Virus record (IMG/VR): IMGVR_UViG_3300029610_000240
Strand: one strand, 5' to 3'
Length of the DNA stretch: 64,000 nt
Origin: a virus
Taxonomy: Duplodnaviria; Heunggongvirae; Uroviricota; Caudoviricetes
Shown here: piece by piece, positions 1-64,000 of the stretch
Layout of the letters: each line of letters opens with the position of its first letter
How positions within the stretch are numbered: the first letter of the stretch is position 1
Program-made: the position numbers and the translations under genes
Notes under the pieces: model-generated
Database searches by the model: none
Told to the model about the DNA's origin: nothing
The model's input: only the letters and a program-made list of their open reading frames with translations

Positions 1-2
1 AA

Positions 3-3000
3 GCAACAAAAAAAGTTGCCGATACGATCACAACGAATACGGAAGGATATGCAGAATCCAAAGAACTGGATCCGGGAACATATTATGTTCATCAGATCGA
101 AGGAACTCCAAACTATAAATTTAGTGAGGATTCCGCAGATATCAAGATCGAGAATGGAGATACAGGAAAATACAATCACAATGTTGTATTAAAGAACTAT
201 GGTTCCACAAAACTTCGTATCATCAAGAAGATGAGTAAGAATAAACGAAGCAAGGCAGAAGTTGGAGCTTCCTTTACGGTTCTGGATGCATCTTATACCA
301 AAGATATTGAAAAACAGGATCTTGGAAATGCACAAAAAAGAATCGACTATATCAATTCCCTGGACAAAAAAGCAATCCTTGGAGAGATCGTAACGAACAA
401 AGAGGGAAAAGCTGCCCTGATGTTAGACAAATACAGTAAGAAGAATGGATTTGTCGTTATTCAGACCATGGGAGCTGACGGATATGATCTGATGGGAATC
501 TACTATTCCAAAGATCATAACCCAAAGACGGAAAAAGGACAGGATGTTTATGAGATCGAGGCATCTGATCCATACTCTGATTCCGGATGGGTAGAAATCT
601 ACAAGCAAAAGAGAGTCGCAGCGGATGAATATGTACCAGAAGTCGGAGCGAAGTTTGAGTTAAAAGAAGCGGATGGACATGTCGTAGAAACACTGACGAT
701 CGGAAAGGACGGAAAAGCAAAGACCAGCGAAAAAGTAGCACTGGGAGCTTATATCCTGCATCAGGTAGCCGGTGAAAATGGCTGCACAAAAGAACAGGAT
801 AAGCATGACTGGATCGAAGATCAGGATATCGTCTTAACAAAAGACAACAAAAATAAGACTGTCAGCTATTCTTACGATGATAATGAAAAACCGATCGAAG
901 TAGAACTTGTCAAACAATCCTCTGAAACAAAAAAACTGTTAAACGGAGCTGTCTACAAAGTCTATGACAGTGAAAAGAATCAGGTGGCAACATTAACAAC
1001 AGGAACGACCTCTGACGGGAAAGCATCCTGCAGACTGCCATATGGAACTTATACGATCAAAGAAACAACTGCACCGGATGGTTACAATCTTGATACAGAA
1101 CAAAGAACCTTTACCTTAAGTGAAAAGTCTGACAGTATCAAGATCAAATATGACAATGCCGGAAACGGAAAAGCAACCTTAAACGAGACAGATACACCGG
1201 TCATGGGTTCGATCTCCTTACAGAAGAAAGGAGAGTATCTGACAGGGCATGATGGAGATGTAGGATTCACATATGAAGATGATAACATCAATGGAGCTGT
1301 TTACGGCTTGTTTGCCAAAGAAGATATCACAAAAGATGATGGAACCGTTGTATGGAAAGCGGGAACAAAGATCGATGAAAAGACAACAAGCAAAGACGGA
1401 CCAGTGATTTTCACAAGAACAGGCAGCGATGGAAAACAGACGACTAATTTCTATCAGGGCCACTATTATGTCAAAGAACTTTCCGGTCCAAACGGATATA
1501 CCATTGATAAAGAAGAGCATGAAGTCAATATCACATGGGATACGAAACCAGATGCTATGAACAATCTGAATAAAAACAATACAACGCCGGATGTGGAAGA
1601 TCCAATGGGAAGTGAAGATGCGAAACCATCAACAGGGATCTATGTTCTGGAAGAAGGCGAAACTTTAAACAAAGAATTTGCCAATGCAGAGACGATCACG
1701 TTTACATGGGAAAAGGCAGCAGACGGAGTCCAGACAAAAGACGTTTCCCAGAACAAGGACGGAAGTGTTGTTTTATGGAAAGATGGAAACAACTATTATG
1801 TATCCACACAGAGAGCCGGACAGGTCATCTACATGAACGCTGTATCAAGTAAGATGTTCTTAAACTGTACAGCACTGACAACGATCAAATTTAAAAACAT
1901 TGATACTTCACAGACCGTGGATATGTCTGAGATGTTTGCCGGATGCGGAGCATTAAAAGAACTCGACTTATCAAGTTTCAACACATCTAATGTGGAAGAT
2001 GTATCCAAAATGTTTTACGGATGTTCTGAACTAAAGACAACCTATACACAGGATCAGAAGTTACAGATCACGGATGATTACGTGGCAGCAAAAGGATTAC
2101 AGATCACAGCTTCTCCAAAAACAGACTTTATGTTAGGAGATAAATACAAAGCCAGTGATTTTGACTTCTCTATGCTCTATGATGATAATGGAGAGGAAAC
2201 ACTGGAAGATGTGACGGACGCAGATGTCAGCTTCAATCCAACCTATGCAGATATGTCTGGAAAACAGAAAGTTCAGATCAGCTTTAAGTCATCCAGTAAA
2301 TATGCAAAATACCAGACGATTGAAACAACAGTCAAAGTCATCGATCCTGATGATACGAGTGATGTATCCTTAGATACGGCAAAACATGTAAACATCGACC
2401 TGAACCTGACTGATAAGCTTCAGAAATACAGCATTCAGTTTATCAAAACAGACAACAAAGGAAATATGTTACCGGGTGCGAAGTTTGCATTAAAAGCAGC
2501 CTGTGAGATCGTGGACCGCAATGGAAAGACGATCTTTAAGAAAGGTGATACGATCGCAACAACTGTTTCCGGAGATGATCAGTTTGGTTATCTGGAATTC
2601 TTCGGACTGCCAACTGGTATTTATGCAAAAGACGGTGTTGGCAAAGAAATGTATACGGTGGAAGAGATCGAAGCACCACTTGGATATAATAAGTCCGATG
2701 AAAAGCTGACATTTGGCGGAGAAGTATTAAACAATACGGCTGCGGACTTTATCCATGACGTGGCATCCCAGGGAAATACCAATACCGATGAAACAACTTA
2801 CAAACATGATTCCAAGACAATTGTCAACACTCCATCAGATTATGTGCAGGTGAAGAAGTACTGGATTGATGATAACAACTCCATGAACACAAGACCTGTA
2901 TCAGTGACCATCAAAGCCGAAAATAAGAATACACATGAAGTGAAGACTTATGTTCTGAACAAAGATAACAACTGGGCAATGCAGACAGATATCAAGCGTG

Positions 3001-4673
3001 GTGAGGAAAAGAACTATACGTTTAGTGAAGTTTGTAATGCAGCAGGTTACACAAGAGTTAGTGAAGCAAGTGGCGATTGGGATGAAAAAACATATACTTT
3101 ATCTTATACAAACAAATATGATAAGAATGATAAAGTACGGATTGTTGTCAAGAAAAACTGGAATGACAGTAATAATAGTGATGGTATTCGCCCAGATTCT
3201 GTTGTTGTGAGAGTTTATCAAAATGGTACAGAAATAAATCATAAAACATTAGATGCGAGCAATAACTGGACTGCAGAATTTAATAACCTCAATAAGACTG
3301 ATCCTGTTGGAGAAGATTACGAATATGAAGTGAAAGAAGATTCATCCTCTGTTGTTAACGGAAATGCAAAAACAGGTTATGAAGTGGCATATGAAGTAAA
3401 GAAATCAACGGATAAATCTACAGGTATCACAACGATCTCAACAGATATCACAAACACACATAGTCCAGATTCAACGACCAAATCCATTCAGAAGAAATGG
3501 AGTGATAACAACGATTCCGATGGCATCCGCCCAGATTCTGTCAAGTTCAATCTTGTCGGAAACGGAAAAGTCGCAGATACCGTAACCTTGTCTGAAAAGA
3601 ATGGATGGAAAGCGACATCCAAGCTCGTTCCAAAGAAAGAAAATGGAAAAGCGATCACTTATACATGGCAGGAAGTACAAGAAGGTGTGGTCACAGGAGA
3701 GAGTCAGATCGGATATAAGGCAACTTATACAACCGATAAAGATGATCCTGATACAACGATCGCAACCAATACCCATACACCGGGAAGAGGAAAGGTAACG
3801 ATCACGAAAGAGATCGATCCATCTAACTTAAACATGGATATCGGAAGTGCGAAATTTACGTTTACACTGAAAGGAACCGATGCTTATGGAAAGAAACATA
3901 CGTACAAGGAAGAGGTTGAATTCAGCAAGGATGAAGTAGCAAAACAGTTAAAAGCTCATCCGGGAGAAAGGATCAAACTTTCTGCAACCTTCGATGATCT
4001 GATCTACGGTACTTATACATGCAGCGAGAGTGGTGGAGAGAAATACTTTAAGCTCCTGACACTTACATCTGACAGCACCAATGCAACGGTTGACCAGAGC
4101 AAAGGAACTGTAACATTTAAGATCGGACCAGAAGGAACTATGGGAAATGCGAAACTGACAGCAGATGCAACTTTCGTTAACCAGATGATCCGTGGATCCG
4201 TAAAATTAGTTAAGAAAGATTCCTCCGGAAAACGATTAAAAGGTGTGGAATTTACGATCGAAGATTCCGATGGAAACAAGATCGCCAGTGACACAACAAA
4301 CGAGAATGGAGAGATTAAGTTTGATGGATTACTGCCAGATAAGTATAAGATCACAGAGACAAAGACACAGAGCGGTAAGACACTGTTAAAAGAACCAATC
4401 GATGTAACGATCCCAATGACAGTGACACAAAGCGAAGTGAACGATCAAAATATCGATGTGAGCAATGCGATCAAGCAGGGAAATAACTATTATTTCTATC
4501 ACTTAACTTATGAGGTGAGCAATGATTCCACACTGAACCTGCCATCAACTGGTGGATTCAGTAATATCAAGACTTACCTTCCACTGATCGGTGGATTCGT
4601 ACTGATCTTAGCAGCAGGATTCTATTATCTGAAAAAGAAAAAGGGTATGAAAATCCTGAAGAAGAAAAAATAA
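3..4673 (+). CDS. LPXTG-anchored surface adhesin, 5'-partial (Cna-B/SpaA-type repeats plus BspA-type leucine-rich repeats)
   Basis: The frame is open from the window edge; there is no stop upstream of the listed Met at 231. Repeated isopeptide-domain-like modules: GTYTIKETTAPDGY, GHYYVKELSGPNGY, YTVEEIEAPLGY, DKYKITETKTQSG. LRR block: LNCTALTTIKF..FAGCGALKELDLSSFNTSNV. C-terminal LPSTGG, hydrophobic helix and KKKK tail. Confidence 0.85.
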   Translation, partial: ATKKVADTITTNTEGYAESKELDPGTYYVHQIEGTPNYKFSEDSADIKIENGDTGKYNHNVVLKNYGSTKLRIIKKMSKNKRSKAEVGASFTVLDASYTKDIEKQDLGNAQKRIDYINSLDKKAILGEIVTNKEGKAALMLDKYSKKNGFVVIQTMGADGYDLMGIYYSKDHNPKTEKGQDVYEIEASDPYSDSGWVEIYKQKRVAADEYVPEVGAKFELKEADGHVVETLTIGKDGKAKTSEKVALGAYILHQVAGENGCTKEQDKHDWIEDQDIVLTKDNKNKTVSYSYDDNEKPIEVELVKQSSETKKLLNGAVYKVYDSEKNQVATLTTGTTSDGKASCRLPYGTYTIKETTAPDGYNLDTEQRTFTLSEKSDSIKIKYDNAGNGKATLNETDTPVMGSISLQKKGEYLTGHDGDVGFTYEDDNINGAVYGLFAKEDITKDDGTVVWKAGTKIDEKTTSKDGPVIFTRTGSDGKQTTNFYQGHYYVKELSGPNGYTIDKEEHEVNITWDTKPDAMNNLNKNNTTPDVEDPMGSEDAKPSTGIYVLEEGETLNKEFANAETITFTWEKAADGVQTKDVSQNKDGSVVLWKDGNNYYVSTQRAGQVIYMNAVSSKMFLNCTALTTIKFKNIDTSQTVDMSEMFAGCGALKELDLSSFNTSNVEDVSKMFYGCSELKTTYTQDQKLQITDDYVAAKGLQITASPKTDFMLGDKYKASDFDFSMLYDDNGEETLEDVTDADVSFNPTYADMSGKQKVQISFKSSSKYAKYQTIETTVKVIDPDDTSDVSLDTAKHVNIDLNLTDKLQKYSIQFIKTDNKGNMLPGAKFALKAACEIVDRNGKTIFKKGDTIATTVSGDDQFGYLEFFGLPTGIYAKDGVGKEMYTVEEIEAPLGYNKSDEKLTFGGEVLNNTAADFIHDVASQGNTNTDETTYKHDSKTIVNTPSDYVQVKKYWIDDNNSMNTRPVSVTIKAENKNTHEVKTYVLNKDNNWAMQTDIKRGEEKNYTFSEVCNAAGYTRVSEASGDWDEKTYTLSYTNKYDKNDKVRIVVKKNWNDSNNSDGIRPDSVVVRVYQNGTEINHKTLDASNNWTAEFNNLNKTDPVGEDYEYEVKEDSSSVVNGNAKTGYEVAYEVKKSTDKSTGITTISTDITNTHSPDSTTKSIQKKWSDNNDSDGIRPDSVKFNLVGNGKVADTVTLSEKNGWKATSKLVPKKENGKAITYTWQEVQEGVVTGESQIGYKATYTTDKDDPDTTIATNTHTPGRGKVTITKEIDPSNLNMDIGSAKFTFTLKGTDAYGKKHTYKEEVEFSKDEVAKQLKAHPGERIKLSATFDDLIYGTYTCSESGGEKYFKLLTLTSDSTNATVDQSKGTVTFKIGPEGTMGNAKLTADATFVNQMIRGSVKLVKKDSSGKRLKGVEFTIEDSDGNKIASDTTNENGEIKFDGLLPDKYKITETKTQSGKTLLKEPIDVTIPMTVTQSEVNDQNIDVSNAIKQGNNYYFYHLTYEVSNDSTLNLPSTGGFSNIKTYLPLIGGFVLILAAGFYYLKKKKGMKILKKKK

Positions 4674-4740
4674 CAACCAATAATGATCTCACAGTCTTTG
4701 GGCTGTGGGATCGTTTCTGTAAAAAAAGGAGAAGAACAAG

Positions 4741-5031
4741 ATGGAAAAATGTTTCGATGAAAAGAAAATAGCAAAACTTACAGGAACCGCAGTACAGGAT
4801 GATGAAACATTTAAAGCAGAAGGTGGATTTGTTCCTGAAAGAGATCAGTTTTATTTTGAGATGAAGCAGGGAGATTATGTTTTTATGGTTGGATTTAAAG
4901 AGCTGCTGATATGTCTGCGACTACTTGAAAAGATGGATGAAATCCCAGAGATCGGTGAAAAATGGTGGCAGCAGATGGCAACACTTTATGGGAATGATAT
5001 TTATATGCTAAAATATGATGAAGCAAAATAA
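4741..5031 (+). CDS. hypothetical protein
   Basis: 96-aa ORF with the RBS-like AAGGAGAAG 8 nt upstream. No motif recognised. Confidence 0.5.
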   Translation: MEKCFDEKKIAKLTGTAVQDDETFKAEGGFVPERDQFYFEMKQGDYVFMVGFKELLICLRLLEKMDEIPEIGEKWWQQMATLYGNDIYMLKYDEAK

Positions 5032-5054
5032 AATCATATACAGGAGACGATGTC

Positions 5055-5174
5055 ATGAAAGAAATTAAGTTTGTCACAGGCGGATGGACTGATTATTTTC
5101 CACTTGCAGGAGGAATCATTCTGATTGTAGGAGGATTGTTTGTATATTACAGAAAGAAAAGGAGAAAGATGTGA
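5055..5174 (+). CDS. 39-aa mini-ORF resembling an orphan cell-wall sorting tail
   Basis: ATG at 5055 lies 6 nt after AGGAGA. Product: MKEIKFVTGGWTDYFPLAGGIILIVGGLFVYYRKKRRKM, i.e. TGG, hydrophobic helix and basic tail. Below the ORF-track size cut-off. Confidence 0.3.
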   Translation: MKEIKFVTGGWTDYFPLAGGIILIVGGLFVYYRKKRRKM

Positions 5175-5398
5175 AGAAAAACCAAGATGAAGAGATTAAT
5201 AAAGAAATTGTAAAATCAGTAATCAGTCGAGGAATCCCAGTTGAAAAGTTCTTTGAGCTTGGTGGAGAAATAATAAAGTTAGACCCAAGCCCTAACTCAA
5301 CACATGTTAATGTGTTTGAGATGGCAGGGATCGATCCAAAGAAAGTGGAAGAAAACACGAAACTGATTAATGACCTGATTAATTCTATGAAAGAATAA
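5171..5398 (+). CDS. hypothetical protein
   Basis: 75-aa ORF with a GTG start overlapping the previous stop (GTGA). No motif recognised. Confidence 0.4.
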   Translation: MKKNQDEEINKEIVKSVISRGIPVEKFFELGGEIIKLDPSPNSTHVNVFEMAGIDPKKVEENTKLINDLINSMKE

Positions 5399-5509
5399 CG
5401 AAAAGAGTCCAGATACACGAAAGAGATAAATCGAAAGACGGTACGCATGTTGATTGGTGGATATACGAGGAATCAGATCCTCAAAATTATTTTAAGGAGG
5501 TAAAAGAAA

Positions 5510-5920
5510 ATGAGTAATTTATATTTCAATAATGTAGAAAAAGTTGGCCAATTATATTTAGAATATGTTTTTTTTGAATTTGAAAGCGAGCCAATACTAT
5601 TTATATGCCACGATCAATTAAATCAAACATATCTTTGTTTATGTTCCGATATTCGATATGGCCAAAAATGGATAATTACTAAGTGTGATACGAAAATATT
5701 AAGGGCTTTAATTACTGCAGAAATTGATATTGTGACTGCCTTTTTAAAACATCAAAAAGCAATAGTTATAGATATGGATATGGAAGGAACGGAAAAAAGT
5801 TATGAAATAAATACCGAGGAAATTGATCCTTTAGATTTACCTAAACCTGGAACTTTTATTAGATGTAATAAGGAAAAAGCTCAAAATTATTTATTACAAT
5901 TGGAAACAAACTCTGAGTAG
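5510..5920 (+). CDS. hypothetical protein, paralogue of 5944..6417
   Basis: RBS AAGGAGG. Shares an N-terminal pattern with the next ORF: YLEYVFFEFESEPILFICHDQLNQTYLCLCSD versus YLDHILVDYEYVPIFLLCKDDECQYYLALCTN. Confidence 0.6.
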   Translation: MSNLYFNNVEKVGQLYLEYVFFEFESEPILFICHDQLNQTYLCLCSDIRYGQKWIITKCDTKILRALITAEIDIVTAFLKHQKAIVIDMDMEGTEKSYEINTEEIDPLDLPKPGTFIRCNKEKAQNYLLQLETNSE

Positions 5921-5943
5921 CTTTAGAATTATGGAGAATAAAA

Positions 5944-6417
5944 ATGAATAAAGAATTGTGTTTTATTTTGGAAAATAAAAATGTATATTTAGATCATATA
6001 TTAGTTGATTATGAATATGTTCCAATTTTTTTATTATGTAAAGACGATGAGTGTCAATATTATTTGGCATTATGTACGAATATAGAAAATGGAGAATATA
6101 TTGTTGTAAAGATATCTTTATTAAGTGTTTATAACTTATTACATGGAAATATTGCAATGAGGGATGTAATCTTAAATCAGAAAATGTTTTGGAAAGTTGT
6201 TTCTGGTGACGAAATAAAAAATGATATTATAAATCAATATCCAATTAATCATATAAATGATCAAGATTTACCAGAGAAGGATGTAAAGTTTAAAATCCTT
6301 CAGAAACATATAAAAGAGTATGTGCAAAAATTTGATAAAGAGTTTTTTGCATTGGAACAATATAATAAAGAAGAGTGGTGGAGAGAAATACTTCAAACTC
6401 TTAGCACTGACATCTGA
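5944..6417 (+). CDS. hypothetical protein, paralogue of 5510..5920
   Basis: Tandem paralogue. Its last ~15 codons run out of frame into the adhesin relic at 6373..6527. Confidence 0.6.
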   Translation: MNKELCFILENKNVYLDHILVDYEYVPIFLLCKDDECQYYLALCTNIENGEYIVVKISLLSVYNLLHGNIAMRDVILNQKMFWKVVSGDEIKNDIINQYPINHINDQDLPEKDVKFKILQKHIKEYVQKFDKEFFALEQYNKEEWWREILQTLSTDI

Positions 6418-6527
6418 CAGCACCAATGCAACCGTTGATCAGAGCAAAGGAATTGTGACGTTCAAGATTGGACCGGAAGAAACCAAGATTGCAAAAGATA
6501 CAACTAATGAAAACGGAGAAGTTAAGT
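6373..6527 (+). pseudogene. relic of a second adhesin copy
   Basis: 6373..6480 aligns by eye to 4028..4135 (GAGTGGTGGAGAGAAATACTT..). 6481..6527 aligns to about 4275..4322, so about 140 bp are deleted. The encoded SGGEKYFKLLALTSDSTNATVDQSKGIVTFKIGPE matches the adhesin C-terminal region. Confidence 0.75.
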
Positions 6528-6641
6528 TATGTAAGAGAAAATAAAACAAATAGAATTAAAAAACAATACATTGACAATGATTAATATAACCATAAATGCT
6601 GATTATGATCATATACATACATATGGCAAGGAGGATTTAAC

Positions 6642-6950
6642 ATGATAATACAATTAAAATCATTTACAAATGATGCAGCATCAAGAACAAAAGGATTACA
6701 GTTGAAAACAAAGTTGGAACATGCTATAAAAGAAGAAAGGAATATATCTGTTGATTTTGATGGTATTGACAAATTTGCTTCTCCATTTTTTAACAATAGC
6801 TTTTCTGCACTTGGAATTCAATATGGTTTTGAAATAATAGAAAAAATTGAATTATTAAATATTTCCGATAATGGCAAATTAGTATTTGATTCTTCAATAG
6901 AAAATGCAAAATTTTTAACAGACCATAATGATCAAAAAACTGATAAATAG
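6642..6950 (+). CDS. STAS-like (DUF4325-type) small protein
   Basis: 102 aa. The ISVDFDGIDKFASPFFNNSF pattern is typical of DUF4325/STAS-like domains, recalled from memory. RBS AAGGAGG. Confidence 0.45.
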   Translation: MIIQLKSFTNDAASRTKGLQLKTKLEHAIKEERNISVDFDGIDKFASPFFNNSFSALGIQYGFEIIEKIELLNISDNGKLVFDSSIENAKFLTDHNDQKTDK

Positions 6951-6997
6951 TTCTGTGGAAAGATAAACAAAATACCAGAAATTTAATTATCCTCCAG

Positions 6998-7025
6998 TCC
7001 AATTTCGGATTGGATGATTTTTTTT
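6998..7025 (+). terminator. rho-independent terminator
   Basis: TCCAAT-TTCGG-ATTGGA hairpin followed by TGATTTTTTTT. Confidence 0.6.
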
Positions 7026-7055
7026 GAACATTTTGATATATTGTAGCTGTATAAC

Positions 7056-7493
7056 TTGCAAACAGCTACATACTTGTGCTATAATAAAAGTATGAAAAGA
7101 GAATATAAAGTTACAAAAACAACAACATCACTGATCAAGTATCATTTCGTTTTTTGCCCAAAGTATCGAAGAAAGATATTTCTGATCCATGGGGTAGAAG
7201 AACGAATGAAAGAATTGACAAAGGAACAGTGTGAAAAGGATCAGATCGAGATTCTTGAGATGAAATGTGATGTGGATCATGTATATTTATATGTAAGAGC
7301 ATATCCACAGACAACAATAACAAGGATCATGGGGAGCATCAGAGAGTACACATCAAAAATATTAAGAAAGGAATTTAAAGAACTATCAAAAATGAGTTCT
7401 CTTTGGACTAGATCTTATTTTGTTAGCACAGAAGATTTTATTAGTCTGGATACGATCAAATGGTATGTTGAGCAGCAAAAAACTAGAGGGTAA
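7056..7493 (+). CDS. tnpA: IS200/IS605-family Y1 transposase TnpA with a variant HUH motif
   Basis: YHFVFCPKYRRKIF, DHVYLYV (HUH reads H-V-Y) and C-terminal WYVEQQ Tyr helix. Likely true start is the Met at 7092. An 8-bp hairpin GTAGCTGT..ACAGCTAC at 7043..7069 lies just upstream. Confidence 0.85.
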   Translation: MQTATYLCYNKSMKREYKVTKTTTSLIKYHFVFCPKYRRKIFLIHGVEERMKELTKEQCEKDQIEILEMKCDVDHVYLYVRAYPQTTITRIMGSIREYTSKILRKEFKELSKMSSLWTRSYFVSTEDFISLDTIKWYVEQQKTRG

Positions 7494-7512
7494 GTAAAAT
7501 TGGAGGTAGATT

Positions 7513-10500
7513 ATGAGTAAGGTAAAAAAAGGAAAACGAGTGGCAGCAGCTGCGATGGCTGTTGCGTTATCTATGGCTACGGTAACGACTGGTGTGTTAC
7601 CGAACACAACGGTTCATGTACATGCAGAAGAAGATGGAAGTGTATATAAAAAGATTGCTGATTCAAGCGTAGATGGATTCTATTACGAGCAAAATGTATG
7701 GGGATATGTACAATGTACAACAGACAAAACATTGGAATATTCTTCTTATGATGAAATGATAAAAAAACTTTCAGCAATTACAAAAAAAATCGTTCAGGAA
7801 AATGCTTATGATCGGTATAGTTTTAGTTTTCCTATAAAGATCAGTTCTGCTGCAAAGGATGAAAGATTTGAAAATGGTCAAGTTAATAAAGATTTAAAAA
7901 ATGAAATATATAAAGAAACAGGAGATCCAAAGGGTGGACATACAATGATTGCTATGGGCGGTGGATCGACACAAATTTATGATATAAGTTATTCTGAGTC
8001 TGAAAAAGCATATGTAGGTGAAGTATCTGGAAGTGGTGGATATGGAGAAAAACGAAATAGATATCAAGAAGCTACAAAGAAATTAGATGAAGTTATCAGA
8101 TCATTGAATCTTGATGGAAAATCTGATTATGATAAATTTAAAGCAGTCACGAATTGGATTGTTTCAAATGTGCGATATGACGATGATAATGAAACAAAAT
8201 ATCAGCACGACCTAACAGGAGCTGTCTTAGATGGATTGGCCGTTTGCGATGGATACGCAGGAACTTTTTATTATATGGCAAATGCAGTTGGATTAAATGC
8301 TTTGTTTGAGGATGGTATAGATAATGATAATAGAATTCGACATGCATGGAATCTGGTACAGATTGATGGAATTTACTATTATGCAGATCCTACAAATGCA
8401 TATTTTAAAGAGGATGGAGAACCAGGAAGTGAAGTATTATATGGACAGAAACACTTTTTTTCTCTGGACACACCAGACAGTACTACGATAGAAGATACCT
8501 ACAAAAATATATCACAGGATGACTACTTGAAAGAGCATTCTGTATGTAAAGGAAATCACAATCTTCGAGAAAATGGAGGAAAATCTGCTCAATGTACAAC
8601 ACCTGCTACAATACATTATGAATGTACAAACCCTGGCTGCCTATATGAATACGATGTAGAATCATCCCCAGCTTTAGGACATGCATGGGATGAAGGCAAA
8701 ATCACACAGGAACAATCCTGTGATAATCCAGAAATTACAACATATACATGTACCAGAAGTAATTGTAAAAAGAAGAAACAGGTAGAAACCAAACCCGCAC
8801 TTGGTCATACATGGGATGAAGGAAAGATCACAAAAGAAGCTACCTGTTCCGAAACAGGAGTTAAGACTTATACATGTAGTCGCTGCGGTGGAACAAAGAC
8901 TGAAGAGATCCCAAAAACAAAACATGACTATAAAGAGCATGTAGTAAAAGCTCCTACTTGCACAGAAAAAGGTGTTAGCTACTATGTATGTAAAAACTGT
9001 GGACTTACAACATCAAGACATCAGACACCTGCGACTGGGCATATCCATACAGAAGTACGGAATCAAAAGGATGCAACATATAAGGAAAATGGGTACACCG
9101 GAGATACTTACTGCAAAGATTGTGGTAAGAAACTGGAAACAGGAACCGTGATCCCAAAATTGGTAGAGAAAGAACATGATTACGGCGAATGGGTTCTTGA
9201 TCAGGCTCCAACGTGCAAAAAATACGGGGCAAGGCACAGAATCTGCAAGAACTGCGGAGATCGAGAGGTCGATGTGCTTGACAAGGTCGATCATTCATGG
9301 GAACTTGTCTCAACGACACCTGCTACATGCACCATTGGAGAAATCCAACATTATAAGTGCAGCGTTTGTGGAGAGACAAAAGATGTGACATTAAGTAATC
9401 CATTAGGAGAACATTCCTGGGATAACGGAAAGGTAACCAAAAAAGCTACCTGTACGGAAGATGGAGAAAAGACTTATACCTGTACTGTCTGCAATACGAC
9501 AAAAACGGAAGTCATTTCTGCTACCGGACATCAGCACAAAGAAGTGAGAAACGCAAAGAAAGCTACCTGTACCGAAGATGGTTATACAGGAGATACTTAC
9601 TGCAAGGACTGTGGAGAAAAGCTAGAAACAGGTTCTGTGATCAAAAAGCTTGGTCACACATGGGATAACGGAGTGATTACAAAAGAAGCAACAGAAACCG
9701 AGGAAGGTGTTAAGACTTATACTTGTAAAACATGTGGAGAAACAAAGACAGAGAGTATTCCAGTCACATCTCACCACTGGGATCAGGGAACGATCACAAA
9801 GAAAGCTACTTGTACAGAAAACGGAGAAAAGACGTACCGTTGTACGGATGCAGACTGTGATAAAACATATGTAGAGACAATTCCTGCCACTGGACATCAG
9901 CATACAGAAGTCCGTGATAAAAAGGATGCCACATGCGAGAAAGATGGTTACAGCGGAGATACCTACTGTAAAGATTGTGGTCAGCTGATCAGTAAAGGAG
10001 CAATAGTGAAAGCCACTGGACATTCTTGGGATGATGGAAAAGTGACCGAAGCAGCGACCTGCAAGAAAGAGGGAATAAAAACCTACACCTGCAAGAACTG
10101 TGGAGAGACAAAGACAGAATCCATTCCAAAAACAGAACATCAGTGGGATAACGGTAAGGTTACAAAAGAAGCTACCTGCAAAGAAGAAGGAAGCAAAACC
10201 TATACCTGCAGCATTTGTGGTGACACGAAAACAGAAGTAATTCCAAAGAAAGACCACACATGGGATGAAGGAAAGGTAACCAAAAAAGCAACCTGTACCG
10301 AAGATGGCTTAAAAGTCTACACTTGTAAGTCTTGTGGAGAAACCAAAGAAGAGGCACTAAAAGCAACAGGGCATCAGTATACAGAACTCCGCAATGAAAA
10401 GAAAGCGACCTGTACGGAAGAAGGTTACACAGGAGATACTTACTGTACCGACTGCGGCGAGCTGATCAAAAAAGGTTCTGCGACAGAAAAAGCCAATCAT

Positions 10501-11232
10501 AACTGGGAAGTAACCAGTGAAGAGAAAGCTACTTGTGAAAAAGATGGTTCTAAGACATACACTTGTGCAGACTGCAAAGAAACAAAGACAGAAACGATTC
10601 CTGCCACTGGACACAAGTTTAGTGATTGGCAGACCGTAACAACACAAAGTGTCTTTACTGGCGGGGTACAGAAACGAATTTGTAGTATCTGTGGAAAAGA
10701 AGAAACCAGAAATGTGGGCAATCAGCTGAAAGCTACGATCAAAACCAATGCATCATCCTTAAAGCTGAAACGCAAACAGGCAACAAAGAAATTTGTGGTA
10801 AGTGGACTTGCAGCGGGAGATTCTGTAAAATCTTGGACAAGCAGCAATCAGAAGATTGTAAAAGTTTTCGGAAGTAGAAACGGAGCGTGTACGATCAAAG
10901 CAGGAAATAAGACTGGAAAAGCTAAGATCACGATTACACTGGTATCAGGACTGAAAAAGACGATCAATGTAACCGTTCAGAAAAATGCGGTTGCTTGTAC
11001 ATCCATTAAAAATGTACCGAAAAAAATAACATTAAATGCGAAAAAATCTTATCAGTTGAAACCAGTGATCAATCCGATCACATGCACTTACAAAGCGATA
11101 TATAAGACTTCTAACAAAAAGATCGTAAAAGTGACATCAAGAGGAAAAATCACAGCTGTAAAGAAAGGGAAAGCAAAGATCACAGTTATGGTAGGTAAAA
11201 AGAAGTTTGTATGCACTGTAACAATCAAATAA
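7513..11232 (+). CDS. secreted transglutaminase-like protein with Cys-rich tandem repeats and C-terminal Big_2 domains
   Basis: Signal peptide. Cys-His-Asp core context: CDGYAGTFYY..RHAWNLVQIDGIYYYADPT. More than 15 repeats of the type ATCTEDGEKTYTC..CG.TKTE.IPATGH. Big_2-like tail: KITAVKKGKAKITV. Confidence 0.8.
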   Translation: MSKVKKGKRVAAAAMAVALSMATVTTGVLPNTTVHVHAEEDGSVYKKIADSSVDGFYYEQNVWGYVQCTTDKTLEYSSYDEMIKKLSAITKKIVQENAYDRYSFSFPIKISSAAKDERFENGQVNKDLKNEIYKETGDPKGGHTMIAMGGGSTQIYDISYSESEKAYVGEVSGSGGYGEKRNRYQEATKKLDEVIRSLNLDGKSDYDKFKAVTNWIVSNVRYDDDNETKYQHDLTGAVLDGLAVCDGYAGTFYYMANAVGLNALFEDGIDNDNRIRHAWNLVQIDGIYYYADPTNAYFKEDGEPGSEVLYGQKHFFSLDTPDSTTIEDTYKNISQDDYLKEHSVCKGNHNLRENGGKSAQCTTPATIHYECTNPGCLYEYDVESSPALGHAWDEGKITQEQSCDNPEITTYTCTRSNCKKKKQVETKPALGHTWDEGKITKEATCSETGVKTYTCSRCGGTKTEEIPKTKHDYKEHVVKAPTCTEKGVSYYVCKNCGLTTSRHQTPATGHIHTEVRNQKDATYKENGYTGDTYCKDCGKKLETGTVIPKLVEKEHDYGEWVLDQAPTCKKYGARHRICKNCGDREVDVLDKVDHSWELVSTTPATCTIGEIQHYKCSVCGETKDVTLSNPLGEHSWDNGKVTKKATCTEDGEKTYTCTVCNTTKTEVISATGHQHKEVRNAKKATCTEDGYTGDTYCKDCGEKLETGSVIKKLGHTWDNGVITKEATETEEGVKTYTCKTCGETKTESIPVTSHHWDQGTITKKATCTENGEKTYRCTDADCDKTYVETIPATGHQHTEVRDKKDATCEKDGYSGDTYCKDCGQLISKGAIVKATGHSWDDGKVTEAATCKKEGIKTYTCKNCGETKTESIPKTEHQWDNGKVTKEATCKEEGSKTYTCSICGDTKTEVIPKKDHTWDEGKVTKKATCTEDGLKVYTCKSCGETKEEALKATGHQYTELRNEKKATCTEEGYTGDTYCTDCGELIKKGSATEKANHNWEVTSEEKATCEKDGSKTYTCADCKETKTETIPATGHKFSDWQTVTTQSVFTGGVQKRICSICGKEETRNVGNQLKATIKTNASSLKLKRKQATKKFVVSGLAAGDSVKSWTSSNQKIVKVFGSRNGACTIKAGNKTGKAKITITLVSGLKKTINVTVQKNAVACTSIKNVPKKITLNAKKSYQLKPVINPITCTYKAIYKTSNKKIVKVTSRGKITAVKKGKAKITVMVGKKKFVCTVTIK

Positions 11233-11324
11233 GGACTATTTGCCGAGTAGTTCACGAAAATAGAGCACCAGAGATATCCACAGTCAATTTGACTGTGGAT
11301 ATCTAACAAAGGAGAATAATTTTT

Positions 11325-12146
11325 ATGAAAATAATAAAGTACCTCACAGTATTTTGCATGATGATATGTATGATCATGCAATTAAATATAAATGTTTCAG
11401 CAAATGAAAATAATATATGTTATGTCGCTCACAGAGGATATACGAAATATGCACCAGAGAATTCAATTCCTGCATTCGAAGCCGCAGGAAAAGAAGGTTT
11501 TCAAGCAGTTGAGTGTGACATTCATGAAACTGCCAAGGATAAAAAGGGAAAACGTAGATTTGTGATCATGCACGATCAAACATTAAATCGTATGTGTGGA
11601 TTATCTGGAAAAAATATATATCAAAAGAAATTAACATATCAAAAGATTCGAAGCAAATATCATATCAAAACAGGAAACAATATTGAATCATATACAAAAA
11701 AACAATTAAGGATACCGTCTCTTGAGGAATATTTAAGTATTTGCAAAAGATATCATATGAAGCCTGTGATCGAGATCAAACAAAAGATGAAAAAAGATAC
11801 GATCAAACGACTGTATCAAAGTCTAAAAAAAGCAAAAATGCAAAATCAGGCAGTCGTTACTTGTAAATACAAACAACAGCTTACTTATATGAGAAAATAC
11901 GCACGTAAAATGCCATTAGAATATGTTAGGCATGATTTTACTCAGAACGATCTCTCATGGATGAAGAAGTATCATATTAATGTAAGTATTAACAAAAATA
12001 TCTTGTCGGATGATATGATTCAGTTATTTGAAGCAAATAATATAAAGATTAATATCTGGACGATCAATAATAAAGATCAATTATATAATTTTACCAACAA
12101 AGGAATAAAAATTGTAACAAGTGATGATGCTTTGTGGAAAGAGTAA
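11325..12146 (+). CDS. glycerophosphodiester phosphodiesterase family protein
   Basis: Signal peptide, then VAHRGYTKYAPENSIPAFEAA..GFQAVECDIHET..IMHDQTLNR, the GDPD catalytic pattern. Confidence 0.8.
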   Translation: MKIIKYLTVFCMMICMIMQLNINVSANENNICYVAHRGYTKYAPENSIPAFEAAGKEGFQAVECDIHETAKDKKGKRRFVIMHDQTLNRMCGLSGKNIYQKKLTYQKIRSKYHIKTGNNIESYTKKQLRIPSLEEYLSICKRYHMKPVIEIKQKMKKDTIKRLYQSLKKAKMQNQAVVTCKYKQQLTYMRKYARKMPLEYVRHDFTQNDLSWMKKYHINVSINKNILSDDMIQLFEANNIKINIWTINNKDQLYNFTNKGIKIVTSDDALWKE

Positions 12147-12332
12147 GAAGGATGATTCCACAGTCTTTTGGCTGTGGGATTTTTGTATATCTTTAGAATT
12201 TTAGAATAATTTCATAAAATACGCATAAAATAAAAAATATGACACATATTGATAAAAAATATGATTTTTAGTATAATAAAGGAGTGTTATTTCGTGAATT
12301 ACGAATTTAAAATTTCAAGGGGGAAAGAGAAA

Positions 12333-13451
12333 ATGATAGTGATGGATGTTAAAATCAATAATTTTTATGCGTTTAAAGATTTTCATATGAACATGTCATA
12401 TCCAAAAAAAATAGTGAATTCATACATTCGAGATGAACATTTAAAAGAACGTCCGAATTTCAGATACAAAAAAGTAAATATCATAATGGGAGCAAATGCA
12501 ACAGGAAAGACATCGTTTGGTCAAATGTTGATGTCCGTATTTAACTTTATTCATAAAAAAGAGACTGCATATTTGATAAATCGTATTTGTGATGTGAAAA
12601 AAGAAGCAAATTTTTCGATAGATTTTGTCATGAATAGATTTACTTTATATTCTATGCAGATAATTATACATCCAGTGAACGACGATGATTATACGGAAAA
12701 CAATATAGAAGTAAAGATTGATAAGATAAAAATAAATAAAAATGATAGTTATGAAAGTTGCAAGAAGCGTATGGAAAGCAAAAATAACCTTTCAGAATAC
12801 ACAGCAAGTTATGTAGAGGAATTAGATAAGTTGAGCAGATTATCATGGCTGTTTGTTTCTCCAGAAAAAGAAGAAAAATTTAAATTTCCAAAAGGAGATT
12901 TTAAGAAAATTTATATTACAGTTTTAGAAAAGACATTAAAAGCATTAGATCCTTCCATAGAAAAAGTAGAAGAACTAAACGATATTGATGATTCTTATGT
13001 AATACGCATGAAATCAAAAAATGTGATTATTCAGGAAGGATCAATTGTAAATGAAAGTATTTTATCAAGTGGTACGAAAGCAGGACTTGAAATCGCTAGG
13101 ATCGTTGCTTCAATCCTGACAAATAGAAATCAGTTTTATTATTGTGACGAAAAATTTTCTTACGTGCATAGTGATATTGAAAAAGCTTTTCTATCAATCA
13201 TGATTGACAAGCTGGGGGAAAATGAACAGTTATTTTTCACAACGCATAACATGGATATTCTGGATTTAACATTGCCTAAACACTCATTCATATTTATGAA
13301 AAAAGATATTTATAATGAAAAGATGCCAATAAAATGTATCAGTGCAGACGAAATATTAAAAAGAAATACAGATTCTCTAAAATCAGCAGTTGAAAATGAT
13401 TTATTCTGTACCGCACCAAGTGTAGATTGCGTATATGATATCATTTCGTAA
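12333..13451 (+). CDS. AAA/ABC-type ATPase (AAA_21-like), candidate defence ATPase
   Basis: Walker A GANATGKTS and late FFTTHNMDILD motif. Start moved to the ATG at 12333, behind the RBS GGGGGAAAGAG. Confidence 0.7.
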   Translation: MIVMDVKINNFYAFKDFHMNMSYPKKIVNSYIRDEHLKERPNFRYKKVNIIMGANATGKTSFGQMLMSVFNFIHKKETAYLINRICDVKKEANFSIDFVMNRFTLYSMQIIIHPVNDDDYTENNIEVKIDKIKINKNDSYESCKKRMESKNNLSEYTASYVEELDKLSRLSWLFVSPEKEEKFKFPKGDFKKIYITVLEKTLKALDPSIEKVEELNDIDDSYVIRMKSKNVIIQEGSIVNESILSSGTKAGLEIARIVASILTNRNQFYYCDEKFSYVHSDIEKAFLSIMIDKLGENEQLFFTTHNMDILDLTLPKHSFIFMKKDIYNEKMPIKCISADEILKRNTDSLKSAVENDLFCTAPSVDCVYDIIS

Positions 13452-13465
13452 AAGGGGATAAAACA

Positions 13466-13969
13466 ATGGCTACAAAATATTATTTATATTATGTTGAAGG
13501 AGAAGATGAAAAGAAGGTTGTTGATACATTAAAAAAAGATATGAAGTTAATCAGACCTGGAGTTTCGCAAGTATTTAATGTTGTAGAAAATGAATTGACA
13601 AATGCTAGACTTATGACAATTAAGGAAAATACAACCGTTGTGCTGATTTTTGATACAGATACAGGAAATACAGAAAAAGTCAGGAAAAATATCGAGCTTC
13701 TAAAAAAAGCTAGAAATGTGAAAGAGATTGTATGTATTACACAAGTAAAAAATTTGGAAGATGAATGGGTTCGAAGCTGCGATGTGAAGAAACCTCAAGA
13801 ATTAACTGGAAGTGATTCCTTAACTAATTATAAAAGAGCATTAAGAAAAATCACAAATCTTGATAAAAAATTAAAAGAACATCATTTTGATTTTCAAAAG
13901 TTTTGGAAAAAATCAGATCCTGTGTATGAAGATATAAAAAATGAATCAGATAAAATTCGATTAAAATAA
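13466..13969 (+). CDS. small DUF4435/TOPRIM-like partner of the ATPase
   Basis: YYVEGEDEKKVV..VVLIFDTDTG acidic pattern as in DUF4435/OLD-type TOPRIM, recalled from memory. Tightly coupled to the upstream ATPase. Confidence 0.4.
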   Translation: MATKYYLYYVEGEDEKKVVDTLKKDMKLIRPGVSQVFNVVENELTNARLMTIKENTTVVLIFDTDTGNTEKVRKNIELLKKARNVKEIVCITQVKNLEDEWVRSCDVKKPQELTGSDSLTNYKRALRKITNLDKKLKEHHFDFQKFWKKSDPVYEDIKNESDKIRLK

Positions 13970-13978
13970 AGGAGTTTA

Positions 13979-15370
13979 TTGCTAATGTTGCGTACAATCG
14001 AAATGTGCACAAATGAATACAAAGATACAACACAAAAGGAAATCCGAAAGAAAAAAGGACAGTTTTTTACACCGGCAGAGGTTTCGATGAGAATGGCTGC
14101 TGTAGAAAATAAATATCCGAAGAATCAATTAATAAGGGTGTTAGATCCAGGAGCAGGAAACGGTATTTTATCTTTTGCCATGATTGATAAATTACTAAGA
14201 AGTGGGTATAAACGGCTTGATATTACACTGATTGAAACGGATACAGAGATTTTACCAGTCTTAGAATATACAATCACTAAAATTAGACAAATCTGTGAAT
14301 CATATCATGCAGAATGTACTATCCATTATATTGATCAAAATTTCGTGTTATGGGAATCCTCCTGTTTATATGATATCGTCATATGTAATCCTCCATATAT
14401 GAAAGTAAGAAAAGATTCTATCGAAGCAACGGCAATGAAGGCATATGTATATGGACAGCCTAACCTATATGGATTGTTTATGGCAAAAGCAGTAGAATTA
14501 TTGCGTGATAATGGACAGTACATTTTTATTACTCCCCGTTCGTGGACTTCTGGAAAATATTTTACGAAAGTACGGAGCTTCTTACAAAAAGAATTGAACA
14601 TAAAAGAAATCGACCTTTTTTCAAGTCGTGATGAAGTTTTTCAGGGAGAGAAAGTTCTTCAGGAGACAATGATCTTATATGGAGAAAAAGGACAGATTCA
14701 AAATGAGAAAATTAAAATTAATATTCTTAAAGACGGAACTTTAGATACAGGAAACAGTTTTTGGGCAGCAGCAGATCAGATTAAGTTTAAAGGATCAGAA
14801 CAATATCTGCTTTTACCAGAAAATGAAAATGATCTTAAAATTATAGATATAATGTCTGATATGACAGATTCTTTTGAGTCCAGTGGATATCACTTCAAAA
14901 CGGGACCAGTTGTAGAATTTCGAAATTTAGATCATATTCATAAAATATATCAAACTGGAGATATCCCAATGTATCGTTCGATACATATACAAAATGGAAC
15001 TCTGCAGTTTCCTGCCGATACTCAAAAAGCACAATATGTTAGTGCGGATGAAGAATCCTTGTTGATCCCAAAGCAAAATACTATTTTAGTTCGTCGGTTG
15101 AGTATGAAAGAAGATTTAAAACGTATTCAGGCTTGCAAATATTTTGCAGATGAAAATACAGACTTAAATACAGAATTTATGACTGTTGAAAATCATGTAA
15201 ATTATCTAACACGTAAAGATGGTATGGAAATGACCAGAAATGAAATAGATCAGCTGTTTGATATTTTAATGTCAGATATGTATGAACGTTATATCCGATT
15301 GATCAACGGAAGTACACAGATAAATGCGGGAGAACTTAATAAATTACCATTACAGAGGATTGAACGATGA
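13979..15370 (+). CDS. N6-adenine DNA methyltransferase (gamma class)
   Basis: GQFFTP, the AdoMet motif VLDPGAGNGIL and the catalytic NPPY (ICNPPYMKV). Confidence 0.85.
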   Translation: MLMLRTIEMCTNEYKDTTQKEIRKKKGQFFTPAEVSMRMAAVENKYPKNQLIRVLDPGAGNGILSFAMIDKLLRSGYKRLDITLIETDTEILPVLEYTITKIRQICESYHAECTIHYIDQNFVLWESSCLYDIVICNPPYMKVRKDSIEATAMKAYVYGQPNLYGLFMAKAVELLRDNGQYIFITPRSWTSGKYFTKVRSFLQKELNIKEIDLFSSRDEVFQGEKVLQETMILYGEKGQIQNEKIKINILKDGTLDTGNSFWAAADQIKFKGSEQYLLLPENENDLKIIDIMSDMTDSFESSGYHFKTGPVVEFRNLDHIHKIYQTGDIPMYRSIHIQNGTLQFPADTQKAQYVSADEESLLIPKQNTILVRRLSMKEDLKRIQACKYFADENTDLNTEFMTVENHVNYLTRKDGMEMTRNEIDQLFDILMSDMYERYIRLINGSTQINAGELNKLPLQRIER

Positions 15371-16359
15371 AAAGAAATGTAGAAAAATATGATTATCAGG
15401 TATTGAATGATGCAAAAAATATTCTTATGGAAATTGATATGCCAAAAGAACTTTATAATCCAAGGTGTGTTATGATATTTTGTGCATGTGCCCAGATGAT
15501 AGATGGAAAATCATGGAGGCATATATCAGAAGAATATATGAGTGTCCATGATATTATCAAATATGTAAATGATGTATTTCCTAATAAAGCAGGTTTGGAT
15601 AAAAAAGGATATCAGGAAAATAGCAGGGAAACATTTCGGGATGAAACTCTAAAACGTTGGGTAAGTGCAGCAATCATTGAATCTAAAGCAGGACTGGCAG
15701 CCAATGATAGAAACAATGGATATCGTTTTACTTCCGCTTTTGCCGCATTGGTAAGAACTTATGGAAGTGATCAGTGGGAAGATTCCCTGTCAGCATTTAT
15801 GGAAACTTATGAAAGCTATAGTAAAAAATTAAAACAAGTAAAATCCCTGCCGAAAGGATATGATGTGACTTGCGGAAATATTACAGTTAAATTAGGATTA
15901 TCCGCACATAATAAATTACAAAAACAGATTTTAGAAGAGTTTGTTCCCAATTTTGCATCTGGAGCAGAATTATTATATATAGGCGATACATCCGATCGTA
16001 CATTACAAAGAGATGACAAACGATTATCAGAATTAGGAATTAAAATCCTAGAAGATACTTCAAAACTTCCAGATATTATTTTATATGATTCTGATAAAAA
16101 TCGAATCATATATGTGGAAGCGTACTCCAGTACCGGAGAATTTAATAAGGATCGAGTCGATTATATTAATACATATTGCTCATATAAAAATGATATTGAA
16201 GTGGCATTTGTAACAGCATTTGCAACAACAAAAAAGATGCTTCAGGTTTATCCAAAGATTGCATGGGACACAGAGATCTGGATTGCCGAAGAAGCAACAC
16301 ATCTGACTCATAAAAACGGAGATAGATTTATGGGAAGGAATCCCGAAGAGTTTTTATAG
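15367..16359 (+). CDS. type II restriction endonuclease, BsuBI/PstI-like
   Basis: Overlaps the methyltransferase stop (ATGA). 330 aa with PD-(D/E)xK-like PDIILYDSDKNRIIYVEAYSS. Family assignment is from memory of PstI-type size and organisation. Confidence 0.55.
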   Translation: MKRNVEKYDYQVLNDAKNILMEIDMPKELYNPRCVMIFCACAQMIDGKSWRHISEEYMSVHDIIKYVNDVFPNKAGLDKKGYQENSRETFRDETLKRWVSAAIIESKAGLAANDRNNGYRFTSAFAALVRTYGSDQWEDSLSAFMETYESYSKKLKQVKSLPKGYDVTCGNITVKLGLSAHNKLQKQILEEFVPNFASGAELLYIGDTSDRTLQRDDKRLSELGIKILEDTSKLPDIILYDSDKNRIIYVEAYSSTGEFNKDRVDYINTYCSYKNDIEVAFVTAFATTKKMLQVYPKIAWDTEIWIAEEATHLTHKNGDRFMGRNPEEFL

Positions 16360-16410
16360 AAATACTTTGATTGGTATAGAATTCTTTTTGTGGTTGTGAT
16401 AATATAATAT

Positions 16411-16650
16411 GAAAGTTGTGTTTGCGAACGCAAGACACTGGCAACAAGGCAAAAAGTTGTAGTCCATACAGAGGACTTCCGAAATCTGTAACGTAATACA
16501 CATTTTTAGAATGTGTGATCCCGGTGACTGGGCGATAAGTCATAACCCATATGGAGGGTTTCCAAAATCCATAACTGAATAGCTCATCTACCATTTACTA
16601 GGAAGAAAGAGAAACCCTACCTGTGTTATTATATAGGTAGGGTTTGTTAT
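16411..16650 (+). ncRNA. candidate structured RNA of unknown class
   Basis: TATAAT at 16403..16408. Several local hairpins: GTGTTTGCG/CGCAAGACAC, AGTCC/GGACT, ACACAT/ATGTGT, ATGGA/TCCAT. Ends with an 11-bp terminator stem AAACCCTACCT/AGGTAGGGTTT at 16612..16645. No ORF. Confidence 0.3.
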
Positions 16651-16843
16651 AAATTTGTGGCGAAAACCCACACGCTTGCGTGTGGGATGAAAGCTACATT
16701 TCACTTGACATATACATAGATTAAATATATATATTAAAATACAGAAAGAAAACAGACCATGAGTAAGAGCAACTATGATATAAACACGCATACAACACAA
16801 AATAATGCTACACAATATCATTCAAGTCGTGGAGGAAAAAATA

Positions 16844-17023
16844 ATGGCACAAACTAAAAGTGACAATGTACAAATAAATATTTCTATTCCTACTGGATGG
16901 AAAACAGAACTTGAAAATCTTGCTCGTATCTATTCTGTTGAAGAAGGAAAAACCATCACTTTTCTTGACTTAATGCGTAGAGGTATTCAGGAAAAATATC
17001 AATTAGGAGAAAAAAGGCAGTGA
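16844..17023 (+). CDS. ribbon-helix-helix (CopG-like) small protein
   Basis: ATG at 16844 behind GGAGGAAAAAA. Beta-strand then two helices: VQINISIPTGWKTELENLARIYSVEEGKTITFLDLMRRGI. Confidence 0.5.
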   Translation: MAQTKSDNVQINISIPTGWKTELENLARIYSVEEGKTITFLDLMRRGIQEKYQLGEKRQ

Positions 17024-17433
17024 GTGAGGAACAATATCATAGTGCTTCACATTGTAAATATTTGATACAGTATCATATCATTTGGTGTCCCAAGTTCAGA
17101 TTTTCAGTATTACAAGGAAATGTCGATATCATTCTTAAACAGATATTACAGAAAATTTGTAATGATTATAAATACAAGATCAAAGCACTCGAAGTGATGC
17201 CAGATCATATACATATTTTCATAGATGTTCCGCAGACAGTTGCTCCTTGTGATGTTGTAAGAACTCTCAAAAGTATCAGTGCTATCGAATTATTTAAAGT
17301 ATTTCCAAAATTAAAACAGTTCTATGCGAAATGCGGAGTATTATGGCCAAGAGGATACTTTGTATCTACTGTCGGACATATAAGCGAAGCTACAGTAATT
17401 AAGTATATTGAGGAGCAGAAAAATGATAAGTGA
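17020..17433 (+). CDS. tnpA: IS200/IS605 Y1 transposase TnpA
   Basis: YHIIWCPKFR, intact HUH (PDHIHIFI) and the catalytic Tyr helix VIKYIEEQ. Confidence 0.9.
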   Translation: MSEEQYHSASHCKYLIQYHIIWCPKFRFSVLQGNVDIILKQILQKICNDYKYKIKALEVMPDHIHIFIDVPQTVAPCDVVRTLKSISAIELFKVFPKLKQFYAKCGVLWPRGYFVSTVGHISEATVIKYIEEQKNDK

Positions 17434-19036
17434 TAAAGAATATAAAAAACTTTTAAAACAATTTCATAAACTTTCTGACAGGCATATCTTGGTTGTAGAA
17501 ACCGATATGCCATCTTCTGATGTACAAAAGGTTGTGATTCTTTCTGATAAGATCAGAAAAGCAGGTAATGAGCTTGTTGGTCTTATGAGAAAGAATTATG
17601 ACCAACTTATGCGTACTAAAAAATATCGCAAGTTGCTAAAACTCTATGGTTCTACCAACGATAAAAAGAAACACAGAGATCTAGCAAATCAGCTCAATGA
17701 AATGCAAAAACAGTACAATGTCACATGGGATCATTGCAGAAACGCTATGATACATATAGGTAAGAAATATAGTATTGATGCCGTATTTGCCCTTACAAAA
17801 GCTGAAGATATATGGCGTGGTATTGAAAAATGTCTTTATAACAATGGTAAAACTATTCATTTTTCTAAATATGGTGAGTTGCCTTGTATCAGGGCAAAAC
17901 AGATAAATCGTGGCATTTCAATGTCTGTTAAAGATAATGAATTAAAATTCAAATTAAAGGGAAATGTATTTGGGATACAGGTTAAAGATAGATTTCAAAC
18001 AGATGAAGTTTGTGCGGTTTTAGAATATTTATCAAGATCAGAGATCATAAATGATAAAGCAATAAATAAATTTTTAGATAAAGCATACTGTATTGATACA
18101 TACAGACCTTGCTATGCTACTCTTGTACCTAAATTTATTCGTGGAAAATATAGGGTGTATTTGCATCTTACTATTGAAGGTAAGGCGAAACCTAAATATG
18201 ATAGGTTTGGTAATCCAAGACATAAGTTTGGCAAAGGTATTATAGGCGCAGATATTGGTACACAGACTGTTGCGTATACATCAAATACTGAGGTGGGCTT
18301 GAAAAATCTTTCAGAGCGTGGTAACAGTATTCAGACTTCTGAAAGAAGAGAACGTCTGCTTTACCGTGCGATGGACAGGTCAAGACGTGCAACTGATCCG
18401 CAAAACTATAATGATGATGGTACTGTTAAAAAAGGCCGCAAAACTTGGAAATATTCTAATCATTATAAAAAGCTAAAAGCTAAACACTCTGAACTATGTC
18501 GTATCAATGCTATAAACAGACAGCTTGCAATAAATGAAGACGCTAACCATTTAAGAAGTCTTGGAGATGTATTTATCACGGAACCTAAAAATGCAAGTAA
18601 ACTTATGAAACGAACTAAAGATACTACGGTCAATAGTAAAGGTAAGTTTCATAAGAAAAAGCGTTTTGGAAAATCCATAAAGAACAGATGTCCTTCTGGG
18701 TTTCAAACTACTGTAGAGCGGAAATTTAAGGTATCAGGTGGTATATATATTGAAGTACCTAATAATTACAGAGCAAGTCAATATGACCATACAGCAGATG
18801 ATTATATCAAGAAAAAGCTGTCTGATAGAATATATAAACTTACTGACGGAACATTGGTACAAAGAGATTGGTATTCATCATTCTTATTATACTGTTACGA
18901 TTACAGAACTAAAGATATAGATAAAAACAAATGTATTTCTGAATTTGATAAGTGTTACAACAAAGAAAAAGCTCTGATCGAATGGATCAAGGCTAACAAG
19001 ATCAAAATATTAAATAGCGGAATTAAGATATCGTAA
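17408..19036 (+). CDS. TnpB-like RuvC protein, 542 aa, without a recognisable Zn finger
   Basis: RuvC-like triad candidates: GADIGTQTVAY (D), FITEPKNASK (E), LVQRDWYSSF (D). No CxxC..CxxC between the last two. Confidence 0.6.
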   Translation: MRSRKMISDKEYKKLLKQFHKLSDRHILVVETDMPSSDVQKVVILSDKIRKAGNELVGLMRKNYDQLMRTKKYRKLLKLYGSTNDKKKHRDLANQLNEMQKQYNVTWDHCRNAMIHIGKKYSIDAVFALTKAEDIWRGIEKCLYNNGKTIHFSKYGELPCIRAKQINRGISMSVKDNELKFKLKGNVFGIQVKDRFQTDEVCAVLEYLSRSEIINDKAINKFLDKAYCIDTYRPCYATLVPKFIRGKYRVYLHLTIEGKAKPKYDRFGNPRHKFGKGIIGADIGTQTVAYTSNTEVGLKNLSERGNSIQTSERRERLLYRAMDRSRRATDPQNYNDDGTVKKGRKTWKYSNHYKKLKAKHSELCRINAINRQLAINEDANHLRSLGDVFITEPKNASKLMKRTKDTTVNSKGKFHKKKRFGKSIKNRCPSGFQTTVERKFKVSGGIYIEVPNNYRASQYDHTADDYIKKKLSDRIYKLTDGTLVQRDWYSSFLLYCYDYRTKDIDKNKCISEFDKCYNKEKALIEWIKANKIKILNSGIKIS

Positions 19037-19235
19037 AACATATTTAGGAAGATTGACTATACTTCCTTACGAAAGTAGAAATTTACCGTCAATGTGGTCG
19101 TTGGACTGCTTGGTAATGAAAGCTCTGATTCAAATAGACTTACACTTGTAACTCCAAAGTCTGAAAATGATGTACGATTACAAGCTACACTTGATAATCA
19201 GAACCCCACGGGCTTGCCCGTGGGAGTAGTCAGAT
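19037..19235 (+). ncRNA. putative omega/right-end RNA of the TnpB-like gene
   Basis: Non-coding 3' flank ending in the right-end hairpin. Position is as expected for TnpB guide RNAs; no direct evidence. Confidence 0.35.
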
Positions 19236-19460
19236 ATAAAATTATATTTATTGTTTTGAATAAAAAATAAATTTTTTATCAAGATACACAAATGATATAA
19301 TTTGTGCTATAATTTATATCATGAGTTGTTGTATCAAAAGGCAACTTTTTATTAGAAAATTGGATATAAGGACAGTTTATGTCAAGGAAATAGAGATATT
19401 CAGAGAAATATCTCTATTTTTTTATCATTTTTTGCTTTAGTGGAGAAAGGAGACGTGCAA

Positions 19461-19772
19461 ATGAAACAGTATATCGGAATAAAGGTTGTTGCTGCGAGAC
19501 CAATGACAAGAGGTGACTATAATATCTTTCGAGGATGGCAGATTCCGGCAGACGAAGATCCTGCCGATGAAGGATATGTGATGAAATACGAGAATGGACA
19601 TGTGCAATGGTTGCCAAAGGATATGTTTGAGTCTGACTATAAAGAATATGACGAGAGTACCCTGCCGGCAACAGCTATTGGTATGGTAAGTTCAGATTAC
19701 AAAGAATGTTTTCAGGCAGAGTACAAGCAGCTCAGAATTCGTTATGAAAAATTGAAGAGAATGCGTCAATAA
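19461..19772 (+). CDS. hypothetical small protein
   Basis: ATG at 19461 behind GGAGAAAGGAG. Its stop codon directly abuts the IscB element's left hairpin. Confidence 0.5.
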   Translation: MKQYIGIKVVAARPMTRGDYNIFRGWQIPADEDPADEGYVMKYENGHVQWLPKDMFESDYKEYDESTLPATAIGMVSSDYKECFQAEYKQLRIRYEKLKRMRQ

Positions 19773-20044
19773 CCCCGACCTACAGTAATAACTGTTGAGG
19801 TCGGAGCTTGTAAAAGCTCATATTGACTAGCCTAAGTTCTTCGAGAACTACGTTGTTTATGTTATCACACCTGCGAATGATACCATAGTTTGCAGCCTTG
19901 TGTAGGCTCTGTAAAAGTTCTGTGAGGTAGGAACGGTCAACCTAGTATGTTCGATCACGACAAGCATTTACAACATTGGCGAAGGGTAACAAACTTTCAA
20001 AAGAAAGGGACAGCACTTGAGAGTAGCTGTCAAAGGTAAAAACT
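19773..20044 (+). ncRNA. IscB omega-RNA region
   Basis: About 270 nt of non-coding, visibly GC-richer and hairpin-rich sequence immediately 5' of iscB, which is the known position of IscB omega-RNAs. Confidence 0.65.
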
Positions 20045-21319
20045 ATGAGAGTATTTGTATTCAATATGCGTGGCAGACCATTAATGCCATGCTCACAAAG
20101 AAAAGCCAGATTACTCCTAAGGGAAAATAAGGCTATGATTTATAAATATCATCCATTTACGATTCAGCTGACTTATACAACTGGAGAAACAAAGCAGGAC
20201 TGTCATATAGGTATAGACACAGGTTCTAAATATATAGGAGCTGCTGTCAGATCAGAGGATAAGGTTTTTTGGAAAGGCGAAATCGAGCTTCGACAGGATA
20301 TCAGGTCAAATCTTGATACGAAACGTATTTATCGCAGAAGCAGACGAAATCGTAAAACAAGATACCGAAAACCAAGGTTTTTAAATCGTAAGAGAAGAGA
20401 TGAATGGCTTCCACCTAGCTTGCAAAGCAGGATAAATCATACGTTTCATTGGATTGACACATTGAGTAGTTTGGTTCCAAACCCCATTCTTCACATAGAA
20501 GTCGGTAAGTTTGATGTAGCAAAGATGATAAATCCTGAAATCCATGGAGTTGACTATCAACATGGTCAGACATATGGTTTCTTCGATGAAAGGTATTTTG
20601 TTTTTGCAAGAGATAACTACACTTGTCAGTGCTGTGGAAAGTCAAAAAATAAGATTTTGAACACACATCATATCATCTACCGCAGTAATGGCGGAACAAA
20701 CAGAGTTGATAATCTTATTACAGTTTGCACAGATTGTCATACATCGCAGAATCACAGGAAAGGTGGAATATTCTATCAATGGCAGGAGCAGCATAAAAAG
20801 GTAAAACAATACAAAGAACCGCCGTTCATGAATACCTTACGTAAGAGGATATTTGTAGCGTATCCAGATGCTGAGATCACATATGGATCTGAAACAACAC
20901 CAAAACGTAAGGCGATGAAATTGGATAAGACGCACTATAATGATGCGATTGTCATTAGTGGTATCAATGAAATTAAAGAAAATCCTGAAGAATGGTTACT
21001 GATAAAACAATTCCGCAAAAAGAAACGCTCTTTACACGAGGCTACCGCCCGTAAGGGAAGAAAAAAGCCAAACAGAAATCAGACGCGTAACAGTAAGAAT
21101 ACGCCTTATTATAAAGGATTTTATCTTAACGATAAGGTTTCAGTTTTTGGAAAGAGTGGATATATTACAGGATTTACGAGCAATGCGGCATATATAAAAG
21201 ATGAGAACAATGACTATATTACTCTGCCAAACAAAACCTATAAACAGGTCAGCATCAATAAAATGAAGTTGGAATGTCATAACAACAATTGGCAGTACAT
21301 AATAAAAAATGCTGTGTAA
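20045..21319 (+). CDS. iscB: IscB RNA-guided nuclease (PLMP, split RuvC, HNH)
   Basis: PLMP motif (RGRPLMPC), RuvC-I IGIDTGSKYIGAAV, Arg-rich bridge RRSRRNRKTRYRKPRF, RuvC-II LHIEVGKFD, HNH CQCCGK..THHIIYRSNGGTNRVDNLITVCTDCH, RuvC-III HYNDAIV. Confidence 0.9.
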   Translation: MRVFVFNMRGRPLMPCSQRKARLLLRENKAMIYKYHPFTIQLTYTTGETKQDCHIGIDTGSKYIGAAVRSEDKVFWKGEIELRQDIRSNLDTKRIYRRSRRNRKTRYRKPRFLNRKRRDEWLPPSLQSRINHTFHWIDTLSSLVPNPILHIEVGKFDVAKMINPEIHGVDYQHGQTYGFFDERYFVFARDNYTCQCCGKSKNKILNTHHIIYRSNGGTNRVDNLITVCTDCHTSQNHRKGGIFYQWQEQHKKVKQYKEPPFMNTLRKRIFVAYPDAEITYGSETTPKRKAMKLDKTHYNDAIVISGINEIKENPEEWLLIKQFRKKKRSLHEATARKGRKKPNRNQTRNSKNTPYYKGFYLNDKVSVFGKSGYITGFTSNAAYIKDENNDYITLPNKTYKQVSINKMKLECHNNNWQYIIKNAV

Positions 21320-21404
21320 TCCGCAATTCATCCCACCACCTATAGAGGTGGGGGACTTCTTGCTCACGGCGTGTTAAATAATTTCCATGAAAGAGAGGTT
21401 TTTT

Positions 21405-21878
21405 ATGCAAAAAAGATATCAATACTGTATGTCAGGTATGTTTGCTGCGACAGATCAAAATTATTACGAAATTAACATCCCATCTCCGCATACATATGAG
21501 ACGGAAGAAGAAGCTATGGCAGATGGAGCTTTTGGATATCGTTTTGTTTTATTGCCTGGTGGTAAAGGACCACAAGTAGTTATATTTGAAGGATCTGGCT
21601 TTCGTCTGGTTTGTGATGGAAAAGAAAATTATATAAAAGACTGGGTTGAAGGAGATATTGTCGGAATATATGATTTCGATGAATTTACAAAAGCTGGTGG
21701 CTATATCCGCTTACTAAATCCAGAACTGGGAGACGATGTTTGTATTATTGAAGATTCAGACTTTTTGGACACAGATAAAACGTTTGCGGATATTTTCCCT
21801 AATATGGAACATCTAAAGCTGTATTATATCGATAATCTTGCATATTCCATTGATGAAATAACAGAAGGAGATAAATAA
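21405..21878 (+). CDS. hypothetical protein
   Basis: ATG at 21405 behind GAGAGG. No motif recognised. Confidence 0.5.
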   Translation: MQKRYQYCMSGMFAATDQNYYEINIPSPHTYETEEEAMADGAFGYRFVLLPGGKGPQVVIFEGSGFRLVCDGKENYIKDWVEGDIVGIYDFDEFTKAGGYIRLLNPELGDDVCIIEDSDFLDTDKTFADIFPNMEHLKLYYIDNLAYSIDEITEGDK

Positions 21879-22399
21879 TGGCAAAAACAGAAGAAACATT
21901 GATCATTGAAGATGTCTTATATCAAAACCTGTTTGGATCCAACCCATGCCTTGCAAGAGAGTATGGAACAAAGGAAGTTACCGTAACTCTTCTCAAGGAG
22001 AAAAAAGTAAAGGAAATCGTTGATTTTCTAAGCTATAACGCAAAAAAAGATGAATTTCGATGCTATGAGATTAAAGTCAGCATGGCCGATTTTAAGAGTA
22101 AGGCTGCCAAAACATGGATTGGAAATTATAATTATTTGGTTATTCCAAGAGAGTTATATTTAAAGCAATCCTTGTATGAATGGAAAGAACAGATTCCATA
22201 TTACGTGGGTATTATCGTTGTAAACGTAGAGCGTAGATCGAAATGGGTTGCTAAAAGACCTTCACCAATGGAAGTATCTGCAGGAATGAAGTTTATGTTA
22301 AGACAGAGTCTAATCAGAACTTTATTTTATCAAAATGATAAATTAAAAAAGAATAGTGCTGCTAAAATAGAGCAGATCTGTCAAGAGACAGAAAAGTAA
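21878..22399 (+). CDS. MmcB-like PD-(D/E)xK family protein
   Basis: EIVDFLSYN..FRCYEIKVSMADFKSK resembles the MmcB-family nuclease-fold core, recalled from memory. Confidence 0.4.
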   Translation: MAKTEETLIIEDVLYQNLFGSNPCLAREYGTKEVTVTLLKEKKVKEIVDFLSYNAKKDEFRCYEIKVSMADFKSKAAKTWIGNYNYLVIPRELYLKQSLYEWKEQIPYYVGIIVVNVERRSKWVAKRPSPMEVSAGMKFMLRQSLIRTLFYQNDKLKKNSAAKIEQICQETEK

Positions 22400-22434
22400 C
22401 TGTTAAGTATCAAATAAAGAAAGGAATTTAAATT

Positions 22435-23001
22435 ATGGAAAAAATCTTGAATTTACAGAGAGGATGGAAATCCAGACTATGGTTTGGAGAAAAAGCATTT
22501 GCATTATGTTTTGTGATATTTACAGCATTTACTGGTTTAGTAAGTGTTAATGCAGGACCTGGAGCCTTGTATGAATCTCATACATTTCGTACAATTTTAA
22601 ATGTCATGTTGACTGCTGCTGCATATGTAATCGCAATTGATCTTGTGTATAACATGATGTTTAATTTTTCCCAACGTTTTTATCAGTCAATCGTCATAGA
22701 AGAAGCAATCGCTATCATTCCATTTATCGTTGGATTGATTATTTTATATGTATTTTCCTGCGGAAAAACAGTGGCAGATTTAATGTATTTTAAGACATAT
22801 GAGCATTTATGGGTGACATTTGTAATTGCTGCATGTATGATTCATGTGGTTTGCAGCTTTGTATTTCGTATGATCCGAAAGGATTACTATAAAAAACATC
22901 CAGAAGAAGAACCACATTATGGCACCATGTATGTATATGATCTTAATAAAAGTAAGAATGATGAAGGAGGAGATGTAGATGAAAAAAGGGAAAGTGATTA
23001 G
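22435..23001 (+). CDS. multi-pass membrane protein
   Basis: Four or five hydrophobic helices and an acidic C-terminal tail. Confidence 0.55.
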   Translation: MEKILNLQRGWKSRLWFGEKAFALCFVIFTAFTGLVSVNAGPGALYESHTFRTILNVMLTAAAYVIAIDLVYNMMFNFSQRFYQSIVIEEAIAIIPFIVGLIILYVFSCGKTVADLMYFKTYEHLWVTFVIAACMIHVVCSFVFRMIRKDYYKKHPEEEPHYGTMYVYDLNKSKNDEGGDVDEKRESD

Positions 23002-23446
23002 AGTAGAAAATGATATTGTAACGATCGGGATGAACAATGGTTCCATTAAAGAAGTTCGAAGATGTGATCTTGGATTTGATCCTGTTCTTGGAGATTTGGT
23101 GGAAATTTTCGAGAATGAAGATCAGATCATTGTGACAAAGGCAAAAAAAGAGCCTGAGAATCACAACGATGCTGGAATCAATATTAACATGACAAACAGT
23201 ATTAACAATGCATCTGATGTGGCAGCAGGAAATGGAAAGAAAGTAGTGAATAAAGTAGCTTACTGCTTACTGGCACTTTTCCTTGGTGGTTTCGGTGCTC
23301 ATAAGTTTTACAGTGGAAAGACTGGGATGGGAATCCTCTATATTGTGTTTTGTTGGACAGCGATTCCAAGTTTTGTTGCATGGGTAGAATTGATCATTGC
23401 TGTATTTACCAAAAAAGCCGATGCAAACGGAAACATTGTTATGTGA
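22979..23446 (+). CDS. TM2-domain membrane protein
   Basis: AYCLLALFLGGFGAHKFYSGKTGMGILYIVFCWTAIPSFVAWVE is the TM2 domain signature. Confidence 0.7.
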   Translation: MKKGKVIRVENDIVTIGMNNGSIKEVRRCDLGFDPVLGDLVEIFENEDQIIVTKAKKEPENHNDAGININMTNSINNASDVAAGNGKKVVNKVAYCLLALFLGGFGAHKFYSGKTGMGILYIVFCWTAIPSFVAWVELIIAVFTKKADANGNIVM

Positions 23447-23600
23447 CATCCTCTCCCATCTATAGAGGTGGGAGCTTCCCTAACCTCGGCAGGTTTGGTT
23501 CTCGTTCGATAGCACCAATGTGCTAAGCTTAAGCGAGCTAACCCCGTGTGTCCCACGGTTGTATTATGTGAAATTGTGGTTATGCAGTTACTATCCGCAT
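23447..23600 (-). ncRNA. TnpB omega-RNA region
   Basis: Sequence overlapping and extending past the 3' end of tnpB, GC-richer than its surroundings, ending at the element-end hairpin. Confidence 0.55.
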
Positions 23601-24698
23601 TCCCTCATTTCTGATATTGATCGCTGCATTTACATCTCTGTCGTGATGGATTCCACACTGCGGACAATCCCACTGCCTGAGTGCAAGATCCTTTGTTTTC
23701 GCATTCTTGTAACCACAGGCAGAACACATCTGACTGCTTGCAAAAAATCTGTCCACTTTCACAAGTTTTTTCCCTTGTTCCTCAAGTTTATACTTTAGAA
23801 AGGCTGTGAACATTCCCCATCCATTATCCGAAACGGATTTTCCCAATTTCAACGACCGAGACATTGCTTTCATATCCAGATCCTCTATACATACACAATC
23901 ATAGGCATTGGTTATCTGTCTTGACTGCTTATGCAGAAAATCTTTTCGCTGATTGGAAACTTTTTCGTGAAGTTTGGCTACCTTGATTCTCTGTTTCCTG
24001 CGATTGTTCGAACCTTTCTGCATCTTGGAAAGTCTGCGTTGTTCTCTTGCTAATCTTTTCTCTGCGTTCCGGTAATATCCTGGATATGCCGGTTCATTGC
24101 CATTACTGTCACGATATAATCCGTGCATGGAAAAGTCCAGACCTAAAAAACTGTGCATCTCCTTTTCTGGTATCTGATCTTCATACTCAAAAAGGATACT
24201 TGCATAGTATCTTCCGCCTGGTGTCTGGCTGATCGTCACTGATTTCAACCTGTATCCCTTTGGAACAGATCTGTGCTGCTTTAATCGGACTTGTCCGATC
24301 TTTGGCAGTTTCAGATACCCATCCGATATGGTGATGTTGCCATTGATACATATGGTTGAATAGCTGTTTTTATGATTCTTTTTTGATTTGAACCTTGGAA
24401 ATCCTGTTTTCGGCCGTTTGAAAAAGTTCTGAAATGCTGTATCAAGGTGTCGGAGTGATTGCTGTAAGGATATACTATCGACTTCCCGCAAAAATGCGTA
24501 TTCTTCCGTTTTCTTCATTTCAGCCATTTCTTTCGCACAGACAGTATATGTTATATTTGTCTTGTTCTTCTTATACTGCCTGATCCTTCGATTAAGCCAA
24601 TGGTTGTACACCATTCTGACACAGCCGAAAGTCCTGGCAAACAGAATCATCTGCTCATTATTGGGATATATTCTGAATTTATATGCTCTGTTTGCCAT
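23580..24698 (-). CDS. tnpB: TnpB RNA-guided nuclease (IS605 OrfB type)
   Basis: N-terminal AYKFRIYPN..Q, RuvC D (GLDFSMHG), E (CIEDLDMK), Zn finger CSACGY..CPQCG, RuvC-III HDRDVNAAINI. Confidence 0.9.
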   Translation of the reverse strand: MANRAYKFRIYPNNEQMILFARTFGCVRMVYNHWLNRRIRQYKKNKTNITYTVCAKEMAEMKKTEEYAFLREVDSISLQQSLRHLDTAFQNFFKRPKTGFPRFKSKKNHKNSYSTICINGNITISDGYLKLPKIGQVRLKQHRSVPKGYRLKSVTISQTPGGRYYASILFEYEDQIPEKEMHSFLGLDFSMHGLYRDSNGNEPAYPGYYRNAEKRLAREQRRLSKMQKGSNNRRKQRIKVAKLHEKVSNQRKDFLHKQSRQITNAYDCVCIEDLDMKAMSRSLKLGKSVSDNGWGMFTAFLKYKLEEQGKKLVKVDRFFASSQMCSACGYKNAKTKDLALRQWDCPQCGIHHDRDVNAAINIRNEGMRIVTA

Positions 24699-25247
24699 GG
24701 TATCACTCCCTTAGTTTTCTGCTTGTGTTTTTGATCATTTTAACAATTTATTATATTTTATCATTTCTTTATTATTCTTTTAAATATATTATACTATGAT
24801 CAGAATACAATATCAAGTGCTTAACAGACGCAATTCATCTCTCACCTTAGAGGTCGGAGTCTTCTTGCTGGAAGAAGATAAAGTATAAGAATAAAAGCCC
24901 CAAAATCTTAACGGATAACGGGGCTTATTTTTTTGTTTAGAAGTTGGAATAAATTATAAATAATAATTTAAAATATGTAATATTCCCATATAATTATAAT
25001 GTTATTCTTGAAATATGTTCAAATAAAGCTAAAAAATATGGGAGCGTTACATATTTTTGCTTGTAATTTGTCAAGGTTATTGTATAATTAAATTATAACG
25101 AACGTTCGTACTAATTAATTTTGAAATGGAACAAAATGTGATTAGAAAGGTAACATTTTTACATGAATTTGGAAAAACAAAAAGAAAATTTCAAGAATCA
25201 TAGGGCAATATTTAAAGATCTTGGAAATAAGGAAGGAGTTGATTTTA

Positions 25248-25451
25248 ATGTTTGAAACTATATCTCACTTTGTTTTGGGTGTTGTTGCAATAGCTATTTT
25301 GCATATAGCTCTCACTTATGGTATGAGCGATAAAACAAACGACAATCCAAAGATAAGATTCTTAAAAACTGTGTGTTTTGTGGGTGCTTTTGTGGGTGCA
25401 AATATAATGATCATATTTTTCATTTATATTATTGTTAGGAGTCCATTATGA
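25248..25451 (+). CDS. small membrane protein
   Basis: ATG at 25248 behind AGGAAGGAG. Two hydrophobic helices. Confidence 0.45.
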   Translation: MFETISHFVLGVVAIAILHIALTYGMSDKTNDNPKIRFLKTVCFVGAFVGANIMIIFFIYIIVRSPL

Positions 25452-25479
25452 TATTGATTTTGCAAAAGGAGGAACAAGA

Positions 25480-25644
25480 ATGAGAATGGAAACTTTTTAC
25501 AAAATAATACTTGGAATAAGAGAGTTTCCCGGCTGTGCAGACTTGTTGTTAACTTATGATGATCAAGAAATTTTGCATCAATTATATAATCAGAATCACA
25601 TTGGAATACACATTATAGGTAGAAATTATAGTTGCCGCCGGTAA
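25480..25644 (+). CDS. hypothetical small protein
   Basis: ATG at 25480 behind AAAGGAGGA. Confidence 0.4.
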   Translation: MRMETFYKIILGIREFPGCADLLLTYDDQEILHQLYNQNHIGIHIIGRNYSCRR

Positions 25645-25675
25645 AATAGAGAAAATTATGTGAAGGAGAACGTTT

Positions 25676-25912
25676 ATGACAATAGCACAGCAGATTGCAC
25701 ATGACTTTTTAGCGAGTATAGAAAAAGTATGTGTCGAAAATAAAATAGATATTGGGTCATTAGAAACAAGTATTATTTATGACAAAGGAGCACAAGCAGG
25801 AATAGCAGTAAAAGATGCACAAGCAGGAATAATTATTGCATCTCTATTTTATGCCTTTTATTTTTCCCATATAAGAGAAATCCTTTTTATGATCTGCAAA
25901 AAGATGGAATAG
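25676..25912 (+). CDS. hypothetical small protein
   Basis: RBS GAAGGAGAA. Contains an internal duplicated GAQAGIAVKDAQAGII. Confidence 0.4.
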   Translation: MTIAQQIAHDFLASIEKVCVENKIDIGSLETSIIYDKGAQAGIAVKDAQAGIIIASLFYAFYFSHIREILFMICKKME

Positions 25913-25992
25913 ATATGATGGAAAAGGATTTCGGAAGTTTTTTGGACAAGTAGATCATATAGGCAGATATAAACGAATTGATCACAAGTTAA

Positions 25993-26667
25993 ATGAAAGA
26001 GGTTTTGAAGAAAATGAAAATAAAATGTAGTAAAAAATTAAAGAAAACGCATTTGAGTGATGGTGCTTATAATTTGCTAATCGAAGCTATTGTACTATAC
26101 GGCTTATTAATCAATCTTATAACATGTGCATTTTTTGCGGATTATGTAGCTATGATTCCATTAAGAGCATTGGTGATTGGATACCTGCTCATTTCAATTA
26201 TTGGAATAGTAATGTTAACCAGATATAAGGCTGTCCTTGTAAAATTTGTTGGATATAACATGATTGTGATTCCATGTGGAATAACATTATCAACCATCAT
26301 CAGTGATTATGCTGGTAGATCTGATCTTGTATTGCAAGCATTGATCATTACAACTATGATCACTTTTTGTATGATTACTCTTAGTTGCATATTCCCAAAG
26401 TTTTTTGTAGGTATTGGGAAAATGCTTTTTGTAGCATTAGTAGGAGTTGTTATTGCATATGTCGTATGCTATTTTGTCGGATTAAATACAGGAATTATAG
26501 CATGGATTTCGGCAATTATTTTTTCCTTATATATTGGATACGATTTTGTTTCAGCACAGCAGGCTAAACATACAGTTGCAAACGCAATTATTTACGGGGC
26601 TGATATTTATTTGGATCTGGTCAATCTTTTTGTTGAGATTTTAAGAATTTTAAAAGATAACGATTAA
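25993..26667 (+). CDS. Bax-inhibitor-1/YccA-like membrane protein
   Basis: Seven hydrophobic helices and the C-terminal GADIYLDLVNLFVEILRIL pattern typical of BI-1 family proteins. Confidence 0.6.
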   Translation: MKEVLKKMKIKCSKKLKKTHLSDGAYNLLIEAIVLYGLLINLITCAFFADYVAMIPLRALVIGYLLISIIGIVMLTRYKAVLVKFVGYNMIVIPCGITLSTIISDYAGRSDLVLQALIITTMITFCMITLSCIFPKFFVGIGKMLFVALVGVVIAYVVCYFVGLNTGIIAWISAIIFSLYIGYDFVSAQQAKHTVANAIIYGADIYLDLVNLFVEILRILKDND

Positions 26668-26703
26668 TCATTATATGTCAAAATAAGATAGGAGAGAAAG
26701 ATT

Positions 26704-26913
26704 ATGAGTCAAAATACGAATAAGCAGCATCGAGAAATAAAAGTAGTTGTGAGGGATTTTACGCAGCAGGGAGAAAGAGATAAAGTAAGGGATGAACTAA
26801 TTAAAAGTGGCTATAAAGTAGTTGTGAAAAATTTTACAAAGGAAGAGAGTCACGGAGAGTTTCGAATGCCTGAAAATGAAGATGTAGACATTGACTCAAA
26901 AAGATTTATCTGA
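26704..26913 (+). CDS. hypothetical protein with a KVVV(R/K)(D/N)FT repeat
   Basis: Two internal copies, KVVVRDFTQQGE and KVVVKNFTKEESHGE. A third orphan copy lies at 28019..28084. Confidence 0.5.
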   Translation: MSQNTNKQHREIKVVVRDFTQQGERDKVRDELIKSGYKVVVKNFTKEESHGEFRMPENEDVDIDSKRFI

Positions 26914-26946
26914 TTACGAAAATGAAGTTCTTATAGGAGAAAATTT

Positions 26947-27978
26947 ATGAAAATGAGAAAGAAAGAAGTCGTTAAAATGTTAAAAGAAATGCAAAAAACT
27001 GTATATAATTCTGTTATGTTTGAAAAAGCCGGACCCCAGCAGAAATGGATTATTGAAAACCTGCTTGGAAGTGCAATCGCAGAGTTAGATGAGTATCCAT
27101 ATGCGATTGGACTCAAAAATAAGAATTTGATCGAGTCTAAAGTGGTTCATCCAGAAAGCGAATATGATTACGTTGATAGATTTGATGATGATGAAACGGA
27201 CTACTTAGATTATGATTGCAGGTATTCACTTTTTGAACCAAATACGAAAGAATCAAAGAATATTTCTGCAAAACAGGAATGCATGAAAGAAGGTATCGTA
27301 AAAAAGATTCCTTTTCTGCTCACAAAGGAAATAATCGCTGTATGTATCAATCACTCAAATACTACATACGCCAAATTCATCTATGAAAAAACGGATGATG
27401 GAAAGACCAAAGTAATTTTATATCCAGGCAATGTAAGCTTCGTGGTCGAAATAGAATCATTATCTATGTCATCTGATATTAGAAAAGCAAAAATTATATT
27501 TTCTTCTCTAAAAGCACAGTATAAAGACATGAATGAAGAATTATTTAATGAAATTCAGGAACGGATTATTGAACGATATATCAGGCTTATGGCATGGGAA
27601 GAAATCGAAAAAATAAGTACCTTAAATTTTCATGTAAGAATGCGAGAATGTGATCTGCTAAAATTATATCAATATTATATTTTTGATCGTAGCCGGCAGC
27701 GTCTAATAGTAAATGCGAAACCCTATGATAATGATCAATTATATGTCAATATCCTTGGAAATAGAATTAATTTGAATGATATATTAATCGGAGATCACTA
27801 TAAGTGGAATCCTGAAAAATTTCCAAAAATTTATGATGGATCATTTAAAGATTTTTTAGAATCATTTGATTTTGAAGCAAACGGAATTTGTCGTGTTCAT
27901 GATTCTATATATGCAAGTGATGAAAATGACATTCTTATTGGAAGAAAAATGAAATCTGTAATTGATAAATTATTCTAA
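26947..27978 (+). CDS. hypothetical protein
   Basis: 343-aa ORF with RBS TAGGAGAAA. Confidence 0.55.
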   Translation: MKMRKKEVVKMLKEMQKTVYNSVMFEKAGPQQKWIIENLLGSAIAELDEYPYAIGLKNKNLIESKVVHPESEYDYVDRFDDDETDYLDYDCRYSLFEPNTKESKNISAKQECMKEGIVKKIPFLLTKEIIAVCINHSNTTYAKFIYEKTDDGKTKVILYPGNVSFVVEIESLSMSSDIRKAKIIFSSLKAQYKDMNEELFNEIQERIIERYIRLMAWEEIEKISTLNFHVRMRECDLLKLYQYYIFDRSRQRLIVNAKPYDNDQLYVNILGNRINLNDILIGDHYKWNPEKFPKIYDGSFKDFLESFDFEANGICRVHDSIYASDENDILIGRKMKSVIDKLF

Positions 27979-28087
27979 AAAGAGAAATCAAAGAAGAAGT
28001 TGTTTTCAAAAGAAACAGCTACAAAATAGTTGTAAGAGATTTTACAAAGAAAGAGAATCACGGAAGGATTTGCGTGTTTGAAAAGGA

Positions 28088-28648
28088 GTGATGATAGTGA
28101 ACAATGCACAATTAATGAGAGAATTGAAAGAATCTGAGGAAATTAAGCAAGTTATTAACCATTTAACTCAAGATATTATTGATCTGTATCATATCCAGAT
28201 ACCAATTCAGGATATTGATGAAGCAGTTAAGATGTTTGGCGGCCGCGTGGAAGAAGATCGAGAAAAATACTGTAAATATTGCGATTTTATCAGCAAAGAG
28301 AGAGATTCTTTTGCAATTTATATTTCCCCATATTATAAATCTGAACGGAGAAAAATGATTATTGCTCAACAGTTAGGTCATTTGTTCTTGCATATGGGGT
28401 ATCAAACGAATCATGATCTTTGGAATCATCAAAAAGAAGGGCGGTTCCAAGAGAAGAACGATCCTGAACAGGCACGGCAGGCAAATAGTTTTGCATTTGC
28501 ATTGCTTATGCCGGAAAAAGAGTATCGAAAAATGATTGATCTTAATTCCGAAGGATTGCTAGTACAAACGAAAAATATTGCAGAGTATTTTGGAGTATCC
28601 CTGGCTGCTGCCGCTCAAAGAGGTAGAGGACTTAATATTTTAACATAA
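28088..28648 (+). CDS. ImmA/IrrE-like protein with degenerate metalloprotease motif
   Basis: IAQQLGHLFLH occupies the place of the family HExxH (aHELGHlllH). The trailing AFALLMPEKEY is typical of ImmA/IrrE. Confidence 0.5.
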   Translation: MMIVNNAQLMRELKESEEIKQVINHLTQDIIDLYHIQIPIQDIDEAVKMFGGRVEEDREKYCKYCDFISKERDSFAIYISPYYKSERRKMIIAQQLGHLFLHMGYQTNHDLWNHQKEGRFQEKNDPEQARQANSFAFALLMPEKEYRKMIDLNSEGLLVQTKNIAEYFGVSLAAAAQRGRGLNILT

Positions 28649-28698
28649 TACTAGCAGAAAAACTCCGTTTGTAAAACGTAAAAAGGAGAATCGTATTT

Positions 28699-28992
28699 AT
28701 GAGTGAATTCATTAAAACATTATTTGAAGAAAAAGAAAAGCTTGACGAAATATGCCATATTGAAGAGCAACAACGAAAGAAAATCCAGAAACATCTGGAT
28801 ACATTAACTGATGATCAGGTTAGGGAAATGTCATTTGAGGATAAAGTATTATTAAAAGAAAAATATGGATTTTTTATTGATACTAAATTAGTCAATCTTT
28901 TACATAGAGAAATCAAAAATGGATTAATTAAAGCAAAAGGACCTGCCATTCATTATCCTTTCTTGAAAGGACTTGTTTTTTTAACTGAATAA
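28699..28992 (+). CDS. hypothetical protein
   Basis: 97-aa ORF with RBS AAAGGAGAA. Confidence 0.5.
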   Translation: MSEFIKTLFEEKEKLDEICHIEEQQRKKIQKHLDTLTDDQVREMSFEDKVLLKEKYGFFIDTKLVNLLHREIKNGLIKAKGPAIHYPFLKGLVFLTE

Positions 28993-29015
28993 TCTGGTGC
29001 TAATTGATCCATCTG

Positions 29016-29215
29016 TCCGGTGTAAAGTGAGCCACTTCATTTACAATTGTTTTTTCTACAGCTAGGGTATGAGATTGAACACATCTTATAAAGCCTGCTA
29101 TCGCACCGCTGTGGCGGCAAGGGCTTGACAAGATATGTCCACTCTCATAAATAGCACCTAAGCAAAATCAAAGTGGATTAATGTTAGCCGGAATACCGGC
29201 TCACTCAACACCGGA
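29016..29215 (+). other. about 200-bp GC-richer element with nested inverted repeats (structured RNA or MITE-like)
   Basis: TCCGGTGTAAAGTGAGCC (29016..29033) versus GGCTCACTCAACACCGGA (29198..29215) pairs at 16 of 18. CCACTT pairs AAGTGG. Inner arms 29068..29096 and 29121..29149 pair at about 24 of 29. Confidence 0.45.
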
Positions 29216-29698
29216 ATGATGGCTCTCGCGAGGCAGAATCTCCATTTAACAAAAGAACAGATTTATGATTTAGATGAATTCGTTAATCAAATGAGAAACT
29301 TAAATGCTTTAACTCAAAGTCTGGCAAACAGAAAATTGAATGACACATTAAAAGAAACGGCAGAATATGAGAACATAGAATATAAAGAAATGACATTAAC
29401 AGATGAAAAATGGAAGCAGATTGTTGATTTACTTGTACAGCATAAGATTGGAAAATGTATGTTGCATATAGCTGTTAATGACTGTGGCGATACATGTTGG
29501 ATTGATCGCAAACAATATGAGAAAGTAAAATCTGGAAAAGCTTCCGAAGACGAAAAAGAAGAATTGTATGATCAAATTTGGGGTAATACCTGTGGATATT
29601 GTGAAATATCTACAAATTGTCAAGATTTAGAATATTGTAATTTTATGAAACAAATTAAGATTTGTGGTTTTTCCTTCATAAAAAATGATGTCAATTAG
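29216..29698 (+). CDS. hypothetical Cys-rich protein (start uncertain)
   Basis: 160-aa ORF. The first codons overlap the right arm of the structured element. Confidence 0.4.
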   Translation: MMALARQNLHLTKEQIYDLDEFVNQMRNLNALTQSLANRKLNDTLKETAEYENIEYKEMTLTDEKWKQIVDLLVQHKIGKCMLHIAVNDCGDTCWIDRKQYEKVKSGKASEDEKEELYDQIWGNTCGYCEISTNCQDLEYCNFMKQIKICGFSFIKNDVN

Positions 29699-29752
29699 CT
29701 CGTATTAAGCATGAATCATAGAGATTGAATTAGAAAGAAGGATTTCTTATTT

Positions 29753-30253
29753 ATGACGAACAAACAACAGTATGTGGAACGAAAGAAATATAAAAAAGAG
29801 CAGATTTATGATGCAATCGCAAAAAGAATTAGAGAAATTTGCGATCTTACTGATTCAGTAACTTCTGCAGAGTGTCTTAAAAATACACTGCTTAGAATGG
29901 GTTATGAAATAATCTGTACGAATGATATAAGCAGATACAATGATCGCTATGAATTAATACCAAAGTTTGATAAAACTTATCAAATTAAGGTTCCATTTGT
30001 ATCGAGAGAAAAAGAAAATATGCTGCTTGCACGAGCTTTGTGTGAAATACAAACAGGTATACATAATGATATGGAATGTAAGATTATAGCAAGAAGATTA
30101 TTGATGCCAAAACAAGAGTTTTTAGATCAAATCAAAAAAAATGAAGATGTTTCTGGACGAGTTAATCTTACCAATATTGCCAGACATTTTTGTGTAGATG
30201 AATCAGTTGTATCGTCATTGGGTGTGGACCTTAATCTTTTAAGTATTTTTTGA
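29753..30253 (+). CDS. hypothetical protein, weakly ImmA-like
   Basis: LLARALCEIQTGIH..RRLLMPKQEF resembles a decayed ImmA/IrrE core. Confidence 0.4.
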   Translation: MTNKQQYVERKKYKKEQIYDAIAKRIREICDLTDSVTSAECLKNTLLRMGYEIICTNDISRYNDRYELIPKFDKTYQIKVPFVSREKENMLLARALCEIQTGIHNDMECKIIARRLLMPKQEFLDQIKKNEDVSGRVNLTNIARHFCVDESVVSSLGVDLNLLSIF

Positions 30254-30297
30254 TCAATAACAAAAGGACTTCAACCAAATAGTCAAAGTCCCTTTGC

Positions 30298-30498
30298 TTA
30301 ATCCGGAATGATCTCTATAACATCCTCTATTTTACAATTGAGATAGAGACAGATTTTGTCAATTGTCTCTAAAGAAATGTATTCTCCCTTAGACATTTTT
30401 GCGAGTGCATTTGTCCCAAATCCAATGTTTTTTCTAAGTTCGGTTTTTGTCATTCCTTTTTTAGTTAACGTTGTAAATAATGGTGTATAACTTACCAT
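30298..30498 (-). CDS. XRE-family helix-turn-helix regulator
   Basis: 66 aa. MTKTELRKNIGFGTNALAKMSKGEYISLETIDKICLYLNCKIEDVI is the classic short Cro/CI-type HTH. Confidence 0.85.
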   Translation of the reverse strand: MVSYTPLFTTLTKKGMTKTELRKNIGFGTNALAKMSKGEYISLETIDKICLYLNCKIEDVIEIIPD

Positions 30499-30499
30499 A

Positions 30500-30674
30500 A
30501 TGCAACCTCCTATGTTTGTATTATAGCATATTTTATTTCAAAATCAAAATAAAATATCTCGAAAAGCAAATATTTCTATTGACTTAATATCTCGAAAGTG
30601 ATACATTATATTTAGAAAAGCAAATAATTTATCTCGAAACAGAGATATATATTTATGAGTAAGGAGAATGTAAA
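30500..30674. promoter_or_regulatory. divergent promoter and operator region
   Basis: Three ATCTCGAAA boxes (30556, 30589, 30631), the last inside the palindrome TATCTC-N6-GAGATA. GAAAAGCAAATA occurs twice. Plus-strand TTGACT-17-TACATT; minus-strand TTGATT-16-TATAAT with TGc extension. Confidence 0.6.
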
Positions 30675-31259
30675 ATGAGCGAAATTGAAGTAAAAATTAG
30701 AGACGATAAAGCAATGTTATATACACCATATAATCCAGAGTTTGTTAAAAGGATTAAAAAATTTTCAGATGCGAGATGGAATTCGGGCGAAAAATGTTGG
30801 ACGATTGATGAATCAAATCTGGATGCTGCCAGAGTGATTATGAAAGAAATCTACGGATATGCAGATAATGAAATTAATGAAAAGGTCACACTCAAAATTC
30901 ATGTAAAGGAATCTGTAAGTAAAAAACATGGTGACGTAATCCTCTTTGGAAAAATCTTAAGTCATGCAACAGGTCGAGACAGTGGAGCACATCCCGGCAG
31001 TGACGTAGCCTATATTCATGGATCAGCTTACAGCGGTGGAAGTGCTAAGAACTGGGAGAGTGTAGTTAGTGAAGATAGTGAGATCTTATTACATAATGTC
31101 AATAAAAATCTTTATGAGGAATATCTTGAGAATCCGCAGGAAGAGTATGAGATAGAAGTTGTAACAGACAGTATTGACTCTGCTGCCTTGAAGCAAGAAA
31201 AGGAACGTTTATTAAAAAGAATCAAAGAAATTGATCATGTATTGAATTGTGAGGGATAA
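30675..31259 (+). CDS. hypothetical protein
   Basis: 194-aa ORF with RBS AAGGAGAA. Confidence 0.55.
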   Translation: MSEIEVKIRDDKAMLYTPYNPEFVKRIKKFSDARWNSGEKCWTIDESNLDAARVIMKEIYGYADNEINEKVTLKIHVKESVSKKHGDVILFGKILSHATGRDSGAHPGSDVAYIHGSAYSGGSAKNWESVVSEDSEILLHNVNKNLYEEYLENPQEEYEIEVVTDSIDSAALKQEKERLLKRIKEIDHVLNCEG

Positions 31260-31261
31260 AA

Positions 31262-31765
31262 ATGAGAAAGACATTTGTAGTATTTATAGCATTTATAATG
31301 CTGTACGTTGTAGTAGATCAATATGATACTTGGATGAGCTATAACGAAATAAAACAATATTATACGGATAATTATACTTTTATCTATAAGCAGAAAACTC
31401 TTTCAAAAAGTCTTACAAAGCAGTTTTTGCAACAATTAAAAGGACAGTCACATATCCATGGATCTAAAGATAAAGATATGGTTTTGCATCAATTTAATGA
31501 TTCTGAATCCGATGATTTTGGACAAATTATAATTCAAATTGATAAAAAAACGAAAACCATTTATGCATTTAGAGTGAAATCAGGATCTAAAGAATATATA
31601 GGTACACAGATTGCTTATCAGCGTGGATATAAGATATTTCATAACGATAAAGAACTTTCTTCAAAGAAAGACGTAAATAAAGTTTTAGATAAAATGGAAG
31701 ATGCTGATAACTATATGATTGAAGCGAATGACAAAAATAAAACACTAAATATCATAGATCCATAG
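31262..31765 (+). CDS. hypothetical membrane-anchored protein
   Basis: N-terminal hydrophobic helix, coupled to the upstream stop. Confidence 0.5.
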   Translation: MRKTFVVFIAFIMLYVVVDQYDTWMSYNEIKQYYTDNYTFIYKQKTLSKSLTKQFLQQLKGQSHIHGSKDKDMVLHQFNDSESDDFGQIIIQIDKKTKTIYAFRVKSGSKEYIGTQIAYQRGYKIFHNDKELSSKKDVNKVLDKMEDADNYMIEANDKNKTLNIIDP

Positions 31766-31786
31766 AGAAATCATGGAAAGTAGTAT

Positions 31787-32218
31787 TTGGTGTATGACAT
31801 TTATGGTAGAAATGGAGAAAAGATTATGTTGTTAGATGAATTAAAGATTGAGCAGGATGATTTAAAAGTTGGAGATGTTGTATATACATCACATCATCCT
31901 AATATTGGAGTATGGGTAAGTTTCCGGTATTCAAAAATGCGAAAAGAAGTGATTCAACGGATCACTCCGAAACGAACAAAAATTGTAACGGACTATGGAG
32001 AATATACGAATCGTGATCATTTTTATAAAATGACTGATGAATTGAAGAAACAGTCGGAAATTGCAGAGGCAGCAGAAAACATCTGTGATGATCTTGCTAA
32101 AATTGATCAATTTATTAAGAAACACAGTTATAAAGGGATTCGTGATGAAGATATGCTAAATATCAAAGATCATATGAATGCTGTTCGTAAAATATTAGAC
32201 TCATATGAGCAAGAATAA
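31787..32218 (+). CDS. hypothetical protein (start may be 31826)
   Basis: ORF with an internal ATG behind GGAGAAAAG. Confidence 0.45.
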   Translation: MVYDIYGRNGEKIMLLDELKIEQDDLKVGDVVYTSHHPNIGVWVSFRYSKMRKEVIQRITPKRTKIVTDYGEYTNRDHFYKMTDELKKQSEIAEAAENICDDLAKIDQFIKKHSYKGIRDEDMLNIKDHMNAVRKILDSYEQE

Positions 32219-32224
32219 CAGAAG

Positions 32225-32710
32225 ATGAAGCATATGATTATAAACACATTGATCATTATATTTTGGTTACTTGTAATTATTTACATACTTATAGAAAGTT
32301 ATATCTACGGCCCATTAACAGTACTATGTGGATGTGTTTTGGCAAGCATAATAGTAATTGCCGGCATAAAAATAGTAACGGGAATAGCCCCTAAAGGATG
32401 GATTAAAACATATACAACCGTAGCGACTGTATCAAAAAAATATACAAAAGATGATAAATATGGATAAGGTACCACAATAAGAGGGAAATATGAAATAACA
32501 GGTGTTCTACTATGTAGAAAATATTATATTGTTTTAAATGAGAATGGGAAAGATCATACATTTGAGATTCCTAAAAGCCAATACAATTCAATAAAGCTGA
32601 ACAGTCGTGTATTGTGTAAGATAAATTATAAAGAAAATAAAATTACAAAAATTAAAATGATCGATAAATCAAGAATTTTATATAATCCTTTCGTTCAAAA
32701 ACTTAGATAA
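32225..32710 (+). pseudogene. membrane protein gene with an in-frame TAA at 32465 (paralogue of 32905..33267)
   Basis: The frame continues 81 codons past the TAA with no restart codon. The combined product mirrors the paralogue: TM helices, DDKY, then a small beta-rich domain (KLNSRVLCKINY versus KIGDKVLCNVY). Confidence 0.45.
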
Positions 32711-32730
32711 CGTAACTATAAAGAGATTCA

Positions 32731-32802
32731 TGATGATGACTTAATTGATGATTTAAGACAAAGTTTTAAAAATATGTAACAGATATATGTAAAAACAAAT
32801 GG
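32731..32802 (+). CRISPR. guide module A: one spacer-like segment plus one repeat
   Basis: Repeat GTTTTAAAAATATGTAACAGATATATGTAAAAACAAATGG (32763..32802), preceded by TGATGATGACTTAATTGATGATTTAAGACAAA. Confidence 0.6.
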
Positions 32803-32804
32803 CA

Positions 32805-32872
32805 GTTACATAATGCGTAAGAATAAGAATGTATCGAATAAGTCTATATAAGTAGAATCTACCAGGTGGTAG
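32805..32872 (+). ncRNA. tracrRNA-like scaffold A
   Basis: Anti-repeat GTTACATAATGCGTAAGAAT pairs with ATATGTAAC of the repeat. Nexus AAGAATGTATCGAAT. Hairpins TCTA/TAGA and CTACC-AGG-TGGTAG (32859..32872). Confidence 0.65.
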
Positions 32873-32904
32873 AAAATATTAAAACTAACAGGAGATAATA
32901 TTTC

Positions 32905-33267
32905 ATGGACACAGAAGATTTAATTGAAAAAAAGGTAAATATCATGATTTTACTATGTATCATGATGATAATGTTGGCTATGCTTCCCCGTATGGTTAAC
33001 CAGGTAATAAAAATTTGTAACTATAAACAAACAGCTTCTCTAAATGTGGATGATAAATATTACCAAAATTCTCGCTGGGGAAACAGCTATAAAATTGTTA
33101 TTAATTGTCATGATGAAGAAAAAGAAATTGCAGTTTCAGAAAAAGAATTTCACGCAATTAAAATCGGAGATAAAGTATTGTGTAATGTATATCGTTCAGC
33201 AAATCAAGTTGTAACTGTAGAATTAAATGAACATTGGAAAGACGCAGGTGACAAGTATGATAACTAA
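32905..33267 (+). CDS. small membrane-anchored protein
   Basis: RBS AGGAGA and one TM helix. Paralogue of 32225..32710. Confidence 0.55.
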   Translation: MDTEDLIEKKVNIMILLCIMMIMLAMLPRMVNQVIKICNYKQTASLNVDDKYYQNSRWGNSYKIVINCHDEEKEIAVSEKEFHAIKIGDKVLCNVYRSANQVVTVELNEHWKDAGDKYDN

Positions 33268-33730
33268 TTCAAAAAAATGGAACGATCCTGATTATTATGA
33301 AGAAAATTTCGTAAATATCATTTACGACAAACTTACAGAAGGAATGGGTTTGTCAAAAGATGAAAGAAAAAGCCTTTTGGATTTGCTTCTTAATCAAAGA
33401 CACGATCCGATGTATTATGACATTATTTGCCAAGAGTTTAAAAATCATTTATTTAAAGAGGAAGTAAGAACTATTTTTAGACTGAATGGTAAGTATTTTG
33501 AGATTCGTTGGATTCGCAAAAATGAATCTTTTGATGAACCAGATGAATTCCCTAATGATCCAATAGAGGTAGTAAAAACAACAAGGGTTGTAAAGGAATG
33601 GGTTGCAAAATCTGATCAGTATAATTTTGATCCCGTTCTTTTAAAGGAGCAAAAAGCAAAATTGCAAAAATATCTAAAAAAAATTGATTGTATTTTGGAT
33701 ATATTAGAAATGGAAAAAATGGATTACTAA
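33257..33730 (+). CDS. hypothetical protein, paralogue of 33806..34147
   Basis: WNDPDYYEENFVNIIYDKLTEGMGLSKDE..KYFEIRW versus WDDRDYYDEHFYDIMYDKITEGMKLTVDE..KYFEIRW. Confidence 0.55.
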   Translation: MITNSKKWNDPDYYEENFVNIIYDKLTEGMGLSKDERKSLLDLLLNQRHDPMYYDIICQEFKNHLFKEEVRTIFRLNGKYFEIRWIRKNESFDEPDEFPNDPIEVVKTTRVVKEWVAKSDQYNFDPVLLKEQKAKLQKYLKKIDCILDILEMEKMDY

Positions 33731-33805
33731 AGCAGACTGAAAAAAATTAGTCATTTATTAGTTTGTAATAATACAAAATAAGATAATTGAAAGGAGAAGC
33801 AGCTA

Positions 33806-34147
33806 ATGATAACAGATCAGGGAAGATGGGACGATAGAGATTACTATGATGAACATTTCTATGACATCATGTATGACAAGATTACGGAAGGAATGAAATT
33901 AACAGTAGATGAAATGGACAACCTTGTAAGTGCAGGATTATTTGATAAGGAAATTGTTCCGCATGAAGAATACTTAGAGGTTAATGATAATAATCAGAAG
34001 ATGAGAACCATTGTTAAGCTTCATGACAAATACTTTGAGATCCGTTGGACTCAATGGACACACAAAGATTCGGAATTTCCAAATGATCCAGTGGAAGTAA
34101 GAAAGAAACCTAAAATTATAGATGACTGGATTCCAGTAGAAAAATAA
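33806..34147 (+). CDS. hypothetical protein, paralogue of 33257..33730
   Basis: RBS AAAGGAGAA. Paralogy as described for 33257..33730. Confidence 0.55.
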   Translation: MITDQGRWDDRDYYDEHFYDIMYDKITEGMKLTVDEMDNLVSAGLFDKEIVPHEEYLEVNDNNQKMRTIVKLHDKYFEIRWTQWTHKDSEFPNDPVEVRKKPKIIDDWIPVEK

Positions 34148-34160
34148 GAGGGGGTTATTT

Positions 34161-34328
34161 ATGAATGAATTAACATTGCTTTCTATTGCAGTGACATTAT
34201 TTGTTATTATTTTGGTGATTGCAGGAGTTTTTACTTTTTTAAAATCAATCGTGCATAGATTAGATGGCGATATATATACAACAGCTGGTATCGTTGCTTT
34301 ATCCATTATGATGGAGAGGAGTGAATAA
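34161..34328 (+). CDS. 55-aa membrane protein
   Basis: ATG behind GAGGGGG. Product MNELTLLSIAVTLFVIILVIAGVFTFL.. Its stop abuts the next start. Below the ORF-track cut-off. Confidence 0.45.
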   Translation: MNELTLLSIAVTLFVIILVIAGVFTFLKSIVHRLDGDIYTTAGIVALSIMMERSE

Positions 34329-35135
34329 ATGAGTTTAGGAATCTACGATGCATTTATTTTTGATAGATCTTACACTATGGAAGAATTGACAAAAAAGATT
34401 GATATTCTAAGAAAAGATGTAAAAAAAACTATTGATATTCAATTACACAAATATGTACTGGAAAAGTTTTTATATTGCTATTTTTTGAGAGAAAATCTCA
34501 GCACCGATGAAATTTTAGAAATAGCGAAGAAAGAAACAGATTATGATAGGAAAATGTGGTTACAAGATACTGCTCAAGGGCAATGGAAATCATTATATCG
34601 AAACATTGTTCTGTATATTCGTGGTAAAGTCAGAAATCAAACAAGGGATAATTTGTTAGAAAGCTTGGATTATAATTATCGAGCTGTCTTGTTTTTGTTT
34701 GCTGTAGAAGGAAAAATACTTTGCGTTTACAGTGGAAATTCGAGTATTATTCCAATTTTGGAACAGCAAAAGTATCTAAGTGATTTTCAATATTGGAACA
34801 ATACAGATCGACCGAAAGAAATTTCAGAAAAAGACTGGGAAAAAAGATATTATCTTTGGGAAAAGGCAATTGGACCAGAGTATTTTCTACCAGATCATGG
34901 TTTCATGGTGAATCTTTATGATACTTCTATGGAATTATTTCGGTCAAATTTTCCATTTTATAAAGAATCTGTTCCAGATTATGATGATATTTTATACCGC
35001 TTAATGAACACGCTATATCCAGATATTGAAGGTGATCAATGGGAAGATAAATGGAATAAGCTAAAAAGGAATTGCCCAAAGATGGATATGGATGGGATTG
35101 GTCAGATTTTTGATCTTACTGAAAGGAGAAGCTAA
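34329..35135 (+). CDS. hypothetical protein
   Basis: 268-aa ORF with RBS GGAGAGGAG. Confidence 0.55.
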   Translation: MSLGIYDAFIFDRSYTMEELTKKIDILRKDVKKTIDIQLHKYVLEKFLYCYFLRENLSTDEILEIAKKETDYDRKMWLQDTAQGQWKSLYRNIVLYIRGKVRNQTRDNLLESLDYNYRAVLFLFAVEGKILCVYSGNSSIIPILEQQKYLSDFQYWNNTDRPKEISEKDWEKRYYLWEKAIGPEYFLPDHGFMVNLYDTSMELFRSNFPFYKESVPDYDDILYRLMNTLYPDIEGDQWEDKWNKLKRNCPKMDMDGIGQIFDLTERRS

Positions 35136-35137
35136 CC

Positions 35138-36085
35138 ATGAGTATTAAAGATGCGATATACAAAAAAATTATTTTTCATATTATCAATGATAATAGTTTT
35201 TTGTATAAACAAGCCATAAAAGAGTATGTATCACATAAGACTTTATCATTGGTTCAGAAAAGTATTCAGGACAAAAACATGAGTTCTATTATCTTAGATT
35301 ATGATTGGCAGATTTATAATGTTGTGGAAAATAAACAGATCCTTGATCAAACAAATATTCAGATTTTAAATTTTACACAACAATTAAATCCGAAAGCCGA
35401 AAATGAGGAATTTATTGGATATAATCCCTTTGATTATATTCATAGTAATTTAGAAATCAAAGAAGCCATTGATAATATAATTATCCGTAAAGATTCTGTG
35501 AACGATGTATGTGAAAAAATTTTGCTAGAAAAAATATTCCAAAACATGATGCAAGAACCTGTTCCAAAACGTAACTTTACTTTTGTTTTAGATGTTCTAA
35601 ATAATTGGGAAAAACATGGAATGCCTCATTTTGATTGGGGCTTTGGTCGGGAAAAACATGATGTATTTGAGGTACTTGATTTTACTACAGTAAATAATTT
35701 GATCGAAGATATTAAAATATTTTGTGATGATAAAATCGAATTTGTTGACAAGGAAAAACTTGAGATTGGTATGTTAAGAAAAGAAAAAACTACATTATTT
35801 ATAGAAATTCCGTCAGAGAATAATACGTATGATGCAATTATACGCATATTAATTCAACAATTATGGCAGGAATTAGCTTTAAATCAATACGATAATTATG
35901 GAAACGATGAATTCCCACATTTTGTAAGAATGATAACTCCATTATTTGAGGAAACGACAGTTAATATAAGAGATGGGTTGCTGCCAACATATGAACAATT
36001 ATTTCGATGGGCTCATTTCACGAGACGGCCGGAAGATTATAATTTAAATATTTCGGTAGTCTCAATGTATGATAATGCATTTTAG
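35138..36085 (+). CDS. hypothetical protein
   Basis: 315-aa ORF with RBS AAAGGAGAA. Confidence 0.55.
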   Translation: MSIKDAIYKKIIFHIINDNSFLYKQAIKEYVSHKTLSLVQKSIQDKNMSSIILDYDWQIYNVVENKQILDQTNIQILNFTQQLNPKAENEEFIGYNPFDYIHSNLEIKEAIDNIIIRKDSVNDVCEKILLEKIFQNMMQEPVPKRNFTFVLDVLNNWEKHGMPHFDWGFGREKHDVFEVLDFTTVNNLIEDIKIFCDDKIEFVDKEKLEIGMLRKEKTTLFIEIPSENNTYDAIIRILIQQLWQELALNQYDNYGNDEFPHFVRMITPLFEETTVNIRDGLLPTYEQLFRWAHFTRRPEDYNLNISVVSMYDNAF

Positions 36086-36133
36086 TAAACTTGTCTTTAA
36101 AAAGGAAATAATCATAATAGAAATGAACCAACT

Positions 36134-36277
36134 GTTTTGTAATCGTGTAAAAGCACTTAAATATGCTGTAGAAGATGTTTTGTTACTGTGCAACGGAAAT
36201 ATGTCTAAATGATTTAATTTATTACTACTTTTTATTCCTTTGTTTTGTAACCGTGTAACGGAGACATGTCTAAATGG
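36134..36277 (+). CRISPR. guide module B mini-array (3 repeats)
   Basis: Repeats at 36134..36165 (decayed), 36177..36212 and 36242..36277 (GTTTTGTAACCGTGTAACGGAGACATGTCTAAATGG). Spacers are 11 nt and 29 nt (TTTAATTTATTACTACTTTTTATTCCTTT). Confidence 0.7.
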
Positions 36278-36356
36278 TCAAATTATTTTGCACGGTGCGT
36301 AAAAATAAGAAATTATCGAATAGGCTCGTTAAAACGAGAGCTGCCGTGTGGCAGTA
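36278..36356 (+). ncRNA. tracrRNA-like scaffold B
   Basis: TCAAATTATT linker. Anti-repeat TTGCACGGTGCGTAAAAAT pairs with ACCGTGTAA. Nexus AAGAAATTATCGAAT. Hairpins CTCGT-TAAA-ACGAG and CTGCC-GTGT-GGCAG. Confidence 0.75.
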
Positions 36357-36499
36357 AATCTAAGCTACATCAATTTCAAGATTATAATTTGGGAGGAGAA
36401 AATGTTTGGGAAAATTAATGTTTTTTATTTATTGTTGGCTATATATTTGTATTATTTGTTATATTCTTGCAGCCAAGAACAAGAAAGAAGGTGTAGTGT

Positions 36500-37183
36500 A
36501 TGATTAATTTTTCAGTAGTTCATAATTCTTTATTCATTTTGCTTAGTATCATCTTTATATTATCTACAATAAATCCGCTCAAACATCGCTACGAACCAAT
36601 CATAGATATTGAGCCGCAGATCATAAAAATTAAAGATGGAAAATATGTAAAAATTGATTATATCATATACTCTCAGATTATAGATTCAAAATTGTATCGT
36701 AAGAAAAAGAATGAAAATATAATGAAATTAATGAGGATGAAATCATTATATATATTAGAACGTATTATTCGAAATATGCCATACAAAACAATTGTTGATC
36801 AAAGAGAATATATCGAAAATAATCTACAGACACAATTAAATGATAGTTTAAGAAAATATGGAATTGGAGTAGAACGTGTTGCTTTAAAAAATATTTTGGA
36901 AGATTCAGTTCTTGTATCTTGTGTAGATAAAAGCTCGAATGAAACTCATAAATGTACTTCCGAAGAAGTAGGAGATATTCCAAGTTATGTTGATGATCAT
37001 GTACGGACAGATTATATATCTATTTTTCAATATAATGATCAGATAATCAAATCAAGAAATAAAGATATTTATGATCAAGTAGAAGTTGGGAAAAAATACA
37101 ATGCTAGAATTAAGATTCTAATACATAATGATCAAACAGAAAATTATGATGTGGCAGAAATTATATCCGGAATTAAAAAATGA
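36500..37183 (+). CDS. membrane protein with weak SPFH/band-7-like segment
   Basis: N-terminal TM helix. LNDSLRKYGIGVERVALKNI resembles the SPFH core. Confidence 0.4.
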   Translation: MINFSVVHNSLFILLSIIFILSTINPLKHRYEPIIDIEPQIIKIKDGKYVKIDYIIYSQIIDSKLYRKKKNENIMKLMRMKSLYILERIIRNMPYKTIVDQREYIENNLQTQLNDSLRKYGIGVERVALKNILEDSVLVSCVDKSSNETHKCTSEEVGDIPSYVDDHVRTDYISIFQYNDQIIKSRNKDIYDQVEVGKKYNARIKILIHNDQTENYDVAEIISGIKK

Positions 37184-37201
37184 GGAAGGGAGCAAAAGAA
37201 A

Positions 37202-38038
37202 ATGTCAAACAAAAAACTTATACTTTGTAAGTTTATATTTTTTATAGGAATGTGCATTTTATATTCATGTTCCTGGCAAGGACTTGAACTATATTTTTAT
37301 GGAAAAATTACTACAGAGGATTTTGATACAATACGGTGCATTACCATGTTGCCGGTATTCTGGAAGTTGACAAATTATTTTGCTACTTCGTTTATACAAA
37401 AGATTCACATTATACCACTTCCTGGGCAGGAAAGAGAATTTTCTCACAAACGATTAGAAGTTTTTGCTACAAGATGTGCTACATATTTAGGTATTTGGGC
37501 TTTGTTAGAGGTAATGTTTTTCAAGAGTTATAAACATCAGATTGTAGAATTAATAATGCTTTTCGTTTTTGGCGGTTTAGTTTGGATTGTATCAAAATAT
37601 AGCCTTCTATCAGCAATCATGGGAAGTGCTAATACAGGTAAATCAAATCTTGTGAATAGATTTAATAAATTGAATCTAAGAGATATTTATATGATTTATA
37701 AAGATCATAACGAATATTCAATGTATATATATGATCCGAAAGATAAAGATGACGAATTTATTGGATTCCAGATTGCTTATTTCCGTTTTGAGTTTTTAAA
37801 TCTTACTAAAACGCAAAGGAATATCATTCAAGAAGTGCTTGATCGAGCATACAGTGATCATTCATTTGAGCTAGTTGAAATTATCATGGCTCTACGTAGT
37901 ATTCATATTGCTTATTATCTGACTTTTGCCCCAACATCGGATATGTCAGGAGAAGTAGCTGTGTATACTTATGCTTCATCATTTCTTCCATTTTATAAAC
38001 GATGCATTGAAGCAAAATTATATAAACCGATAAGATGA
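37202..38038 (+). CDS. multi-pass membrane protein
   Basis: 278-aa ORF with RBS GGAAGGGAG and several hydrophobic helices. Confidence 0.55.
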   Translation: MSNKKLILCKFIFFIGMCILYSCSWQGLELYFYGKITTEDFDTIRCITMLPVFWKLTNYFATSFIQKIHIIPLPGQEREFSHKRLEVFATRCATYLGIWALLEVMFFKSYKHQIVELIMLFVFGGLVWIVSKYSLLSAIMGSANTGKSNLVNRFNKLNLRDIYMIYKDHNEYSMYIYDPKDKDDEFIGFQIAYFRFEFLNLTKTQRNIIQEVLDRAYSDHSFELVEIIMALRSIHIAYYLTFAPTSDMSGEVAVYTYASSFLPFYKRCIEAKLYKPIR

Positions 38039-38340
38039 TAATATAAAGAGGTGTAAAGATGTTTATGTTAGGAACTGGATTTTTCTTTTTTGTTTTCTGA
38101 TTGCAATTGGATATTTTTTGTACAAGTATTTTTCTCATTTTGGAGTTAACATACTTTCTGTAACGTTTCTAATTGTTATGTCCATTTTTTATTATTTCTT
38201 CATTTGTTTTGCCAAAACTTTGGAATGCCGGAGTTAATTCACCAGAACAATTTGTATTGGAATGCCAGAATGAAAAATAAATATCAGAAGAAATAACCTT
38301 TATATTTTTTTGAAATATGATATAATATAGTTGTATTTTT

Positions 38341-38421
38341 TATTAGATTTTAGAATTCCTATTAGAAGGATTCTGGACTTTATTAGACTTTGGAAATTCC
38401 ATTAGGGAAGTGCTGAACTTT
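38341..38421 (+). repeat. two tandem ~40-bp repeats downstream of an extended -10 promoter
   Basis: TTATTAGATTTTAGAATTCCTATTAGAAGGATTCTGGACT and TTATTAGACTTTGGAAATTCCATTAGGGAAGTGCTGAACT. TGATATAAT lies at about 38318..38326. Confidence 0.6.
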
Positions 38422-38611
38422 TTAAAGAAAAACTTAAATAGAAACTTAATAACCAATTTAGGATGTAAATTTAGCAATTACTTTAGTATTGCGTATTTTT
38501 ACATCCTTTTTTATTTTACAAAGGAGGAAAATAAATGTAAAACATAATGGATAAACGTGTAATGTTGCGTATTTTTTAACAGTATGCTACTCTAAAAGAA
38601 AGGAAATAACG

Positions 38612-39127
38612 ATGGACATAATAAATAAATTAAACAAGAAAGGCAATGTTACTATGGAAGATATTTTATATCATGGAAGTAAAATGATTGTTTCTGAGCC
38701 AGAAATAAGAAAATCACGATTTACAAAAGATTTTTCGTGGGGATTTTATTGTACTAATCGAAGGAAACAAGCTGAAATTTGGTCAGTTCGTCATTGCGAA
38801 ACAGGATACGTCAGTGTTTATAAATTTCATAAGAGAAATGATTTAAAAATCAAAGTCTTTTCTACGACAGATGCAGAATGGTTAGATTTTGTTGCAAAAT
38901 GCAGAAATGGAGATATTCATGAATATGACATTGTAGAAGGCCCTATGGCGGATGATACTATTTACAATTATGTAGAGGATTATCTTGATGGGAAAATTTC
39001 GAAAGATGATTTTTTACAGTTGGCAAAATTCAAACATCCAACACATCAAATATCTTTTCATACCATTAAAGCATTGTCTTGTCTTGAATTTTTAAATGCA
39101 GAGGAGGTGCATGATGAAGGTCAATGA
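38612..39127 (+). CDS. DUF3990-like protein
   Basis: ILYHGSKMIVSEPEIRKSRFTKDFSWGFYCT matches my memory of DUF3990. It overlaps its usual partner gene. Confidence 0.5.
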   Translation: MDIINKLNKKGNVTMEDILYHGSKMIVSEPEIRKSRFTKDFSWGFYCTNRRKQAEIWSVRHCETGYVSVYKFHKRNDLKIKVFSTTDAEWLDFVAKCRNGDIHEYDIVEGPMADDTIYNYVEDYLDGKISKDDFLQLAKFKHPTHQISFHTIKALSCLEFLNAEEVHDEGQ

Positions 39128-39539
39128 AAATGATTTATTTTATATTTGTTCTTTGATTGAGTCTGTATCGAGAAAATCCGGAAATAGTAAGGCTGATATT
39201 GTTGATACACTTGGAGAAAAAAAGCTTCGACGTTTGTATCGATTTGCCAATATCAATCACTGTTTGCCAATAGAACAGGTTACACAAGAAGTAATTGAGG
39301 ATAATCAGATTGTATGTCAAGAAAAGATTTCTCAGAGTCGCAAGCAATCCGTATGGGATTCTGGTCATATATATCAAAGATTGATTGTAGATACGATGAA
39401 TGGGAATGATTGGCTATCAAAAATGAAAGAGATATATCATTCCTGGATCTGCAAATATTTAGACAACGATAAGAAGCCTATCTACTGGCAACCTCGCAGC
39501 TATATACGAGAATGCTATTTACAGCAGAAAATTTTGTAA
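39111..39539 (+). CDS. DUF3791-like protein
   Basis: ATG at 39111 behind GAGGAGG. Overlapping pair with the DUF3990-like gene. Confidence 0.45.
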   Translation: MMKVNENDLFYICSLIESVSRKSGNSKADIVDTLGEKKLRRLYRFANINHCLPIEQVTQEVIEDNQIVCQEKISQSRKQSVWDSGHIYQRLIVDTMNGNDWLSKMKEIYHSWICKYLDNDKKPIYWQPRSYIRECYLQQKIL

Positions 39540-39804
39540 TAATAGTGGAACTTAAGAATCATTGATGATTCAGTGTATTCGGGTAAAATGGAGTCCATGT
39601 TAGGATATCCCAAGGAACCCCTCTGTACGGCAATACGGAGGGGTTTATTTTTGTATTATAATAAAATGATATGCAAATGTTATAATTTATGTTATAATAT
39701 ATATAGTGAGTTCGTGCATATATTAATATGTACGAACTTTTTGTATATGGGCATTCTGTATAAACAGAGTGCCTTTTTTCATGTCTAAAATTAGGAGGAT
39801 AACA

Positions 39805-40899
39805 ATGAGAAAAAGAAGAATTGCAGTAGAGTTGTTTGCAATGATGATCGCGGTTACCGGTGTATTTCATGGAAGTATGAATGTTAATGCAGCGACAAAA
39901 AAGATTACCGTAGATCAAACATATGAAAATGCAACGAAAATCAAGGGAAAAACCAAAAAGGGATGTGTTGTTAAGGTAAAAATCGGGAAAAAGACATATC
40001 AATCCAAAGTAAACAAGAAAGGAAACTATAGTGTTAAGGTTTCTAAATTAAAACTTGGAAAGAAATATACTATGACTGCATATCAGAAGAAAAAGGTATA
40101 TGCGAAAAAGAGTTTTTATGCAGAAACAAAGAATATCAAAGTAAATGCATTTACAGAAAATGATCATATTTTTTCTGGATATGCTCCATCCAAAGCATAC
40201 ATTGTATTAAAATGCAGCGGAAAATCATATACGACAACAGCCAGCGTATCAGGATATTGGAAAATTGATACGAAAAAGCCGCTTGGAAGAAATCGTATTG
40301 AAATGAAAGTTTATAAAAAAGGAAAAGTTATTGCGAAGTATTGGAAAGAATATCAGAAAGAATCATCCGTAACGGATAAAAATGATGATCAAAACAATGC
40401 AGCATCCGCTGTACATAAGCATTTATATAATATTCCTGTATATAAAACCGTTCATTTTGATGAAGCAGGTCATTATGAGACAATCATAAGCTCAGGATCT
40501 TATTATGAAAAAGAAGTTTCTCACGACATCTGTGATACATGTGTGAAAGATCTTACGCAGGAATATATCAATGGGATAAAAGATGGGACTTATAAAAAAG
40601 TTGAGATTCCAAAGAATGATGAGAATACAAGTAGCTCTAAAAGTCGAGACATTCTTGACGATTATAAAGAAATTCGATGGAGTAATGATATGCCACTATA
40701 TGAAGATTTTATCGCATATGGTGGATGGAATCATACATGTTCCGATCATAAACTAACAGAGCAAACAGAAACAATTATGGCGTATTTTCCTGGGGCTATT
40801 CGTAAGGATTGGATTGTGGATCAGAAAGCTCATGATGAGCAAGTTGTAATCGGATACCAATGTAGTTGTGGAGACATCCATAAAGTAGAAAATAATTAG
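39805..40899 (+). CDS. secreted protein with bacterial Ig-like repeats
   Basis: ATG at 39805 behind AGGAGGA. Signal peptide ending NVNA. Repeated K-rich beta modules: KIKGKTKKGCVVKVKIGKKTYQSKVNKKGNYSVKV. Confidence 0.65.
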   Translation: MRKRRIAVELFAMMIAVTGVFHGSMNVNAATKKITVDQTYENATKIKGKTKKGCVVKVKIGKKTYQSKVNKKGNYSVKVSKLKLGKKYTMTAYQKKKVYAKKSFYAETKNIKVNAFTENDHIFSGYAPSKAYIVLKCSGKSYTTTASVSGYWKIDTKKPLGRNRIEMKVYKKGKVIAKYWKEYQKESSVTDKNDDQNNAASAVHKHLYNIPVYKTVHFDEAGHYETIISSGSYYEKEVSHDICDTCVKDLTQEYINGIKDGTYKKVEIPKNDENTSSSKSRDILDDYKEIRWSNDMPLYEDFIAYGGWNHTCSDHKLTEQTETIMAYFPGAIRKDWIVDQKAHDEQVVIGYQCSCGDIHKVENN

Positions 40900-40986
40900 A
40901 ATATTAACATATTAAAAAAGGCATTCCGCTTATTGAACGGAGTGTCTTTTTTTGTGCGTAGACTTATTTAGAAGGACTCAATAATA

Positions 40987-43065
40987 ATGATAAAAATGGG
41001 ATTTAATAAGGGATTTGTTAACGATAAATGTAAAAAGGAGCATAACAAGAAATTTAAGTGTTTGTTTATGGGAATGAAAAAAATTGCTGTAGTAAATCTG
41101 GCTGCTGCCGGAGCAATGATCACAATTCCTGGACTATTTTCAGATTGCAATGTTATGGCCAATCAAAAAGTAAAATTATCCATAGGGAAAAATAAATTGG
41201 TCAATAAATCTAAATACGGTTATCTTCAAGTAGCCACACAGAAAAATTCAAACAGTCAAGGTTATCGTTCAGTAAATAGCAGAAAAATGACAACAGCTTA
41301 TCATTTACCTTCATCTTATGGTTCTACATCAAAAGCTGTAAAAAATCAGCTGCCTTGGGGAACATGTTGGATATTTTCAGCTATCGGCACAATGGAATAT
41401 ACTGCAGATAAGAAGGAATCATCAGATCATATCTTTTCAGAAGAAGAAATGCTTCGTTCATTTACAAAGAAATCAAATGTCGGATGGCAATTAACGAATA
41501 AAAATGATGGTGGTAACGAAGAGATGTCCGCGGGATATCTTGTATCGCACGGAGCTGTTAGCAGTGATATTCCATATGATACGAAAAATGTATTGATGGA
41601 ATTGACATATATAAGTCATGAGCAAAGCCAATCTGCGTATCGAGCTACAGATATAAAGTTTTTTCAAAAGAATTATAATCAGGATCAAACATTAACTGAT
41701 AATTATATCAATGAGGTAAAGCAGGCAGTTTATAACAACGGCAGTGTTTTAACTCTTGCAAATTGGAATTATCTTTATATCAAAGGTAATTCTATGAACA
41801 GTATTAATAGCAATGCTAGGGATAACCTTAATCATGCCGTTGTAATCGTTGGATGGGATGATAATTATGATAAATCGAACTTCTTGCAGAAGCCTAAAAA
41901 TAATGGTGCCTTCCTCGTTCGAAACAGCTGGGGAACTAATGATCATGGATATTACTGGGTATCTTATGAGGATAAATCAATTGTACCAACATATACAATT
42001 CAAGATTATGAAAAAACAGCATCAAATGAGAGAATTTATAATTTAGAAGAAGGTGCTTTATGTTCTACAGTAGCGATCAATAAAAAAACGGCCGGATTTG
42101 TAAATATATTTTCATTAAAGGGAAAAGAACAACTTGATAAAATAAGTTTTTATACGTCTAATGTTGGAGCAGAGTATCAGATATATTATGTTCCTTTAGA
42201 TCAGGATGGAAATTTGGATCTGAATGGTATGAAAGCAATTTCTGAATCTGGAACAGTGAATTATGAGGGATATTATACGAAACAAATCAAATCACCGATT
42301 ATTAAGCAGGGAAAAGTTGCGATTATGGTTGTAATTAAATCTTCTGGAAAAAATACATCAATGGGTGCTGAGGGAACGTATGATGCTGCATCCGCAAAAT
42401 ATTATGTTCCATCTATTTCTAAAGGAGAATCCTATTTAGTTACCGATTATGGTTCTCAGGATTCATATAAAGAAAATTATGGGAATTGGACGATTAAGCT
42501 AACAACACGAAATGCAAATGATAAATCAGTAACACAAGATAACAAAATACAGAATATAAAGAAAGAGATTACGGAGAAAGATTTAGGACTTCATTCAACC
42601 TCTGATTTAGAGCTTGATGCTGGTAATGTTGTGTATAACGGAAAAAGTAAAAAGCCCAATACGATTGTAACAACAGATAATGATGAATTATTAGATTTAA
42701 ACGATGATTATTATGCGGTATATAAAAATAATAAAAATATAGGATTGGCTACAGTTACAATTAAAGGCAAAAGTTTTTTTGTTGGTTCTAAGACAAAAAA
42801 GTTCTGGATTCATCCAGATAAGGTTAAATCCTTAAAAGTAAAACAAAAAAGAAACATAACCACAATTCGATTCAGAAAGAATAAAGGCGGAGTTACTGGT
42901 TATAGAATTAAGTATTCTACAAGAAGAGATATGAAACATTGCAAATATATTATGACGAAGAAGAATGTCTGTAAGATTAAGAATCGTCACAAATTATATG
43001 TTAGAGTTAAAGCTTATAAACAGGTTGGAACGAAAAAGGTATATTCTGTTAAATGGGCAAAATGA
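40987..43065 (+). CDS. secreted papain-like (C1 family) cysteine peptidase with C-terminal beta-domains
   Basis: Catalytic Cys context QLPWGTCWIFSAIG, His NHAVVIVGWDD, Asn/Trp VRNSWG. The start is possibly the Met at 41068, just before the signal peptide. Confidence 0.8.
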   Translation: MIKMGFNKGFVNDKCKKEHNKKFKCLFMGMKKIAVVNLAAAGAMITIPGLFSDCNVMANQKVKLSIGKNKLVNKSKYGYLQVATQKNSNSQGYRSVNSRKMTTAYHLPSSYGSTSKAVKNQLPWGTCWIFSAIGTMEYTADKKESSDHIFSEEEMLRSFTKKSNVGWQLTNKNDGGNEEMSAGYLVSHGAVSSDIPYDTKNVLMELTYISHEQSQSAYRATDIKFFQKNYNQDQTLTDNYINEVKQAVYNNGSVLTLANWNYLYIKGNSMNSINSNARDNLNHAVVIVGWDDNYDKSNFLQKPKNNGAFLVRNSWGTNDHGYYWVSYEDKSIVPTYTIQDYEKTASNERIYNLEEGALCSTVAINKKTAGFVNIFSLKGKEQLDKISFYTSNVGAEYQIYYVPLDQDGNLDLNGMKAISESGTVNYEGYYTKQIKSPIIKQGKVAIMVVIKSSGKNTSMGAEGTYDAASAKYYVPSISKGESYLVTDYGSQDSYKENYGNWTIKLTTRNANDKSVTQDNKIQNIKKEITEKDLGLHSTSDLELDAGNVVYNGKSKKPNTIVTTDNDELLDLNDDYYAVYKNNKNIGLATVTIKGKSFFVGSKTKKFWIHPDKVKSLKVKQKRNITTIRFRKNKGGVTGYRIKYSTRRDMKHCKYIMTKKNVCKIKNRHKLYVRVKAYKQVGTKKVYSVKWAK

Positions 43066-43252
43066 TTGTTATTATAACAGATAAAATATAACATTATATC
43101 ATAATTCAAATAAAAAAATTCGGTTTATAAAACCCATTTTTTTCGATAAAAATCATAAACAATAAATAAAGGTCCGGTATCACAGACGGAATTCTCATGG
43201 ATGAGAAATGTAACCATCAATATGCAGATTAGAAATAAGAAAGGACAGAAGT

Positions 43253-43600
43253 ATGTCAGGAATTAACATGGAGACAATCAAAACATTAGAAATGATCAAT
43301 ATGCTTGTACAAAAAGCAAAAAATGGAGTAAAGCCATTTTCAGAAGCCACATTAGAAAATATGGATAACTATATTTTTTATGATGAAAAAGCCGAAACTG
43401 AAAATGGATTCCCGATTGTACATGGCATGATGGTGGATGAAGATCATCATGATGTACTGTCAACATTAGACCAGTATATCAACAGTGACGATGAATATAC
43501 TGTCAGAGTAAGATTCGATGAAGACGATTACATGTACATCGAATTTCAGTTAGATGATGGCATCATTGAGATCGATGAAAATGGATGGTATGTTGCCTAA
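43253..43600 (+). CDS. hypothetical acidic protein
   Basis: 115-aa ORF with RBS AAAGGACAG. Confidence 0.5.
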   Translation: MSGINMETIKTLEMINMLVQKAKNGVKPFSEATLENMDNYIFYDEKAETENGFPIVHGMMVDEDHHDVLSTLDQYINSDDEYTVRVRFDEDDYMYIEFQLDDGIIEIDENGWYVA

Positions 43601-43699
43601 ATCTAAAAAAAGATAGTGTTTAATATTTTTAGACAGATTCATTGGATGTATAAGAAATGTAAATAATCATCCGTTATTATCCATATCATATACAAAATG

Positions 43700-43847
43700 T
43701 GTATTTTGTGTAAAATGTGTTAAAAACATAATTGCCACAAATGATGATATGTGATACAATTTCATGGTAACATATGAATTGCACTCTGATGCAACGTAGT
43801 ATGTGATAAAGTTATGCTCGCATGAGACGAGATCTGCCGGGTGGCAG
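43700..43847 (+). ncRNA. degenerate tracr-like scaffold (module X)
   Basis: Repeat-like ATTTTGTGTAAAATGTG..ATTGCCACAAATGATG. Shortened nexus GTATGTGATAAAGTTATG. Intact hairpins CTCG-CATGAGA-CGAG (43817..43831) and CTGCC-GGGT-GGCAG (43834..43847). Confidence 0.45.
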
Positions 43848-43856
43848 AGGTAAAAA

Positions 43857-43880
43857 GGCCAGAGAATATCTGGTCTTTTT
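43857..43880 (+). terminator. rho-independent terminator after module X
   Basis: CCAGA-GAATAT-CTGG stem followed by TCTTTTT. Confidence 0.5.
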
Positions 43881-44159
43881 ACTTAAAAATAGAGTATTAT
43901 TTATTAGCATTTTCTGATATAATATAAGCAGTGTTAGAGAGATATATGTAACACCATCGTTTATTAGAAAAGAATATACAGGGAAATTGCATCATTTTAT
44001 ACAATTTCTAAAGCGAGAGGTATTCATATATCTCTCGTTTTTTTTATGTGAAGAGTATTCGATTGAATGCTCTTTTTTCTTTGTAATAATCTAAACGATT
44101 TGTTACAGATCATCTCCTGGCATGAGTAACAAAAAGCTAATATGAAAGGAAGATGCTCT

Positions 44160-45038
44160 ATGATGAAAGAAAAAGGACAATTCAAGAAAAAGTTTGTACA
44201 GAAGATTGCTACAATTATGATGGCAGCAGCTATGGTTGTGAGTGGTGGATTTGGAGTTGCACCAGCAGCGGATCATTCAGTATCCGTATATGCAACAGAT
44301 AATGCATATCGTGGTTATCATGTAACTTCTACGAAGACGGAAAAGAAACCTGCGACCTCATCTACAAAGAAAAGCAAGTTGTCAAAAAATCATGCAAACA
44401 AAACAACAAAAACAGTAACAACTACGACAACTAGCACAGGTTACAAGCATGTTGTTGCAAAAGACACGAAAACTGTAACAAAGACTGTCGTAACTACAAC
44501 AAAGGTATATTACAAAAAGACCTTAACAACAACTGTAAAAAAACAGGTAACTGTAACGACAACAACGATCAATTATCTGAGAAGCGGTAATCCAGATTAT
44601 ATGAAATTAATGGGAACAGTAAATACTCAGATTCCTACAAAGGTGGGGAATGCAATGAAAGCAGATGGATTAAAAGTAGTCCTGAATCCTAATTTATCTT
44701 ATGATGGAGTATATTCTGCTTCCAGAAATTCCATTGAAATGAAAAATAATGTAGATTATGGTTTTATGCATGAAATTGGACACTATGTGGATCGTAAGAC
44801 AGGATATGTTTCAGGCAGTACAGAATTTAAAAATATCTTTAATTCTGAAAAATCCAAATACAAAGGATTTTATTCTGACTGGAATTTAGATAGTGGAAAT
44901 TATGCAAGAACAAGCACTTCTGATTATTTTGCAGAATGTTTTAGAGATTACTACTTTAGTGCAAACTCCAGAAGCAAGTTAAAAGCAAATTGTCCTAAAT
45001 CTTATAGTTTTATTCAGAAAACAATCAATAAGTTCTAA
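44160..45038 (+). CDS. secreted zinc metalloprotease, anthrax-lethal-factor/PPEP (M34)-like domain
   Basis: Signal peptide, T/K-rich linker, MHEIGHYVD and downstream SDYFAECFRDYYFS. Confidence 0.6.
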   Translation: MMKEKGQFKKKFVQKIATIMMAAAMVVSGGFGVAPAADHSVSVYATDNAYRGYHVTSTKTEKKPATSSTKKSKLSKNHANKTTKTVTTTTTSTGYKHVVAKDTKTVTKTVVTTTKVYYKKTLTTTVKKQVTVTTTTINYLRSGNPDYMKLMGTVNTQIPTKVGNAMKADGLKVVLNPNLSYDGVYSASRNSIEMKNNVDYGFMHEIGHYVDRKTGYVSGSTEFKNIFNSEKSKYKGFYSDWNLDSGNYARTSTSDYFAECFRDYYFSANSRSKLKANCPKSYSFIQKTINKF

Positions 45039-45131
45039 ACAATCAATATTAATTTATCTCAGGAGTCAGTAAGCAGATGCTTACTGGCTCTTTTAGTATA
45101 CAGAAAAAAATGAGGAGAAGAACACGAAACA

Positions 45132-45959
45132 ATGGAAAACAAAAATAACATAAGCAAGTTAACAAAAATCTTATTTGTTGCACTAGCAATGGGAATGATC
45201 TTGATTTCCCCATATCAATTATGCAATGTGGCAGCAGCTGATAAATACTATGGATACCAGAAGAAAACAAAGAGTGTAAAAACAAAGATAACAGCATCTA
45301 AAAAGAAAGTACGTATAAAAAAGAAATATAGAGGAACAAGAACCACAAAAAATGTTGAAAGCAAATGGTCTGATTCTTATAAATATACATATGGAGATGC
45401 AAAAAAGATACATATAAAGACAGTTATAACCACTCAAAAAACATATCACGGATATTTTATTACGACAAAGCGAAATATTAAAACGACAACTACAGAAAAT
45501 AAAATCAATTTTGTTCGCAATCAGAAGAAAGTTAGTTTTAATGGCCGAATTCCAAGTAATGTACAGAAACAATTGAATAGTGAAAAAATACAGATCGTCA
45601 TAAATCCAAAATTGAAACATAATGGAATCTTTTCTCTGAAAGATAAGAAAATATCCATAAAATATAACTCCGACTATGTTTTATTACATGAAATAGGACA
45701 TTTTGTAAATTACAAAAATGGTGATGCTGCACATAGTTCAGAATTTTATAATATCTACTTAAAAGAAAGAAGTAAATATCGTGGATTCTATAACGATTAT
45801 TATGAAAAGTTAGACCTTGGAAAATATGAAAGAACTACTCCTGCGGAATATTTTGCCGGAGCATATCGGGATTATTATTTTAGCAAAGATTCTCGGAATC
45901 GATTAAAAAAATATTGTCCAAATACTTATAATTTTATTACTAAATACCATTTTATTTAA
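45132..45959 (+). CDS. secreted zinc metalloprotease, paralogue of 44160..45038
   Basis: Signal peptide, LHEIGHFVN and AEYFAGAYRDYYFS. Confidence 0.6.
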   Translation: MENKNNISKLTKILFVALAMGMILISPYQLCNVAAADKYYGYQKKTKSVKTKITASKKKVRIKKKYRGTRTTKNVESKWSDSYKYTYGDAKKIHIKTVITTQKTYHGYFITTKRNIKTTTTENKINFVRNQKKVSFNGRIPSNVQKQLNSEKIQIVINPKLKHNGIFSLKDKKISIKYNSDYVLLHEIGHFVNYKNGDAAHSSEFYNIYLKERSKYRGFYNDYYEKLDLGKYERTTPAEYFAGAYRDYYFSKDSRNRLKKYCPNTYNFITKYHFI

Positions 45960-46126
45960 AATATTGTAATTTTGTAATAAATATATATTAATGTGGGGGC
46001 ATTACATAAATAATGAAATAAAAAGGCGTATTATATTGAAAAAAGTATCAAAAAGTGTTAGCATATTACATATAGACAAGAGAATTCAGAAAAACAAAAT
46101 GTGTATTTTATAAGGAGGATACTTAC

Positions 46127-49100
46127 GTGCAGAATGGATTTTTAGGAATAACTGTTAGTAGTGAACAGGTTGGTTGGGCAGTTACAAATCCCAAATATGA
46201 GTTAGAACGTGCATCTCGAAAAGATTTATGGGGTGTAAGGCTTTTTGATAAAGCAGAAACAGCGGAAGATCGAAGAATGTTCCGTACAAACAGACGATTA
46301 AATCAGAGAAAAAAGAACAGAATACATTATCTTAGAGATATTTTCCATGAGGAAGTAAATCAAAAAGATCCTAACTTTTTTCAGCAATTAGATGAAAGCA
46401 ATTTCTGTGAAGATGATCGTACTGTAGAGTTTAATTTTGATACTAATCTTTATAAGAATCAGTTTCCAACAGTGTATCATTTAAGAAAATATCTAATGGA
46501 AACAAAAGATAAACCAGATATTCGTCTGGTATACTTAGCTTTTTCAAAATTTATGAAAAATCGAGGACATTTCTTATACAAAGGAAATCTTGGAGAGGTT
46601 ATGGACTTTGAAAATTCCATGAAAGGCTTTTGTGAAAGTTTAGAGAAATTTAATATTGACTTCCCTACATTATCAGATGAACAGGTAAAAGAAGTCCGAG
46701 ATATCTTATGTGATCATAAAATTGCTAAAACTGTGAAAAAGAAAAACATCATTACTATTACAAAAGTAAAAAGTAAGACAGCAAAAGCATGGATTGGACT
46801 GTTTTGTGGTTGCAGCGTTCCTGTTAAAGTATTATTTCAGGATATCGATGAAGAAATTGTAACGGATCCAGAAAAAATCTCATTTGAAGATGCTTCTTAT
46901 GATGATTGTATTGCAAATATTGAAAAGGGTGTCGGTATTTATTATGAAGCTATTGTTTCTGCAAAGATGCTTTTTGACTGGTCTATCCTGAATGAAATTT
47001 TAGGTGACCATCAGTTATTAAGTGATGCAATGATCGCAGAATACAATAAGCATCATGATGATTTAAAGCGTTTACAGAAGATCATTAAAGGAACTGGCAG
47101 TAGAGAATTATATCAGGATATCTTTATTAATGATGTTTCTGGAAATTATGTATGCTACGTTGGTCATGCAAAAACAATGAGTAGTGCAGATCAGAAACAG
47201 TTTTATACATTTTTAAAAAATCGATTAAAAAATGTGAATGGTATTTCATCAGAAGATGCAGAATGGATTGATACAGAGATTAAAAACGGTACTTTACTAC
47301 CAAAACAGACAAAACGTGATAACAGTGTTATTCCGCATCAATTACAGTTAAGGGAATTTGAATTAATTCTTGATAACATGCAGGAAATGTATCCATTCTT
47401 AAAAGAAAACAGAGAAAAATTATTAAAAATCTTCAATTTCGTTATTCCTTATTATGTAGGTCCGCTAAAGGGCGTTGTAAGAAAAGGAGAGAGTACAAAC
47501 TGGATGGTGCCTAAAAAAGATGGTGTGATTCATCCATGGAATTTCGATGAAATGGTAGACAAAGAAGCGTCTGCGGAATGTTTTATTTCCCGAATGACAG
47601 GAAATTGTAGTTATTTATTTAATGAAAAAGTTCTTCCAAAGAATTCTCTTCTTTATGAGACATTTGAGGTATTAAATGAGCTAAATCCATTAAAGATCAA
47701 TGGAGAACCTATCAGCGTGGAATTAAAACAGAGAATTTATGAACAGCTTTTCTTGACAGGGAAAAAAGTTACAAAAAAATCTCTGACAAAATATCTTATC
47801 AAGAATGGCTATGACAAAGATATTGAATTATCAGGTATTGATAATGAATTTCACAGCAATCTAAAATCTCATATTGATTTTGAGGATTACGATAATCTAT
47901 CTGATGAAGAAGTTGAACAGATTATTCTTAGAATTACAGTATTTGAAGATAAGCAGCTGTTAAAAGATTATTTAAATCGCGAGTTTGTAAAGCTCTCTGA
48001 GGATGAGAGAAAACAGATTTGCTCATTATCTTATAAAGGATGGGGAAACTTATCAGAAATGCTATTAAACGGTATTACTGTAACAGATTCCAATGGTGTA
48101 GAAGTTTCTGTAATGGATATGCTGTGGAATACAAACTTAAATCTGATGCAGATCTTAAGTAAGAAATATGGATATAAAGCAGAAATCGAACATTACAATA
48201 AAGAACATGAAAAAACCATTTATAATCGTGAAGATTTGATGGATTATTTAAATATTCCACCGGCTCAGCGTAGGAAGGTAAATCAGCTGATTACGATAGT
48301 AAAATCTCTCAAAAAGACATATGGAGTTCCAAATAAGATTTTCTTCAAAATAAGCAGAGAACATCAGGATGATCCAAAGAGAACTTCATCCAGAAAAGAA
48401 CAGCTAAAATATTTATACAAATCCTTAAAATCAGAAGATGAAAAACATCTTATGAAAGAGCTTGATGAATTGAACGATCATGAATTATCCAATGATAAAG
48501 TTTATCTTTATTTTCTACAGAAAGGACGCTGCATTTATTCTGGCAAGAAATTAAATCTTTCAAGATTAAGAAAATCTAATTATCAGAATGATATTGACTA
48601 CATTTATCCATTATCTGCAGTAAATGATCGTTCTATGAATAATAAGGTATTAACGGGAATCCAGGAGAATCGAGCAGACAAGTATACCTATTTTCCAGTT
48701 GATTCAGAAATTCAGAAAAAAATGAAGGGATTTTGGATGGAACTGGTTCTGCAGGGATTTATGACAAAGGAGAAATACTTCCGATTATCCAGAGAAAATG
48801 ATTTTTCAAAGAGCGAACTTGTTAGCTTTATTGAACGTGAAATTTCAGATAATCAGCAAAGTGGAAGAATGATTGCTTCTGTATTACAGTATTATTTCCC
48901 TGAATCAAAGATTGTATTTGTAAAAGAAAAGCTGATTTCTTCCTTTAAGAGGGATTTCCATTTAATTAGTAGTTATGGTCACAATCATTTACAAGCTGCA
49001 AAAGATGCTTATATTACGATTGTAGTTGGAAATGTATATCATACAAAATTTACAATGGACCCAGCAATCTATTTTAAGAATCATAAGAGAAAAGATTATG

Positions 49101-50065
49101 ATCTGAACCGATTATTCTTAGAAAATATCAGCAGAGATGGACAGATTGCATGGGAAAGTGGTCCATATGGGTCAATTCAGACGGTTCGAAAAGAATATGC
49201 TCAAAACCATATTGCTGTTACAAAAAGAGTCGTGGAAGTAAAAGGCGGCTTATTTAAGCAGATGCCATTAAAAAAAGGACATGGCGAATATCCATTAAAA
49301 ACCAATGATCCTAGATTTGGCAATATCGCACAGTATGGAGGGTATACGAATGTCACAGGTTCCTATTTTGTATTAGTAGAATCAATGGAGAAAGGGAAAA
49401 AACGTATTTCTTTAGAATATGTTCCAGTATATCTTCATGAGCGTTTAGAGGATGATCCTGGACATAAACTGTTAAAAGAATATCTGGTTGATCACAGAAA
49501 ACTTAATCATCCAAAGATTTTACTTGCAAAAGTAAGAAAAAACTCATTACTTAAGATTGACGGTTTTTATTATCGTTTAAATGGTCGAAGTGGAAATGCT
49601 CTTATCCTTACAAATGCAGTGGAATTGATCATGGATGACTGGCAGACAAAAACAGCAAACAAGATTTCTGGATACATGAAACGCAGAGCTATTGATAAGA
49701 AAGCAAGGGTTTATCAAAATGAATTCCATATTCAGGAATTAGAACAGCTTTATGATTTTTATTTAGATAAATTAGAGAATGGTGTTTATAAAAATCGTAA
49801 GAATAATCAGGCTGAATTAATTCACAACGAAAAAGAACAGTTTATGGAACTCAAGACAGAAGATCAGTGTGTATTATTGACTGAGATTAAAAAGCTTTTT
49901 GTATGTTCTCCAATGCAGGCAGACCTTACATTGATTGGTGGCAGCAAACACACAGGAATGATTGCTATGTCAAGCAATGTTACAAAAGCAGATTTTGCAG
50001 TCATTGCGGAAGATCCTTTAGGACTTAGAAACAAAGTAATTTATTCTCATAAAGGTGAGAAGTAA
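46127..50065 (+). CDS. cas9: Cas9 homologue (type II-A-like size) with substituted RuvC and HNH catalytic residues
   Basis: GTG start 7 nt after AAGGAGGA. Conserved: bridge helix RRMFRTNRRLNQRKKNRIHYLRDIF, FPTVYHLRKYL, NRGHFLYKG, IPHQLQL, IPYYVGPL, PWNFDEMVDKEASAECFISRMT, YKGWGNLS. Catalytic columns: LGITVSSEQVGWAV (D10 is T), IFFKISREHQ (E762 is K), DIDYIYPLS (H840 is Y), QAAKDAYITIVVG (H983 is A, D986 kept). Confidence 0.9.
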   Translation: MQNGFLGITVSSEQVGWAVTNPKYELERASRKDLWGVRLFDKAETAEDRRMFRTNRRLNQRKKNRIHYLRDIFHEEVNQKDPNFFQQLDESNFCEDDRTVEFNFDTNLYKNQFPTVYHLRKYLMETKDKPDIRLVYLAFSKFMKNRGHFLYKGNLGEVMDFENSMKGFCESLEKFNIDFPTLSDEQVKEVRDILCDHKIAKTVKKKNIITITKVKSKTAKAWIGLFCGCSVPVKVLFQDIDEEIVTDPEKISFEDASYDDCIANIEKGVGIYYEAIVSAKMLFDWSILNEILGDHQLLSDAMIAEYNKHHDDLKRLQKIIKGTGSRELYQDIFINDVSGNYVCYVGHAKTMSSADQKQFYTFLKNRLKNVNGISSEDAEWIDTEIKNGTLLPKQTKRDNSVIPHQLQLREFELILDNMQEMYPFLKENREKLLKIFNFVIPYYVGPLKGVVRKGESTNWMVPKKDGVIHPWNFDEMVDKEASAECFISRMTGNCSYLFNEKVLPKNSLLYETFEVLNELNPLKINGEPISVELKQRIYEQLFLTGKKVTKKSLTKYLIKNGYDKDIELSGIDNEFHSNLKSHIDFEDYDNLSDEEVEQIILRITVFEDKQLLKDYLNREFVKLSEDERKQICSLSYKGWGNLSEMLLNGITVTDSNGVEVSVMDMLWNTNLNLMQILSKKYGYKAEIEHYNKEHEKTIYNREDLMDYLNIPPAQRRKVNQLITIVKSLKKTYGVPNKIFFKISREHQDDPKRTSSRKEQLKYLYKSLKSEDEKHLMKELDELNDHELSNDKVYLYFLQKGRCIYSGKKLNLSRLRKSNYQNDIDYIYPLSAVNDRSMNNKVLTGIQENRADKYTYFPVDSEIQKKMKGFWMELVLQGFMTKEKYFRLSRENDFSKSELVSFIEREISDNQQSGRMIASVLQYYFPESKIVFVKEKLISSFKRDFHLISSYGHNHLQAAKDAYITIVVGNVYHTKFTMDPAIYFKNHKRKDYDLNRLFLENISRDGQIAWESGPYGSIQTVRKEYAQNHIAVTKRVVEVKGGLFKQMPLKKGHGEYPLKTNDPRFGNIAQYGGYTNVTGSYFVLVESMEKGKKRISLEYVPVYLHERLEDDPGHKLLKEYLVDHRKLNHPKILLAKVRKNSLLKIDGFYYRLNGRSGNALILTNAVELIMDDWQTKTANKISGYMKRRAIDKKARVYQNEFHIQELEQLYDFYLDKLENGVYKNRKNNQAELIHNEKEQFMELKTEDQCVLLTEIKKLFVCSPMQADLTLIGGSKHTGMIAMSSNVTKADFAVIAEDPLGLRNKVIYSHKGEK

Positions 50066-50106
50066 GTTTTCATATTTGTTCGGAAAATTCATAATCATAT
50101 CGAACG

Positions 50107-50259
50107 GCTTTGGAACTGCGTAGAACATGATATGTCTTATGGCTAAAAGAATTACAGGTGCATATTTTGAACTGTGTAAAACATGGCATATGGGAGAATT
50201 GGCAACGACTGGAACAGAACACAGTTTTGAAACTGTATAAAACATGACATGTCTTATGG
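50107..50259 (+). CRISPR. guide module C mini-array (3 repeats), starting 42 nt after the cas9 stop
   Basis: Repeats at 50107..50142 (6 mismatches), 50164..50193 (30 nt, decayed) and 50224..50259 (GTTTTGAAACTGTATAAAACATGACATGTCTTATGG). Spacers: 21 nt CTAAAAGAATTACAGGTGCAT and 30 nt GAGAATTGGCAACGACTGGAACAGAACACA. Confidence 0.75.
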
Positions 50260-50336
50260 TTCAAATTATTTATACAGTACGTGAAAATAAGAAATTATCG
50301 AATAAACTCGTTTAGACGAGAACTGCTAGAGGCAGT
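50260..50336 (+). ncRNA. tracrRNA-like scaffold C
   Basis: Anti-repeat TTTATACAGTACGTGAAAAT gives a 10-bp perfect pairing with ACTGTATAAA. Nexus AAGAAATTATCGAAT. Hairpins CTCGT-TTAG-ACGAG and CTGC-TAGAG-GCAG (50323..50335). Confidence 0.8.
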
Positions 50337-50352
50337 AATTGCAGAAAATGTC

Positions 50353-50385
50353 ATGAACCCCAAGCGACTTCGTCGGCCGGGGGTT
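50353..50385 (+). terminator. GC-rich hairpin after module C
   Basis: AACCCC..CGAC-TTC-GTCG..GGGGTT nested stem followed by a short T run. Confidence 0.45.
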
Positions 50386-50448
50386 TACGCACCAATTTGA
50401 TAATATTTCTAATCATATATTACCTTATATGATTAATGGAGAAAATAG

Positions 50449-50595
50449 ATGTTTCAAGTAAAAAATAAAGAAACTGGGCAAGAATATACCGTATATGCTG
50501 TCGGGGATGAATATCTGACAAAATTTCTGATTTATGAAGATGGACATTGGAAATGGCAGACTATAGATGATTTTGTTCCAGTGATTGTAGATTAA
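50449..50595 (+). CDS. 48-aa hypothetical protein
   Basis: ATG behind GGAGAAAATAG. Product MFQVKNKETGQEYTVYAVGDEYLTKFLIYEDGHWKWQTIDDFVPVIVD. Below the ORF-track cut-off. Confidence 0.4.
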   Translation: MFQVKNKETGQEYTVYAVGDEYLTKFLIYEDGHWKWQTIDDFVPVIVD

Positions 50596-50612
50596 GAAAG
50601 CGAGAAATTCAC

Positions 50613-50957
50613 ATGAAGATTACAAGAACGATTAAATTTAAAGAATATATCCTCGGATATTTAGAAAAATTAGAGGTTCATGAAGTTCGACGCATTGAAA
50701 AAGCCGGACGATTAAGCCGTGACATTATCAAAGAGGAATCTGAAAAATGCGGACACAAATTAATGATTCTTGATACGATTGAAAAAGAAAGACGTTATGA
50801 ATGTTCATTAGAAGATTTCTTATCCGTTGCAAGAGAGATTCCACTAAAAAATCAGGAGACTGTTAATACAGAAGAAAAAAATGTTCAGGAAGATAATTCA
50901 GAGGATTCTAAGTCTAAGTTAGGCGATTCTGACTGTGCCCCTTGGATTGAAGATTAA
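50613..50957 (+). CDS. hypothetical protein
   Basis: 114-aa ORF lying between guide modules C and D. Confidence 0.5.
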   Translation: MKITRTIKFKEYILGYLEKLEVHEVRRIEKAGRLSRDIIKEESEKCGHKLMILDTIEKERRYECSLEDFLSVAREIPLKNQETVNTEEKNVQEDNSEDSKSKLGDSDCAPWIED

Positions 50958-50961
50958 TGTT

Positions 50962-51117
50962 ATTTTGAGAAATGATTGCAAATGTGATCGTAGCGTACCT
51001 TACTTCACAGCTTAGTTTTGGAACTATGTAAAATCAAATGATTGCAAATGGGCAGAGAGAAAATTTGAAAAATTGTCTGTGTTTTGGAACTATGTAAAAT
51101 CAAATGATTGCAAATGG
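50962..51117 (+). CRISPR. guide module D mini-array (3 repeats)
   Basis: Repeats at 50962..50985 (internally deleted), 51015..51051 and 51081..51117 (GTTTTGGAACTATGTAAAATCAAATGATTGCAAATGG). Spacers: GATCGTAGCGTACCTTACTTCACAGCTTA and GCAGAGAGAAAATTTGAAAAATTGTCTGT. Confidence 0.8.
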
Positions 51118-51193
51118 TCAAAGTAATTGCATGGCGTGTAAAAATAAGAATTTATCGAAATAATTTGCTCCGGCGAAATCTGCAAGATGCAGA
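51118..51193 (+). ncRNA. tracrRNA-like scaffold D
   Basis: TCAAAGTAA linker. Anti-repeat TTGCATGGCGTGTAAAAAT pairs with CTATGTAA through two G:U. Nexus AAGAATTTATCGAAAT. Hairpins TTTGC-TCCG-GCGAA and TCTGC-AAGA-TGCAGA. Confidence 0.75.
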
Positions 51194-51197
51194 AATC

Positions 51198-51265
51198 AAG
51201 CTGATCGATGCTTTACATATTTATCTATTTCAATATTTCTTCAACCATATACATTGATCAGCTTT
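51198..51265 (+). terminator. long-loop inverted repeat with AGCTGATC core (possible terminator)
   Basis: AAGCTGATCGATG pairs with CATTGATCAGCTT (13 bp, one G:U) around a 42-nt loop. A related element lies at 54054..54131. Confidence 0.4.
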
Positions 51266-51290
51266 AATAAAAAGAATTAAAATTACGAAA

Positions 51291-51445
51291 ATAAAATTGA
51301 ATGATTCCAATGGATAGTCGAAAAAGAATTGGATAGTCGACGGGTTTTAGAATAGTGTAAAATTGAATGATTCTAAGGGTTAGATACTCCACTAGATAGC
51401 AAAGTACTTGTTTTAGAATAGTGTAAAATTAAATGATTCTAAGGG
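51291..51445 (+). CRISPR. guide module E mini-array (3 repeats)
   Basis: Repeats at 51292..51313 (3' half only), 51344..51379 (GTTTTAGAATAGTGTAAAATTGAATGATTCTAAGGG) and 51410..51445. Spacers: ATAGTCGAAAAAGAATTGGATAGTCGACGG and TTAGATACTCCACTAGATAGCAAAGTACTT. Confidence 0.8.
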
Positions 51446-51528
51446 GTCAAATAGATTCTATACAATGCGTGAAAATAAGAAACTTATCGAACAAACCTGT
51501 GTAGGAAACAGGAACTGCCGAGGGCAGT
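51446..51528 (+). ncRNA. tracrRNA-like scaffold E
   Basis: GTCAAATAGAT linker, anti-repeat TCTATACAATGCGTGAAAAT, nexus AAGAAACTTATCGAAC. Hairpins CCTGT-GTAGGAA-ACAGG and CTGCC-GAG-GGCAG (51515..51527). Confidence 0.75.
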
Positions 51529-51823
51529 AAAAATAAAAAGCATATTTTTATTATGTTTTATTTTATGATGAAGAGGTGGATGATGGTTCTATCTCTGTTT
51601 TTGAGAAAATGGATGCATTGCAAAATGCAACAATCTTAGAAGTACAAATACATATTGATGACTTAAAAGATAAATTGGAAGAAGTAAAATTTACTCTTAA
51701 AATATCAGGTTTGTATTTGAAGAAGATAATTTTATGGATTCTTATTATAAATCTTATACGTTACCGATTGTATATCACAAAAACTATTTATTAAGTATTA
51801 ACAATGATAAGGAATAACAATAA

Positions 51824-53755
51824 ATGGAAATAGATTACAGAAAAGAATTAAATAAGAGTCAATATGAAGCTGTTACAACGACAGAAGGACCAGTCCTAAT
51901 CCTTGCCGGTGCCGGAACTGGCAAAACTCGTTGTATGGTATATCGTGTGGCATATCTGATTGAAAAAGGCGTGTCACCCAATAATATCTTATTATTGACC
52001 TTTACAAATAAAGCAGCAAATGAAATGAAGCAAAGGGCAGCAGATATGCTTGATGAACGATGTAGTCAAATTACTGCATGTACATATCATTCATTCTGTG
52101 CAAAGATGCTTCGCAAATATTCACAACTGATTGGAATTCAATCAGATTATACAATTATTGATCCGGGAGATTGTGCAGATATCATATCGATCATCGAAAC
52201 AGAACACGGTATGGATAAAGTAAAAGATTTTCCAAGATCATCTCAACTGGTATCAGCACATAGCAAAGCCTTAAATACGAATCAGTCATTAGAGGATACT
52301 TTGTTTGATATGCTCGGTAAATGGAAGTATATGGAAATCGAAAGATTCATTCCAGATATAAAGAAAATCTTAGCGGATTATCAATCATACAAAAAACAAA
52401 ACAACATGATGGATTATGATGATTTGCTAATCAATTTTATATCTGTATTGAAAAGAAACCCTTCTATAAAGAATAAATTAGCTGATATTTATCAGTATAT
52501 TATGATCGACGAATATCAGGATTCTAATTATTTACAGGAAAAGATTATTTTTATGTTACGTGAAAAGAATCGTAACTTAGCAGTGGTAGGTGATGATTAC
52601 CAATGCATCTATGGATTTAGAGGAAGTATGGTAGAAAATATCATTAATTTTCCACAAAAGATGTCCGGATGTAAAGTTGTTTACTTAACACAGAATTATC
52701 GCAGCAATCAAGAGATCATGGATTTATCCAATATTGTTATGAAAAAACATTCACTGGAAGGTTTTTTTAAAAAGCTTGTCGCAACTCATGTGGCCAATAT
52801 TCAGCCATTGCTAGTTCGATCAGAGGACGAGGGCGAAGAAGCTTCTTATATTTTAAATAAGATTATGGCATTACATGATGAAGAAGAGATTCCGTATCAT
52901 GAAATTTGTGTTCTTGAAAGAAGTTCTTATCATTCTGTAAGACTAGAAGCACTTTTAAATAAAATGAAAATCCCATATGACAAATATGGTGGAATGAAGT
53001 TTTTTGATTATGATCATATCAAAAACTTCTTATGCTTTTTGCGATGTCAGATAAATCCACATGATGAAATTGCGTGGTTTCGACTATTAAAGTTATTTGA
53101 TGGTATTGGAAATGTTTATGCCAGAAATATCGCAGCAACATGTAAAACTCTTGGATTAGAGGGACTTGTTCAACACAAATACATAAAAAGAAAATTTCAG
53201 CCGGATCTTGAAAATTTAAAGAGTTTTATTGAAAAGCTTAATGATCAAGATTTTCAGATCGAATTGCAAAGCATTAAATCATTTTATTCACGTTTAATGG
53301 ACATTACATTAATGCTGATGAAAACATCGGAGAAGAAACGTAGGGAGCTTGCTAGAGCAAATAAACAAGCGGTCCGCGATTTTGATACACTGATTGAAAT
53401 GGCAGATGGATATGATTCTCCAGTGACATTTCTGGAAGAAATAATGCTTGAAGCCAGTCCTCAGAAAGAGGAAGAGGAAGATCGAATGGTTATATCTACA
53501 ATTCATTCCGCAAAAGGCTTAGAGTTTCACTCTGTTTTTGTTATGAACTGCGTAGATACAATGTTTCCATCTACAGATAAAGATCAGATTGGAACAGTAG
53601 AAGATAACGAAGAGTTGAGATGCTTCTATGTGGCAATAACACGGGCAAAAGAACGATTATTTTTAATGGCACCGAAATATATAGCCAAATTTGGATGTGT
53701 TGAAGAGGGAATTATCTCCCATTTTATTAGTGATGTTTTTCAAGTAAAGGAGTAA
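51824..53755 (+). CDS. UvrD/PcrA-type SF1 DNA helicase
   Basis: Walker A AGAGTGKT, motif II IMIDEYQDSN, QNYRSNQEI, late STIHSAKGLEF and FYVAITRAKERL. Confidence 0.85.
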   Translation: MEIDYRKELNKSQYEAVTTTEGPVLILAGAGTGKTRCMVYRVAYLIEKGVSPNNILLLTFTNKAANEMKQRAADMLDERCSQITACTYHSFCAKMLRKYSQLIGIQSDYTIIDPGDCADIISIIETEHGMDKVKDFPRSSQLVSAHSKALNTNQSLEDTLFDMLGKWKYMEIERFIPDIKKILADYQSYKKQNNMMDYDDLLINFISVLKRNPSIKNKLADIYQYIMIDEYQDSNYLQEKIIFMLREKNRNLAVVGDDYQCIYGFRGSMVENIINFPQKMSGCKVVYLTQNYRSNQEIMDLSNIVMKKHSLEGFFKKLVATHVANIQPLLVRSEDEGEEASYILNKIMALHDEEEIPYHEICVLERSSYHSVRLEALLNKMKIPYDKYGGMKFFDYDHIKNFLCFLRCQINPHDEIAWFRLLKLFDGIGNVYARNIAATCKTLGLEGLVQHKYIKRKFQPDLENLKSFIEKLNDQDFQIELQSIKSFYSRLMDITLMLMKTSEKKRRELARANKQAVRDFDTLIEMADGYDSPVTFLEEIMLEASPQKEEEEDRMVISTIHSAKGLEFHSVFVMNCVDTMFPSTDKDQIGTVEDNEELRCFYVAITRAKERLFLMAPKYIAKFGCVEEGIISHFISDVFQVKE

Positions 53756-53791
53756 TTTATAGTGAAATGCTTAAATTATGTTGTCAATGTG

Positions 53792-53965
53792 GATTTGAAT
53801 CCATGTAAAAATGTAAAGCAAATGATTCCAAATGGCAATCTTCTCGAATTGTCGTGTAGGCAAAGTTTTGAAACCATGTAAAAAAATGATTCCAAATGGG
53901 TATGCATTGGTGTTTGAAGCGTTTGTGTGTTTTGGAACCATGTAAAAGCAAATGATTCCAAATGG
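53792..53965 (+). CRISPR. guide module F mini-array (3 repeats)
   Basis: Repeats at 53792..53835 (internal duplication), 53865..53899 (2-nt deletion) and 53929..53965 (GTTTTGGAACCATGTAAAAGCAAATGATTCCAAATGG). Spacers: CAATCTTCTCGAATTGTCGTGTAGGCAAA and GTATGCATTGGTGTTTGAAGCGTTTGTGT. Confidence 0.8.
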
Positions 53966-54043
53966 TTAAAAGCAGATTACATGGTGTGTCAAAATAAGAA
54001 CTTATCGAATAGATCTATATAAATGGAATCTGCCAGGTGGCAG
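53966..54043 (+). ncRNA. tracrRNA-like scaffold F
   Basis: Anti-repeat TTACATGGTGTGTCAAAAT gives a 9-bp perfect pairing with ACCATGTAA. Nexus AAGAACTTATCGAAT. Hairpin 2 CTGCC-AGGT-GGCAG (54030..54043). Hairpin 1 is weak and resembles that of scaffold A. Confidence 0.75.
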
Positions 54044-54053
54044 AAAAAAACTG

Positions 54054-54131
54054 AAAAAGCTGATCAATAATAACTGTTGTTACCATAATATTAATTTATG
54101 TTTTTGTATTTTGTCTATTGATCAGCTTTTT
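54054..54131 (+). terminator. 16-bp perfect long-loop inverted repeat with AGCTGATC core
   Basis: AAAAAGCTGATCAATA pairs perfectly with TATTGATCAGCTTTTT around a 46-nt loop. Confidence 0.5.
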
Positions 54132-54133
54132 GC

Positions 54134-55411
54134 ATGAAAATGAAAGTTATAAATATGGCAATGAAGAAAGTCGGTGATGATAAATTGAGAAGAAAAGTAG
54201 TCAGTTTTTTACTTGTTACACTTATGATGGCAACGATCACTCCTGTACATGCAGATGAGGTGTCAGAACCAACAACTGCTGCGACAGAAGTTACAACAAC
54301 AGAAACGAAGCCGACTACGACAGAAAAAAAAGAAACAACTCATCATAAGGAAAAAACAGTAAAAAAAGATAAGAAAACAAAAAAGAAAAATACTAAAAAA
54401 GATGGGAAAAAGAAAAGTAAACAAAAAGAAAAATCTAAAAAAAAGGAAAACAAAAAATCAACAATTCCGATGCCTAAACGGGCTGTAAAGAAAAAAGGTT
54501 GTGATACTGTACAAAAGAAGATTGTAAAAATGCAATCAAAGATTAAAAAGTTGCAGAAAGAACAAAAAAATATCCGAAAAGAGATCAAAAAAGAAAATAA
54601 TAAAAAAGAAGCACTGCAGCGATTTTATCAGCAATATCCTACAGAGCGTGAAGCAACTATGAAACTGCGAGGACAAAAGATTACACCTCTTACTAAGATT
54701 TCAGAGGAAGACGATGCATTAAGAAATAGATTATTCAGTTTAGCTAATACATTTCATGACGATCAACTACGTAAAATTGCCTCTGAGTACGTCTTTGGCG
54801 TAAGAGATCTTAATTTTGAAGACCTGTTAAACGAGGATGATACCATTGACCTTAATACATATTTAAAAGGCAAATATATTGCTCCAACGCAGAATATGCA
54901 GATAGGAATTAAAAATAAGGATCAAGAAATTCAAAAATTAAAGAAACAGATCAAAGAGGAAAAGAAAACCAGATTTTTTGATCCGAAAAACGTAAATTCT
55001 ATTAGCAATATTACAGTTGATGATGCTAAAAAGATGTTGTCTGGAACGCAATTATATCCAGAAGCAGAAGCTTTTGTTAAAGCAGAAAGAATTCATCATG
55101 TAAATGCAGTCTTTTTAATGGGAATTGCTGCACATGAAAGTGCCTGGGGAACAAGCCGGCGTGCCAGAGAAGATAATAATTTAACTGGATATGGAGTTTA
55201 CTCAGATAGTGCAAAGGGCATCAATAAGACAAGCAAAGAAGAAGGATTATTAGCCACCGCTGAGACATTGCACGAACGATACTTAACCCCTGGAGGCAGC
55301 TATTACGAAGGAACTTCCGTTGCTGATGTAAATAAACATTATTGTGTCGGAAATGAATGGGCCGGAGCGGTAGTTGGTTATGCTTATCAATTAATGAATA
55401 AACTAAATTAG
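54134..55411 (+). CDS. secreted Lys-rich protein with C-terminal GH73-type glucosaminidase domain
   Basis: Signal peptide and K/E-rich low-complexity linker. AVFLMGIAAHESAWGTSRRAREDNNLTGYGV is the FlgJ/GH73 catalytic region. Confidence 0.75.
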   Translation: MKMKVINMAMKKVGDDKLRRKVVSFLLVTLMMATITPVHADEVSEPTTAATEVTTTETKPTTTEKKETTHHKEKTVKKDKKTKKKNTKKDGKKKSKQKEKSKKKENKKSTIPMPKRAVKKKGCDTVQKKIVKMQSKIKKLQKEQKNIRKEIKKENNKKEALQRFYQQYPTEREATMKLRGQKITPLTKISEEDDALRNRLFSLANTFHDDQLRKIASEYVFGVRDLNFEDLLNEDDTIDLNTYLKGKYIAPTQNMQIGIKNKDQEIQKLKKQIKEEKKTRFFDPKNVNSISNITVDDAKKMLSGTQLYPEAEAFVKAERIHHVNAVFLMGIAAHESAWGTSRRAREDNNLTGYGVYSDSAKGINKTSKEEGLLATAETLHERYLTPGGSYYEGTSVADVNKHYCVGNEWAGAVVGYAYQLMNKLN

Positions 55412-55543
55412 ATATCATCAAAGAGGTTTTGGTTAACTAAAGGTTGATTATCGGTATATCATTGTTCGGTGTCTGTAGACAGCATTTTTTCAAATCTATA
55501 GTTGTTATAAAATAAGAGACACTTTCATGTATAGTGGAGTTTA

Positions 55544-55570
55544 GTTTCAGAAGTTTATAAAAACAGATAA
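55544..55570 (+). CRISPR. guide module G: single divergent repeat
   Basis: GTTTCAGAAGTTTATAAAAACAGATAA, preceded by the candidate guide GAGACACTTTCATGTATAGTGGAGTTTA. Confidence 0.5.
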
Positions 55571-55580
55571 CTATTAATGA

Positions 55581-55658
55581 TTATCTGTTTCATGGATTGT
55601 GTAAAAATAAGCAAATTAGCGAATATGCTCGTTGAAACGAGAGCTGTTAGATAACAGC
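55581..55658 (+). ncRNA. tracrRNA-like scaffold G
   Basis: TTATCTGTTT pairs perfectly with AAACAGATAA across a 10-nt loop. GATTGTGTAAAAAT, nexus variant AAGCAAATTAGCGAAT. Hairpins CTCGT-TGAA-ACGAG and GCTGTTA-GA-TAACAGC. Confidence 0.6.
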
Positions 55659-55710
55659 TAAAAATGTAACTATATAAATTAATTTGTAAATTATAGGGAG
55701 GACTATTTTA

Positions 55711-55866
55711 GTGAAACACGGTAAAGTTCCAACAAGAAATCAAAAAGAACTTATGTTAAAAAATAATCTTAATCCGAAAGAATGGCTGGTTGTAAAGAAA
55801 ATGGCGGATGGATTTGAGATTGTTAATAGAGAAAATGAAGCAGATCGTAAATTTCTGTATTGTTAA
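55711..55866 (+). CDS. 51-aa small protein
   Basis: GTG start behind GGGAGGA. Product MKHGKVPTRNQKELMLKNNLNPKEWLVVKK.. resembles small conserved proteins of Firmicutes mobile elements, recalled from memory. Below the ORF-track cut-off. Confidence 0.45.
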   Translation: MKHGKVPTRNQKELMLKNNLNPKEWLVVKKMADGFEIVNRENEADRKFLYC

Positions 55867-55875
55867 GGTGAAATA

Positions 55876-56091
55876 ATGATGGATATTTACACAAGATTAT
55901 TGATGATGGATATTATGATATCGGCAGTAGCTATTATGGTAAATATCTTAGAAAATTGTCCGATTAACGGTAAAATACACAATATTTCAAGAATTTTAAT
56001 CATATCTAGTATTGCTGCAGACATTATCTTACTTTTAGGAATTGTCAATACGTTCATCTCATACAGTATCCTGTATTCTTATTTTAAATAA
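55876..56091 (+). CDS. small membrane protein
   Basis: 71 aa with two hydrophobic helices. Its stop overlaps the first, partial repeat of module H. Confidence 0.45.
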   Translation: MMDIYTRLLMMDIMISAVAIMVNILENCPINGKIHNISRILIISSIAADIILLLGIVNTFISYSILYSYFK

Positions 56092-56094
56092 GAT

Positions 56095-56249
56095 ACAGAA
56101 GAATCATTGTCGATGTTAAACATATTATGTGAAACATTATTGTCAGGCTTTAGAAGTCTATAAAACAGAATCATTGTCAATGAGATCAAATTCTTTATGA
56201 CAACGCAATACAGCTTTAGAAGTCTATAAAACAGAATCATTGTCAATGG
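56095..56249 (+). CRISPR. guide module H mini-array (3 repeats)
   Basis: Repeats at 56095..56115 (3' half only), 56147..56183 and 56213..56249 (GCTTTAGAAGTCTATAAAACAGAATCATTGTCAATGG). Spacers: TTAAACATATTATGTGAAACATTATTGTCAG and GATCAAATTCTTTATGACAACGCAATACA. Confidence 0.8.
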
Positions 56250-56325
56250 TCAAATAAGCAGACTGCGTAAAAATAAGAATTTTATCGATATTGCTCGTGT
56301 AGTCGAGAACTGCCAAGTGGCAGCA
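56250..56325 (+). ncRNA. tracrRNA-like scaffold H
   Basis: TCAAATAAG linker, anti-repeat CAGACTGCGTAAAAAT, nexus AAGAATTTTATCGAT. Hairpins CTCG-TGTAGT-CGAG and CTGCC-AAGT-GGCAG (56310..56323). The next gene's RBS follows 18 nt later. Confidence 0.75.
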
Positions 56326-56352
56326 ACATTTATAATAAAAAGGAGGAATTAT

Positions 56353-57006
56353 ATGCGAAAACAAGTTTTTGCAACGATTGGTTGTGCTATCTTTTTACTG
56401 ATCGTAGTAGGTTTCCTGATGATGGCATATTCTTCTTATACAAAACATCAAGAGGAAATTGCTGAACAAAAATTAATAAAGCAGGAAAGAAAAGAATCAC
56501 GAAAAACACTTCAATCATCAGAAGAAAGGGAATGGAATCTGGACTGCCTGTGGGAGCATGTTATCGAAATTGATGGTACAGAAATTGAAGTACCAATTAA
56601 ATACAATGATCTGATCAAGACACTTGGAAACAAAGTGAAAGAAGCTAAAGATAAAAAAATCATGCTACAAAATGGACAGGTTTTATGGCTGAATTGTACA
56701 AAAGATGAAAAAGACTCTATGAATAATGGAAAAGATAAAGCAATGGTTTATGGTATATCTACACAACAGGACGCTAAAGATTCTTGTGTTACAATTCAGA
56801 AAATCAAAACTGGAATGTCTTATGATAAATTAAAGGAATATTATGAGACTCCAGTTACGAAAGATGATTCCCAAAGTATTTCTGTACTGCAATATGCTGA
56901 TCCGAAATCTGATTTAGATATCACACAGCAGAATGTGACTGTTTATCTGGATAACAATACAGTGGTTGGATTAGGTATATATTATGACGGAAGTAAGGAG
57001 GAATAG
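56353..57006 (+). CDS. membrane-anchored hypothetical protein
   Basis: ATG at 56353 behind AAAGGAGGA. One N-terminal TM helix. Confidence 0.55.
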   Translation: MRKQVFATIGCAIFLLIVVGFLMMAYSSYTKHQEEIAEQKLIKQERKESRKTLQSSEEREWNLDCLWEHVIEIDGTEIEVPIKYNDLIKTLGNKVKEAKDKKIMLQNGQVLWLNCTKDEKDSMNNGKDKAMVYGISTQQDAKDSCVTIQKIKTGMSYDKLKEYYETPVTKDDSQSISVLQYADPKSDLDITQQNVTVYLDNNTVVGLGIYYDGSKEE

Positions 57007-57007
57007 G

Positions 57008-57238
57008 ATGGAAAATAAAAATAAACCAAACCAAGAATTATTAACTATTAAAGAAACGGCAAAATTATTAAAAGTAAATCCACATAGAGTATATGACTTA
57101 GTGAGAATGGGAATTTTGCCAGCACTAAAATTAGGAAGCCTGAAAATACGAAGACAGGCATTAAATGAATTCCTTGAAGAATATGAAGGGATGGATCTGA
57201 CAGATTTAAATGAGATCAAAAAATTAGAAGTTAAATAA
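57008..57238 (+). CDS. excisionase-type HTH DNA-binding protein
   Basis: ATG behind AAGGAGGA. LLTIKETAKLLKVNPHRVYDLVRMGILPALKLGSLKIRRQALNEF is the excisionase/MerR-like winged helix. Confidence 0.7.
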   Translation: MENKNKPNQELLTIKETAKLLKVNPHRVYDLVRMGILPALKLGSLKIRRQALNEFLEEYEGMDLTDLNEIKKLEVK

Positions 57239-57660
57239 AAAGGAGCTGTTATGTCGGGATAATCTGATATAATAGCTCTTTTTTTGTAGCAAATTCTAAA
57301 TACTAATTAACAAATTAACTATATTATAAAGGATAATTTGATGATGGTAAATAATGAAGTCCCACGTCAGGCCCACGGAGAGTGCGGCACGAATAAGCAC
57401 GTATATGCATAATATACATAAAAATAGCATGCGTGATACGTTCTGGTTGTGAAAAATATACGAAAAAAGCACAAAATAACACGATATAACATAGGTAGTC
57501 ATTCGCAGTTGGGTTGGGTAACAACCCAATGGTAGGAGCTACAGTAGCTGTAGCTGTATCTATTGAGGAAGCTGCTAAAGCAGGTAAATTCTAGGAAACC
57601 ACGTATTTAAGCGGTTTTTTGAGGGTGTTAGAAGTGGTAAAAAGTAGTGAAATGTAGACA

Positions 57661-57704
57661 ATCTCTATATTATCTCTACACTATCTCTATACCACATCTC
57701 TACA
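57661..57704 (+). repeat. four direct ATCTCTA(T/C)A repeats (candidate recombinase arm sites)
   Basis: Copies start at 57661, 57672, 57683 and 57696 (spacing 11, 11, 13 bp), about 65 bp beyond the 3' end (stop) of the integrase gene. Confidence 0.5.
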
Positions 57705-57769
57705 CTCAAAAATGTGAATAAGAAGAGAGAGCCAATTAATTTTGACTCTCTTTTTTTCTTCGTTTTATT

Positions 57770-59011
57770 TTATTTTATTTTCATGATCTCGGCCATTAGC
57801 CACTCTGGTTTTCGTTTTGTGTAAGTAGCTTCTGTGATATCGTTGATCTTGTGACCCATCATATATTTTAATGCATATTCATCTACTTTATCTCTTTTTG
57901 CCATCGTGGAAAACTGAATCCTTGGATCATGAGCTCTGTGATCTGGATTGAGCTCTAATTTCTTAACAATCTTTTCGAATCGATGTCTATATTTATCATA
58001 CGTCATTTTTAAGCTACTTCGGTGTGTTTTTGTATCAGTGCAGTTGATTAAATAATCACTTCCAAGATTTATTGCTTCCTGGTATCGATGCTTGACTAGA
58101 TCACGAATCCGTGGATGGATTGGAACCAAGCGATCTTTACCTGCGTCAGTCTTCATACCGCCGATAAAAAACCAATTTTCCAGATCTACATTTTTTAATT
58201 CAATTAGACCCAATTCTTGTGGTCGCCATCCAGAGTAGCATTGGATCAGAATCACATCCACATAATCAGTATCATACAAATGATCCCATAATTTTTTTAT
58301 TTCTTCATCCGTAAAATCAATATGGTCCTTCTTCGCTTCTTTAACATCTTTAATAACATCATCAGACAAATTAAAGGTCCTTGCATAATTCTTGTCTACT
58401 AATTCATACTCTAGCGCATAATCCAACATTAAGTTGAATAGAGATTTTATCTTTGTCTTTGTAGTAGGAGATGCGTGTTTTTCTTTACCATCGACTACAT
58501 ACGTTCCATCTTCCATACAACCTTTAATATGTCGGGCACGTAAATCTTTTGCACGCATATCATAAACAGCAGAGCAGTAGTTCCAGGCAGATTTAATTGT
58601 ACGTTCACTTGAAGGACTTGACAGGGATTCAAAATATTTATCAGTCCACTTTTCGTATAATTGCTCGACTGTCAGATCAGAGTCAAGATCATACGGATTT
58701 TTATGATATTCAAGTAATGCAGCGTAAGCATCATTATAGGTTTTGAAATATGTTTCTGGTTTCAATGATTTATAAATAGGTTTTCCATAAAAATTTTTTC
58801 CAACACAGACTAATGCACGAAAAGGCTTTCTAAGATTTTGATTTTTTAATTCGGATATAGTGCCAAATCCATTTGGAAGACGTTTTCGTTTATTAGTTTT
58901 TCTTTGTTGTTGTTTAATAACTTTTGTATCTAGAGGATAACCGCAGTGAGGACAAGTTATTGCCTTATCACTTACCTGCAATTGACATTCTGGACATTTG
59001 ATCAGTGCCAT
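57770..59011 (-). CDS. tyrosine recombinase/integrase with N-terminal zinc ribbon
   Basis: CPECQ..CPHCG at the N-terminus. C-terminal catalytic pattern RAHDPRIQF..MMGHKINDITEATYTKR (R..HxxR..Y). Confidence 0.85.
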   Translation of the reverse strand: MALIKCPECQLQVSDKAITCPHCGYPLDTKVIKQQQRKTNKRKRLPNGFGTISELKNQNLRKPFRALVCVGKNFYGKPIYKSLKPETYFKTYNDAYAALLEYHKNPYDLDSDLTVEQLYEKWTDKYFESLSSPSSERTIKSAWNYCSAVYDMRAKDLRARHIKGCMEDGTYVVDGKEKHASPTTKTKIKSLFNLMLDYALEYELVDKNYARTFNLSDDVIKDVKEAKKDHIDFTDEEIKKLWDHLYDTDYVDVILIQCYSGWRPQELGLIELKNVDLENWFFIGGMKTDAGKDRLVPIHPRIRDLVKHRYQEAINLGSDYLINCTDTKTHRSSLKMTYDKYRHRFEKIVKKLELNPDHRAHDPRIQFSTMAKRDKVDEYALKYMMGHKINDITEATYTKRKPEWLMAEIMKIK

Positions 59012-59177
59012 ATATCATCATTCCTTTCTAAAAAAGGGTACAAAAAATACACCCTTATCAATTTGTAATTTTGCAGGATGTATGATATAATTCTGGTGTT
59101 CAGGCAGAGATTACATCAATCACCCATGATTGATAATTTCTGAAATTCCGTCCAGTTGGTAGCTGGGCGGTTTTCTT

Positions 59178-59864
59178 TTATTGTAAATTACTTACATTAT
59201 CAAATAATTTCCAGATATAGTTAGAATATTTTTGATACGGAAAATAATAATTACTTTTTGGAGTAGGAGTTCCGTTTTTGTCAAGGATATTCTTCAGTCG
59301 AACAGTTTCAGCGTCAAGCTTTTCCCAAGTCTTTTTGAATTTAGAATAATGTTTACCTTGTACAGAATAAACAAATTTATTCCAAGAATTTCTTTTTTTA
59401 TAATTTTTATTTAAGTCGGAAATGGTTTTATCAATATTTAATTTGTTTCCGCAAGAGTCGGTTCCATCTTCTATATAGTGATATATATCACAGTATCCAT
59501 TGTTCCAAATATCTTCACACTGCCAGTCATAAGCATCCCATAATTTATTAGTTATTGATTTATGACTACGAACAGATACTTCACATTTTAATGTTTGACC
59601 ATTAACTTTTGCAGTAATATAAGCAGTTCCAGATTTTTTAGCAATAACCTTTCCAGACTTTGTAACTGCTACAACTTTCTTTTTACTAGAACTCCATTTA
59701 ACTTTCTTTTTCGTTCCTTTAATTTTTAGCGTATAGCTATTTTTCTTTGGTAAAGTTATGAATGTTTTATTTATTGTTGTATTCTGTTTTGCGTGTATCG
59801 GTACAGCAGGTAATAGCATCATTGCAGACAATGCAACGCATAAAAACTTTTTTTTCATACGCAT
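59178..59864 (-). CDS. secreted Big_2-domain protein
   Basis: Signal peptide. KVKWSSSKKKVVAVTKSGKVIAKKSGTAYITAKV is Big_2-like. Confidence 0.7.
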   Translation of the reverse strand: MRMKKKFLCVALSAMMLLPAVPIHAKQNTTINKTFITLPKKNSYTLKIKGTKKKVKWSSSKKKVVAVTKSGKVIAKKSGTAYITAKVNGQTLKCEVSVRSHKSITNKLWDAYDWQCEDIWNNGYCDIYHYIEDGTDSCGNKLNIDKTISDLNKNYKKRNSWNKFVYSVQGKHYSKFKKTWEKLDAETVRLKNILDKNGTPTPKSNYYFPYQKYSNYIWKLFDNVSNLQ

Positions 59865-59932
59865 TTCTCCTTCTTTATTTTAATAATAAAAACGACAATT
59901 CGAGATTATATCCCATTAAGTCATTTAGATAA

Positions 59933-60540
59933 TTATTTCACAGTAGTTTTTGAAACATTTAGATAATCAATAATGTAACCATCTGATGCCCAGATACTAA
60001 AAACACCTGCGAAAGAAGTACATTCAGGATTTTTAATTTTAGCTTTTAAAATAAAATTTCTAGTGTCTTTTGAAGCAATATACGGAGAAGTGGTCATTTC
60101 ATCTGGTTCGTAATCCGTATCGTTCAATTTAAAATATTCACAGTCAAACTTAAATAAGGAATCTGTTTTATTATATACTGAAAACGCAATTTCAGAAGAA
60201 GTTGTATATGCCAACTTTATCTGAAGTTTATCGTTATCCAAAATAATTCTATTATATGTATAATTTTTAACAGTAGGAGCTGAAGGGGTTTTAACAACTT
60301 TCTTTTTGATAGTCATTTTGCTCCGATAAGTCTTTTTACCGATCTTAGCTTTTATATAAGCTGATCCAACTTTCAGCCCTTTGATAGTTGCATATTTGTT
60401 ATTTTTGTTCACTATTCTTATTTTATTATTAGATACTGTCCATTTTACTTTAGTTTTATTGTTCTGTAAATTAATTTTACAAGTCTGGTTAATATAAATA
60501 GTCTTTTTTAATGGTGTAATACTTACTTTAGATTTTATCC
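59933..60540 (-). pseudogene. 5'-truncated paralogue of the Big_2 protein
   Basis: Big_2 segment KVKWTVSNNKIRIV..GSAYIKAKIG but no Met or signal peptide. The listed ORF extension (to 60862) is antisense to the parA/parB relics. Confidence 0.5.
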
Positions 60541-60693
60541 ATGATTGAAGTATTTGAAAATGTGATCCCGATGTCTGTAAAAGCTGCTGAGACCAGTGCA
60601 GAGGGAAAAAGCATCTACATGCATTGTCCGAAAGGAAAGGTTGCAGAGGCCTATATGAACTTAACACAGGAGGTTTTGAAGAATGAAAAATAG
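60541..60693 (+). pseudogene. ParA/Soj C-terminal fragment
   Basis: Translates to ..VFENVIPMSVKAAETSAEGKSIYMHCPKGKVAEAYMNLTQEVLKNEK, a typical ParA C-terminus with no upstream part. Confidence 0.65.
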
Positions 60694-60799
60694 AAGTGGC
60701 GAAAAGATTAAACTGGCAAGCATTGATGAACTGCTTGGTGTGGTAAATGAAGAATCTGCAATGGAGATAGAAATTAGTAAGATCCATCCGTTTAAAATT
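60683..60799 (+). pseudogene. ParB-like N-terminal fragment
   Basis: MKNRSGEKIKLASIDELLGVVNEESAMEIEISKIHPFK, broken where family members continue with NHPF. Confidence 0.6.
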
Positions 60800-60912
60800 G
60801 TGCGCCCAGATAAGGGCGAGTAGTCTAGCAGGTGGAATGCCTGTCTGGTAAGGTCTAACCAACCGCCAGTAGCGAGTCTTGGGTCTTCCATAGTCTGCGC
60901 CATACCAGCGTT
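60800..60912 (+). mobile_element. 5' fragment of a group II intron (about 110 bp)
   Basis: GTGCGCCCAGATAAGGGCGAGTAG.. matches the conserved bacterial group II intron 5' end (GUGCG; Ll.LtrB starts GTGCGCCCAGATAGGGTG). No RT/maturase or domain V follows. Confidence 0.6.
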
Positions 60913-60935
60913 TATGAAGAAAAAATCAAAGGCTC

Positions 60936-60966
60936 TTGACTTGGAGTTAACTTCAAGTAGTATACT
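60936..60966 (+). promoter_or_regulatory. MerR-type promoter with 19-bp spacer and dyad operator
   Basis: TTGACT, 19 nt, TATACT. The spacer carries the near-palindrome ACTTGGAGTTAACTTCAAGT (60939..60958). Confidence 0.65.
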
Positions 60967-60988
60967 AATCGAAACAGGAGGTAAAAAG

Positions 60989-61486
60989 ATGAAGAAATTA
61001 CTGATTATATATTATTCATGGTCAAATGGAAACACGGAAAGAATTGCAAAAATGCTGCAGAGTGAGACTGATAGCGATATTCTAAAAATAGATACCGTAG
61101 TTCCATATTCTGGCAGTTATGATGATGTGGTAAATCAGGGACAGAATGAAGTGCAGCGCGGATACGAACCTGAAATTAAACCGCTGGATATCAATATTGC
61201 AGATTATGATGTCATCGCAGTTGGGACACCTACATGGTGGTACACAATGGCTCCGGCTGTAAAAACATTTCTGCACCAACAGGATTTTACCGGAAAGACA
61301 GTAGTACCTTTTATGACAAATGGTGGCTGGCCAGGGCATGTAATAAAGGATATGAAAGTAGCCTGCAAAGGCGCAAATGTGGTTTGCGATATGCAGATAC
61401 AGTTTGATTCTACAGGTGGAAGTAATATGGAGACACCTCAGGAACAAATTAATGAATGGATACAGAGTGTGAAAAATCTTCTTTAA
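60989..61486 (+). CDS. flavodoxin-like protein
   Basis: ATG behind AGGAGGT. KKLLIIYYSWSNGNTERIA and GTPTWWYTMAPAV are the flavodoxin_4 pattern. Confidence 0.75.
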   Translation: MKKLLIIYYSWSNGNTERIAKMLQSETDSDILKIDTVVPYSGSYDDVVNQGQNEVQRGYEPEIKPLDINIADYDVIAVGTPTWWYTMAPAVKTFLHQQDFTGKTVVPFMTNGGWPGHVIKDMKVACKGANVVCDMQIQFDSTGGSNMETPQEQINEWIQSVKNLL

Positions 61487-61502
61487 ATTGTGGAGGAAGA
61501 AT

Positions 61503-61886
61503 ATGACAATAAAAGAAGTGTCAGAAAAATATGGTATTTCACAGGATACCCTTCGTTATTATGAGAGGGTTAATGTGATTCCTAAAGTTACAAGAACATC
61601 CGGAGGAATTCGGGATTACCAGGAAGAAGATCTTAGATGGGTTGAGCTTGCAGTATGCATGAGAAATGCAGGACTTCCCATAGAAAGTCTGATTGAATAT
61701 CAAAGGCTATTTAGGGCGGGAGATTCTACAATACCTGCGAGACTTGAGTTGTTGAATGAGCAGATGGATATTCTTCAGAAGCAAAAAGAGCAGATAGAGG
61801 AAACTATGGACAGGCTTTCTTATAAGATATCACGGTATGAAGAAGCAGTGAAAACAGGAAAACTGGTATGGACAAAGGAGGAATAG
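61503..61886 (+). CDS. MerR-family transcriptional regulator
   Basis: MTIKEVSEKYGISQDTLRYYERVNVIP HTH followed by a coiled-coil dimerisation helix. Confidence 0.85.
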   Translation: MTIKEVSEKYGISQDTLRYYERVNVIPKVTRTSGGIRDYQEEDLRWVELAVCMRNAGLPIESLIEYQRLFRAGDSTIPARLELLNEQMDILQKQKEQIEETMDRLSYKISRYEEAVKTGKLVWTKEE

Positions 61887-61891
61887 TACAA

Positions 61892-62398
61892 ATGGCAAAG
61901 CTGGTAGCATTTTATTCAAGAGCAGATGAAAATTATTTTGGCGGTTCCATGAAATATATTCAGATTGGCAATACTGAGAAAGCTGCAAAAATGATAGCTG
62001 ATATGACAGGAGCAGACCTTTTCAAAATCGAGCAAAAGATTCCCTATGCCGCTGATTATAATACCTGCATTGCACAGGCAAAAGAGGATAAACAGACAGG
62101 AAAACGACCAGAGATACTAAATCTGCCACAGGACATAGATCAATATGACGAGATTTATCTTGGATACCCGAATTACTGGGGAACCATGCCAATGGCTGTA
62201 TATACTTTTCTGGAAAGTTATGATTTTACAGGAAAGAAAATTCATCCATTCTGTACGCATGAAGGAAGCGGATTGTCAAATACGGAGAGTGATATTAAAA
62301 AAAGTGCAAAAGGTGCAGTGATTGAGAAAGGCATTGCGATACATGGAAGCGGCGTAGATCAAGCGAAAGATGTACTTGAAAGATGGATACAGAAATAG
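61892..62398 (+). CDS. flavodoxin-like protein
   Basis: ATG behind AAGGAGGA. YLGYPNYWGTMPMAVYTFLE. Paralogous in type to 60989..61486. Confidence 0.75.
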   Translation: MAKLVAFYSRADENYFGGSMKYIQIGNTEKAAKMIADMTGADLFKIEQKIPYAADYNTCIAQAKEDKQTGKRPEILNLPQDIDQYDEIYLGYPNYWGTMPMAVYTFLESYDFTGKKIHPFCTHEGSGLSNTESDIKKSAKGAVIEKGIAIHGSGVDQAKDVLERWIQK

Positions 62399-62964
62399 AG
62401 GTTAGAAAAATGGAATGCAAGGAAATACGTGTTGATGTAAGAACTGCGTCAATAAAAGAAAGTACAGAAGGGCAACGCCAGACAAAAATATTATTTCAGA
62501 TTAATCATACAATGCCTTTTACTGATGAATATAATCATTTATTAAAGGAATTGTTTGGAAATAACCTAGGAGATGGGAGTATGATATCACCACCGCTTAA
62601 TGGAGCATGTGTTGGAAGCGTAAAGATTGGCAGGAATGTATTTATCAATTCTAATCTTCTTGCAATGGCAAGAGGTGGAATAACGATTGAAGACAATGCT
62701 ATGATTGCTGCAAATGTACAGCTTATTTCCAATAATCATGATCCATATGATTTGTGTACTCTGACTTGTAAGCCTGTTCTGATAAGAGAATATGCCTGGG
62801 TAGGAGCTGGAGCTACGATACTTCCGGGAGTATGTATCGGAAGACACGCAATTGTGGGAGCTGGATCTGTAGTGACAAAGGATGTACCGGATTATGCAGT
62901 AGCAGTTGGAAATCCGGCAAAAGTAATAAAAATGCTTGATAAAGAAAAATTTCAGGAGGACTAA
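62383..62964 (+). CDS. hexapeptide-repeat O-acetyltransferase (maltose/galactoside acetyltransferase-like)
   Basis: Left-handed beta-helix repeats: IGRNVFINSN, ITIEDNAMIAANV, VGAGATILPGVCIGRHAIVGAGSVV. The start may be the Met at 62410. Confidence 0.75.
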   Translation: MDTEIEVRKMECKEIRVDVRTASIKESTEGQRQTKILFQINHTMPFTDEYNHLLKELFGNNLGDGSMISPPLNGACVGSVKIGRNVFINSNLLAMARGGITIEDNAMIAANVQLISNNHDPYDLCTLTCKPVLIREYAWVGAGATILPGVCIGRHAIVGAGSVVTKDVPDYAVAVGNPAKVIKMLDKEKFQED

Positions 62965-62968
62965 AAAG

Positions 62969-63808
62969 ATGGAAAATATGAAGTTGAATAACAATTTGGA
63001 ATGTCCAATGCTTGGACTAGGAACTTTTATGTTATCACCAGAGGATGCCTACACAAGTACATTAGAGGCATTAAAAATGGGATATTCCCTAATTGATACA
63101 GCAAATGCTTATGTAAATGAGCGTGCAGTTGGAAGAGCAATCAAGGATAGTGGAATTGACAGAAAAAATATATTTCTATCAACAAAAATATGGGCTAGTG
63201 AATATGAAAATGAGAATACTGTAGAAGAAACTCTAGAAAGACTTGGTGTTGATTATGTGGATTTACTTTATATACACCAGCCTGCAGGCAACTGGCTTGC
63301 CGGATACAGAATGCTTGAAAAAGCGTATAGAGAGGGCAAAGCAAAATCCATTGGTATCTCGAATTTTGAAGGAAAATATATGGAAGAGTTGGAAACAAAG
63401 TGGGAAATTGTACCTCAGTTTATTCAGGTGGAAGCACATCCATATTTCACACAGAAAGAAATGCGTGTAACTTTAGACAAATATGGAATTAAGCTTATGA
63501 GCTGGTATCCGCTGGGACATGGAGATACAGCATTAATGAATGAGTTGGTATTTGCAGGACTTGGCAAAAAATATGGAAAAACACCTGCACAGGTTATTCT
63601 CCGTTGGCATACTCAGATGGGATTTGTTGTAATTCCTGGAAGTAAAAATGCAGAACACATTAAGGACAATATGGATATCTTTGATTTTGCATTAACAGAT
63701 GAAGAAATGGAACAGATTGCAAAGCTGGACAAGAATGAAAGATATTATCACCGCACGGATGAACAGCTTGTACAGTTTGCAAACTGGAAACCAGAGTTTG
63801 AAAAATAA
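62969..63808 (+). CDS. aldo/keto reductase
   Basis: ATG behind AGGAGGA. LGLGTF, IDTANAYVNE, LSTKIW, YVDLLYIHQP and IPGSKNAEHIKDN. Confidence 0.85.
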   Translation: MENMKLNNNLECPMLGLGTFMLSPEDAYTSTLEALKMGYSLIDTANAYVNERAVGRAIKDSGIDRKNIFLSTKIWASEYENENTVEETLERLGVDYVDLLYIHQPAGNWLAGYRMLEKAYREGKAKSIGISNFEGKYMEELETKWEIVPQFIQVEAHPYFTQKEMRVTLDKYGIKLMSWYPLGHGDTALMNELVFAGLGKKYGKTPAQVILRWHTQMGFVVIPGSKNAEHIKDNMDIFDFALTDEEMEQIAKLDKNERYYHRTDEQLVQFANWKPEFEK

Positions 63809-64000
63809 TATGGAGAAAATAGTATGAGCAAAAATGATGTATGGCTTAATCAGTAAAATGGGGAAGTACGGAGCAACTGCTTCCATCTTTTTATCTAGAA
63901 GTAGCAGTAAGTAAATCCGAGTAAAATATGGTCAAAAAATCATCGACATCCGACCTACAGCACGTTATAATATAGTTAATCTAATAAGAAAACCAAGTGA

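What the first reader, a model, noticed from the sequence alone, without database searches (positions are those of the whole stretch)
46127..50065. Full-length Cas9 with both nuclease active sites substituted (natural dCas9 candidate)
The 1312-aa ORF is uninterrupted and keeps the guide- and DNA-binding hallmarks: Arg-rich bridge helix, IPHQLQL, IPYYVGPL, PWNF..SRMT, YKGWGNLS, and a PAM-interacting-region YGGY. Every catalytic column I can align to SpCas9 by eye is changed except one. GLDIGTNSVGWAV becomes GITVSSEQVGWAV (D10 to T). IVIEMARENQ becomes IFFKISREHQ (E762 to K). DVDHIVPQS becomes DIDYIYPLS (H840 to Y). HHAHDAYLNAVVG becomes QAAKDAYITIVVG (H983 to A; D986 is kept). Four independent hits in two active sites of an otherwise conserved, intact protein suggest selection for binding without cleavage rather than decay. 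I know of no described naturally dead Cas9 lineage.
Basis: partly seen in the sequence, partly recalled or inferred. Interest (0 to 1): 0.95.

Follow-up and report, generated by a model that had tools for sequence, protein, structure and literature searches.

The report
Natural dead Cas9 on gut conjugative element
A common human-gut bacterium carries, on a conjugative element, an intact and strongly conserved Cas9 that lacks the catalytic residues of both DNA-cutting sites yet sits among its own guide-RNA genes, whose spacers match rival mobile elements, so it most likely silences DNA by binding rather than cutting.

Summary
ORF 46127-50065 is a full-length Cas9 (TIGR01865, E 7e-235). Profile alignments give D10T, E762K, H840Y and H982Q/H983A, with D986 kept. 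All 99 nearest canonical Cas9s (about 42% identical) keep these residues. All 46 full-length-aligned members of this lineage (70-100% identical) carry T and K. The protein is WP_044924278 of Anaerostipes hadrus, indexed in 1867 blocks of the assembly collection, on a Tn916-like conjugative element.

It is not decaying: dN/dS is 0.06-0.11, and 0.05 in the dead HNH domain. At least 8 independent in-frame deletions remove exactly the HNH domain.

The window holds eight guide modules. Each has a truncated or full 36-nt type II-A-like repeat, 30-nt spacers and a tracrRNA on the same strand. Rfam lists that tracrRNA as the orphan motif RAGATH-30. Each anti-repeat co-varies with its own repeat.

Spacers differ between 99%-identical elements. 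Five have perfect protospacers, in a prophage and in a small integrative element, with a shared 3' flank of about N-R-A-A. No cas1, cas2 or csn2 was found.

Best reading: a binding-only type II system used in conflicts between mobile elements, analogous to type V-M and IV-A. I found no description of it. Neither binding nor lack of cleavage has been tested.

The parts
46127..50065 (+). Nuclease-dead Cas9 gene (1312 aa), identical to WP_044924278.1 of Anaerostipes hadrus
   Evidence: ORF. TIGR01865 E 6.7e-235. Pfam REC, PI, BH and HNH_4. Cluster members and names.
46151..46153 (+). Codon T9, at the RuvC-I Asp (SpCas9 D10) column
   Evidence: T in 46/46 lineage members, D in 98/99 canonical relatives.
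48347..48349 (+). Codon K741, at the RuvC-II Glu (E762) column
   Evidence: K in 46/46 lineage members, E in 99/99 canonical relatives.
48362..48820 (+). HNH domain region (about aa 746-898) with Y825 (48599-48601) at the H840 column. This region is deleted in frame in 16 near-identical variants.
   Evidence: Y in 31/32 members that have the domain; 8 distinct junctions. L008 lacks 48352-48815; dN/dS 0.047 in window vs L006.
48992..49006 (+). RuvC-III motif Q956-A957-A-K-D960 (H982Q, H983A, D986 kept)
32763..32875 (+). Guide module M1: single repeat followed by tracrRNA (RAGATH-30 at 32817-32875)
36134..36357 (+). Guide module M2: 3 repeats (2 degenerate) plus tracrRNA (36299-36357)
50107..50338 (+). 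Guide module M3, directly after the Cas9 stop: 3 degenerate repeats with 'fixed' guides conserved among elements, plus tracrRNA (50281-50338)
50970..51195 (+). Guide module M4: truncated repeat, spacer 50985-51014, repeat, spacer 51052-51080, repeat, tracrRNA (51138-51195). Spacer content varies between elements.
   Evidence: Spacer 50985-51014 matches 30/30 a prophage PemK-like gene.
51344..51530 (+). Guide module M5: 2 repeats, one variable spacer (51380-51409), tracrRNA (51469-51530)
53792..54046 (+). Guide module M6: 3 repeats, spacers 53835-53864 and 53899-53928, tracrRNA (53988-54046). Both spacers are replaced in the 99%-identical element L008.
   Evidence: Spacer 53899-53928 matches 30/30 a small integrative element.
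55544..55660 (+). Guide module M7: single repeat with a conserved guide, tracrRNA (55601-55660)
56147..56326 (+). Guide module M8: 2 repeats, variable spacer 56183-56212, tracrRNA (56267-56326)
51824..53755 (+). UvrD-like helicase gene lying between guide modules. It is a neighbour in the closer elements only, so whether it belongs to the system is uncertain.
   Evidence: Pfam. Present in L006, L008 and L012-L021; absent from L001 and L004.

Best explanation
This is the effector of a type II-A-derived CRISPR system, carried by a Tn916-like integrative conjugative element of Anaerostipes hadrus, that has lost both nuclease activities.

Shown by sequence:
- Cas9 keeps its guide-binding, DNA-binding and PAM-reading parts under strong purifying selection.
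- It lacks the RuvC Asp, Glu and His and the HNH His.
- Eight modules scattered through the element's one-directional gene block each encode a mini CRISPR array followed, on the same strand, by a tracrRNA whose anti-repeat matches that module's own repeat.
- The last repeat and the tracrRNA can fold in cis into a natural single-guide RNA.
- Spacers turn over between near-identical elements.
- Spacers match a prophage and a small integrative element next to a shared N-R-A-A flank.

Inferred: the dead Cas9, loaded with these guides, binds matching DNA of rival mobile elements and blocks their transcription or replication without making a break. A break would be lethal when the rival is integrated in the host chromosome. 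New spacers are presumably installed by an adaptation machinery supplied in trans. The conserved 'fixed' guides (M3, M7) may serve a separate regulatory role.
For: Catalytic columns. All 99 canonical relatives keep E762, D839, H840, N854, N863, H982, H983 and D986, and 98/99 keep D10. The lineage has T, K, Y, Q and A/S/Y.

Selection:
- dN/dS is 0.06-0.11 over the whole gene. For window vs L006, dS is 0.67 and omega 0.087.
- The ORF is intact and the exact protein is indexed in 1867 blocks of the assembly collection.
- There are 8 distinct in-frame HNH deletions with 0-3 nt of microhomology. All endpoints fall within aa 739-748 and 895-906.
- The AlphaFold model of an HNH-less variant still matches FrCas9 and SpCas9 (Foldseek E 1e-53).

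Guides:
- 8 RAGATH-30 hits score 65-79 bits against a gathering score of 59.5.
- Repeat:anti-repeat pairing holds in 87.6% of cells, against 37-50% when the partner is slid. Six pairs show compensatory changes, and 0/500 shuffles reach the observed values.
- The modules give sgRNA-like folds.
- The same RNA accompanies the 73%- and 89%-identical dCas9 loci above the gathering score and the 74% locus L001 just below it (50-59 bits). It does not match the nearest canonical tracrRNA.

Spacer dynamics: both spacers of M6 differ between window and L008, while the flanks are 99% identical. I counted 37 distinct variable spacers in the near-identical elements examined. Nested arrays suggest addition at the tracrRNA-proximal end.

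Targets: five perfect 30/30 protospacers. Four of them, from different arrays and from dCas9 lineages only 74% identical, fall within about 1 kb of one small element that encodes a Tn916-type integrase, a Rep and an FtsK-like protein. The 3' flanks are AGAAGT, TAAAAT, TAAACC, CGTAAT and GAAAAT.

No adaptation genes.

Precedents for binding-only CRISPR immunity on mobile elements are type V-C, V-M and IV-A (PMC12669027, PMC11656645).
Against: - Nothing here measures DNA binding, cleavage, RNA expression or RNA processing.
- The HNH domain is under very strong purifying selection (omega about 0.05) although its His is replaced. It therefore does something. One member keeps the His.
- The two best-placed window protospacers lie on the coding strand. 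With engineered dCas9 this is the weaker orientation for blocking RNA polymerase (own knowledge).
- The tracrRNAs have no U-tract terminator, and the promoter scan gave no more sites than shuffled sequence (39 found, 32 expected), so no module promoter was identified and how the RNAs are made is unknown.
- The source of new spacers is unknown.
- Only 5 of 56 spacers have identified targets.
- The PAM rests on five sites.
Confidence: 0.65

Rival explanations
1. Targeting scaffold rather than roadblock. The dead Cas9 finds the target, and a partner supplied in trans destroys or remodels it. Candidate partners are the neighbouring UvrD-like helicase or a separate nuclease. This would resemble DinG in type IV-A or Cas3 recruitment.
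For: A UvrD-like helicase lies between guide modules in the window and in L006, L008 and L012-L021. The dead HNH domain is strongly conserved and could be a docking surface.
Against: The helicase is absent next to the 73-74%-identical dCas9 genes (L001 and L004). Helicases of this kind are usual replication or transfer genes of conjugative elements (own knowledge). No nuclease gene is consistently linked. HNH-less variants arise repeatedly.
Confidence: 0.12
2. RNA-guided gene regulator. The conserved guides direct the dead Cas9 to promoters of the element or of the host, as tracr-L and scaRNA do with active Cas9.
For: Guides in M3, M7 and the first positions of M5 and M8 are conserved among elements and change only by point mutation. 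M3 directly follows the cas9 stop codon.
Against: No match of 14 or more bases, and no 10-14-nt seed match outside low-complexity sequence, was found in the 64-kb window or the related loci. Most arrays are hypervariable and match foreign elements. This role could coexist with the main one.
Confidence: 0.12
3. Anti-CRISPR decoy. A dominant-negative Cas9 soaks up the host's crRNAs to protect the element, as proposed for the phage type II-C2 Cas9.
For: There is a precedent in PMC10910872. The gene is on a mobile element and lacks cas1 and cas2.
Against: It has its own arrays with spacers that match mobile elements. Every tracrRNA anti-repeat is tuned to its own neighbouring repeat. The nearest active Cas9 in 5.8 billion proteins is only about 42% identical, and that system's tracrRNA does not match the RAGATH-30 model.
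Confidence: 0.05
4. Still a nuclease or nickase through non-canonical chemistry. Examples would be Tyr in the HNH site, the retained D986 with other acidic residues, or the His-retaining relatives.
For: HNH is under strong purifying selection. P0020 keeps the H840 equivalent. D839, N854, N863 and D986 are kept.
Against: Three of the four RuvC ligands are gone in every member. In SpCas9, D10A alone abolishes RuvC cleavage and H840A alone abolishes HNH cleavage (own knowledge). The whole HNH domain is deleted at least 8 times in otherwise intact genes.
Confidence: 0.05
5. Decaying remnant of a once-active system (pseudogene in progress).
For: Adaptation genes are lost and catalytic residues are gone. 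Some repeats are degenerate.
Against: dN/dS is about 0.09 across dS up to about 2. The full-length ORF is found across the assemblies holding it. All deletions seen are in frame. Spacers turn over and have perfect targets.
Confidence: 0.01

Closest known systems
Type II-A CRISPR-Cas9 of gut Firmicutes (FrCas9, PDB 9jwk; canonical relatives such as P0068 with cas9-cas1-cas2-csn2)
   Same: Same domain order: RuvC-I, bridge helix, REC, RuvC-II, HNH, RuvC-III, PI. The best solved relative is FrCas9 (E 7e-216; Foldseek E 1e-53). Both have 36-nt repeats beginning GTTT and 30-nt spacers. Both have a tracrRNA with an anti-repeat, a nexus-like AUAAGAAAUUAUCG element and two 3' hairpins.
   Different: Catalytic residues of both nuclease sites are replaced. 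There is no cas1, cas2 or csn2. There are eight dispersed mini-arrays, each with its own tracrRNA on the same strand, instead of one array and one tracrRNA. The system sits on a conjugative element. The PAM-like flank is N-R-A-A, whereas FrCas9 uses NNTA (own knowledge). The protein is only about 42% identical to any canonical Cas9.
Variant II-C2: phage-encoded Cas9 with inactivated RuvC (Altae-Tran et al. 2023, PMC10910872; classification PMC12669027)
   Same: A naturally inactivated Cas9 nuclease domain, encoded on a mobile element, with a helicase gene nearby, a tracrRNA present and no adaptation genes.
   Different: That protein is type II-C, keeps an active HNH, has no CRISPR array, and has a tracrRNA matched to the host's repeats (proposed decoy). 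Here both sites are hit, the arrays are the element's own, the anti-repeats match those arrays, and the spacers target other mobile elements.
Binding-only CRISPR systems on mobile elements: type V-M (Cas12m), V-C (Cas12c), type IV-A (PMC11656645, PMC12669027; Benz et al., bioRxiv 10.1101/2023.06.23.546257)
   Same: The effector lacks target cleavage, is carried by plasmids or conjugative elements, usually has no adaptation module, and has spacers aimed at competing mobile elements. In type IV-A3, spacers are acquired in trans. This is what the present system most plausibly works like.
   Different: The effector families are unrelated or only distantly related (Cas12, Csf complexes). No type II example is listed in those papers. 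Silencing by this protein has not been tested.
Engineered dCas9 (SpCas9 D10A/H840A) and engineered single-guide RNA
   Same: The same two catalytic positions are neutralised. The terminal repeat is joined in cis to the tracrRNA, as in an sgRNA. HNH-less forms recall the engineered delta-HNH Cas9, which still binds DNA (own knowledge).
   Different: This one is natural. It also changes E762 and H983. The loop joining repeat and anti-repeat is about 30-35 nt, not a tetraloop.
RAGATH-30 RNA motif (Rfam RF03055)
   Same: Eight copies score above the family's gathering score.
   Different: Rfam lists it only as 'Gene; sRNA'. Here it is the 3' part (nexus and two hairpins) of a tracrRNA whose anti-repeat lies just upstream of the modelled region. 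No held paper connects the two.

Membership tests
Cas9 (type II effector, TIGR01865) | Full-length match to the Cas9 profile, with RuvC split by bridge helix/REC and by HNH, and a C-terminal PI domain | tested here: met
   TIGR01865 E 6.7e-235, positions 3-1070 of 1070. Pfam REC, PI, BH and HNH_4. PDB Cas9 chains.
Cas9 (type II effector, TIGR01865) | RuvC catalytic residues Asp10, Glu762, His983, Asp986 | tested here: not met
   The columns hold T, K, A and D. Only D986 is kept.
Cas9 (type II effector, TIGR01865) | HNH catalytic residues Asp839, His840, Asn863 | tested here: not met
   The columns hold D, Y and N. The whole domain is absent in 16 variants.
Type II CRISPR-Cas system | A tracrRNA with an anti-repeat complementary to the CRISPR repeat | tested here: met
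   87.6% of cells are paired, against 37-50% in slid controls, with 6 covarying pairs. Expression was not tested.
Type II CRISPR-Cas system | A CRISPR array next to cas9 | tested here: met
   There are eight mini-arrays of 1-3 repeats in the window. A 7-repeat array directly follows the gene in L001.
Type II-A subtype | Adaptation module cas1-cas2-csn2 in the locus | tested here: not met
   No Pfam hit in about 50 window ORFs. tblastn with Cas1, Cas2 and Csn2 of the nearest canonical locus found nothing. The host genome outside the window was not examined.
Variant II-C2 (phage decoy Cas9) | Dead RuvC with a live HNH, no array, tracrRNA matched to the host repeat | tested here: not met
   The HNH His is replaced. 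The element has its own arrays, and the anti-repeats match them.
Binding-only, element-borne CRISPR interference (functional class of V-M, V-C, IV-A) | No predicted target nuclease, carried by a mobile element, spacers against other mobile elements | tested here: met
   (Tn916-type Xis/Int context). (prophage and integrative-element protospacers).
Binding-only, element-borne CRISPR interference (functional class of V-M, V-C, IV-A) | Guide-dependent binding that silences the target without cleavage | not testable with these tools
   Needs biochemistry and genetics.
RAGATH-30 (RF03055) | Covariance-model score at or above 59.5 bits | tested here: met
   Eight hits of 64.7-78.6 bits, all on the + strand.

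The most novel reading that the evidence does not exclude
A new subtype-level variant of type II CRISPR-Cas. It would be a spacer-acquiring, nuclease-free Cas9 system that is abundant in the human gut and carried by conjugative elements. It would use natural single-guide RNAs (crRNA fused in cis to tracrRNA, catalogued until now as the orphan RAGATH-30 motif) to silence integrated rival elements and phages without breaking DNA. It would rely on adaptation enzymes supplied in trans, and its HNH domain would be in the course of being shed.
Probability: 0.5. Interest if true: 0.92.

Novelty: new variant of a known kind. Interest (0 to 1): 0.88.

Why it matters
Engineered dCas9 is one of the most used tools in biology, but no natural counterpart with both sites dead and its own guides appears in the 2025 CRISPR classification or in the papers I could search.

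If the binding-only reading holds:
- Type II would join types IV and V in having repeatedly given up cleavage when carried by mobile elements.
- There would be a rationale for the loss: the targets are integrated elements, so a cut would kill the host.
- It would provide a naturally optimised dCas9 with natural single-guide RNAs.
- It would provide a natural experiment, repeated at least 8 times, showing where the HNH domain can be excised.
- It would assign a function to an orphan Rfam motif.

It also bears on the ecology of a major butyrate producer of the human gut, because the exact protein is indexed in 1867 blocks of the assembly collection.

Tried and rejected
**Self-targets.** No spacer matches the window or the related element loci within 4-6 mismatches. 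No 10-14-nt seed of the fixed guides matches outside low-complexity sequence.

**BLAST of spacers.** I ran 33 and then 31 concatenated spacers against GenBank phages and PLSDB plasmids. Plasmids gave nothing. Phages gave one hit, 28/30 to MT837920. That record turned out to be bacterial DNA (glmM, prfA, prmC). Its flank ACAC does not fit the PAM, so I do not count it as a target.

**Exact scans of IMG/VR.** Of eight scans, five found nothing. One returned the arrays themselves on contigs labelled viral.

**Promoter and terminator scan.** Promoter-like sites were no more frequent than in shuffles (39 vs 32). Terminator-like sites fall on the wrong strand.

**UvrD as a Cas partner.** It is not conserved next to the more distant dCas9 genes.

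**Megablast of the gene.** No match against phages or plasmids.

**Literature.**
- 'RAGATH-30': nothing.
- 'RAGATH' with 'tracrRNA': three unrelated reviews.
- Anaerostipes hadrus with Cas9 and tracrRNA: nothing.
- Phrases for natural dCas9: nothing.
- Tn916/Lachnospiraceae with Cas9, and phrases for inactivated Cas9: only engineered dCas9 or unrelated papers.
- The paper that introduced the RAGATH motifs holds no searchable text on them.
- Chylinski et al. 2014 is not held.

**AlphaFold model of the HNH-less variant.** Confidence is moderate (pLDDT 74, pTM 0.47). It is enough to show the Cas9 fold, but no coordinates are returned, so active-site geometry could not be inspected.

Full report
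**1.

The window has one uninterrupted ORF at 46127-50065 on the + strand (GTG start, 1312 aa). A strong ribosome-binding site, AAGGAGG, lies 7 nt upstream. The protein matches the NCBIfam Cas9 equivalog TIGR01865 end to end (E 6.7e-235). It also matches Pfam Cas9_REC, Cas9_PI, Cas9-BH and HNH_4, while the Cas9_RuvC model scores below its cut-off. The best solved relative is FrCas9 (9jwk, E 7e-216), followed by SpCas9 (about 1e-135).

phmmer alignments to SpCas9 place GITVSS on GLDIGT (D10 to T), IFFKISREHQ on IVIEMARENQ (E762 to K) and DIDYIYPLS on DVDHIVPQS (H840 to Y). They place LQAAKDAY on YHHAHDAY (H982 to Q, H983 to A, D986 kept).

I aligned 48 lineage members with 99 canonical relatives.
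- Every canonical protein keeps E762, D839, H840, N854, N863, H982, H983 and D986, and 98/99 keep D10.
- All 46 lineage members that cover the columns have T and K.
- All 48 lineage members have Q at H982 and A, S or Y at H983.
- 31 of the 32 lineage members with an HNH domain have Y at H840. P0020 keeps H.
- The Lys in AAKDAY is normal for this clade.

**2. It is a lineage, it is common, and it is under selection**

The protein equals WP_044924278.1 of Anaerostipes hadrus. Its 90% cluster has 2780 member sequences. One exact sequence is indexed in 1867 blocks of the assembly collection.

Relatives are found at 89%, 74%, 73% and 71% identity. After that there is a gap down to about 42-43%, where the canonical Cas9s begin.

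Nei-Gojobori dN/dS among five genes is 0.06-0.11. For the unsaturated pair window vs L006 (dS 0.67), omega is 0.087 overall and 0.047 in the HNH domain. This excludes decay.

Sixteen further clusters are 99.6% or more identical to the window protein but only 1151-1159 aa long. They carry at least eight different in-frame junctions: 741|895, 748|902, 742|899, 741|899, 746|906, 741|902, 739|901 and 743|902. Each removes just the HNH domain. Microhomology at the junctions is 0-3 nt. One variant was assembled independently from two sources.

An AlphaFold model of such a variant (pLDDT 74) still matches FrCas9 and SpCas9 (Foldseek E 1e-53).

So the HNH domain is repeatedly dispensable in the short term, while the rest of the protein must stay intact. 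Over the long term the dead HNH domain is nevertheless conserved. I cannot explain that.

**3. Context**

The gene sits in a one-directional block of a Tn916-like integrative conjugative element. The conserved order is: Peptidase_C1/lectin protein, one or two ATLF-like proteins, dCas9, (UvrD-like helicase), glucosaminidase, DUF6906, Tn916-type Xis and Int. In most A. hadrus contigs the element is integrated next to a csoR-like gene and a copper ATPase gene.

No Cas1, Cas2 or Csn2 domain was found in about 50 window ORFs. tblastn with the Cas1, Cas2 and Csn2 proteins of the nearest canonical locus (cas9-cas1-cas2-csn2) found nothing in the window or in any element locus.

**4. Its guide RNAs**

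Rfam finds eight copies of the orphan motif RAGATH-30 on the + strand, at 32817, 36299, 50281, 51138, 51469, 53988, 55601 and 56267. The motif's consensus is AAAAUAAGAAUUUAUCGAA followed by two hairpins. That is the 3' part of a type II-A tracrRNA.

Each copy is preceded by 1-3 repeats of 36 nt that resemble type II-A repeats, for example GTTTTGGAACCATGTAAAAGCAAATGATTCCAAATG. The repeats are separated by spacers of about 30 nt. Just upstream of each RAGATH-30 copy lies an anti-repeat.

The repeats differ between modules, and each anti-repeat follows its own repeat. On 15 modules, the proposed two-helix duplex is paired in 87.6% of cells, against 37-50% when the partner is slid. Six pairs show compensatory changes, and 0 of 500 shuffles reach the observed values.

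The terminal repeat and its tracrRNA fold in cis like a single-guide RNA.

The same RNA accompanies the 73%- and 89%-identical dCas9 genes above the gathering score, and the 74% one just below it (50-59 bits). The tracrRNA region of the nearest canonical system does not match the model.

**5. The arrays are dynamic**

Between the window and L008, the flanks are about 99% identical, yet both spacers of module M6 are different.

Among the near-identical elements examined I counted 37 distinct spacers in M4, M5, M6 and M8. Nested patterns (A; A-B; A-B-C) suggest that units are added at the tracrRNA-proximal end.

Other guides are conserved and change only by point mutation: M3, M7 and the first positions of M5 and M8. 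Their targets are unknown.

**6. Targets**

Window spacer 50985-51014 matches 30/30 an IMG/VR contig of 45.6 kb. It matches 29/30 three further IMG/VR contigs and prophage-like regions in a Eubacterium sp. MAG and in Clostridium sp. OF09-36. The protospacer lies in a PemK-like gene of a replication module that also encodes DNA polymerase A, an Enc34-type SSB and DUF2800.

Window spacer 53899-53928 matches 30/30 a small integrative element (L032, L035) that encodes a Tn916-type integrase, a Rep protein and an FtsK-like protein.

Three more spacers match the same element perfectly, all within about 1 kb around its rep gene and on both strands. They come from other arrays and other elements. One comes from the array of the 74%-identical dCas9.

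The five perfect protospacers are followed by AGAAGT, TAAAAT, TAAACC, CGTAAT and GAAAAT. Position 2 is a purine in 5/5, position 3 is A in 4/5 and position 4 is A in 5/5. This suggests an N-R-A-A PAM.

No spacer matches the element itself.

**7. Interpretation**

What is shown:
- A conserved Cas9 without the catalytic residues of either nuclease site.
- Its own co-evolving crRNA/tracrRNA modules.
- Spacer turnover.
- Spacers against a prophage and a rival integrative element.
- A PAM-like flank.
- No adaptation genes nearby.

What is inferred: the complex binds and silences or obstructs rival elements without cutting. This would fit targets that are integrated in the host chromosome. New spacers would come from machinery supplied in trans, as reported for type IV-A3 (bioRxiv 10.1101/2023.06.23.546257). 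From my own knowledge, nuclease-dead SpCas9 supports PAM-specific spacer acquisition.

Rival readings, in decreasing order of plausibility:
- A targeting scaffold for a partner enzyme.
- A regulator that uses the fixed guides.
- An anti-CRISPR decoy.
- Non-canonical catalysis.
- Decay.

The last three fit the data poorly.

**8. Novelty**

The 2025 classification lists only one inactivated type II form, variant II-C2. That is a phage Cas9 with a dead RuvC, a live HNH and no array, proposed to be a decoy (PMC12669027, PMC10910872). Binding-only immunity is known for V-C, V-M and IV-A (PMC11656645).

Nine searches of the paper library found nothing on this lineage and nothing linking RAGATH-30 to tracrRNA. 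I therefore rate it a new variant of a known kind.

The main gap is that there is no functional test.

Noticed in passing
window 19765-19994 and 20045-21319: A HEARO RNA (RF02033, 112 bits) lies directly upstream of an IscB-type ORF (RRXRR plus HNH domains). This is a second, unrelated RNA-guided system in the same element.
   Followed up: partly
window 23580-24698 (-), 7056-7493, 17020-17433: A TnpB (OrfB_IS605 plus Cas12f1-like TNB) gene and two IS200-type Y1 transposase genes are inserted in the element.
   Followed up: no
window 12249-16359: A restriction-modification cluster: an AAA_21 protein, an Eco57I-like N6 methylase and a BsuBI/PstI-type endonuclease.
   Followed up: no
window 50107-56326 (all guide modules): The last tracrRNA hairpin is followed by an A-run, not a U-tract, and each module ends 20-40 nt before the ribosome-binding site of the next gene. 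The guides may therefore be cut out of long operon transcripts. All repeat variants keep TGTAAAA(T/C), which looks like a -10 box and could act as an internal promoter, as in type II-C repeats. Neither idea was tested.
   Followed up: partly
window 50195-50223 and L001 7629-7658: The conserved guide of M3 (GAGAATTGGCAACGACTGGAAC...) and a spacer of the 74%-identical element (..GGGAATTAGCGACGACAGGAAC) overlap with an 8-nt offset and 4 mismatches, as if aimed at the same unknown target. No target was found in any collection scanned.
   Followed up: partly
L035 7456-7503 (-) and 7482-7511 (+): The targeted small integrative element carries an ssNA-helicase RNA motif (RF03070, 58.8 bits) in a hairpin upstream of its rep gene. 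The perfect protospacer of the L001 spacer lies inside this hairpin.
   Followed up: partly
L011 (GenBank MT837920.1): This record is labelled 'UNVERIFIED: Bacteriophage sp.', but it encodes GlmM, release factor 1, PrmC and other housekeeping proteins, so it is bacterial chromosomal DNA. It holds a 28/30 match to an L004 spacer inside prfA, with a flank that does not fit the PAM.
   Followed up: yes
L028, L029 (IMG/VR UViG_3300029328_000184 and 3300045988_176874): Contigs of 200 kb and 61 kb in the viral collection carry this element's guide arrays, so the conjugative element, or its host contig, is catalogued there as viral.
   Followed up: no
window 44142-45038 and 45132-45959: Two paralogous ATLF-like (anthrax lethal factor domain) proteins with signal-peptide-like N-termini lie directly upstream of dCas9 in the window. 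At least one such gene is found there in every related locus that covers the upstream side. Their relation to the Cas9 gene is unknown.
   Followed up: no
L015 17804-17905: One array holds the same spacer (TATCATGAATATAATCAAAATGATTCTAGT) twice in tandem, which indicates unit duplication as well as gain and loss.
   Followed up: no
window 60835-60923: A sub-threshold match to a group II intron D1-D4 model (21.9 bits, gathering score 49). It lies near a second, zinc-ribbon-type integrase gene on the - strand (57770-59011). The related elements lack this gene at that position.
   Followed up: no

Follow-up and report, generated by a model that had tools for sequence, protein, structure and literature searches.

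What does a short, partly decayed CRISPR array do when it is fused to its own tracrRNA and lies directly behind a cas9 gene whose catalytic residues have been replaced? The question is raised by module C (M3 in the numbering of its sister modules), which was found in a window of 64,000 nt, the window being the whole stretch of DNA that was analysed. Module C consists of three degenerate repeats; the last is fused on the same strand to an anti-repeat that matches it and, beyond this, to the tail of a tracrRNA. We consider it probable that module C is a cas9-proximal, cis-fused crRNA-tracrRNA precursor, one of eight such modules, which would guide a natural dCas9 to binding and not to cleavage, the whole set being carried by a Tn916-like element in Lachnospiraceae of the human gut. 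The coordinates of the features are collected in Table 1.

Table 1. Coordinates of cas9, module C, its sister modules and neighbouring features in the window
Feature	Coordinates	Strand	Description
Sister module M1	32763..32875	+	single repeat fused to scaffold
Sister module M2	36134..36357	+	array fused to scaffold
cas9	46127..50065	+	GTG start, 1312 aa, full length; catalytic residues replaced
Gap from cas9 stop to R1	50066..50106	+	41 nt; no terminator called; weak promoter-like pair
Repeat R1	50107..50142	+	36 nt, degenerate; from its sequence, could pair with the anti-repeat (one mismatch, G-U wobbles)
Spacer S1	50143..50164	+	22 nt, shortened; CTAAAAGAATTACAGGTGCATA
Repeat R2	50165..50193	+	29 nt, internal deletions
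Spacer S2, scaffold-proximal guide	50194..50223	+	30 nt; GAGAATTGGCAACGACTGGAACAGAACACA
Terminal repeat R3	50224..50259	+	36 nt; lower stem (bases 1-5) and upper stem (bases 9-18) with the anti-repeat
Linker TTCAAATTA	50260..50268	+	9 nt; joins the repeat 3′ half to the anti-repeat as a natural single-guide loop
Anti-repeat TTTATACAGTACGTGAAAAT	50269..50288	+	10-bp upper stem, ACGUG/GAA internal loop, 5-bp lower stem
tracrRNA tail (Rfam RAGATH-30)	50281..50338	+	AAAAUAAG, nexus-like stretch and a pair of hairpins; tail not followed by a U-tract
GC-rich insertion	50350..50399	+	50 nt, strain-variable; hairpin 50355-50386; outside the module
Sister module M4	50949..51195	+	partial repeat, S1, repeat, S2, repeat-tracrRNA fusion; M4 S1 at 50985-51014
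Sister module M5	51293..51530	+	two fixed spacers
UvrD-like helicase	51824-53755		in the window, downstream of cas9
Sister module M6	53792..54046	+	three repeats; strain-variable spacers
Sister module M7	55539..55660	+	compact hairpin and scaffold, array-less, sgRNA-like
Sister module M8	56080..56326	+	two spacers

R1 starts at 50107, the 42nd base past the cas9 stop codon (which ends at 50065), and this bears out the original prediction that cas9 and module C are contiguous; S2 is likewise exactly the scaffold-proximal spacer that had been quoted. The absence of a terminator before the array was confirmed in so far as no terminator-like site was called on the plus strand between the cas9 stop and R1, and it is to be qualified by a weak 7-bp hairpin which spans the stop codon and is followed in the gap by the U-rich GUUUUCAUAUUU. 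The promoter-like pair of the gap (TTTTCA-17-CATAAT, 50067-50095) is weak as well, and together with the stop-codon hairpin it suggests that the gap may hold an own promoter or cause partial termination. All lineages of the clade retain a module directly 3′ of cas9. The array behind cas9 opens right at the stop codon in locus L016, and the corresponding module of L022 is a single repeat, placed 26 nt past the stop, with its scaffold; such spacing leaves no room for a separate promoter and thus favours read-through from cas9. Judged from these arrangements, co-transcription of cas9 and module C is plausible.

A GC-rich hairpin had also been reported after the scaffold, at 50353..50385. It is indeed present, at the position given in Table 1, as part of a strain-variable indel and not as the end of the unit: the 50-nt insertion was missing in three of the 12 relatives (L001, L002 and L008), in which the module was otherwise identical, only three U were found downstream of the hairpin, and its stability compared with shuffled sequences was not exceptional (z = -1.4). 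With a strain-variable position, no U-tract and ordinary stability, the hairpin is not the terminator of the module. It was also considered as a repeated element and rejected, since it occurs only once in the window.

When the tail of module C was compared with Rfam, it scored 75.7 bits against RAGATH-30 (RF03055; threshold 59.5) over the full model (1-59). Rfam lists only this 59-nt tail, as an sRNA gene, whereas here the tail forms the 3′ part of a tracrRNA and follows a variable anti-repeat and a mini-array by cas9; neither a function assigned to RAGATH-30 nor, by full-text search, any mention of it in the literature was found. Eight copies were present in the window, all on the plus strand (starts at 32817, 36299, 50281, 51138, 51469, 53988, 55601 and 56267), and all eight scaffolds passed the gathering threshold (64.7-78.6 bits versus 59.5). 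Upstream of seven of the eight lie one to three module-specific 36-nt repeats, and in these seven an anti-repeat complementary to the module's own repeat starts about 9 nt past the last repeat, M7 being the array-less exception. The Rfam tracrRNA model RF02348 could be aligned end to end as well (50225-50342), as a weak match far under its threshold (22.8 bits, E 0.37).

The guide fold was evaluated on an alignment of 14 distinct modules from the window and its relatives. The repeat:anti-repeat stem was predicted by RNAalifold, as were the two hairpins of the tail, and 13 of the 17 pairs showed compensatory two-sided changes. When the structure was tested explicitly (lower stem GUUUU/AAAAU, internal loop, 10-bp upper stem and two hairpins), 93.7% of the cells were found to pair and 12 pairs showed compensatory changes; none of 500 shuffles equalled the observed values, and pairing fell to 35-44% when the partners were slid. 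The minimum free energy (MFE) structure of the segment from S2 through the tail, folded alone, was the guide structure. The MFE fold of the whole module did not recover it, and the support for the guide fold is therefore comparative, not energetic. On this comparative evidence the terminal repeat, anti-repeat and scaffold are supported as a natural single-guide-like precursor; the geometry by itself does not show a mature sgRNA.

The anti-repeat of module C fits its own repeat best (-10.9 kcal/mol versus -6.1 kcal/mol or weaker with the repeats of other modules), and because of these weaker duplexes it would be a poor trans partner for them. A full matrix of cognate and non-cognate duplex energies was discarded as evidence, as it was only partly diagonal with several modules sharing similar repeats, and for this reason we relied on the covariation in the alignment instead. 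The upper stem of module C is a perfect 10 bp, yet its upstream units are the most decayed of all the modules: R1 has 78-80% identity to the other repeats, and the changes in R1 and R2, as read from the sequence, mostly preserve pairing through G-U wobbles. Module C had been singled out for the cleanest single-guide geometry. What remains of this claim is the covariation-backed precursor of repeat, anti-repeat and scaffold, accompanied by degenerate repeats, a 29-nt R2 and a 22-nt S1; the superlative was not sustained, as the repeat:anti-repeat duplexes of M2, M6 and relatives are more stable and M7 is the compact unit.

No U-tract was found at the scaffold end in any of the eight modules, the last scaffold hairpin being followed by A-rich sequence, and none of the eight was closed by an intrinsic terminator (a GC hairpin with a U-tract, conserved with the RNA). 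Since no tail carries a U-tract, the guides are probably cut out of longer transcripts. After most tails the ribosome-binding site of the next gene lies within 30-100 nt. Promoters inside the repeats, in the style of type II-C, were also considered and set aside, the candidate motifs (TAAAAT in some repeats) being inconsistent between modules.

Strain variation was followed in 12 contigs that encode either the identical Cas9 or the HNH-deleted variant of it (99.7% identity). Different spacers were found in different strains for M4 and M6; M2, module C, M5 and M8 were nearly fixed, with at most one repeat-spacer unit lost. In module C the whole of S2, R3, anti-repeat and scaffold was identical across the 12 contigs, which come from different samples, bar one transition, a G-to-A change in S2 (two contigs). 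Being invariant between strains and decayed upstream, module C is thus a fixed guide and not an adapting array. The repeats and anti-repeats have diverged between the eight dispersed modules, co-varying in pairs.

Targets of the module C guides were then looked for in several collections. In the 64-kb window no full-length target of S1 or S2 was found, nor any 14-nt seed with up to two mismatches, nor any exact seed of at least 10 nt from the PAM-proximal end of either spacer, the region upstream of cas9 included. All 12 spacers of the window gave no match to the window itself and, as a concatenated query, none to the PLSDB plasmids; against the GenBank phages only chance matches were obtained (20-23 nt, E of at least 2). 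The PAM-proximal 20-mer of S2 retrieved nothing from IMG/VR, five matches from the GTDB genomes with the remaining 10 nt at chance level, and one family of three related contigs from the JGI metagenomes, also at chance level. With the PAM-distal 20-mer of S2, two IMG/VR contigs were obtained at 22/30 with the seed unmatched; S1 found nothing in IMG/VR, and no partial or full target of the module C spacers was found in the related loci. Over all these collections the matches to S1 and S2 were confined to chance level, at 20-22 nt.

A spacer match to foreign DNA next to a shared flank was seen for the sister arrays, not for the module C spacers, and perfect protospacers came from three of the eight IMG/VR scans. 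M4 S1 of the window matched contig L033 at 30/30 and L034-36 at 29/30, with the 3′ flank AGAAGTTGG; the protospacer lies within a MazF-like gene of a phage early operon, beside a CI/Cro switch, and this operon runs from a cro-like gene to genes for a DUF2800 exonuclease, a Gp2.5-like SSB and DNA polymerase A (PolA). Spacer 3 of L016 matched L026-29 at 30/30 (flank CAAACTCAAC), where the protospacer falls within the DUF2800 exonuclease gene of a phage module of this kind, and an M4 spacer of L001 matched L040, an IscB-carrying mobile-element contig, at 30/30 (flank GAAAATGGCA). The protospacers are flanked on the 3′ side by AGAAG (L033), CAAAC (L026-29) and GAAAA (L040), from which a common N-R-A-A may be read, a post-hoc motif of three sites. 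Of the two phage guides whose target gene is defined, one pairs with one strand relative to transcription and the other with the opposite strand; the preference for the non-template strand that is known for dCas9 roadblocks is therefore not apparent (n = 2). Module C with cas9 had been proposed as the likeliest minimal operon (protein plus guide) for reconstitution. With no target or PAM found for its guides, module C is the least informative module for this purpose, and M4 S1, unlike module C, has a perfect phage protospacer and a known flank.

The main rival reading takes module C for the relic of a decaying array, of which only the tracrRNA part would matter, in trans or as a stabiliser of the protein, while the spacers are idle. 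Such a relic would agree with the degenerate R1 and R2, with an S1 shortened to 22 nt, with the want of a protospacer for S1 and S2 in the collections searched, and with the L022 post-cas9 module, which is down to one repeat and scaffold; the arrays that vary and match phages are also M4 and M6, not module C. We nevertheless regard it as unlikely, for S2, R3, the anti-repeat and the scaffold are the same in all 12 contigs apart from the single transition, an anti-repeat that pairs so much better with its own repeat is ill suited to work in trans, and most of the changes in R1 and R2 leave pairing intact.

Another reading, which we hold to be more doubtful still, makes module C a regulator of the tracr-L or vsgRNA type, by which its own or a host Cas9 would be steered to a promoter, leading to auto-repression of cas9 or shutdown of host CRISPR. 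It draws on the adjoining cas9, the fixed and conserved guide, the single-guide fold and the mobile element, and it has precedents in the tracr-L of S. pyogenes, a natural single guide that auto-represses cas9 (bioRxiv 10.1101/2020.05.21.102756), and in the phage vsgRNAs, short-guide RNAs without a Cas9 gene (Feussner et al., bioRxiv 10.64898/2026.06.01.729453). As in module C, both precedents place a repeat-like segment and a tracrRNA on one transcript with an sgRNA-like fold; they serve to bind a target without cleaving it, and the vsgRNAs are carried by mobile elements. They employ guides of 11-14 nt, an active host Cas9 and a target in the cas9 promoter, whereas here the spacers are full 30-nt guides that come from real, partly adapting arrays and are accompanied by an own, dead Cas9. 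No short guide of about 11-13 nt matching the cas9 promoter by a PAM was found in the window, where S1 and S2 lack even a 10-nt match from their PAM-proximal end, and module C, unlike an sgRNA without a cas9 of its own, adjoins one. The nearest active Cas9 proteins have only about 42% identity and stem from loci in which RAGATH-30 gave no match, so that cross-loading of a host Cas9 is doubtful.

The Cas9 protein itself was examined next to its active relatives. Pfam found Cas9_REC (1.5e-138), Cas9_PI (2e-57), Cas9-BH, HNH_4 and a weak Cas9_RuvC on the open reading frame, and the complete Cas9 architecture (split RuvC, bridge helix, REC lobe, HNH insert and PAM-interacting domain) is present. 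In the PDB search the top match was 9jwk (7e-216), followed by SpCas9 (about 1e-135), the matches spanning residues 5-1300; 9jwk is the Cas9 of Faecalibaculum rodentium, FrCas9 (PMC12926199). The catalytic sites were compared by alignment with active relatives at about 42% identity, which keep all of the residues (D/E/H/H), for a clade comprising the window protein, P0002 (89%) and P0019-21 (71-74%). The clade has GIT or GLT in RuvC-I where the active relatives have GLD, KISR or KVSR in RuvC-II for EMAR, QAAKD in RuvC-III for HHAKD, and DIDY in HNH for DIDH, the histidine being kept by P0020 only. By BLASTP against SpCas9 fragments of consistent internal numbering, the replacements are D10 to T9, E762 to K741, H983 to A957 and H840 to Y825, and the equivalents of D986, D839 and N863 are retained. 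Thus, of the four catalytic residues of RuvC, three are replaced, and so is, with the P0020 exception, the HNH general base.

The HNH Pfam domain was absent in 16 further clusters at 96-99% identity. The P0008 variant (L020 and L021), the one HNH-less variant inspected at the DNA level, showed an exact in-frame loss of residues 742-897, that is, of the HNH domain, while the remaining cas9 gene was 99.7-99.9% identical (DNA) in two independent samples. Against P0002, dN/dS was 0.05-0.14 in every domain (dS about 0.67) and 0.05 in the HNH domain. Strong purifying selection in all domains indicates a functional protein without cleavage and no pseudogene; the value for HNH and the histidine of P0020 suggest that this domain may have a residual or different function. 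By every known catalytic residue the Cas9 would be nuclease-dead, and we infer from these residues that cleavage has been lost. From a nuclease-dead Cas9 the expected outcome is repression, and the sequence predicts repression, not killing.

That the system still destroys DNA, through non-canonical residues (HNH with Tyr for His) or a partner nuclease or helicase encoded nearby, such as the UvrD-like protein, with module C then guiding true interference and not silencing, we consider very improbable, because the clade-wide replacements, the persistence of whole-HNH deletions in otherwise identical elements and a helicase that is not beside cas9 in L016 and L024 outweigh the phage-matching spacers (as in an ordinary immune system), the purifying selection on HNH with the P0020 histidine, and the UvrD-family helicase that is encoded after cas9 in the window and also in L001-L010 and L022, and that recalls DinG in type IV-A.

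Among the known systems the closest comparison is with type II-A. The order of domains (RuvC, BH, REC, HNH, RuvC, PI) is shared with the Cas9 of S. pyogenes and with FrCas9, and so are a 36-nt repeat of the GTTTTAGA...ATGGTTCCAAAGG type, 30-nt spacers and a 3′ flanking motif at the protospacers, which is NNTA for FrCas9 and N-R-A-A here (three sites). The guide RNA of S. pyogenes is laid out as GUUUU-bulge-stem, then AAAAUAAG, nexus and hairpins, and the same layout of lower stem GUUUU/AAAAU, bulge, upper stem, AAAAUAAG and hairpins is shared by the modules here. Unlike in type II-A, the catalytic residues are replaced, HNH is sometimes deleted, and cas1, cas2 and csn2 are missing; the tracrRNA is not a separate gene but is cis-fused to the last repeat of the arrays, with no terminator after the tail, and eight dispersed modules lie on an integrative element. 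Pfam matches to Cas1, Cas2 or Csn2 numbered zero in the scanned window ORFs of at least 100 aa (a few of that size lay outside the scan), and the three genes were also absent from the gene tables of related loci, so the cas1, cas2 and csn2 that mark subtype II-A do not stand beside this cas9. The loci of the nearest active relatives (about 42% identity) are ordinary cas9-cas1-cas2-csn2 loci whose array has 21 repeats, and RAGATH-30 gave no match there. A co-occurring type II-A system with GTTTTAGAACCATG-type repeats, if present, might supply Cas1-Cas2-Csn2 in trans.

The element that carries the system ends at its 3′ side with the gene order DUF6906, an Xis or HTH_17 protein, a tyrosine integrase and then host genes, the integrase being of the Tn916 type in L001, L020 and L022. 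Also present in the window are genes for LPXTG surface proteins, a restriction-modification pair, IscB (accompanied by its HEARO RNA), TnpB and IS200 transposases. The right end of the window (60.9-63.8 kb) is chromosomal in appearance, and a flanking copper ATPase shares about 75% identity with proteins from Lachnospiraceae and Roseburia. By megablast the window gave no match as a known phage. The exact Cas9 protein belongs to a cluster with 2780 members and is itself listed in 76 blocks of assemblies, from the human gut and other sources, and the element is abundant in gut metagenomes.

The pathway that we propose would start with transcription of module C from the plus strand, probably within the cas9 transcript and within longer operon transcripts. 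In such a transcript the 5′ half of the terminal repeat would pair back with the anti-repeat 28 nt downstream, forming lower stem, bulge and upper stem, and the duplex would be followed by AAAAUAAG, the nexus and the two-hairpin tail, as the covariation supports. The 30-nt S2 would thereby come to the guide position of an sgRNA, and the upstream repeats would be alternative partners of the same anti-repeat. Host ribonuclease III and trimming nucleases, by analogy with canonical type II biology, would release the mature guide in one or two pieces. The loaded protein, which keeps the REC lobe, bridge helix and PAM-interacting domain, would then bind DNA flanked by approximately N-R-A-A and leave it uncut, presumably, like engineered dCas9, standing in the way of transcription or replication. 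The targets of the sister modules point to phages and other mobile elements, and in particular to the early lytic and replication operon of temperate phages. Binding without cutting may silence resident or incoming phages and spare the lysogenic host, and cutting may have been abandoned because it would make the element lethal to recipients with targeted prophages. Within this system module C is best read as a hard-wired guide.

Effectors that only bind are known as type V-M Cas12m, type IV-A, Cas12k, dCas12f-sigmaE and TldR; they are RNA-guided, have lost target cleavage, act by occupancy of the DNA, and are often found on plasmids or other mobile elements without adaptation genes, with spacers aimed at competitors. 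To our knowledge, all of them belong to the Cas12/TnpB or class 1 lineages, and the likeness of the present system to them is one of mode of action, not of family membership. No binding-only example of the Cas9 lineage was found in the literature searched, and full-text search for a natural dCas9 or a nuclease-deficient Cas9 on conjugative elements gave nothing relevant. Feussner et al. (bioRxiv 10.64898/2026.06.01.729453) name only Cas12 and TnpB-derived precedents for natural repressors and mention neither RAGATH nor dead Cas9. Classified from its genes, the system is type II by descent, lacks the residues for cleavage and the adaptation genes of II-A, and would work like type V-M or type IV. 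As a broader reading, which we advance tentatively and with a little less than even confidence, it is a Cas9-lineage counterpart of these types: an integrative conjugative element with a dead Cas9 and orthogonal tracrRNA-fused arrays, some of them gaining spacers without an own cas1-cas2, that silences temperate-phage lytic and replication operons and rival elements without DNA breaks and so enters lysogens safely, module C being hard-wired.

If this is true, a natural dCas9 with single-guide-like RNAs whose guides match phages would add the Cas9 lineage to the binding-only effectors, and the orphan RNA motif RAGATH-30 would receive a function. Eight mutually diverged repeat/anti-repeat pairs would serve one protein, with a possible use in multiplexed CRISPRi. 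A further question is how the arrays acquire spacers when the system has no Cas1-Cas2 of its own. For the biology of the element itself, it would mean that a conjugative element tames prophages by silencing them, so that lysogenic recipients survive, which is a testable ecological idea.

In two contigs (L020 and L021, 10001-13471), cas9 was found to carry a clean in-frame deletion of the entire HNH domain, residues 742-897, and the remainder of the gene was 99.7-99.9% identical to the window cas9. Sixteen clusters of such HNH-less Cas9, 1151-1159 aa in length and with slightly differing deletion boundaries, were present in the database. One clade member, P0020, encoded on locus L024, had kept the HNH histidine (DIDHIYP) with its RuvC residues replaced, and may in nature nick the target strand.

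Among the mini-array and tracrRNA modules, M4 and M6 differed in their spacers between strains sharing 100% identical Cas9, as seen by comparison with L001-L010 and L020. No cas1 or cas2 was found on the element among the scanned window ORFs of at least 100 aa, and spacer variation without these genes would mean either that adaptation is supplied in trans or that cassettes are exchanged. An inverted repeat, AAGCTGATCAAT ... ATTGATCAGCTT, with T's after it, was conserved directly 3′ of both arrays; it recurred directly 3′ of the post-cas9 arrays in the related loci L016 and L024 and was missing after module C, the module directly 3′ of cas9. This repeat may act as a terminator with a long loop, or may instead be tied to spacer uptake. 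A GC-rich insertion of 50 nt, of which the window held no second copy, was located within an AT-rich spacer region in the window and most relatives, and was missing from L001, L002 and L008. In M7, a short stem-loop (CAGAUAA/UUAUCUG) 5′ of the scaffold replaced the 36-nt repeat and array, and this array-less module is the unit most like an sgRNA.

Positions of features on the element and in related loci
Feature	Sequence	Coordinates	Strand	Remarks
IS200 Y1 transposase	window	7056-7493		
Eco57I-like N6 methyltransferase, then BsuBI/PstI-type restriction endonuclease	window	13979-16359		
IS200 Y1 transposase	window	17020-17433		
HEARO (IscB omega RNA) and IscB	window	19765-21319		HEARO 112 bits; IscB 424 aa, RRXRR and HNH
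TnpB	window	23580-24698	-	
ATLF-domain gene(s)	window	44142-45959		
Region matching HNH deletion	window	48351-48818		
GC-rich insertion	window	50350-50399		
M4	window	50949-51195		
Inverted repeat	window	51198-51264		after M4
UvrD/Rep-family helicase	window	51824-53755		between M5 and M6
M6	window	53792-54046		
Inverted repeat	window	54054-54131		after M6
M7	window	55539-55660		
Inverted repeat	L016	6082-6254		3′ of post-cas9 array
Inverted repeat	L024	8786-8952		3′ of post-cas9 array

HEARO was placed directly upstream of the IscB gene, and the element therefore carries a second RNA-guided nuclease, unrelated to Cas9. A restriction-modification pair was also carried by the same element as dead cas9.

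In the window, L016, L017 and L024, one or two genes with an ATLF domain (anthrax lethal factor-like metalloprotease) were always directly upstream of dead cas9. Further upstream, next to the ATLF-domain genes, a papain-like protease that also has a lectin domain was encoded. The UvrD/Rep-family helicase was also found 3′ of cas9 in L022 and was not found near cas9 in L016 or L024. By analogy with DinG in type IV-A systems, this helicase is possibly a partner of dead Cas9.

What the first reader, a model, noticed from the sequence alone, without database searches (positions are those of the whole stretch)
50194..50336. The terminal repeat abuts its own anti-repeat, giving genomically hard-wired single-guide RNAs
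In module C the last repeat (50224..50259) is followed after about 10 nt by TTTATACAGTACGTGAAAAT. Its first 10 nt are the perfect complement of repeat positions 9-18 (ACTGTATAAA). Its GAAAAT can close the GTTTTG base across a small bulge, mirroring engineered sgRNA geometry (GTTTTAGAGCTA-loop-TAGCAAGTTAAAAT). A single plus-strand transcript would therefore fold as spacer, repeat, loop, anti-repeat, nexus and hairpins with no trans-acting tracrRNA or RNase III step. The same layout holds in modules A, B, D, E, F, G and H. The known precedent is the S. pyogenes long tracr form, which folds into a natural single guide to repress the cas promoter; here the arrangement is multiplied and carries normal-length spacers.
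Basis: partly seen in the sequence, partly recalled or inferred. Interest (0 to 1): 0.85.

Follow-up and report, generated by a model that had tools for sequence, protein, structure and literature searches.

The report
Built-in single-guide RNAs for dead Cas9
A mobile element of the gut bacterium Anaerostipes hadrus carries eight small CRISPR arrays, each joined directly to its own tracrRNA so that array and scaffold can fold into a natural single-guide RNA, and the Cas9 next to them has lost its DNA-cutting residues, so it most likely binds targets without cutting them.

Summary
At 50224-50338 a 36-nt repeat is followed by a 9-nt linker. Then come an anti-repeat (10 perfect base pairs, a bulge, and a GUUUU/AAAAU lower stem), a nexus and two hairpins. 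Seven more modules in the window have the same layout, as do related elements whose Cas9 is 71-100% identical. The repeat:anti-repeat stem co-varies, so the pairing is under selection. The 3' tail is the orphan Rfam family RAGATH-30, identified here as a tracrRNA tail. The modules lie in tight gaps between same-strand genes and lack an evident promoter or U-tract, so array and tracrRNA are probably co-transcribed. Folding then predicts cis pairing. Sequence alone cannot distinguish cis from trans pairing, and spacers upstream of the last one need a long-range or trans pairing. New spacers enter at the tracrRNA-proximal end, next to an inverted ATTTGA leader-like motif, so the newest spacer is the fused one. 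Two spacers match unrelated viral contigs 30/30. The adjacent Cas9 has D10T, H840Y and H983A, and close relatives have lost the HNH domain entirely. The system is probably an adaptive, binding-only one. Natural sgRNAs are already known (tracr-L; phage vsgRNAs described in 2026), so this is a new variant of a known kind.

The parts
46127..50065 (+). Cas9 homologue of 1312 aa with type II-A-like architecture. It carries D10T, H840Y and H983A (SpCas9 numbering), so it is presumably nuclease-dead.
   Evidence: Pfam finds Cas9_REC, Cas9_PI, bridge helix and HNH_4. Alignments to solved Cas9 structures and to relatives show the catalytic substitutions.
50107..50223 (+). Module C, upstream decayed part of the mini-array. 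It holds a degenerate repeat at 50107-50142 (30/36), a second degenerate repeat at about 50165-50198, and two short spacers.
50224..50259 (+). Module C terminal 36-nt repeat. Positions 1-5 form the lower stem and positions 9-18 the upper stem.
50260..50268 (+). Module C linker TTCAAATTA. It contains the nearly invariant (G)TCAAAT motif, which is the reverse complement of a leader-end-like ATTTGA(C).
   Evidence: The motif is conserved in alignment A1. ATTTGAG/GTTT is the canonical II-A leader end and is present in a bacterial relative.
50269..50288 (+). Module C anti-repeat TTTATACAGT-ACGTG-AAAAT.
50281..50338 (+). Module C tracrRNA tail, a RAGATH-30 match. It comprises the lower-stem 3' strand, the nexus at 50289-50306, hairpin 1 at 50307-50320 and hairpin 2 at 50322-50336.
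   Evidence: Rfam RF03055 scores 75.7 bits against a gathering score of 59.5.
50358..50386 (+). G+C-rich hairpin followed by TTT, downstream of module C. It may end the cas9-module C transcript.
   Evidence: Read from the sequence. The terminator scan did not flag it.
32763..32875 (+). Module A: a solitary repeat-like segment, an anti-repeat (32805-32824) and a RAGATH-30 tail. It has no array and no TCAAAT motif, and it sits in a variable region absent from L011 and L003.
36177..36357 (+). Module B: repeats at 36177 and 36242, a spacer at 36213-36241, an anti-repeat at 36287-36306 and a tail at 36299-36357.
50958..51195 (+). Module D: a truncated repeat, spacers at 50985-51014 (D1, with a 30/30 viral protospacer) and 51051-51080, repeats at 51015 and 51081, an anti-repeat at 51126-51145 and a tail at 51138-51195.
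51278..51530 (+). Module E: a degenerate repeat, spacers at 51314-51343 and 51380-51409, repeats at 51344 and 51410, and a tail at 51469-51530.
53799..54046 (+). Module F: a degenerate repeat, two spacers, a terminal repeat at 53929-53964, an anti-repeat at 53976-53995 and a tail at 53988-54046.
55544..55660 (+). Module G: a solitary repeat-like segment with a displaced 10-bp hairpin, plus a RAGATH-30 tail at 55601-55660.
56080..56326 (+). Module H: a degenerate repeat, spacers at 56116-56146 and 56183-56212, repeats at 56147 and 56213, and a tail at 56267-56326.

Best explanation
Each module is a miniature type II CRISPR locus with its tracrRNA gene joined to the 3' end of the array. The order is: degenerate repeat, then spacer-repeat units, then the TCAAAT linker, anti-repeat, nexus and two hairpins.

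The modules sit in short gaps between same-strand genes of a large integrative element of Anaerostipes hadrus, and they are transcribed as part of those gene transcripts (inferred). The anti-repeat folds back on the repeat just made. This gives a 5-bp lower stem, a bulge and a 9-10-bp upper stem, capped by a loop of about 27-30 nt made of the repeat's 3' half plus the linker. The RNA is therefore a natural single guide. It needs no separate tracrRNA and probably no RNase III, and host RNases trim its ends (inferred).

Spacers further upstream use the same anti-repeat through a longer-range cis pairing, or a tracrRNA from another transcript copy. New spacers are inserted at the tracrRNA-proximal repeat. 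This is shown by array comparison across variants. The insertion is probably directed by the inverted ATTTGA leader-like motif and by Cas1-Cas2-Csn2 encoded elsewhere (inferred). As a result, the newest spacer is always the one fused to the scaffold.

The guides load the adjacent Cas9, which lacks D10, H840 and H983 and in many close relatives lacks the whole HNH domain. The complex therefore most likely binds matching DNA of competing phages or elements and blocks it without cutting (inferred from the residues; not tested).
For: - **Layout and complementarity:**
- **All eight modules on the + strand:** RAGATH-30 matches and model R1.
[quoted passage not shown] RNAalifold agrees independently. 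Orthologous module C shows compensatory changes between elements with near-identical Cas9.
- **Cis stem in folds:** present in the minimum-free-energy folds of A-F and in both the minimum-free-energy and centroid folds of C. In whole-module ensembles the terminal repeat wins in C, E and H and shares with the upstream repeat in B, D and F.
- **Genomic setting:** tight same-strand intergenic positions with a ribosome-binding site and start codon right after the tail and no U-tract. The promoter scan is not enriched: 39 sites found against 32 expected.
- **Layout conserved in diverged elements:** Cas9 73-74% identical.
- **Arrays grow at the tracrRNA end:** for example, module E keeps E1 and carries five different 3' additions in different lineages.
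- **Real targets:** 30/30 protospacers in unrelated viral contigs.
- **Dead catalytic sites:** conserved across the clade, while bacterial relatives at about 42% identity keep D, H and H. HNH-deleted variants keep six modules and still acquire unique spacers.
Against: - No transcript data exist. Cis against trans pairing rests on thermodynamics and on gene arrangement.
- The fold z-score for module C is unremarkable (-1.57).
- Cognate duplexes are weak in E, G and H (-3.7 to -6.4 kcal/mol), and B, D and F cross-pair about as well as they pair with their own partner.
- With one anti-repeat for two to six repeats, most spacers cannot be hard-wired.
- The conserved linker could serve spacer integration at the DNA level, or could be a promoter, rather than an RNA loop.
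- No cas1, cas2 or csn2 was found in the window or in the related stretches held.
- Loss of nuclease activity is inferred from residues only. P0020 keeps H840.
- Only two spacers have identified targets.
Confidence: 0.6

Rival explanations
1. This is a conventional dual-RNA system. The tracrRNA is transcribed on its own from a promoter lying in the terminal repeat and linker, much as type II-C repeats carry promoters, and it pairs in trans with every repeat of the pre-crRNA. The adjacency arises only because the tracrRNA gene occupies the leader side of the array.
For: TGGTCAAAT resembles an extended -10 element (TGnTATAAT), read from alignment A1. One anti-repeat must serve several repeats. 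Non-cognate pairing is feasible among B, D and F. In the ensemble, upstream repeats compete equally for the anti-repeat in B, D and F. The linker's conservation is explained by DNA-level functions.
Against: The putative -10 has C where the essential A(-11) should be. The upstream TG is not conserved: the alignment shows AGG, TAG and GGGCC, and module C has an extra T. No -35-like element is conserved, and the scan finds no promoter there. The complementarity is too short for the usual RNase III step. Solitary modules A and G keep a repeat-like arm attached to the tail, and G has evolved a local 10-bp hairpin that only makes sense in cis. Covariation is module-specific even though several tracrRNAs share one cell.
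Confidence: 0.27
2. The modules are anti-CRISPR decoys or regulators in the manner of phage vsgRNAs, rAcrIIA1 or tracr-L. They would sequester the host's own Cas9, or repress a cas9 promoter, rather than guide the element's Cas9.
For: Phage-encoded sgRNA mimics exist. Modules A and G have no array and a fixed upstream sequence.
Against: The element carries its own Cas9. The tail family was found only next to this Cas9 clade. The spacers are full length (30 nt), turn over with polarity, and two match foreign viral contigs 30/30. No guide has a seed match of 10 nt or more near cas9 or anywhere else in the window, apart from one T-rich 13-mer. No acr genes were recognised nearby.
Confidence: 0.08
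3. These are decaying remnants: a pseudogenised Cas9 with leftover arrays and no current function, in which the complementarity is inherited from an ancestral tracrRNA.
For: Catalytic residues are lost and HNH is deleted in many copies. Upstream repeats are degenerate.
Against: The full-length reading frame is kept from 100% down to 71% identity. Compensatory changes maintain the stems. Arrays differ between backbones that are 99% identical, with ordered 3' additions. The protein is listed in 1867 blocks of the collection.
Confidence: 0.05

Closest known systems
tracr-L of Streptococcus pyogenes type II-A (natural single guide; Workman et al., bioRxiv 10.1101/2020.05.21.102756)
   Same: A repeat-like arm and the anti-repeat lie on one transcript and fold into an sgRNA-like hairpin with a large loop. 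That RNA directs Cas9 to bind without cutting.
   Different: tracr-L has one fixed short guide (about 11-13 nt) aimed at the cas9 promoter, and it is not part of an array. Here the arm is the terminal repeat of a growing array with 30-nt spacers, there are eight copies, no promoter match was found, and non-cutting would come from the protein rather than from a short guide.
Phage vsgRNAs (Feussner et al. 2026 preprint, 10.64898/2026.06.01.729453) and rAcrIIA1 (10.64898/2026.06.03.729762)
   Same: They are sgRNA-shaped RNAs encoded by mobile elements, made without engineering.
   Different: vsgRNAs were defined as being under 120 nt, on viral contigs without cas9, with 14-nt guides and next to acr genes. 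They act as Cas9 decoys or repressors. Here cas9 is on the same element, the guides are full length and variable, and the modules are attached to arrays.
Canonical type II-A locus of a bacterial relative (Clostridium sp. MAG, L026)
   Same: It has a 36-nt repeat starting GTTT, 30-nt spacers, the same Cas9 domain order, and the ATTTGAG leader-end motif.
   Different: L026 has cas9-cas1-cas2-csn2, a leader upstream of the array, a degenerate last repeat, no RAGATH-30 match and intact D/H/H residues. In the window the leader-like motif and the growing end are on the 3' side, the tracrRNA occupies the leader position, and no adaptation genes are present.
Rfam RF03055 RAGATH-30 (orphan candidate sRNA)
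   Same: All eight tails pass the family's gathering score.
   Different: The family has no assigned function in the sources I could search, and the term occurs in no paper in the library. Here its 5' end is the lower-stem strand of an anti-repeat and the rest is a nexus plus hairpins, so it is a tracrRNA tail. Another RAGATH motif, RAGATH-18, was likewise shown to be a guide RNA scaffold for IS607 TnpB (PMC11061315).
Binding-only RNA-guided systems (TnpB-derived TldR repressors, PMC10705468; exapted dCas12f, PMC12259090; type IV-A and V-M from my own knowledge)
   Same: They are nuclease-deficient effectors, some borne on mobile elements, that silence targets by binding.
   Different: Those derive from TnpB/Cas12 or are class 1 systems. 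My literature searches turned up no naturally dead Cas9 with arrays that turn over, though the library is incomplete.
Type II-C arrays with repeat-embedded promoters (Neisseria meningitidis; from my own knowledge)
   Same: Both are RNase III-independent, and array polarity is reversed relative to crRNA transcription.
   Different: No conserved promoter is seen in these repeats. The Cas9 here is of the long II-A type.

Membership tests
Type II-A CRISPR-Cas | Cas9 with REC lobe, bridge helix, HNH and PI domains of the II-A type | tested here: met
   Pfam: Cas9_REC 1.5e-138, Cas9_PI 2e-57, Cas9-BH, HNH_4.
Type II-A CRISPR-Cas | 36-nt repeats beginning GTTT and 30-nt spacers | tested here: met
Type II-A CRISPR-Cas | cas1, cas2 and csn2 next to cas9 | tested here: not met
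   Neighbouring ORFs have no such Pfam hits. tblastn with Cas1, Cas2 and Csn2 of L026 finds nothing in the window or in L001-L025. The rest of the element, roughly 200 kb, was not seen.
Type II-A CRISPR-Cas | Intact RuvC (D10, E762, H983, D986) and HNH (H840) catalytic residues | tested here: not met
   D10T, H840Y and H983A are present, while E762 and D986 are kept.
tracrRNA | Anti-repeat complementary to the 5' part of the cognate repeat, with a bulge separating lower and upper stems | tested here: met
tracrRNA | Nexus and 3' hairpins after the anti-repeat | tested here: met
   An 18-nt AAG...CGAA segment with a 2-bp stem (G-C and A-U in 23/23; C-G in module G), plus two hairpins that co-vary. 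The match to the SpCas9 sgRNA geometry is by inspection.
tracrRNA | Match to Rfam RF02348 at the gathering score | tested here: not met
   22.8 bits against a gathering score of 70, E = 0.21.
tracrRNA | Own promoter and Rho-independent terminator (Faure et al. 2018, PMC6546382) | tested here: inconclusive
   No conserved promoter-like site was found, and there is no U-tract after the last hairpin in 7 of 8 modules. The scans are crude.
RAGATH-30 (RF03055) | Score at or above the gathering threshold of 59.5 bits | tested here: met
   Eight matches at 64.7-78.6 bits.
Natural single-guide RNA (tracr-L / vsgRNA kind) | Repeat-like arm and anti-repeat on one RNA molecule | not testable with these tools
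   Predicted from adjacency (9-13-nt linker), folds and operon context. No transcript data are available.
Natural single-guide RNA (tracr-L / vsgRNA kind) | Short guide (11-14 nt) matching the cas9 promoter | tested here: not met
   No seed match of 10 nt or more for any guide near cas9. The spacers are 28-31 nt.
vsgRNA (Feussner et al. definition) | Viral contig without cas9, and RNA under 120 nt | tested here: not met
   cas9 is 158 nt upstream of module C's terminal repeat. The definition was read.

The most novel reading that the evidence does not exclude
A very common integrative element of the human-gut bacterium Anaerostipes hadrus runs an adaptive, nuclease-free Cas9 system. A naturally dead Cas9, or an HNH-less version of it, is guided by eight dispersed cassettes embedded in operons. 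In each cassette, a newly acquired spacer is inserted directly beside a cis-encoded tracrRNA and is therefore expressed at once as a natural, RNase III-independent single-guide RNA. The complex silences competing phages and elements by binding alone. The orphan RNA family RAGATH-30 is the scaffold of this system.
Probability: 0.4. Interest if true: 0.9.

Novelty: new variant of a known kind. Interest (0 to 1): 0.8.

Why it matters
- **A natural counterpart of the engineered design.** The sgRNA was an engineering step. Its known natural counterparts carry one fixed short guide. Here the fusion would be part of a working, spacer-acquiring array, with the newest spacer placed in the fused position.
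- **A new mode for type II systems.** Paired with a Cas9 that has lost both active sites, this would be a natural CRISPR-interference system built on Cas9. Binding-only systems are otherwise known from type IV, V-M and TnpB-derived repressors.
- **A function for an orphan RNA family.** RAGATH-30 would become the scaffold of this system.
- **A very common element.** It is abundant in human gut metagenomes, so it may affect phage and element dynamics in a major butyrate producer.
- **Possible tools.** It offers a compact, naturally multiplexed guide format that works from within mRNAs.

Tried and rejected
- **Chance complementarity:** rejected.
- **Minus-strand RNA:** rejected. The invariant G-U at the base of the lower stem and other G-U pairs would become A-C mismatches.
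- **Self-targeting or autoregulation:** no guide has a seed of 10 nt or more elsewhere in the window, except one T-rich 13-mer of the module B spacer at 12099 on the minus strand. The same spacer also has a 22/24 match at 26019-26042 that misses the PAM-proximal end. I judged both to be chance.
- **Spacer targets in annotated phage and plasmid records:** none. Exact IMG/VR searches for spacers F1, F2 and H2 found only the arrays themselves or nothing. The E2 hit is 20 nt exact but only 23/30 overall, and is probably chance.
- **Near-identical records:** none among annotated phages. A plasmid search failed because the query was one base too long.
- **Cas9 relatives in GTDB species genomes:** none. 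The 19-nt tail pattern gave 120 chance hits there, none of which the covariance model confirmed.
- **Promoter in the repeat or linker:** no conserved support.
- **Small hairpin inside the loop (TGATT/GGTCA):** seen in the folds of D, E and F, but not alignable across classes. I did not pursue it.
- **Weinberg 2017 paper:** neither the text nor any held supplement carries the RAGATH-30 description.
- **Phage or conjugative element:** unresolved. No structural phage genes appeared among the ORFs tested, and a Tn916-type Xis/Int lies at the end of the element.

Full report
**1. The observation**

The sequence is as described. The 36-nt terminal repeat of module C lies at 50224-50259 and is followed by the 9-nt linker TTCAAATTA. 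Then comes TTTATACAGTACGTGAAAAT at 50269-50288. The 10-mer ACTGTATAAA and its reverse complement each occur exactly once in the 64-kb window, against 0.19 matches expected by chance. GAAAAU can pair with GUUUU across a bulge. This is the lower-stem, bulge, upper-stem geometry of the Streptococcus pyogenes guide. The minimum-free-energy and centroid folds of 50204-50338 both contain the 10-bp cis stem and two downstream hairpins. The total energy is only 1.57 sd below that of shuffled sequence, as expected for A+U-rich RNA.

**2. What follows the anti-repeat**

A scan of the window against Rfam gave eight matches on the + strand to one family, RAGATH-30 (RF03055), at 64.7-78.6 bits against a gathering score of 59.5. 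They lie at 32817, 36299, 50281, 51138, 51469, 53988, 55601 and 56267. The family consensus starts GUAAAAAUAAG, which is the 3' strand of the lower stem. It continues with an 18-nt AAG..AUCGAA segment containing a 2-bp stem, and then two hairpins. By inspection this aligns position for position with the nexus and hairpins of the SpCas9 sgRNA. The Rfam tracrRNA model itself matches only weakly (22.8 bits, E = 0.21). I found no paper that mentions RAGATH-30. I therefore read it as the tracrRNA tail of this Cas9 clade. Another RAGATH motif, RAGATH-18, was earlier shown to be a guide scaffold for IS607 TnpB (PMC11061315).

**3. The eight modules**

Each tail is preceded by a linker and a repeat.
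- Modules B, C, D, E, F and H are mini-arrays of 36-nt repeats and 28-31-nt spacers. In each, the 5'-most repeat is degenerate or truncated.
- Modules A and G have a single repeat-like segment.
- The repeats differ between modules, and the anti-repeat changes with them.

I aligned 23 distinct modules from the window and from related contigs and counted pairs. 91.1% of cells are paired, against 82.2 +/- 0.7% in shuffles (0 of 500 reach the observed value) and 34-50% when the partner is slid by 1-3 columns. Five of the ten upper-stem pairs carry changes on both sides. RNAalifold predicts that stem on its own. Orthologous module C reads ACTGTATAAA/TTTATACAGT in the window and ACTATGTAAA/TTTACATAGT in two elements whose Cas9 is 98-100% identical, which is two compensatory double changes.

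A covariance model of the whole unit, trained without A and G, finds all eight window modules full length. It also finds modules in elements whose Cas9 is only 73-74% identical. It finds none in 120 stretches of GTDB genomes that merely contain the 19-nt tail pattern.

Module G is aberrant. It lacks the canonical upper stem. Instead it has a perfect 10-bp local hairpin between the repeat's 3' part and the linker.

**4. Cis or trans pairing**

In favour of one transcript:
- The modules sit in short gaps between same-strand genes. Module D starts at the stop codon of the ORF at 50613-50957, and module C's first degenerate repeat starts 42 nt after the cas9 stop.
- A, B, G and H are followed within 30-50 nt by a ribosome-binding site and a start codon.
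- Seven of the eight tails end in AAA rather than a U-tract.
- The linker is only 9-13 nt in all 23 distinct modules.
- No conserved promoter is visible in the repeat or linker. TGGTCAAAT resembles an extended -10 element, but it has C at -11 and its TG is not conserved.
- Complementarity ends at about repeat position 18, so the duplex is short for RNase III.

Against over-reading this:
- In partition-function folds of whole modules, the anti-repeat prefers the terminal repeat in C, E and H but is shared about equally with the upstream repeat in B, D and F.
- Cognate duplexes are on average more stable than non-cognate ones (-9.1 against -5.6 kcal/mol). However, B, D and F cross-pair, and E, G and H are weak.

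Only the last spacer is therefore hard-wired. Earlier spacers need a long-range cis pairing or a trans pairing. No transcript data were available, so this step remains inferred.

**5. Arrays are live and grow at the tracrRNA end**

Elements whose backbones are 98-99.5% identical to the window carry different spacers. I compared eight variants, four of them metagenomic contigs encoding one and the same Cas9 protein.
- Module E always keeps spacer E1 at the 5' end and carries five different additions at the 3' end.
- Module D shows the orders [3,4], [3,4,5], [4,5] and [3,9].
- Modules C, F and H behave the same way.
- The exceptions are losses of 5' or internal units.

The nearly invariant linker motif G|GTCAAAT reads ATTTGAC|C on the other strand. 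The canonical II-A leader end is ATTTGAG|GTTT (PMC5382924), and a bacterial relative has exactly that. I infer that the integration signal lies on the tracrRNA side of the array, so each new spacer lands next to the anti-repeat.

No cas1, cas2 or csn2 is present in the window or in the related stretches held. The integrase must be encoded elsewhere in the element or by the host.

**6. Targets**

Spacer D1 (50985-51014) matches four IMG/VR contigs of 9-45 kb at 29-30 of 30 positions. The match lies in a phage replication module containing DNA polymerase, an exonuclease and a Gp2.5-like protein, and the 3' flank is AGAAGTT. Spacer F6, found in sister elements, matches another viral contig 30/30 with the flank AAAAATA. 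No convincing self-targets were found. The same protospacers recur in different modules or elements: E4 is close to the module B spacer of L001, and F6 is close to a spacer of L006.

**7. The partner protein**

The ORF at 46127-50065 is a 1312-aa Cas9 with II-A architecture. Alignment to solved Cas9 structures and to relatives shows three substitutions:
- GITVSS in place of GLDIGT (D10T).
- DIDYIYP in place of DVDHIVP (H840Y).
- LQAAKDAY in place of YHHAHDAY (H983A).

E762, N854, N863 and D986 are kept. D10T and the loss of H983 are shared by all clade members examined, down to 71% identity. H840Y is shared by all but one of the members that retain the HNH domain. Bacterial Cas9s at about 42% identity keep all three residues. 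Sixteen close relatives carry an in-frame deletion of residues 742-896, which removes the RuvC-II glutamate and the whole HNH domain. One such element still has six modules and unique spacers. The protein is therefore most likely a binder, not a cutter. This rests on residues only.

**8. Setting**

The Cas9 cluster includes WP_044924278.1 of Anaerostipes hadrus and is listed in 1867 blocks of the assembly collection. IMG/VR files the roughly 200-kb contigs as viral. However, the locus ends with a Tn916-type Xis and integrase next to chromosomal genes. The window also holds LPXTG adhesins, a restriction-modification pair, IscB with its HEARO RNA, and TnpB. No phage structural genes were seen among the ORFs tested. 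I call it a large integrative mobile element.

**9. Comparison with what is known**

Natural single guides are known: tracr-L (bioRxiv 10.1101/2020.05.21.102756) and, since June 2026, phage vsgRNAs and rAcrIIA1. Those carry fixed short guides and act as repressors or decoys. The vsgRNA survey explicitly excluded viral contigs that carry cas9. [quoted passage not shown] The arrangement here is a tracrRNA fused to the growing end of the array, multiplied and dispersed within operons, and partnered with a dead Cas9. I did not find it in the searchable literature. That library is incomplete.

**10. Verdict**

These are genuine guide-RNA cassettes whose architecture favours a natural single guide for the newest spacer, but cis folding has not been demonstrated. 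I rate the system a new variant of a known kind, with high interest because of the dead Cas9 and the inverted array polarity.

Noticed in passing
window 46127-50065: The Cas9 lacks three catalytic residues: D10T, H840Y and H983A in SpCas9 numbering. D10T and loss of H983 are conserved in all clade relatives examined down to 71% identity, and H840Y in all but one of those that retain the HNH domain. Bacterial relatives at about 42% identity keep D, H and H. It is probably a natural dead Cas9.
   Followed up: yes
P0003-P0018; L024 10001-13471: Sixteen protein clusters 96-99% identical to the window Cas9 carry an in-frame deletion of residues 742-896, removing the RuvC-II Glu and the whole HNH domain. 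The L024 element keeps six guide modules and has spacers of its own.
   Followed up: partly
window 32817, 36299, 50281, 51138, 51469, 53988, 55601, 56267 (+ strand): The orphan Rfam family RAGATH-30 matches eight times. It corresponds to the tracrRNA tail (lower-stem strand, nexus and two hairpins) of this Cas9 clade.
   Followed up: yes
window modules C-H compared with L001, L002, L024, L153-L156: Arrays grow at the 3', tracrRNA-proximal end, and the 5' repeat is the degenerate one. This is the reverse of canonical II-A polarity. The invariant linker TCAAAT is the reverse complement of the II-A leader-end core ATTTGA.
   Followed up: yes
window 19765-19994 and 20045-21319: A HEARO (IscB omega) RNA match at 112 bits is followed directly by an IscB-type ORF (RRXRR plus HNH, 424 aa). 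This is a second RNA-guided system in the same window.
   Followed up: no
window 23580-24698 (- strand): A TnpB-type ORF (OrfB_IS605 plus the Cas12f1-like TNB domain, 372 aa).
   Followed up: no
window 13979-16359: A restriction-modification pair: an Eco57I/N6-type methylase and a BsuBI/PstI-type endonuclease.
   Followed up: no
window 36213-36241 versus 26019-26042 (-) and 12099-12111 (-): The T-rich spacer of module B has a 22/24 match inside the ORF at 25993-26667 (5' part of the spacer only). It also has a 13-nt PAM-proximal match at 12099. Both are probably chance given the base composition.
   Followed up: partly
L155 module E, L001 module B, L153/L156 module F, L006: Nearly the same spacer appears in different modules or different elements. 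E4 is close to the module B spacer of L001, and F6 is close to a spacer of L006. This suggests repeated acquisition from favoured targets. F6 also resembles window 35418-35447 on the minus strand at 23/30.
   Followed up: partly
L024 20290-21934; L153-L156: The locus ends with a Tn916-type Xis and integrase next to chromosomal metal-homeostasis genes. IMG/VR nonetheless classes the roughly 200-kb contigs as viral. The element type (phage or ICE-like) is unresolved.
   Followed up: partly
window 231-4673 and 7513-11232: Two very large surface proteins: an LPXTG-anchored SpaA/Cna_B protein of 1480 aa, and a transglutaminase-like/Big_2 protein of 1239 aa containing a 117-nt tandem repeat at 10027-10295.
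   Followed up: no
L156 module F: Spacer F6 is present twice in tandem in one array, which is a duplicated spacer-repeat unit.
   Followed up: no
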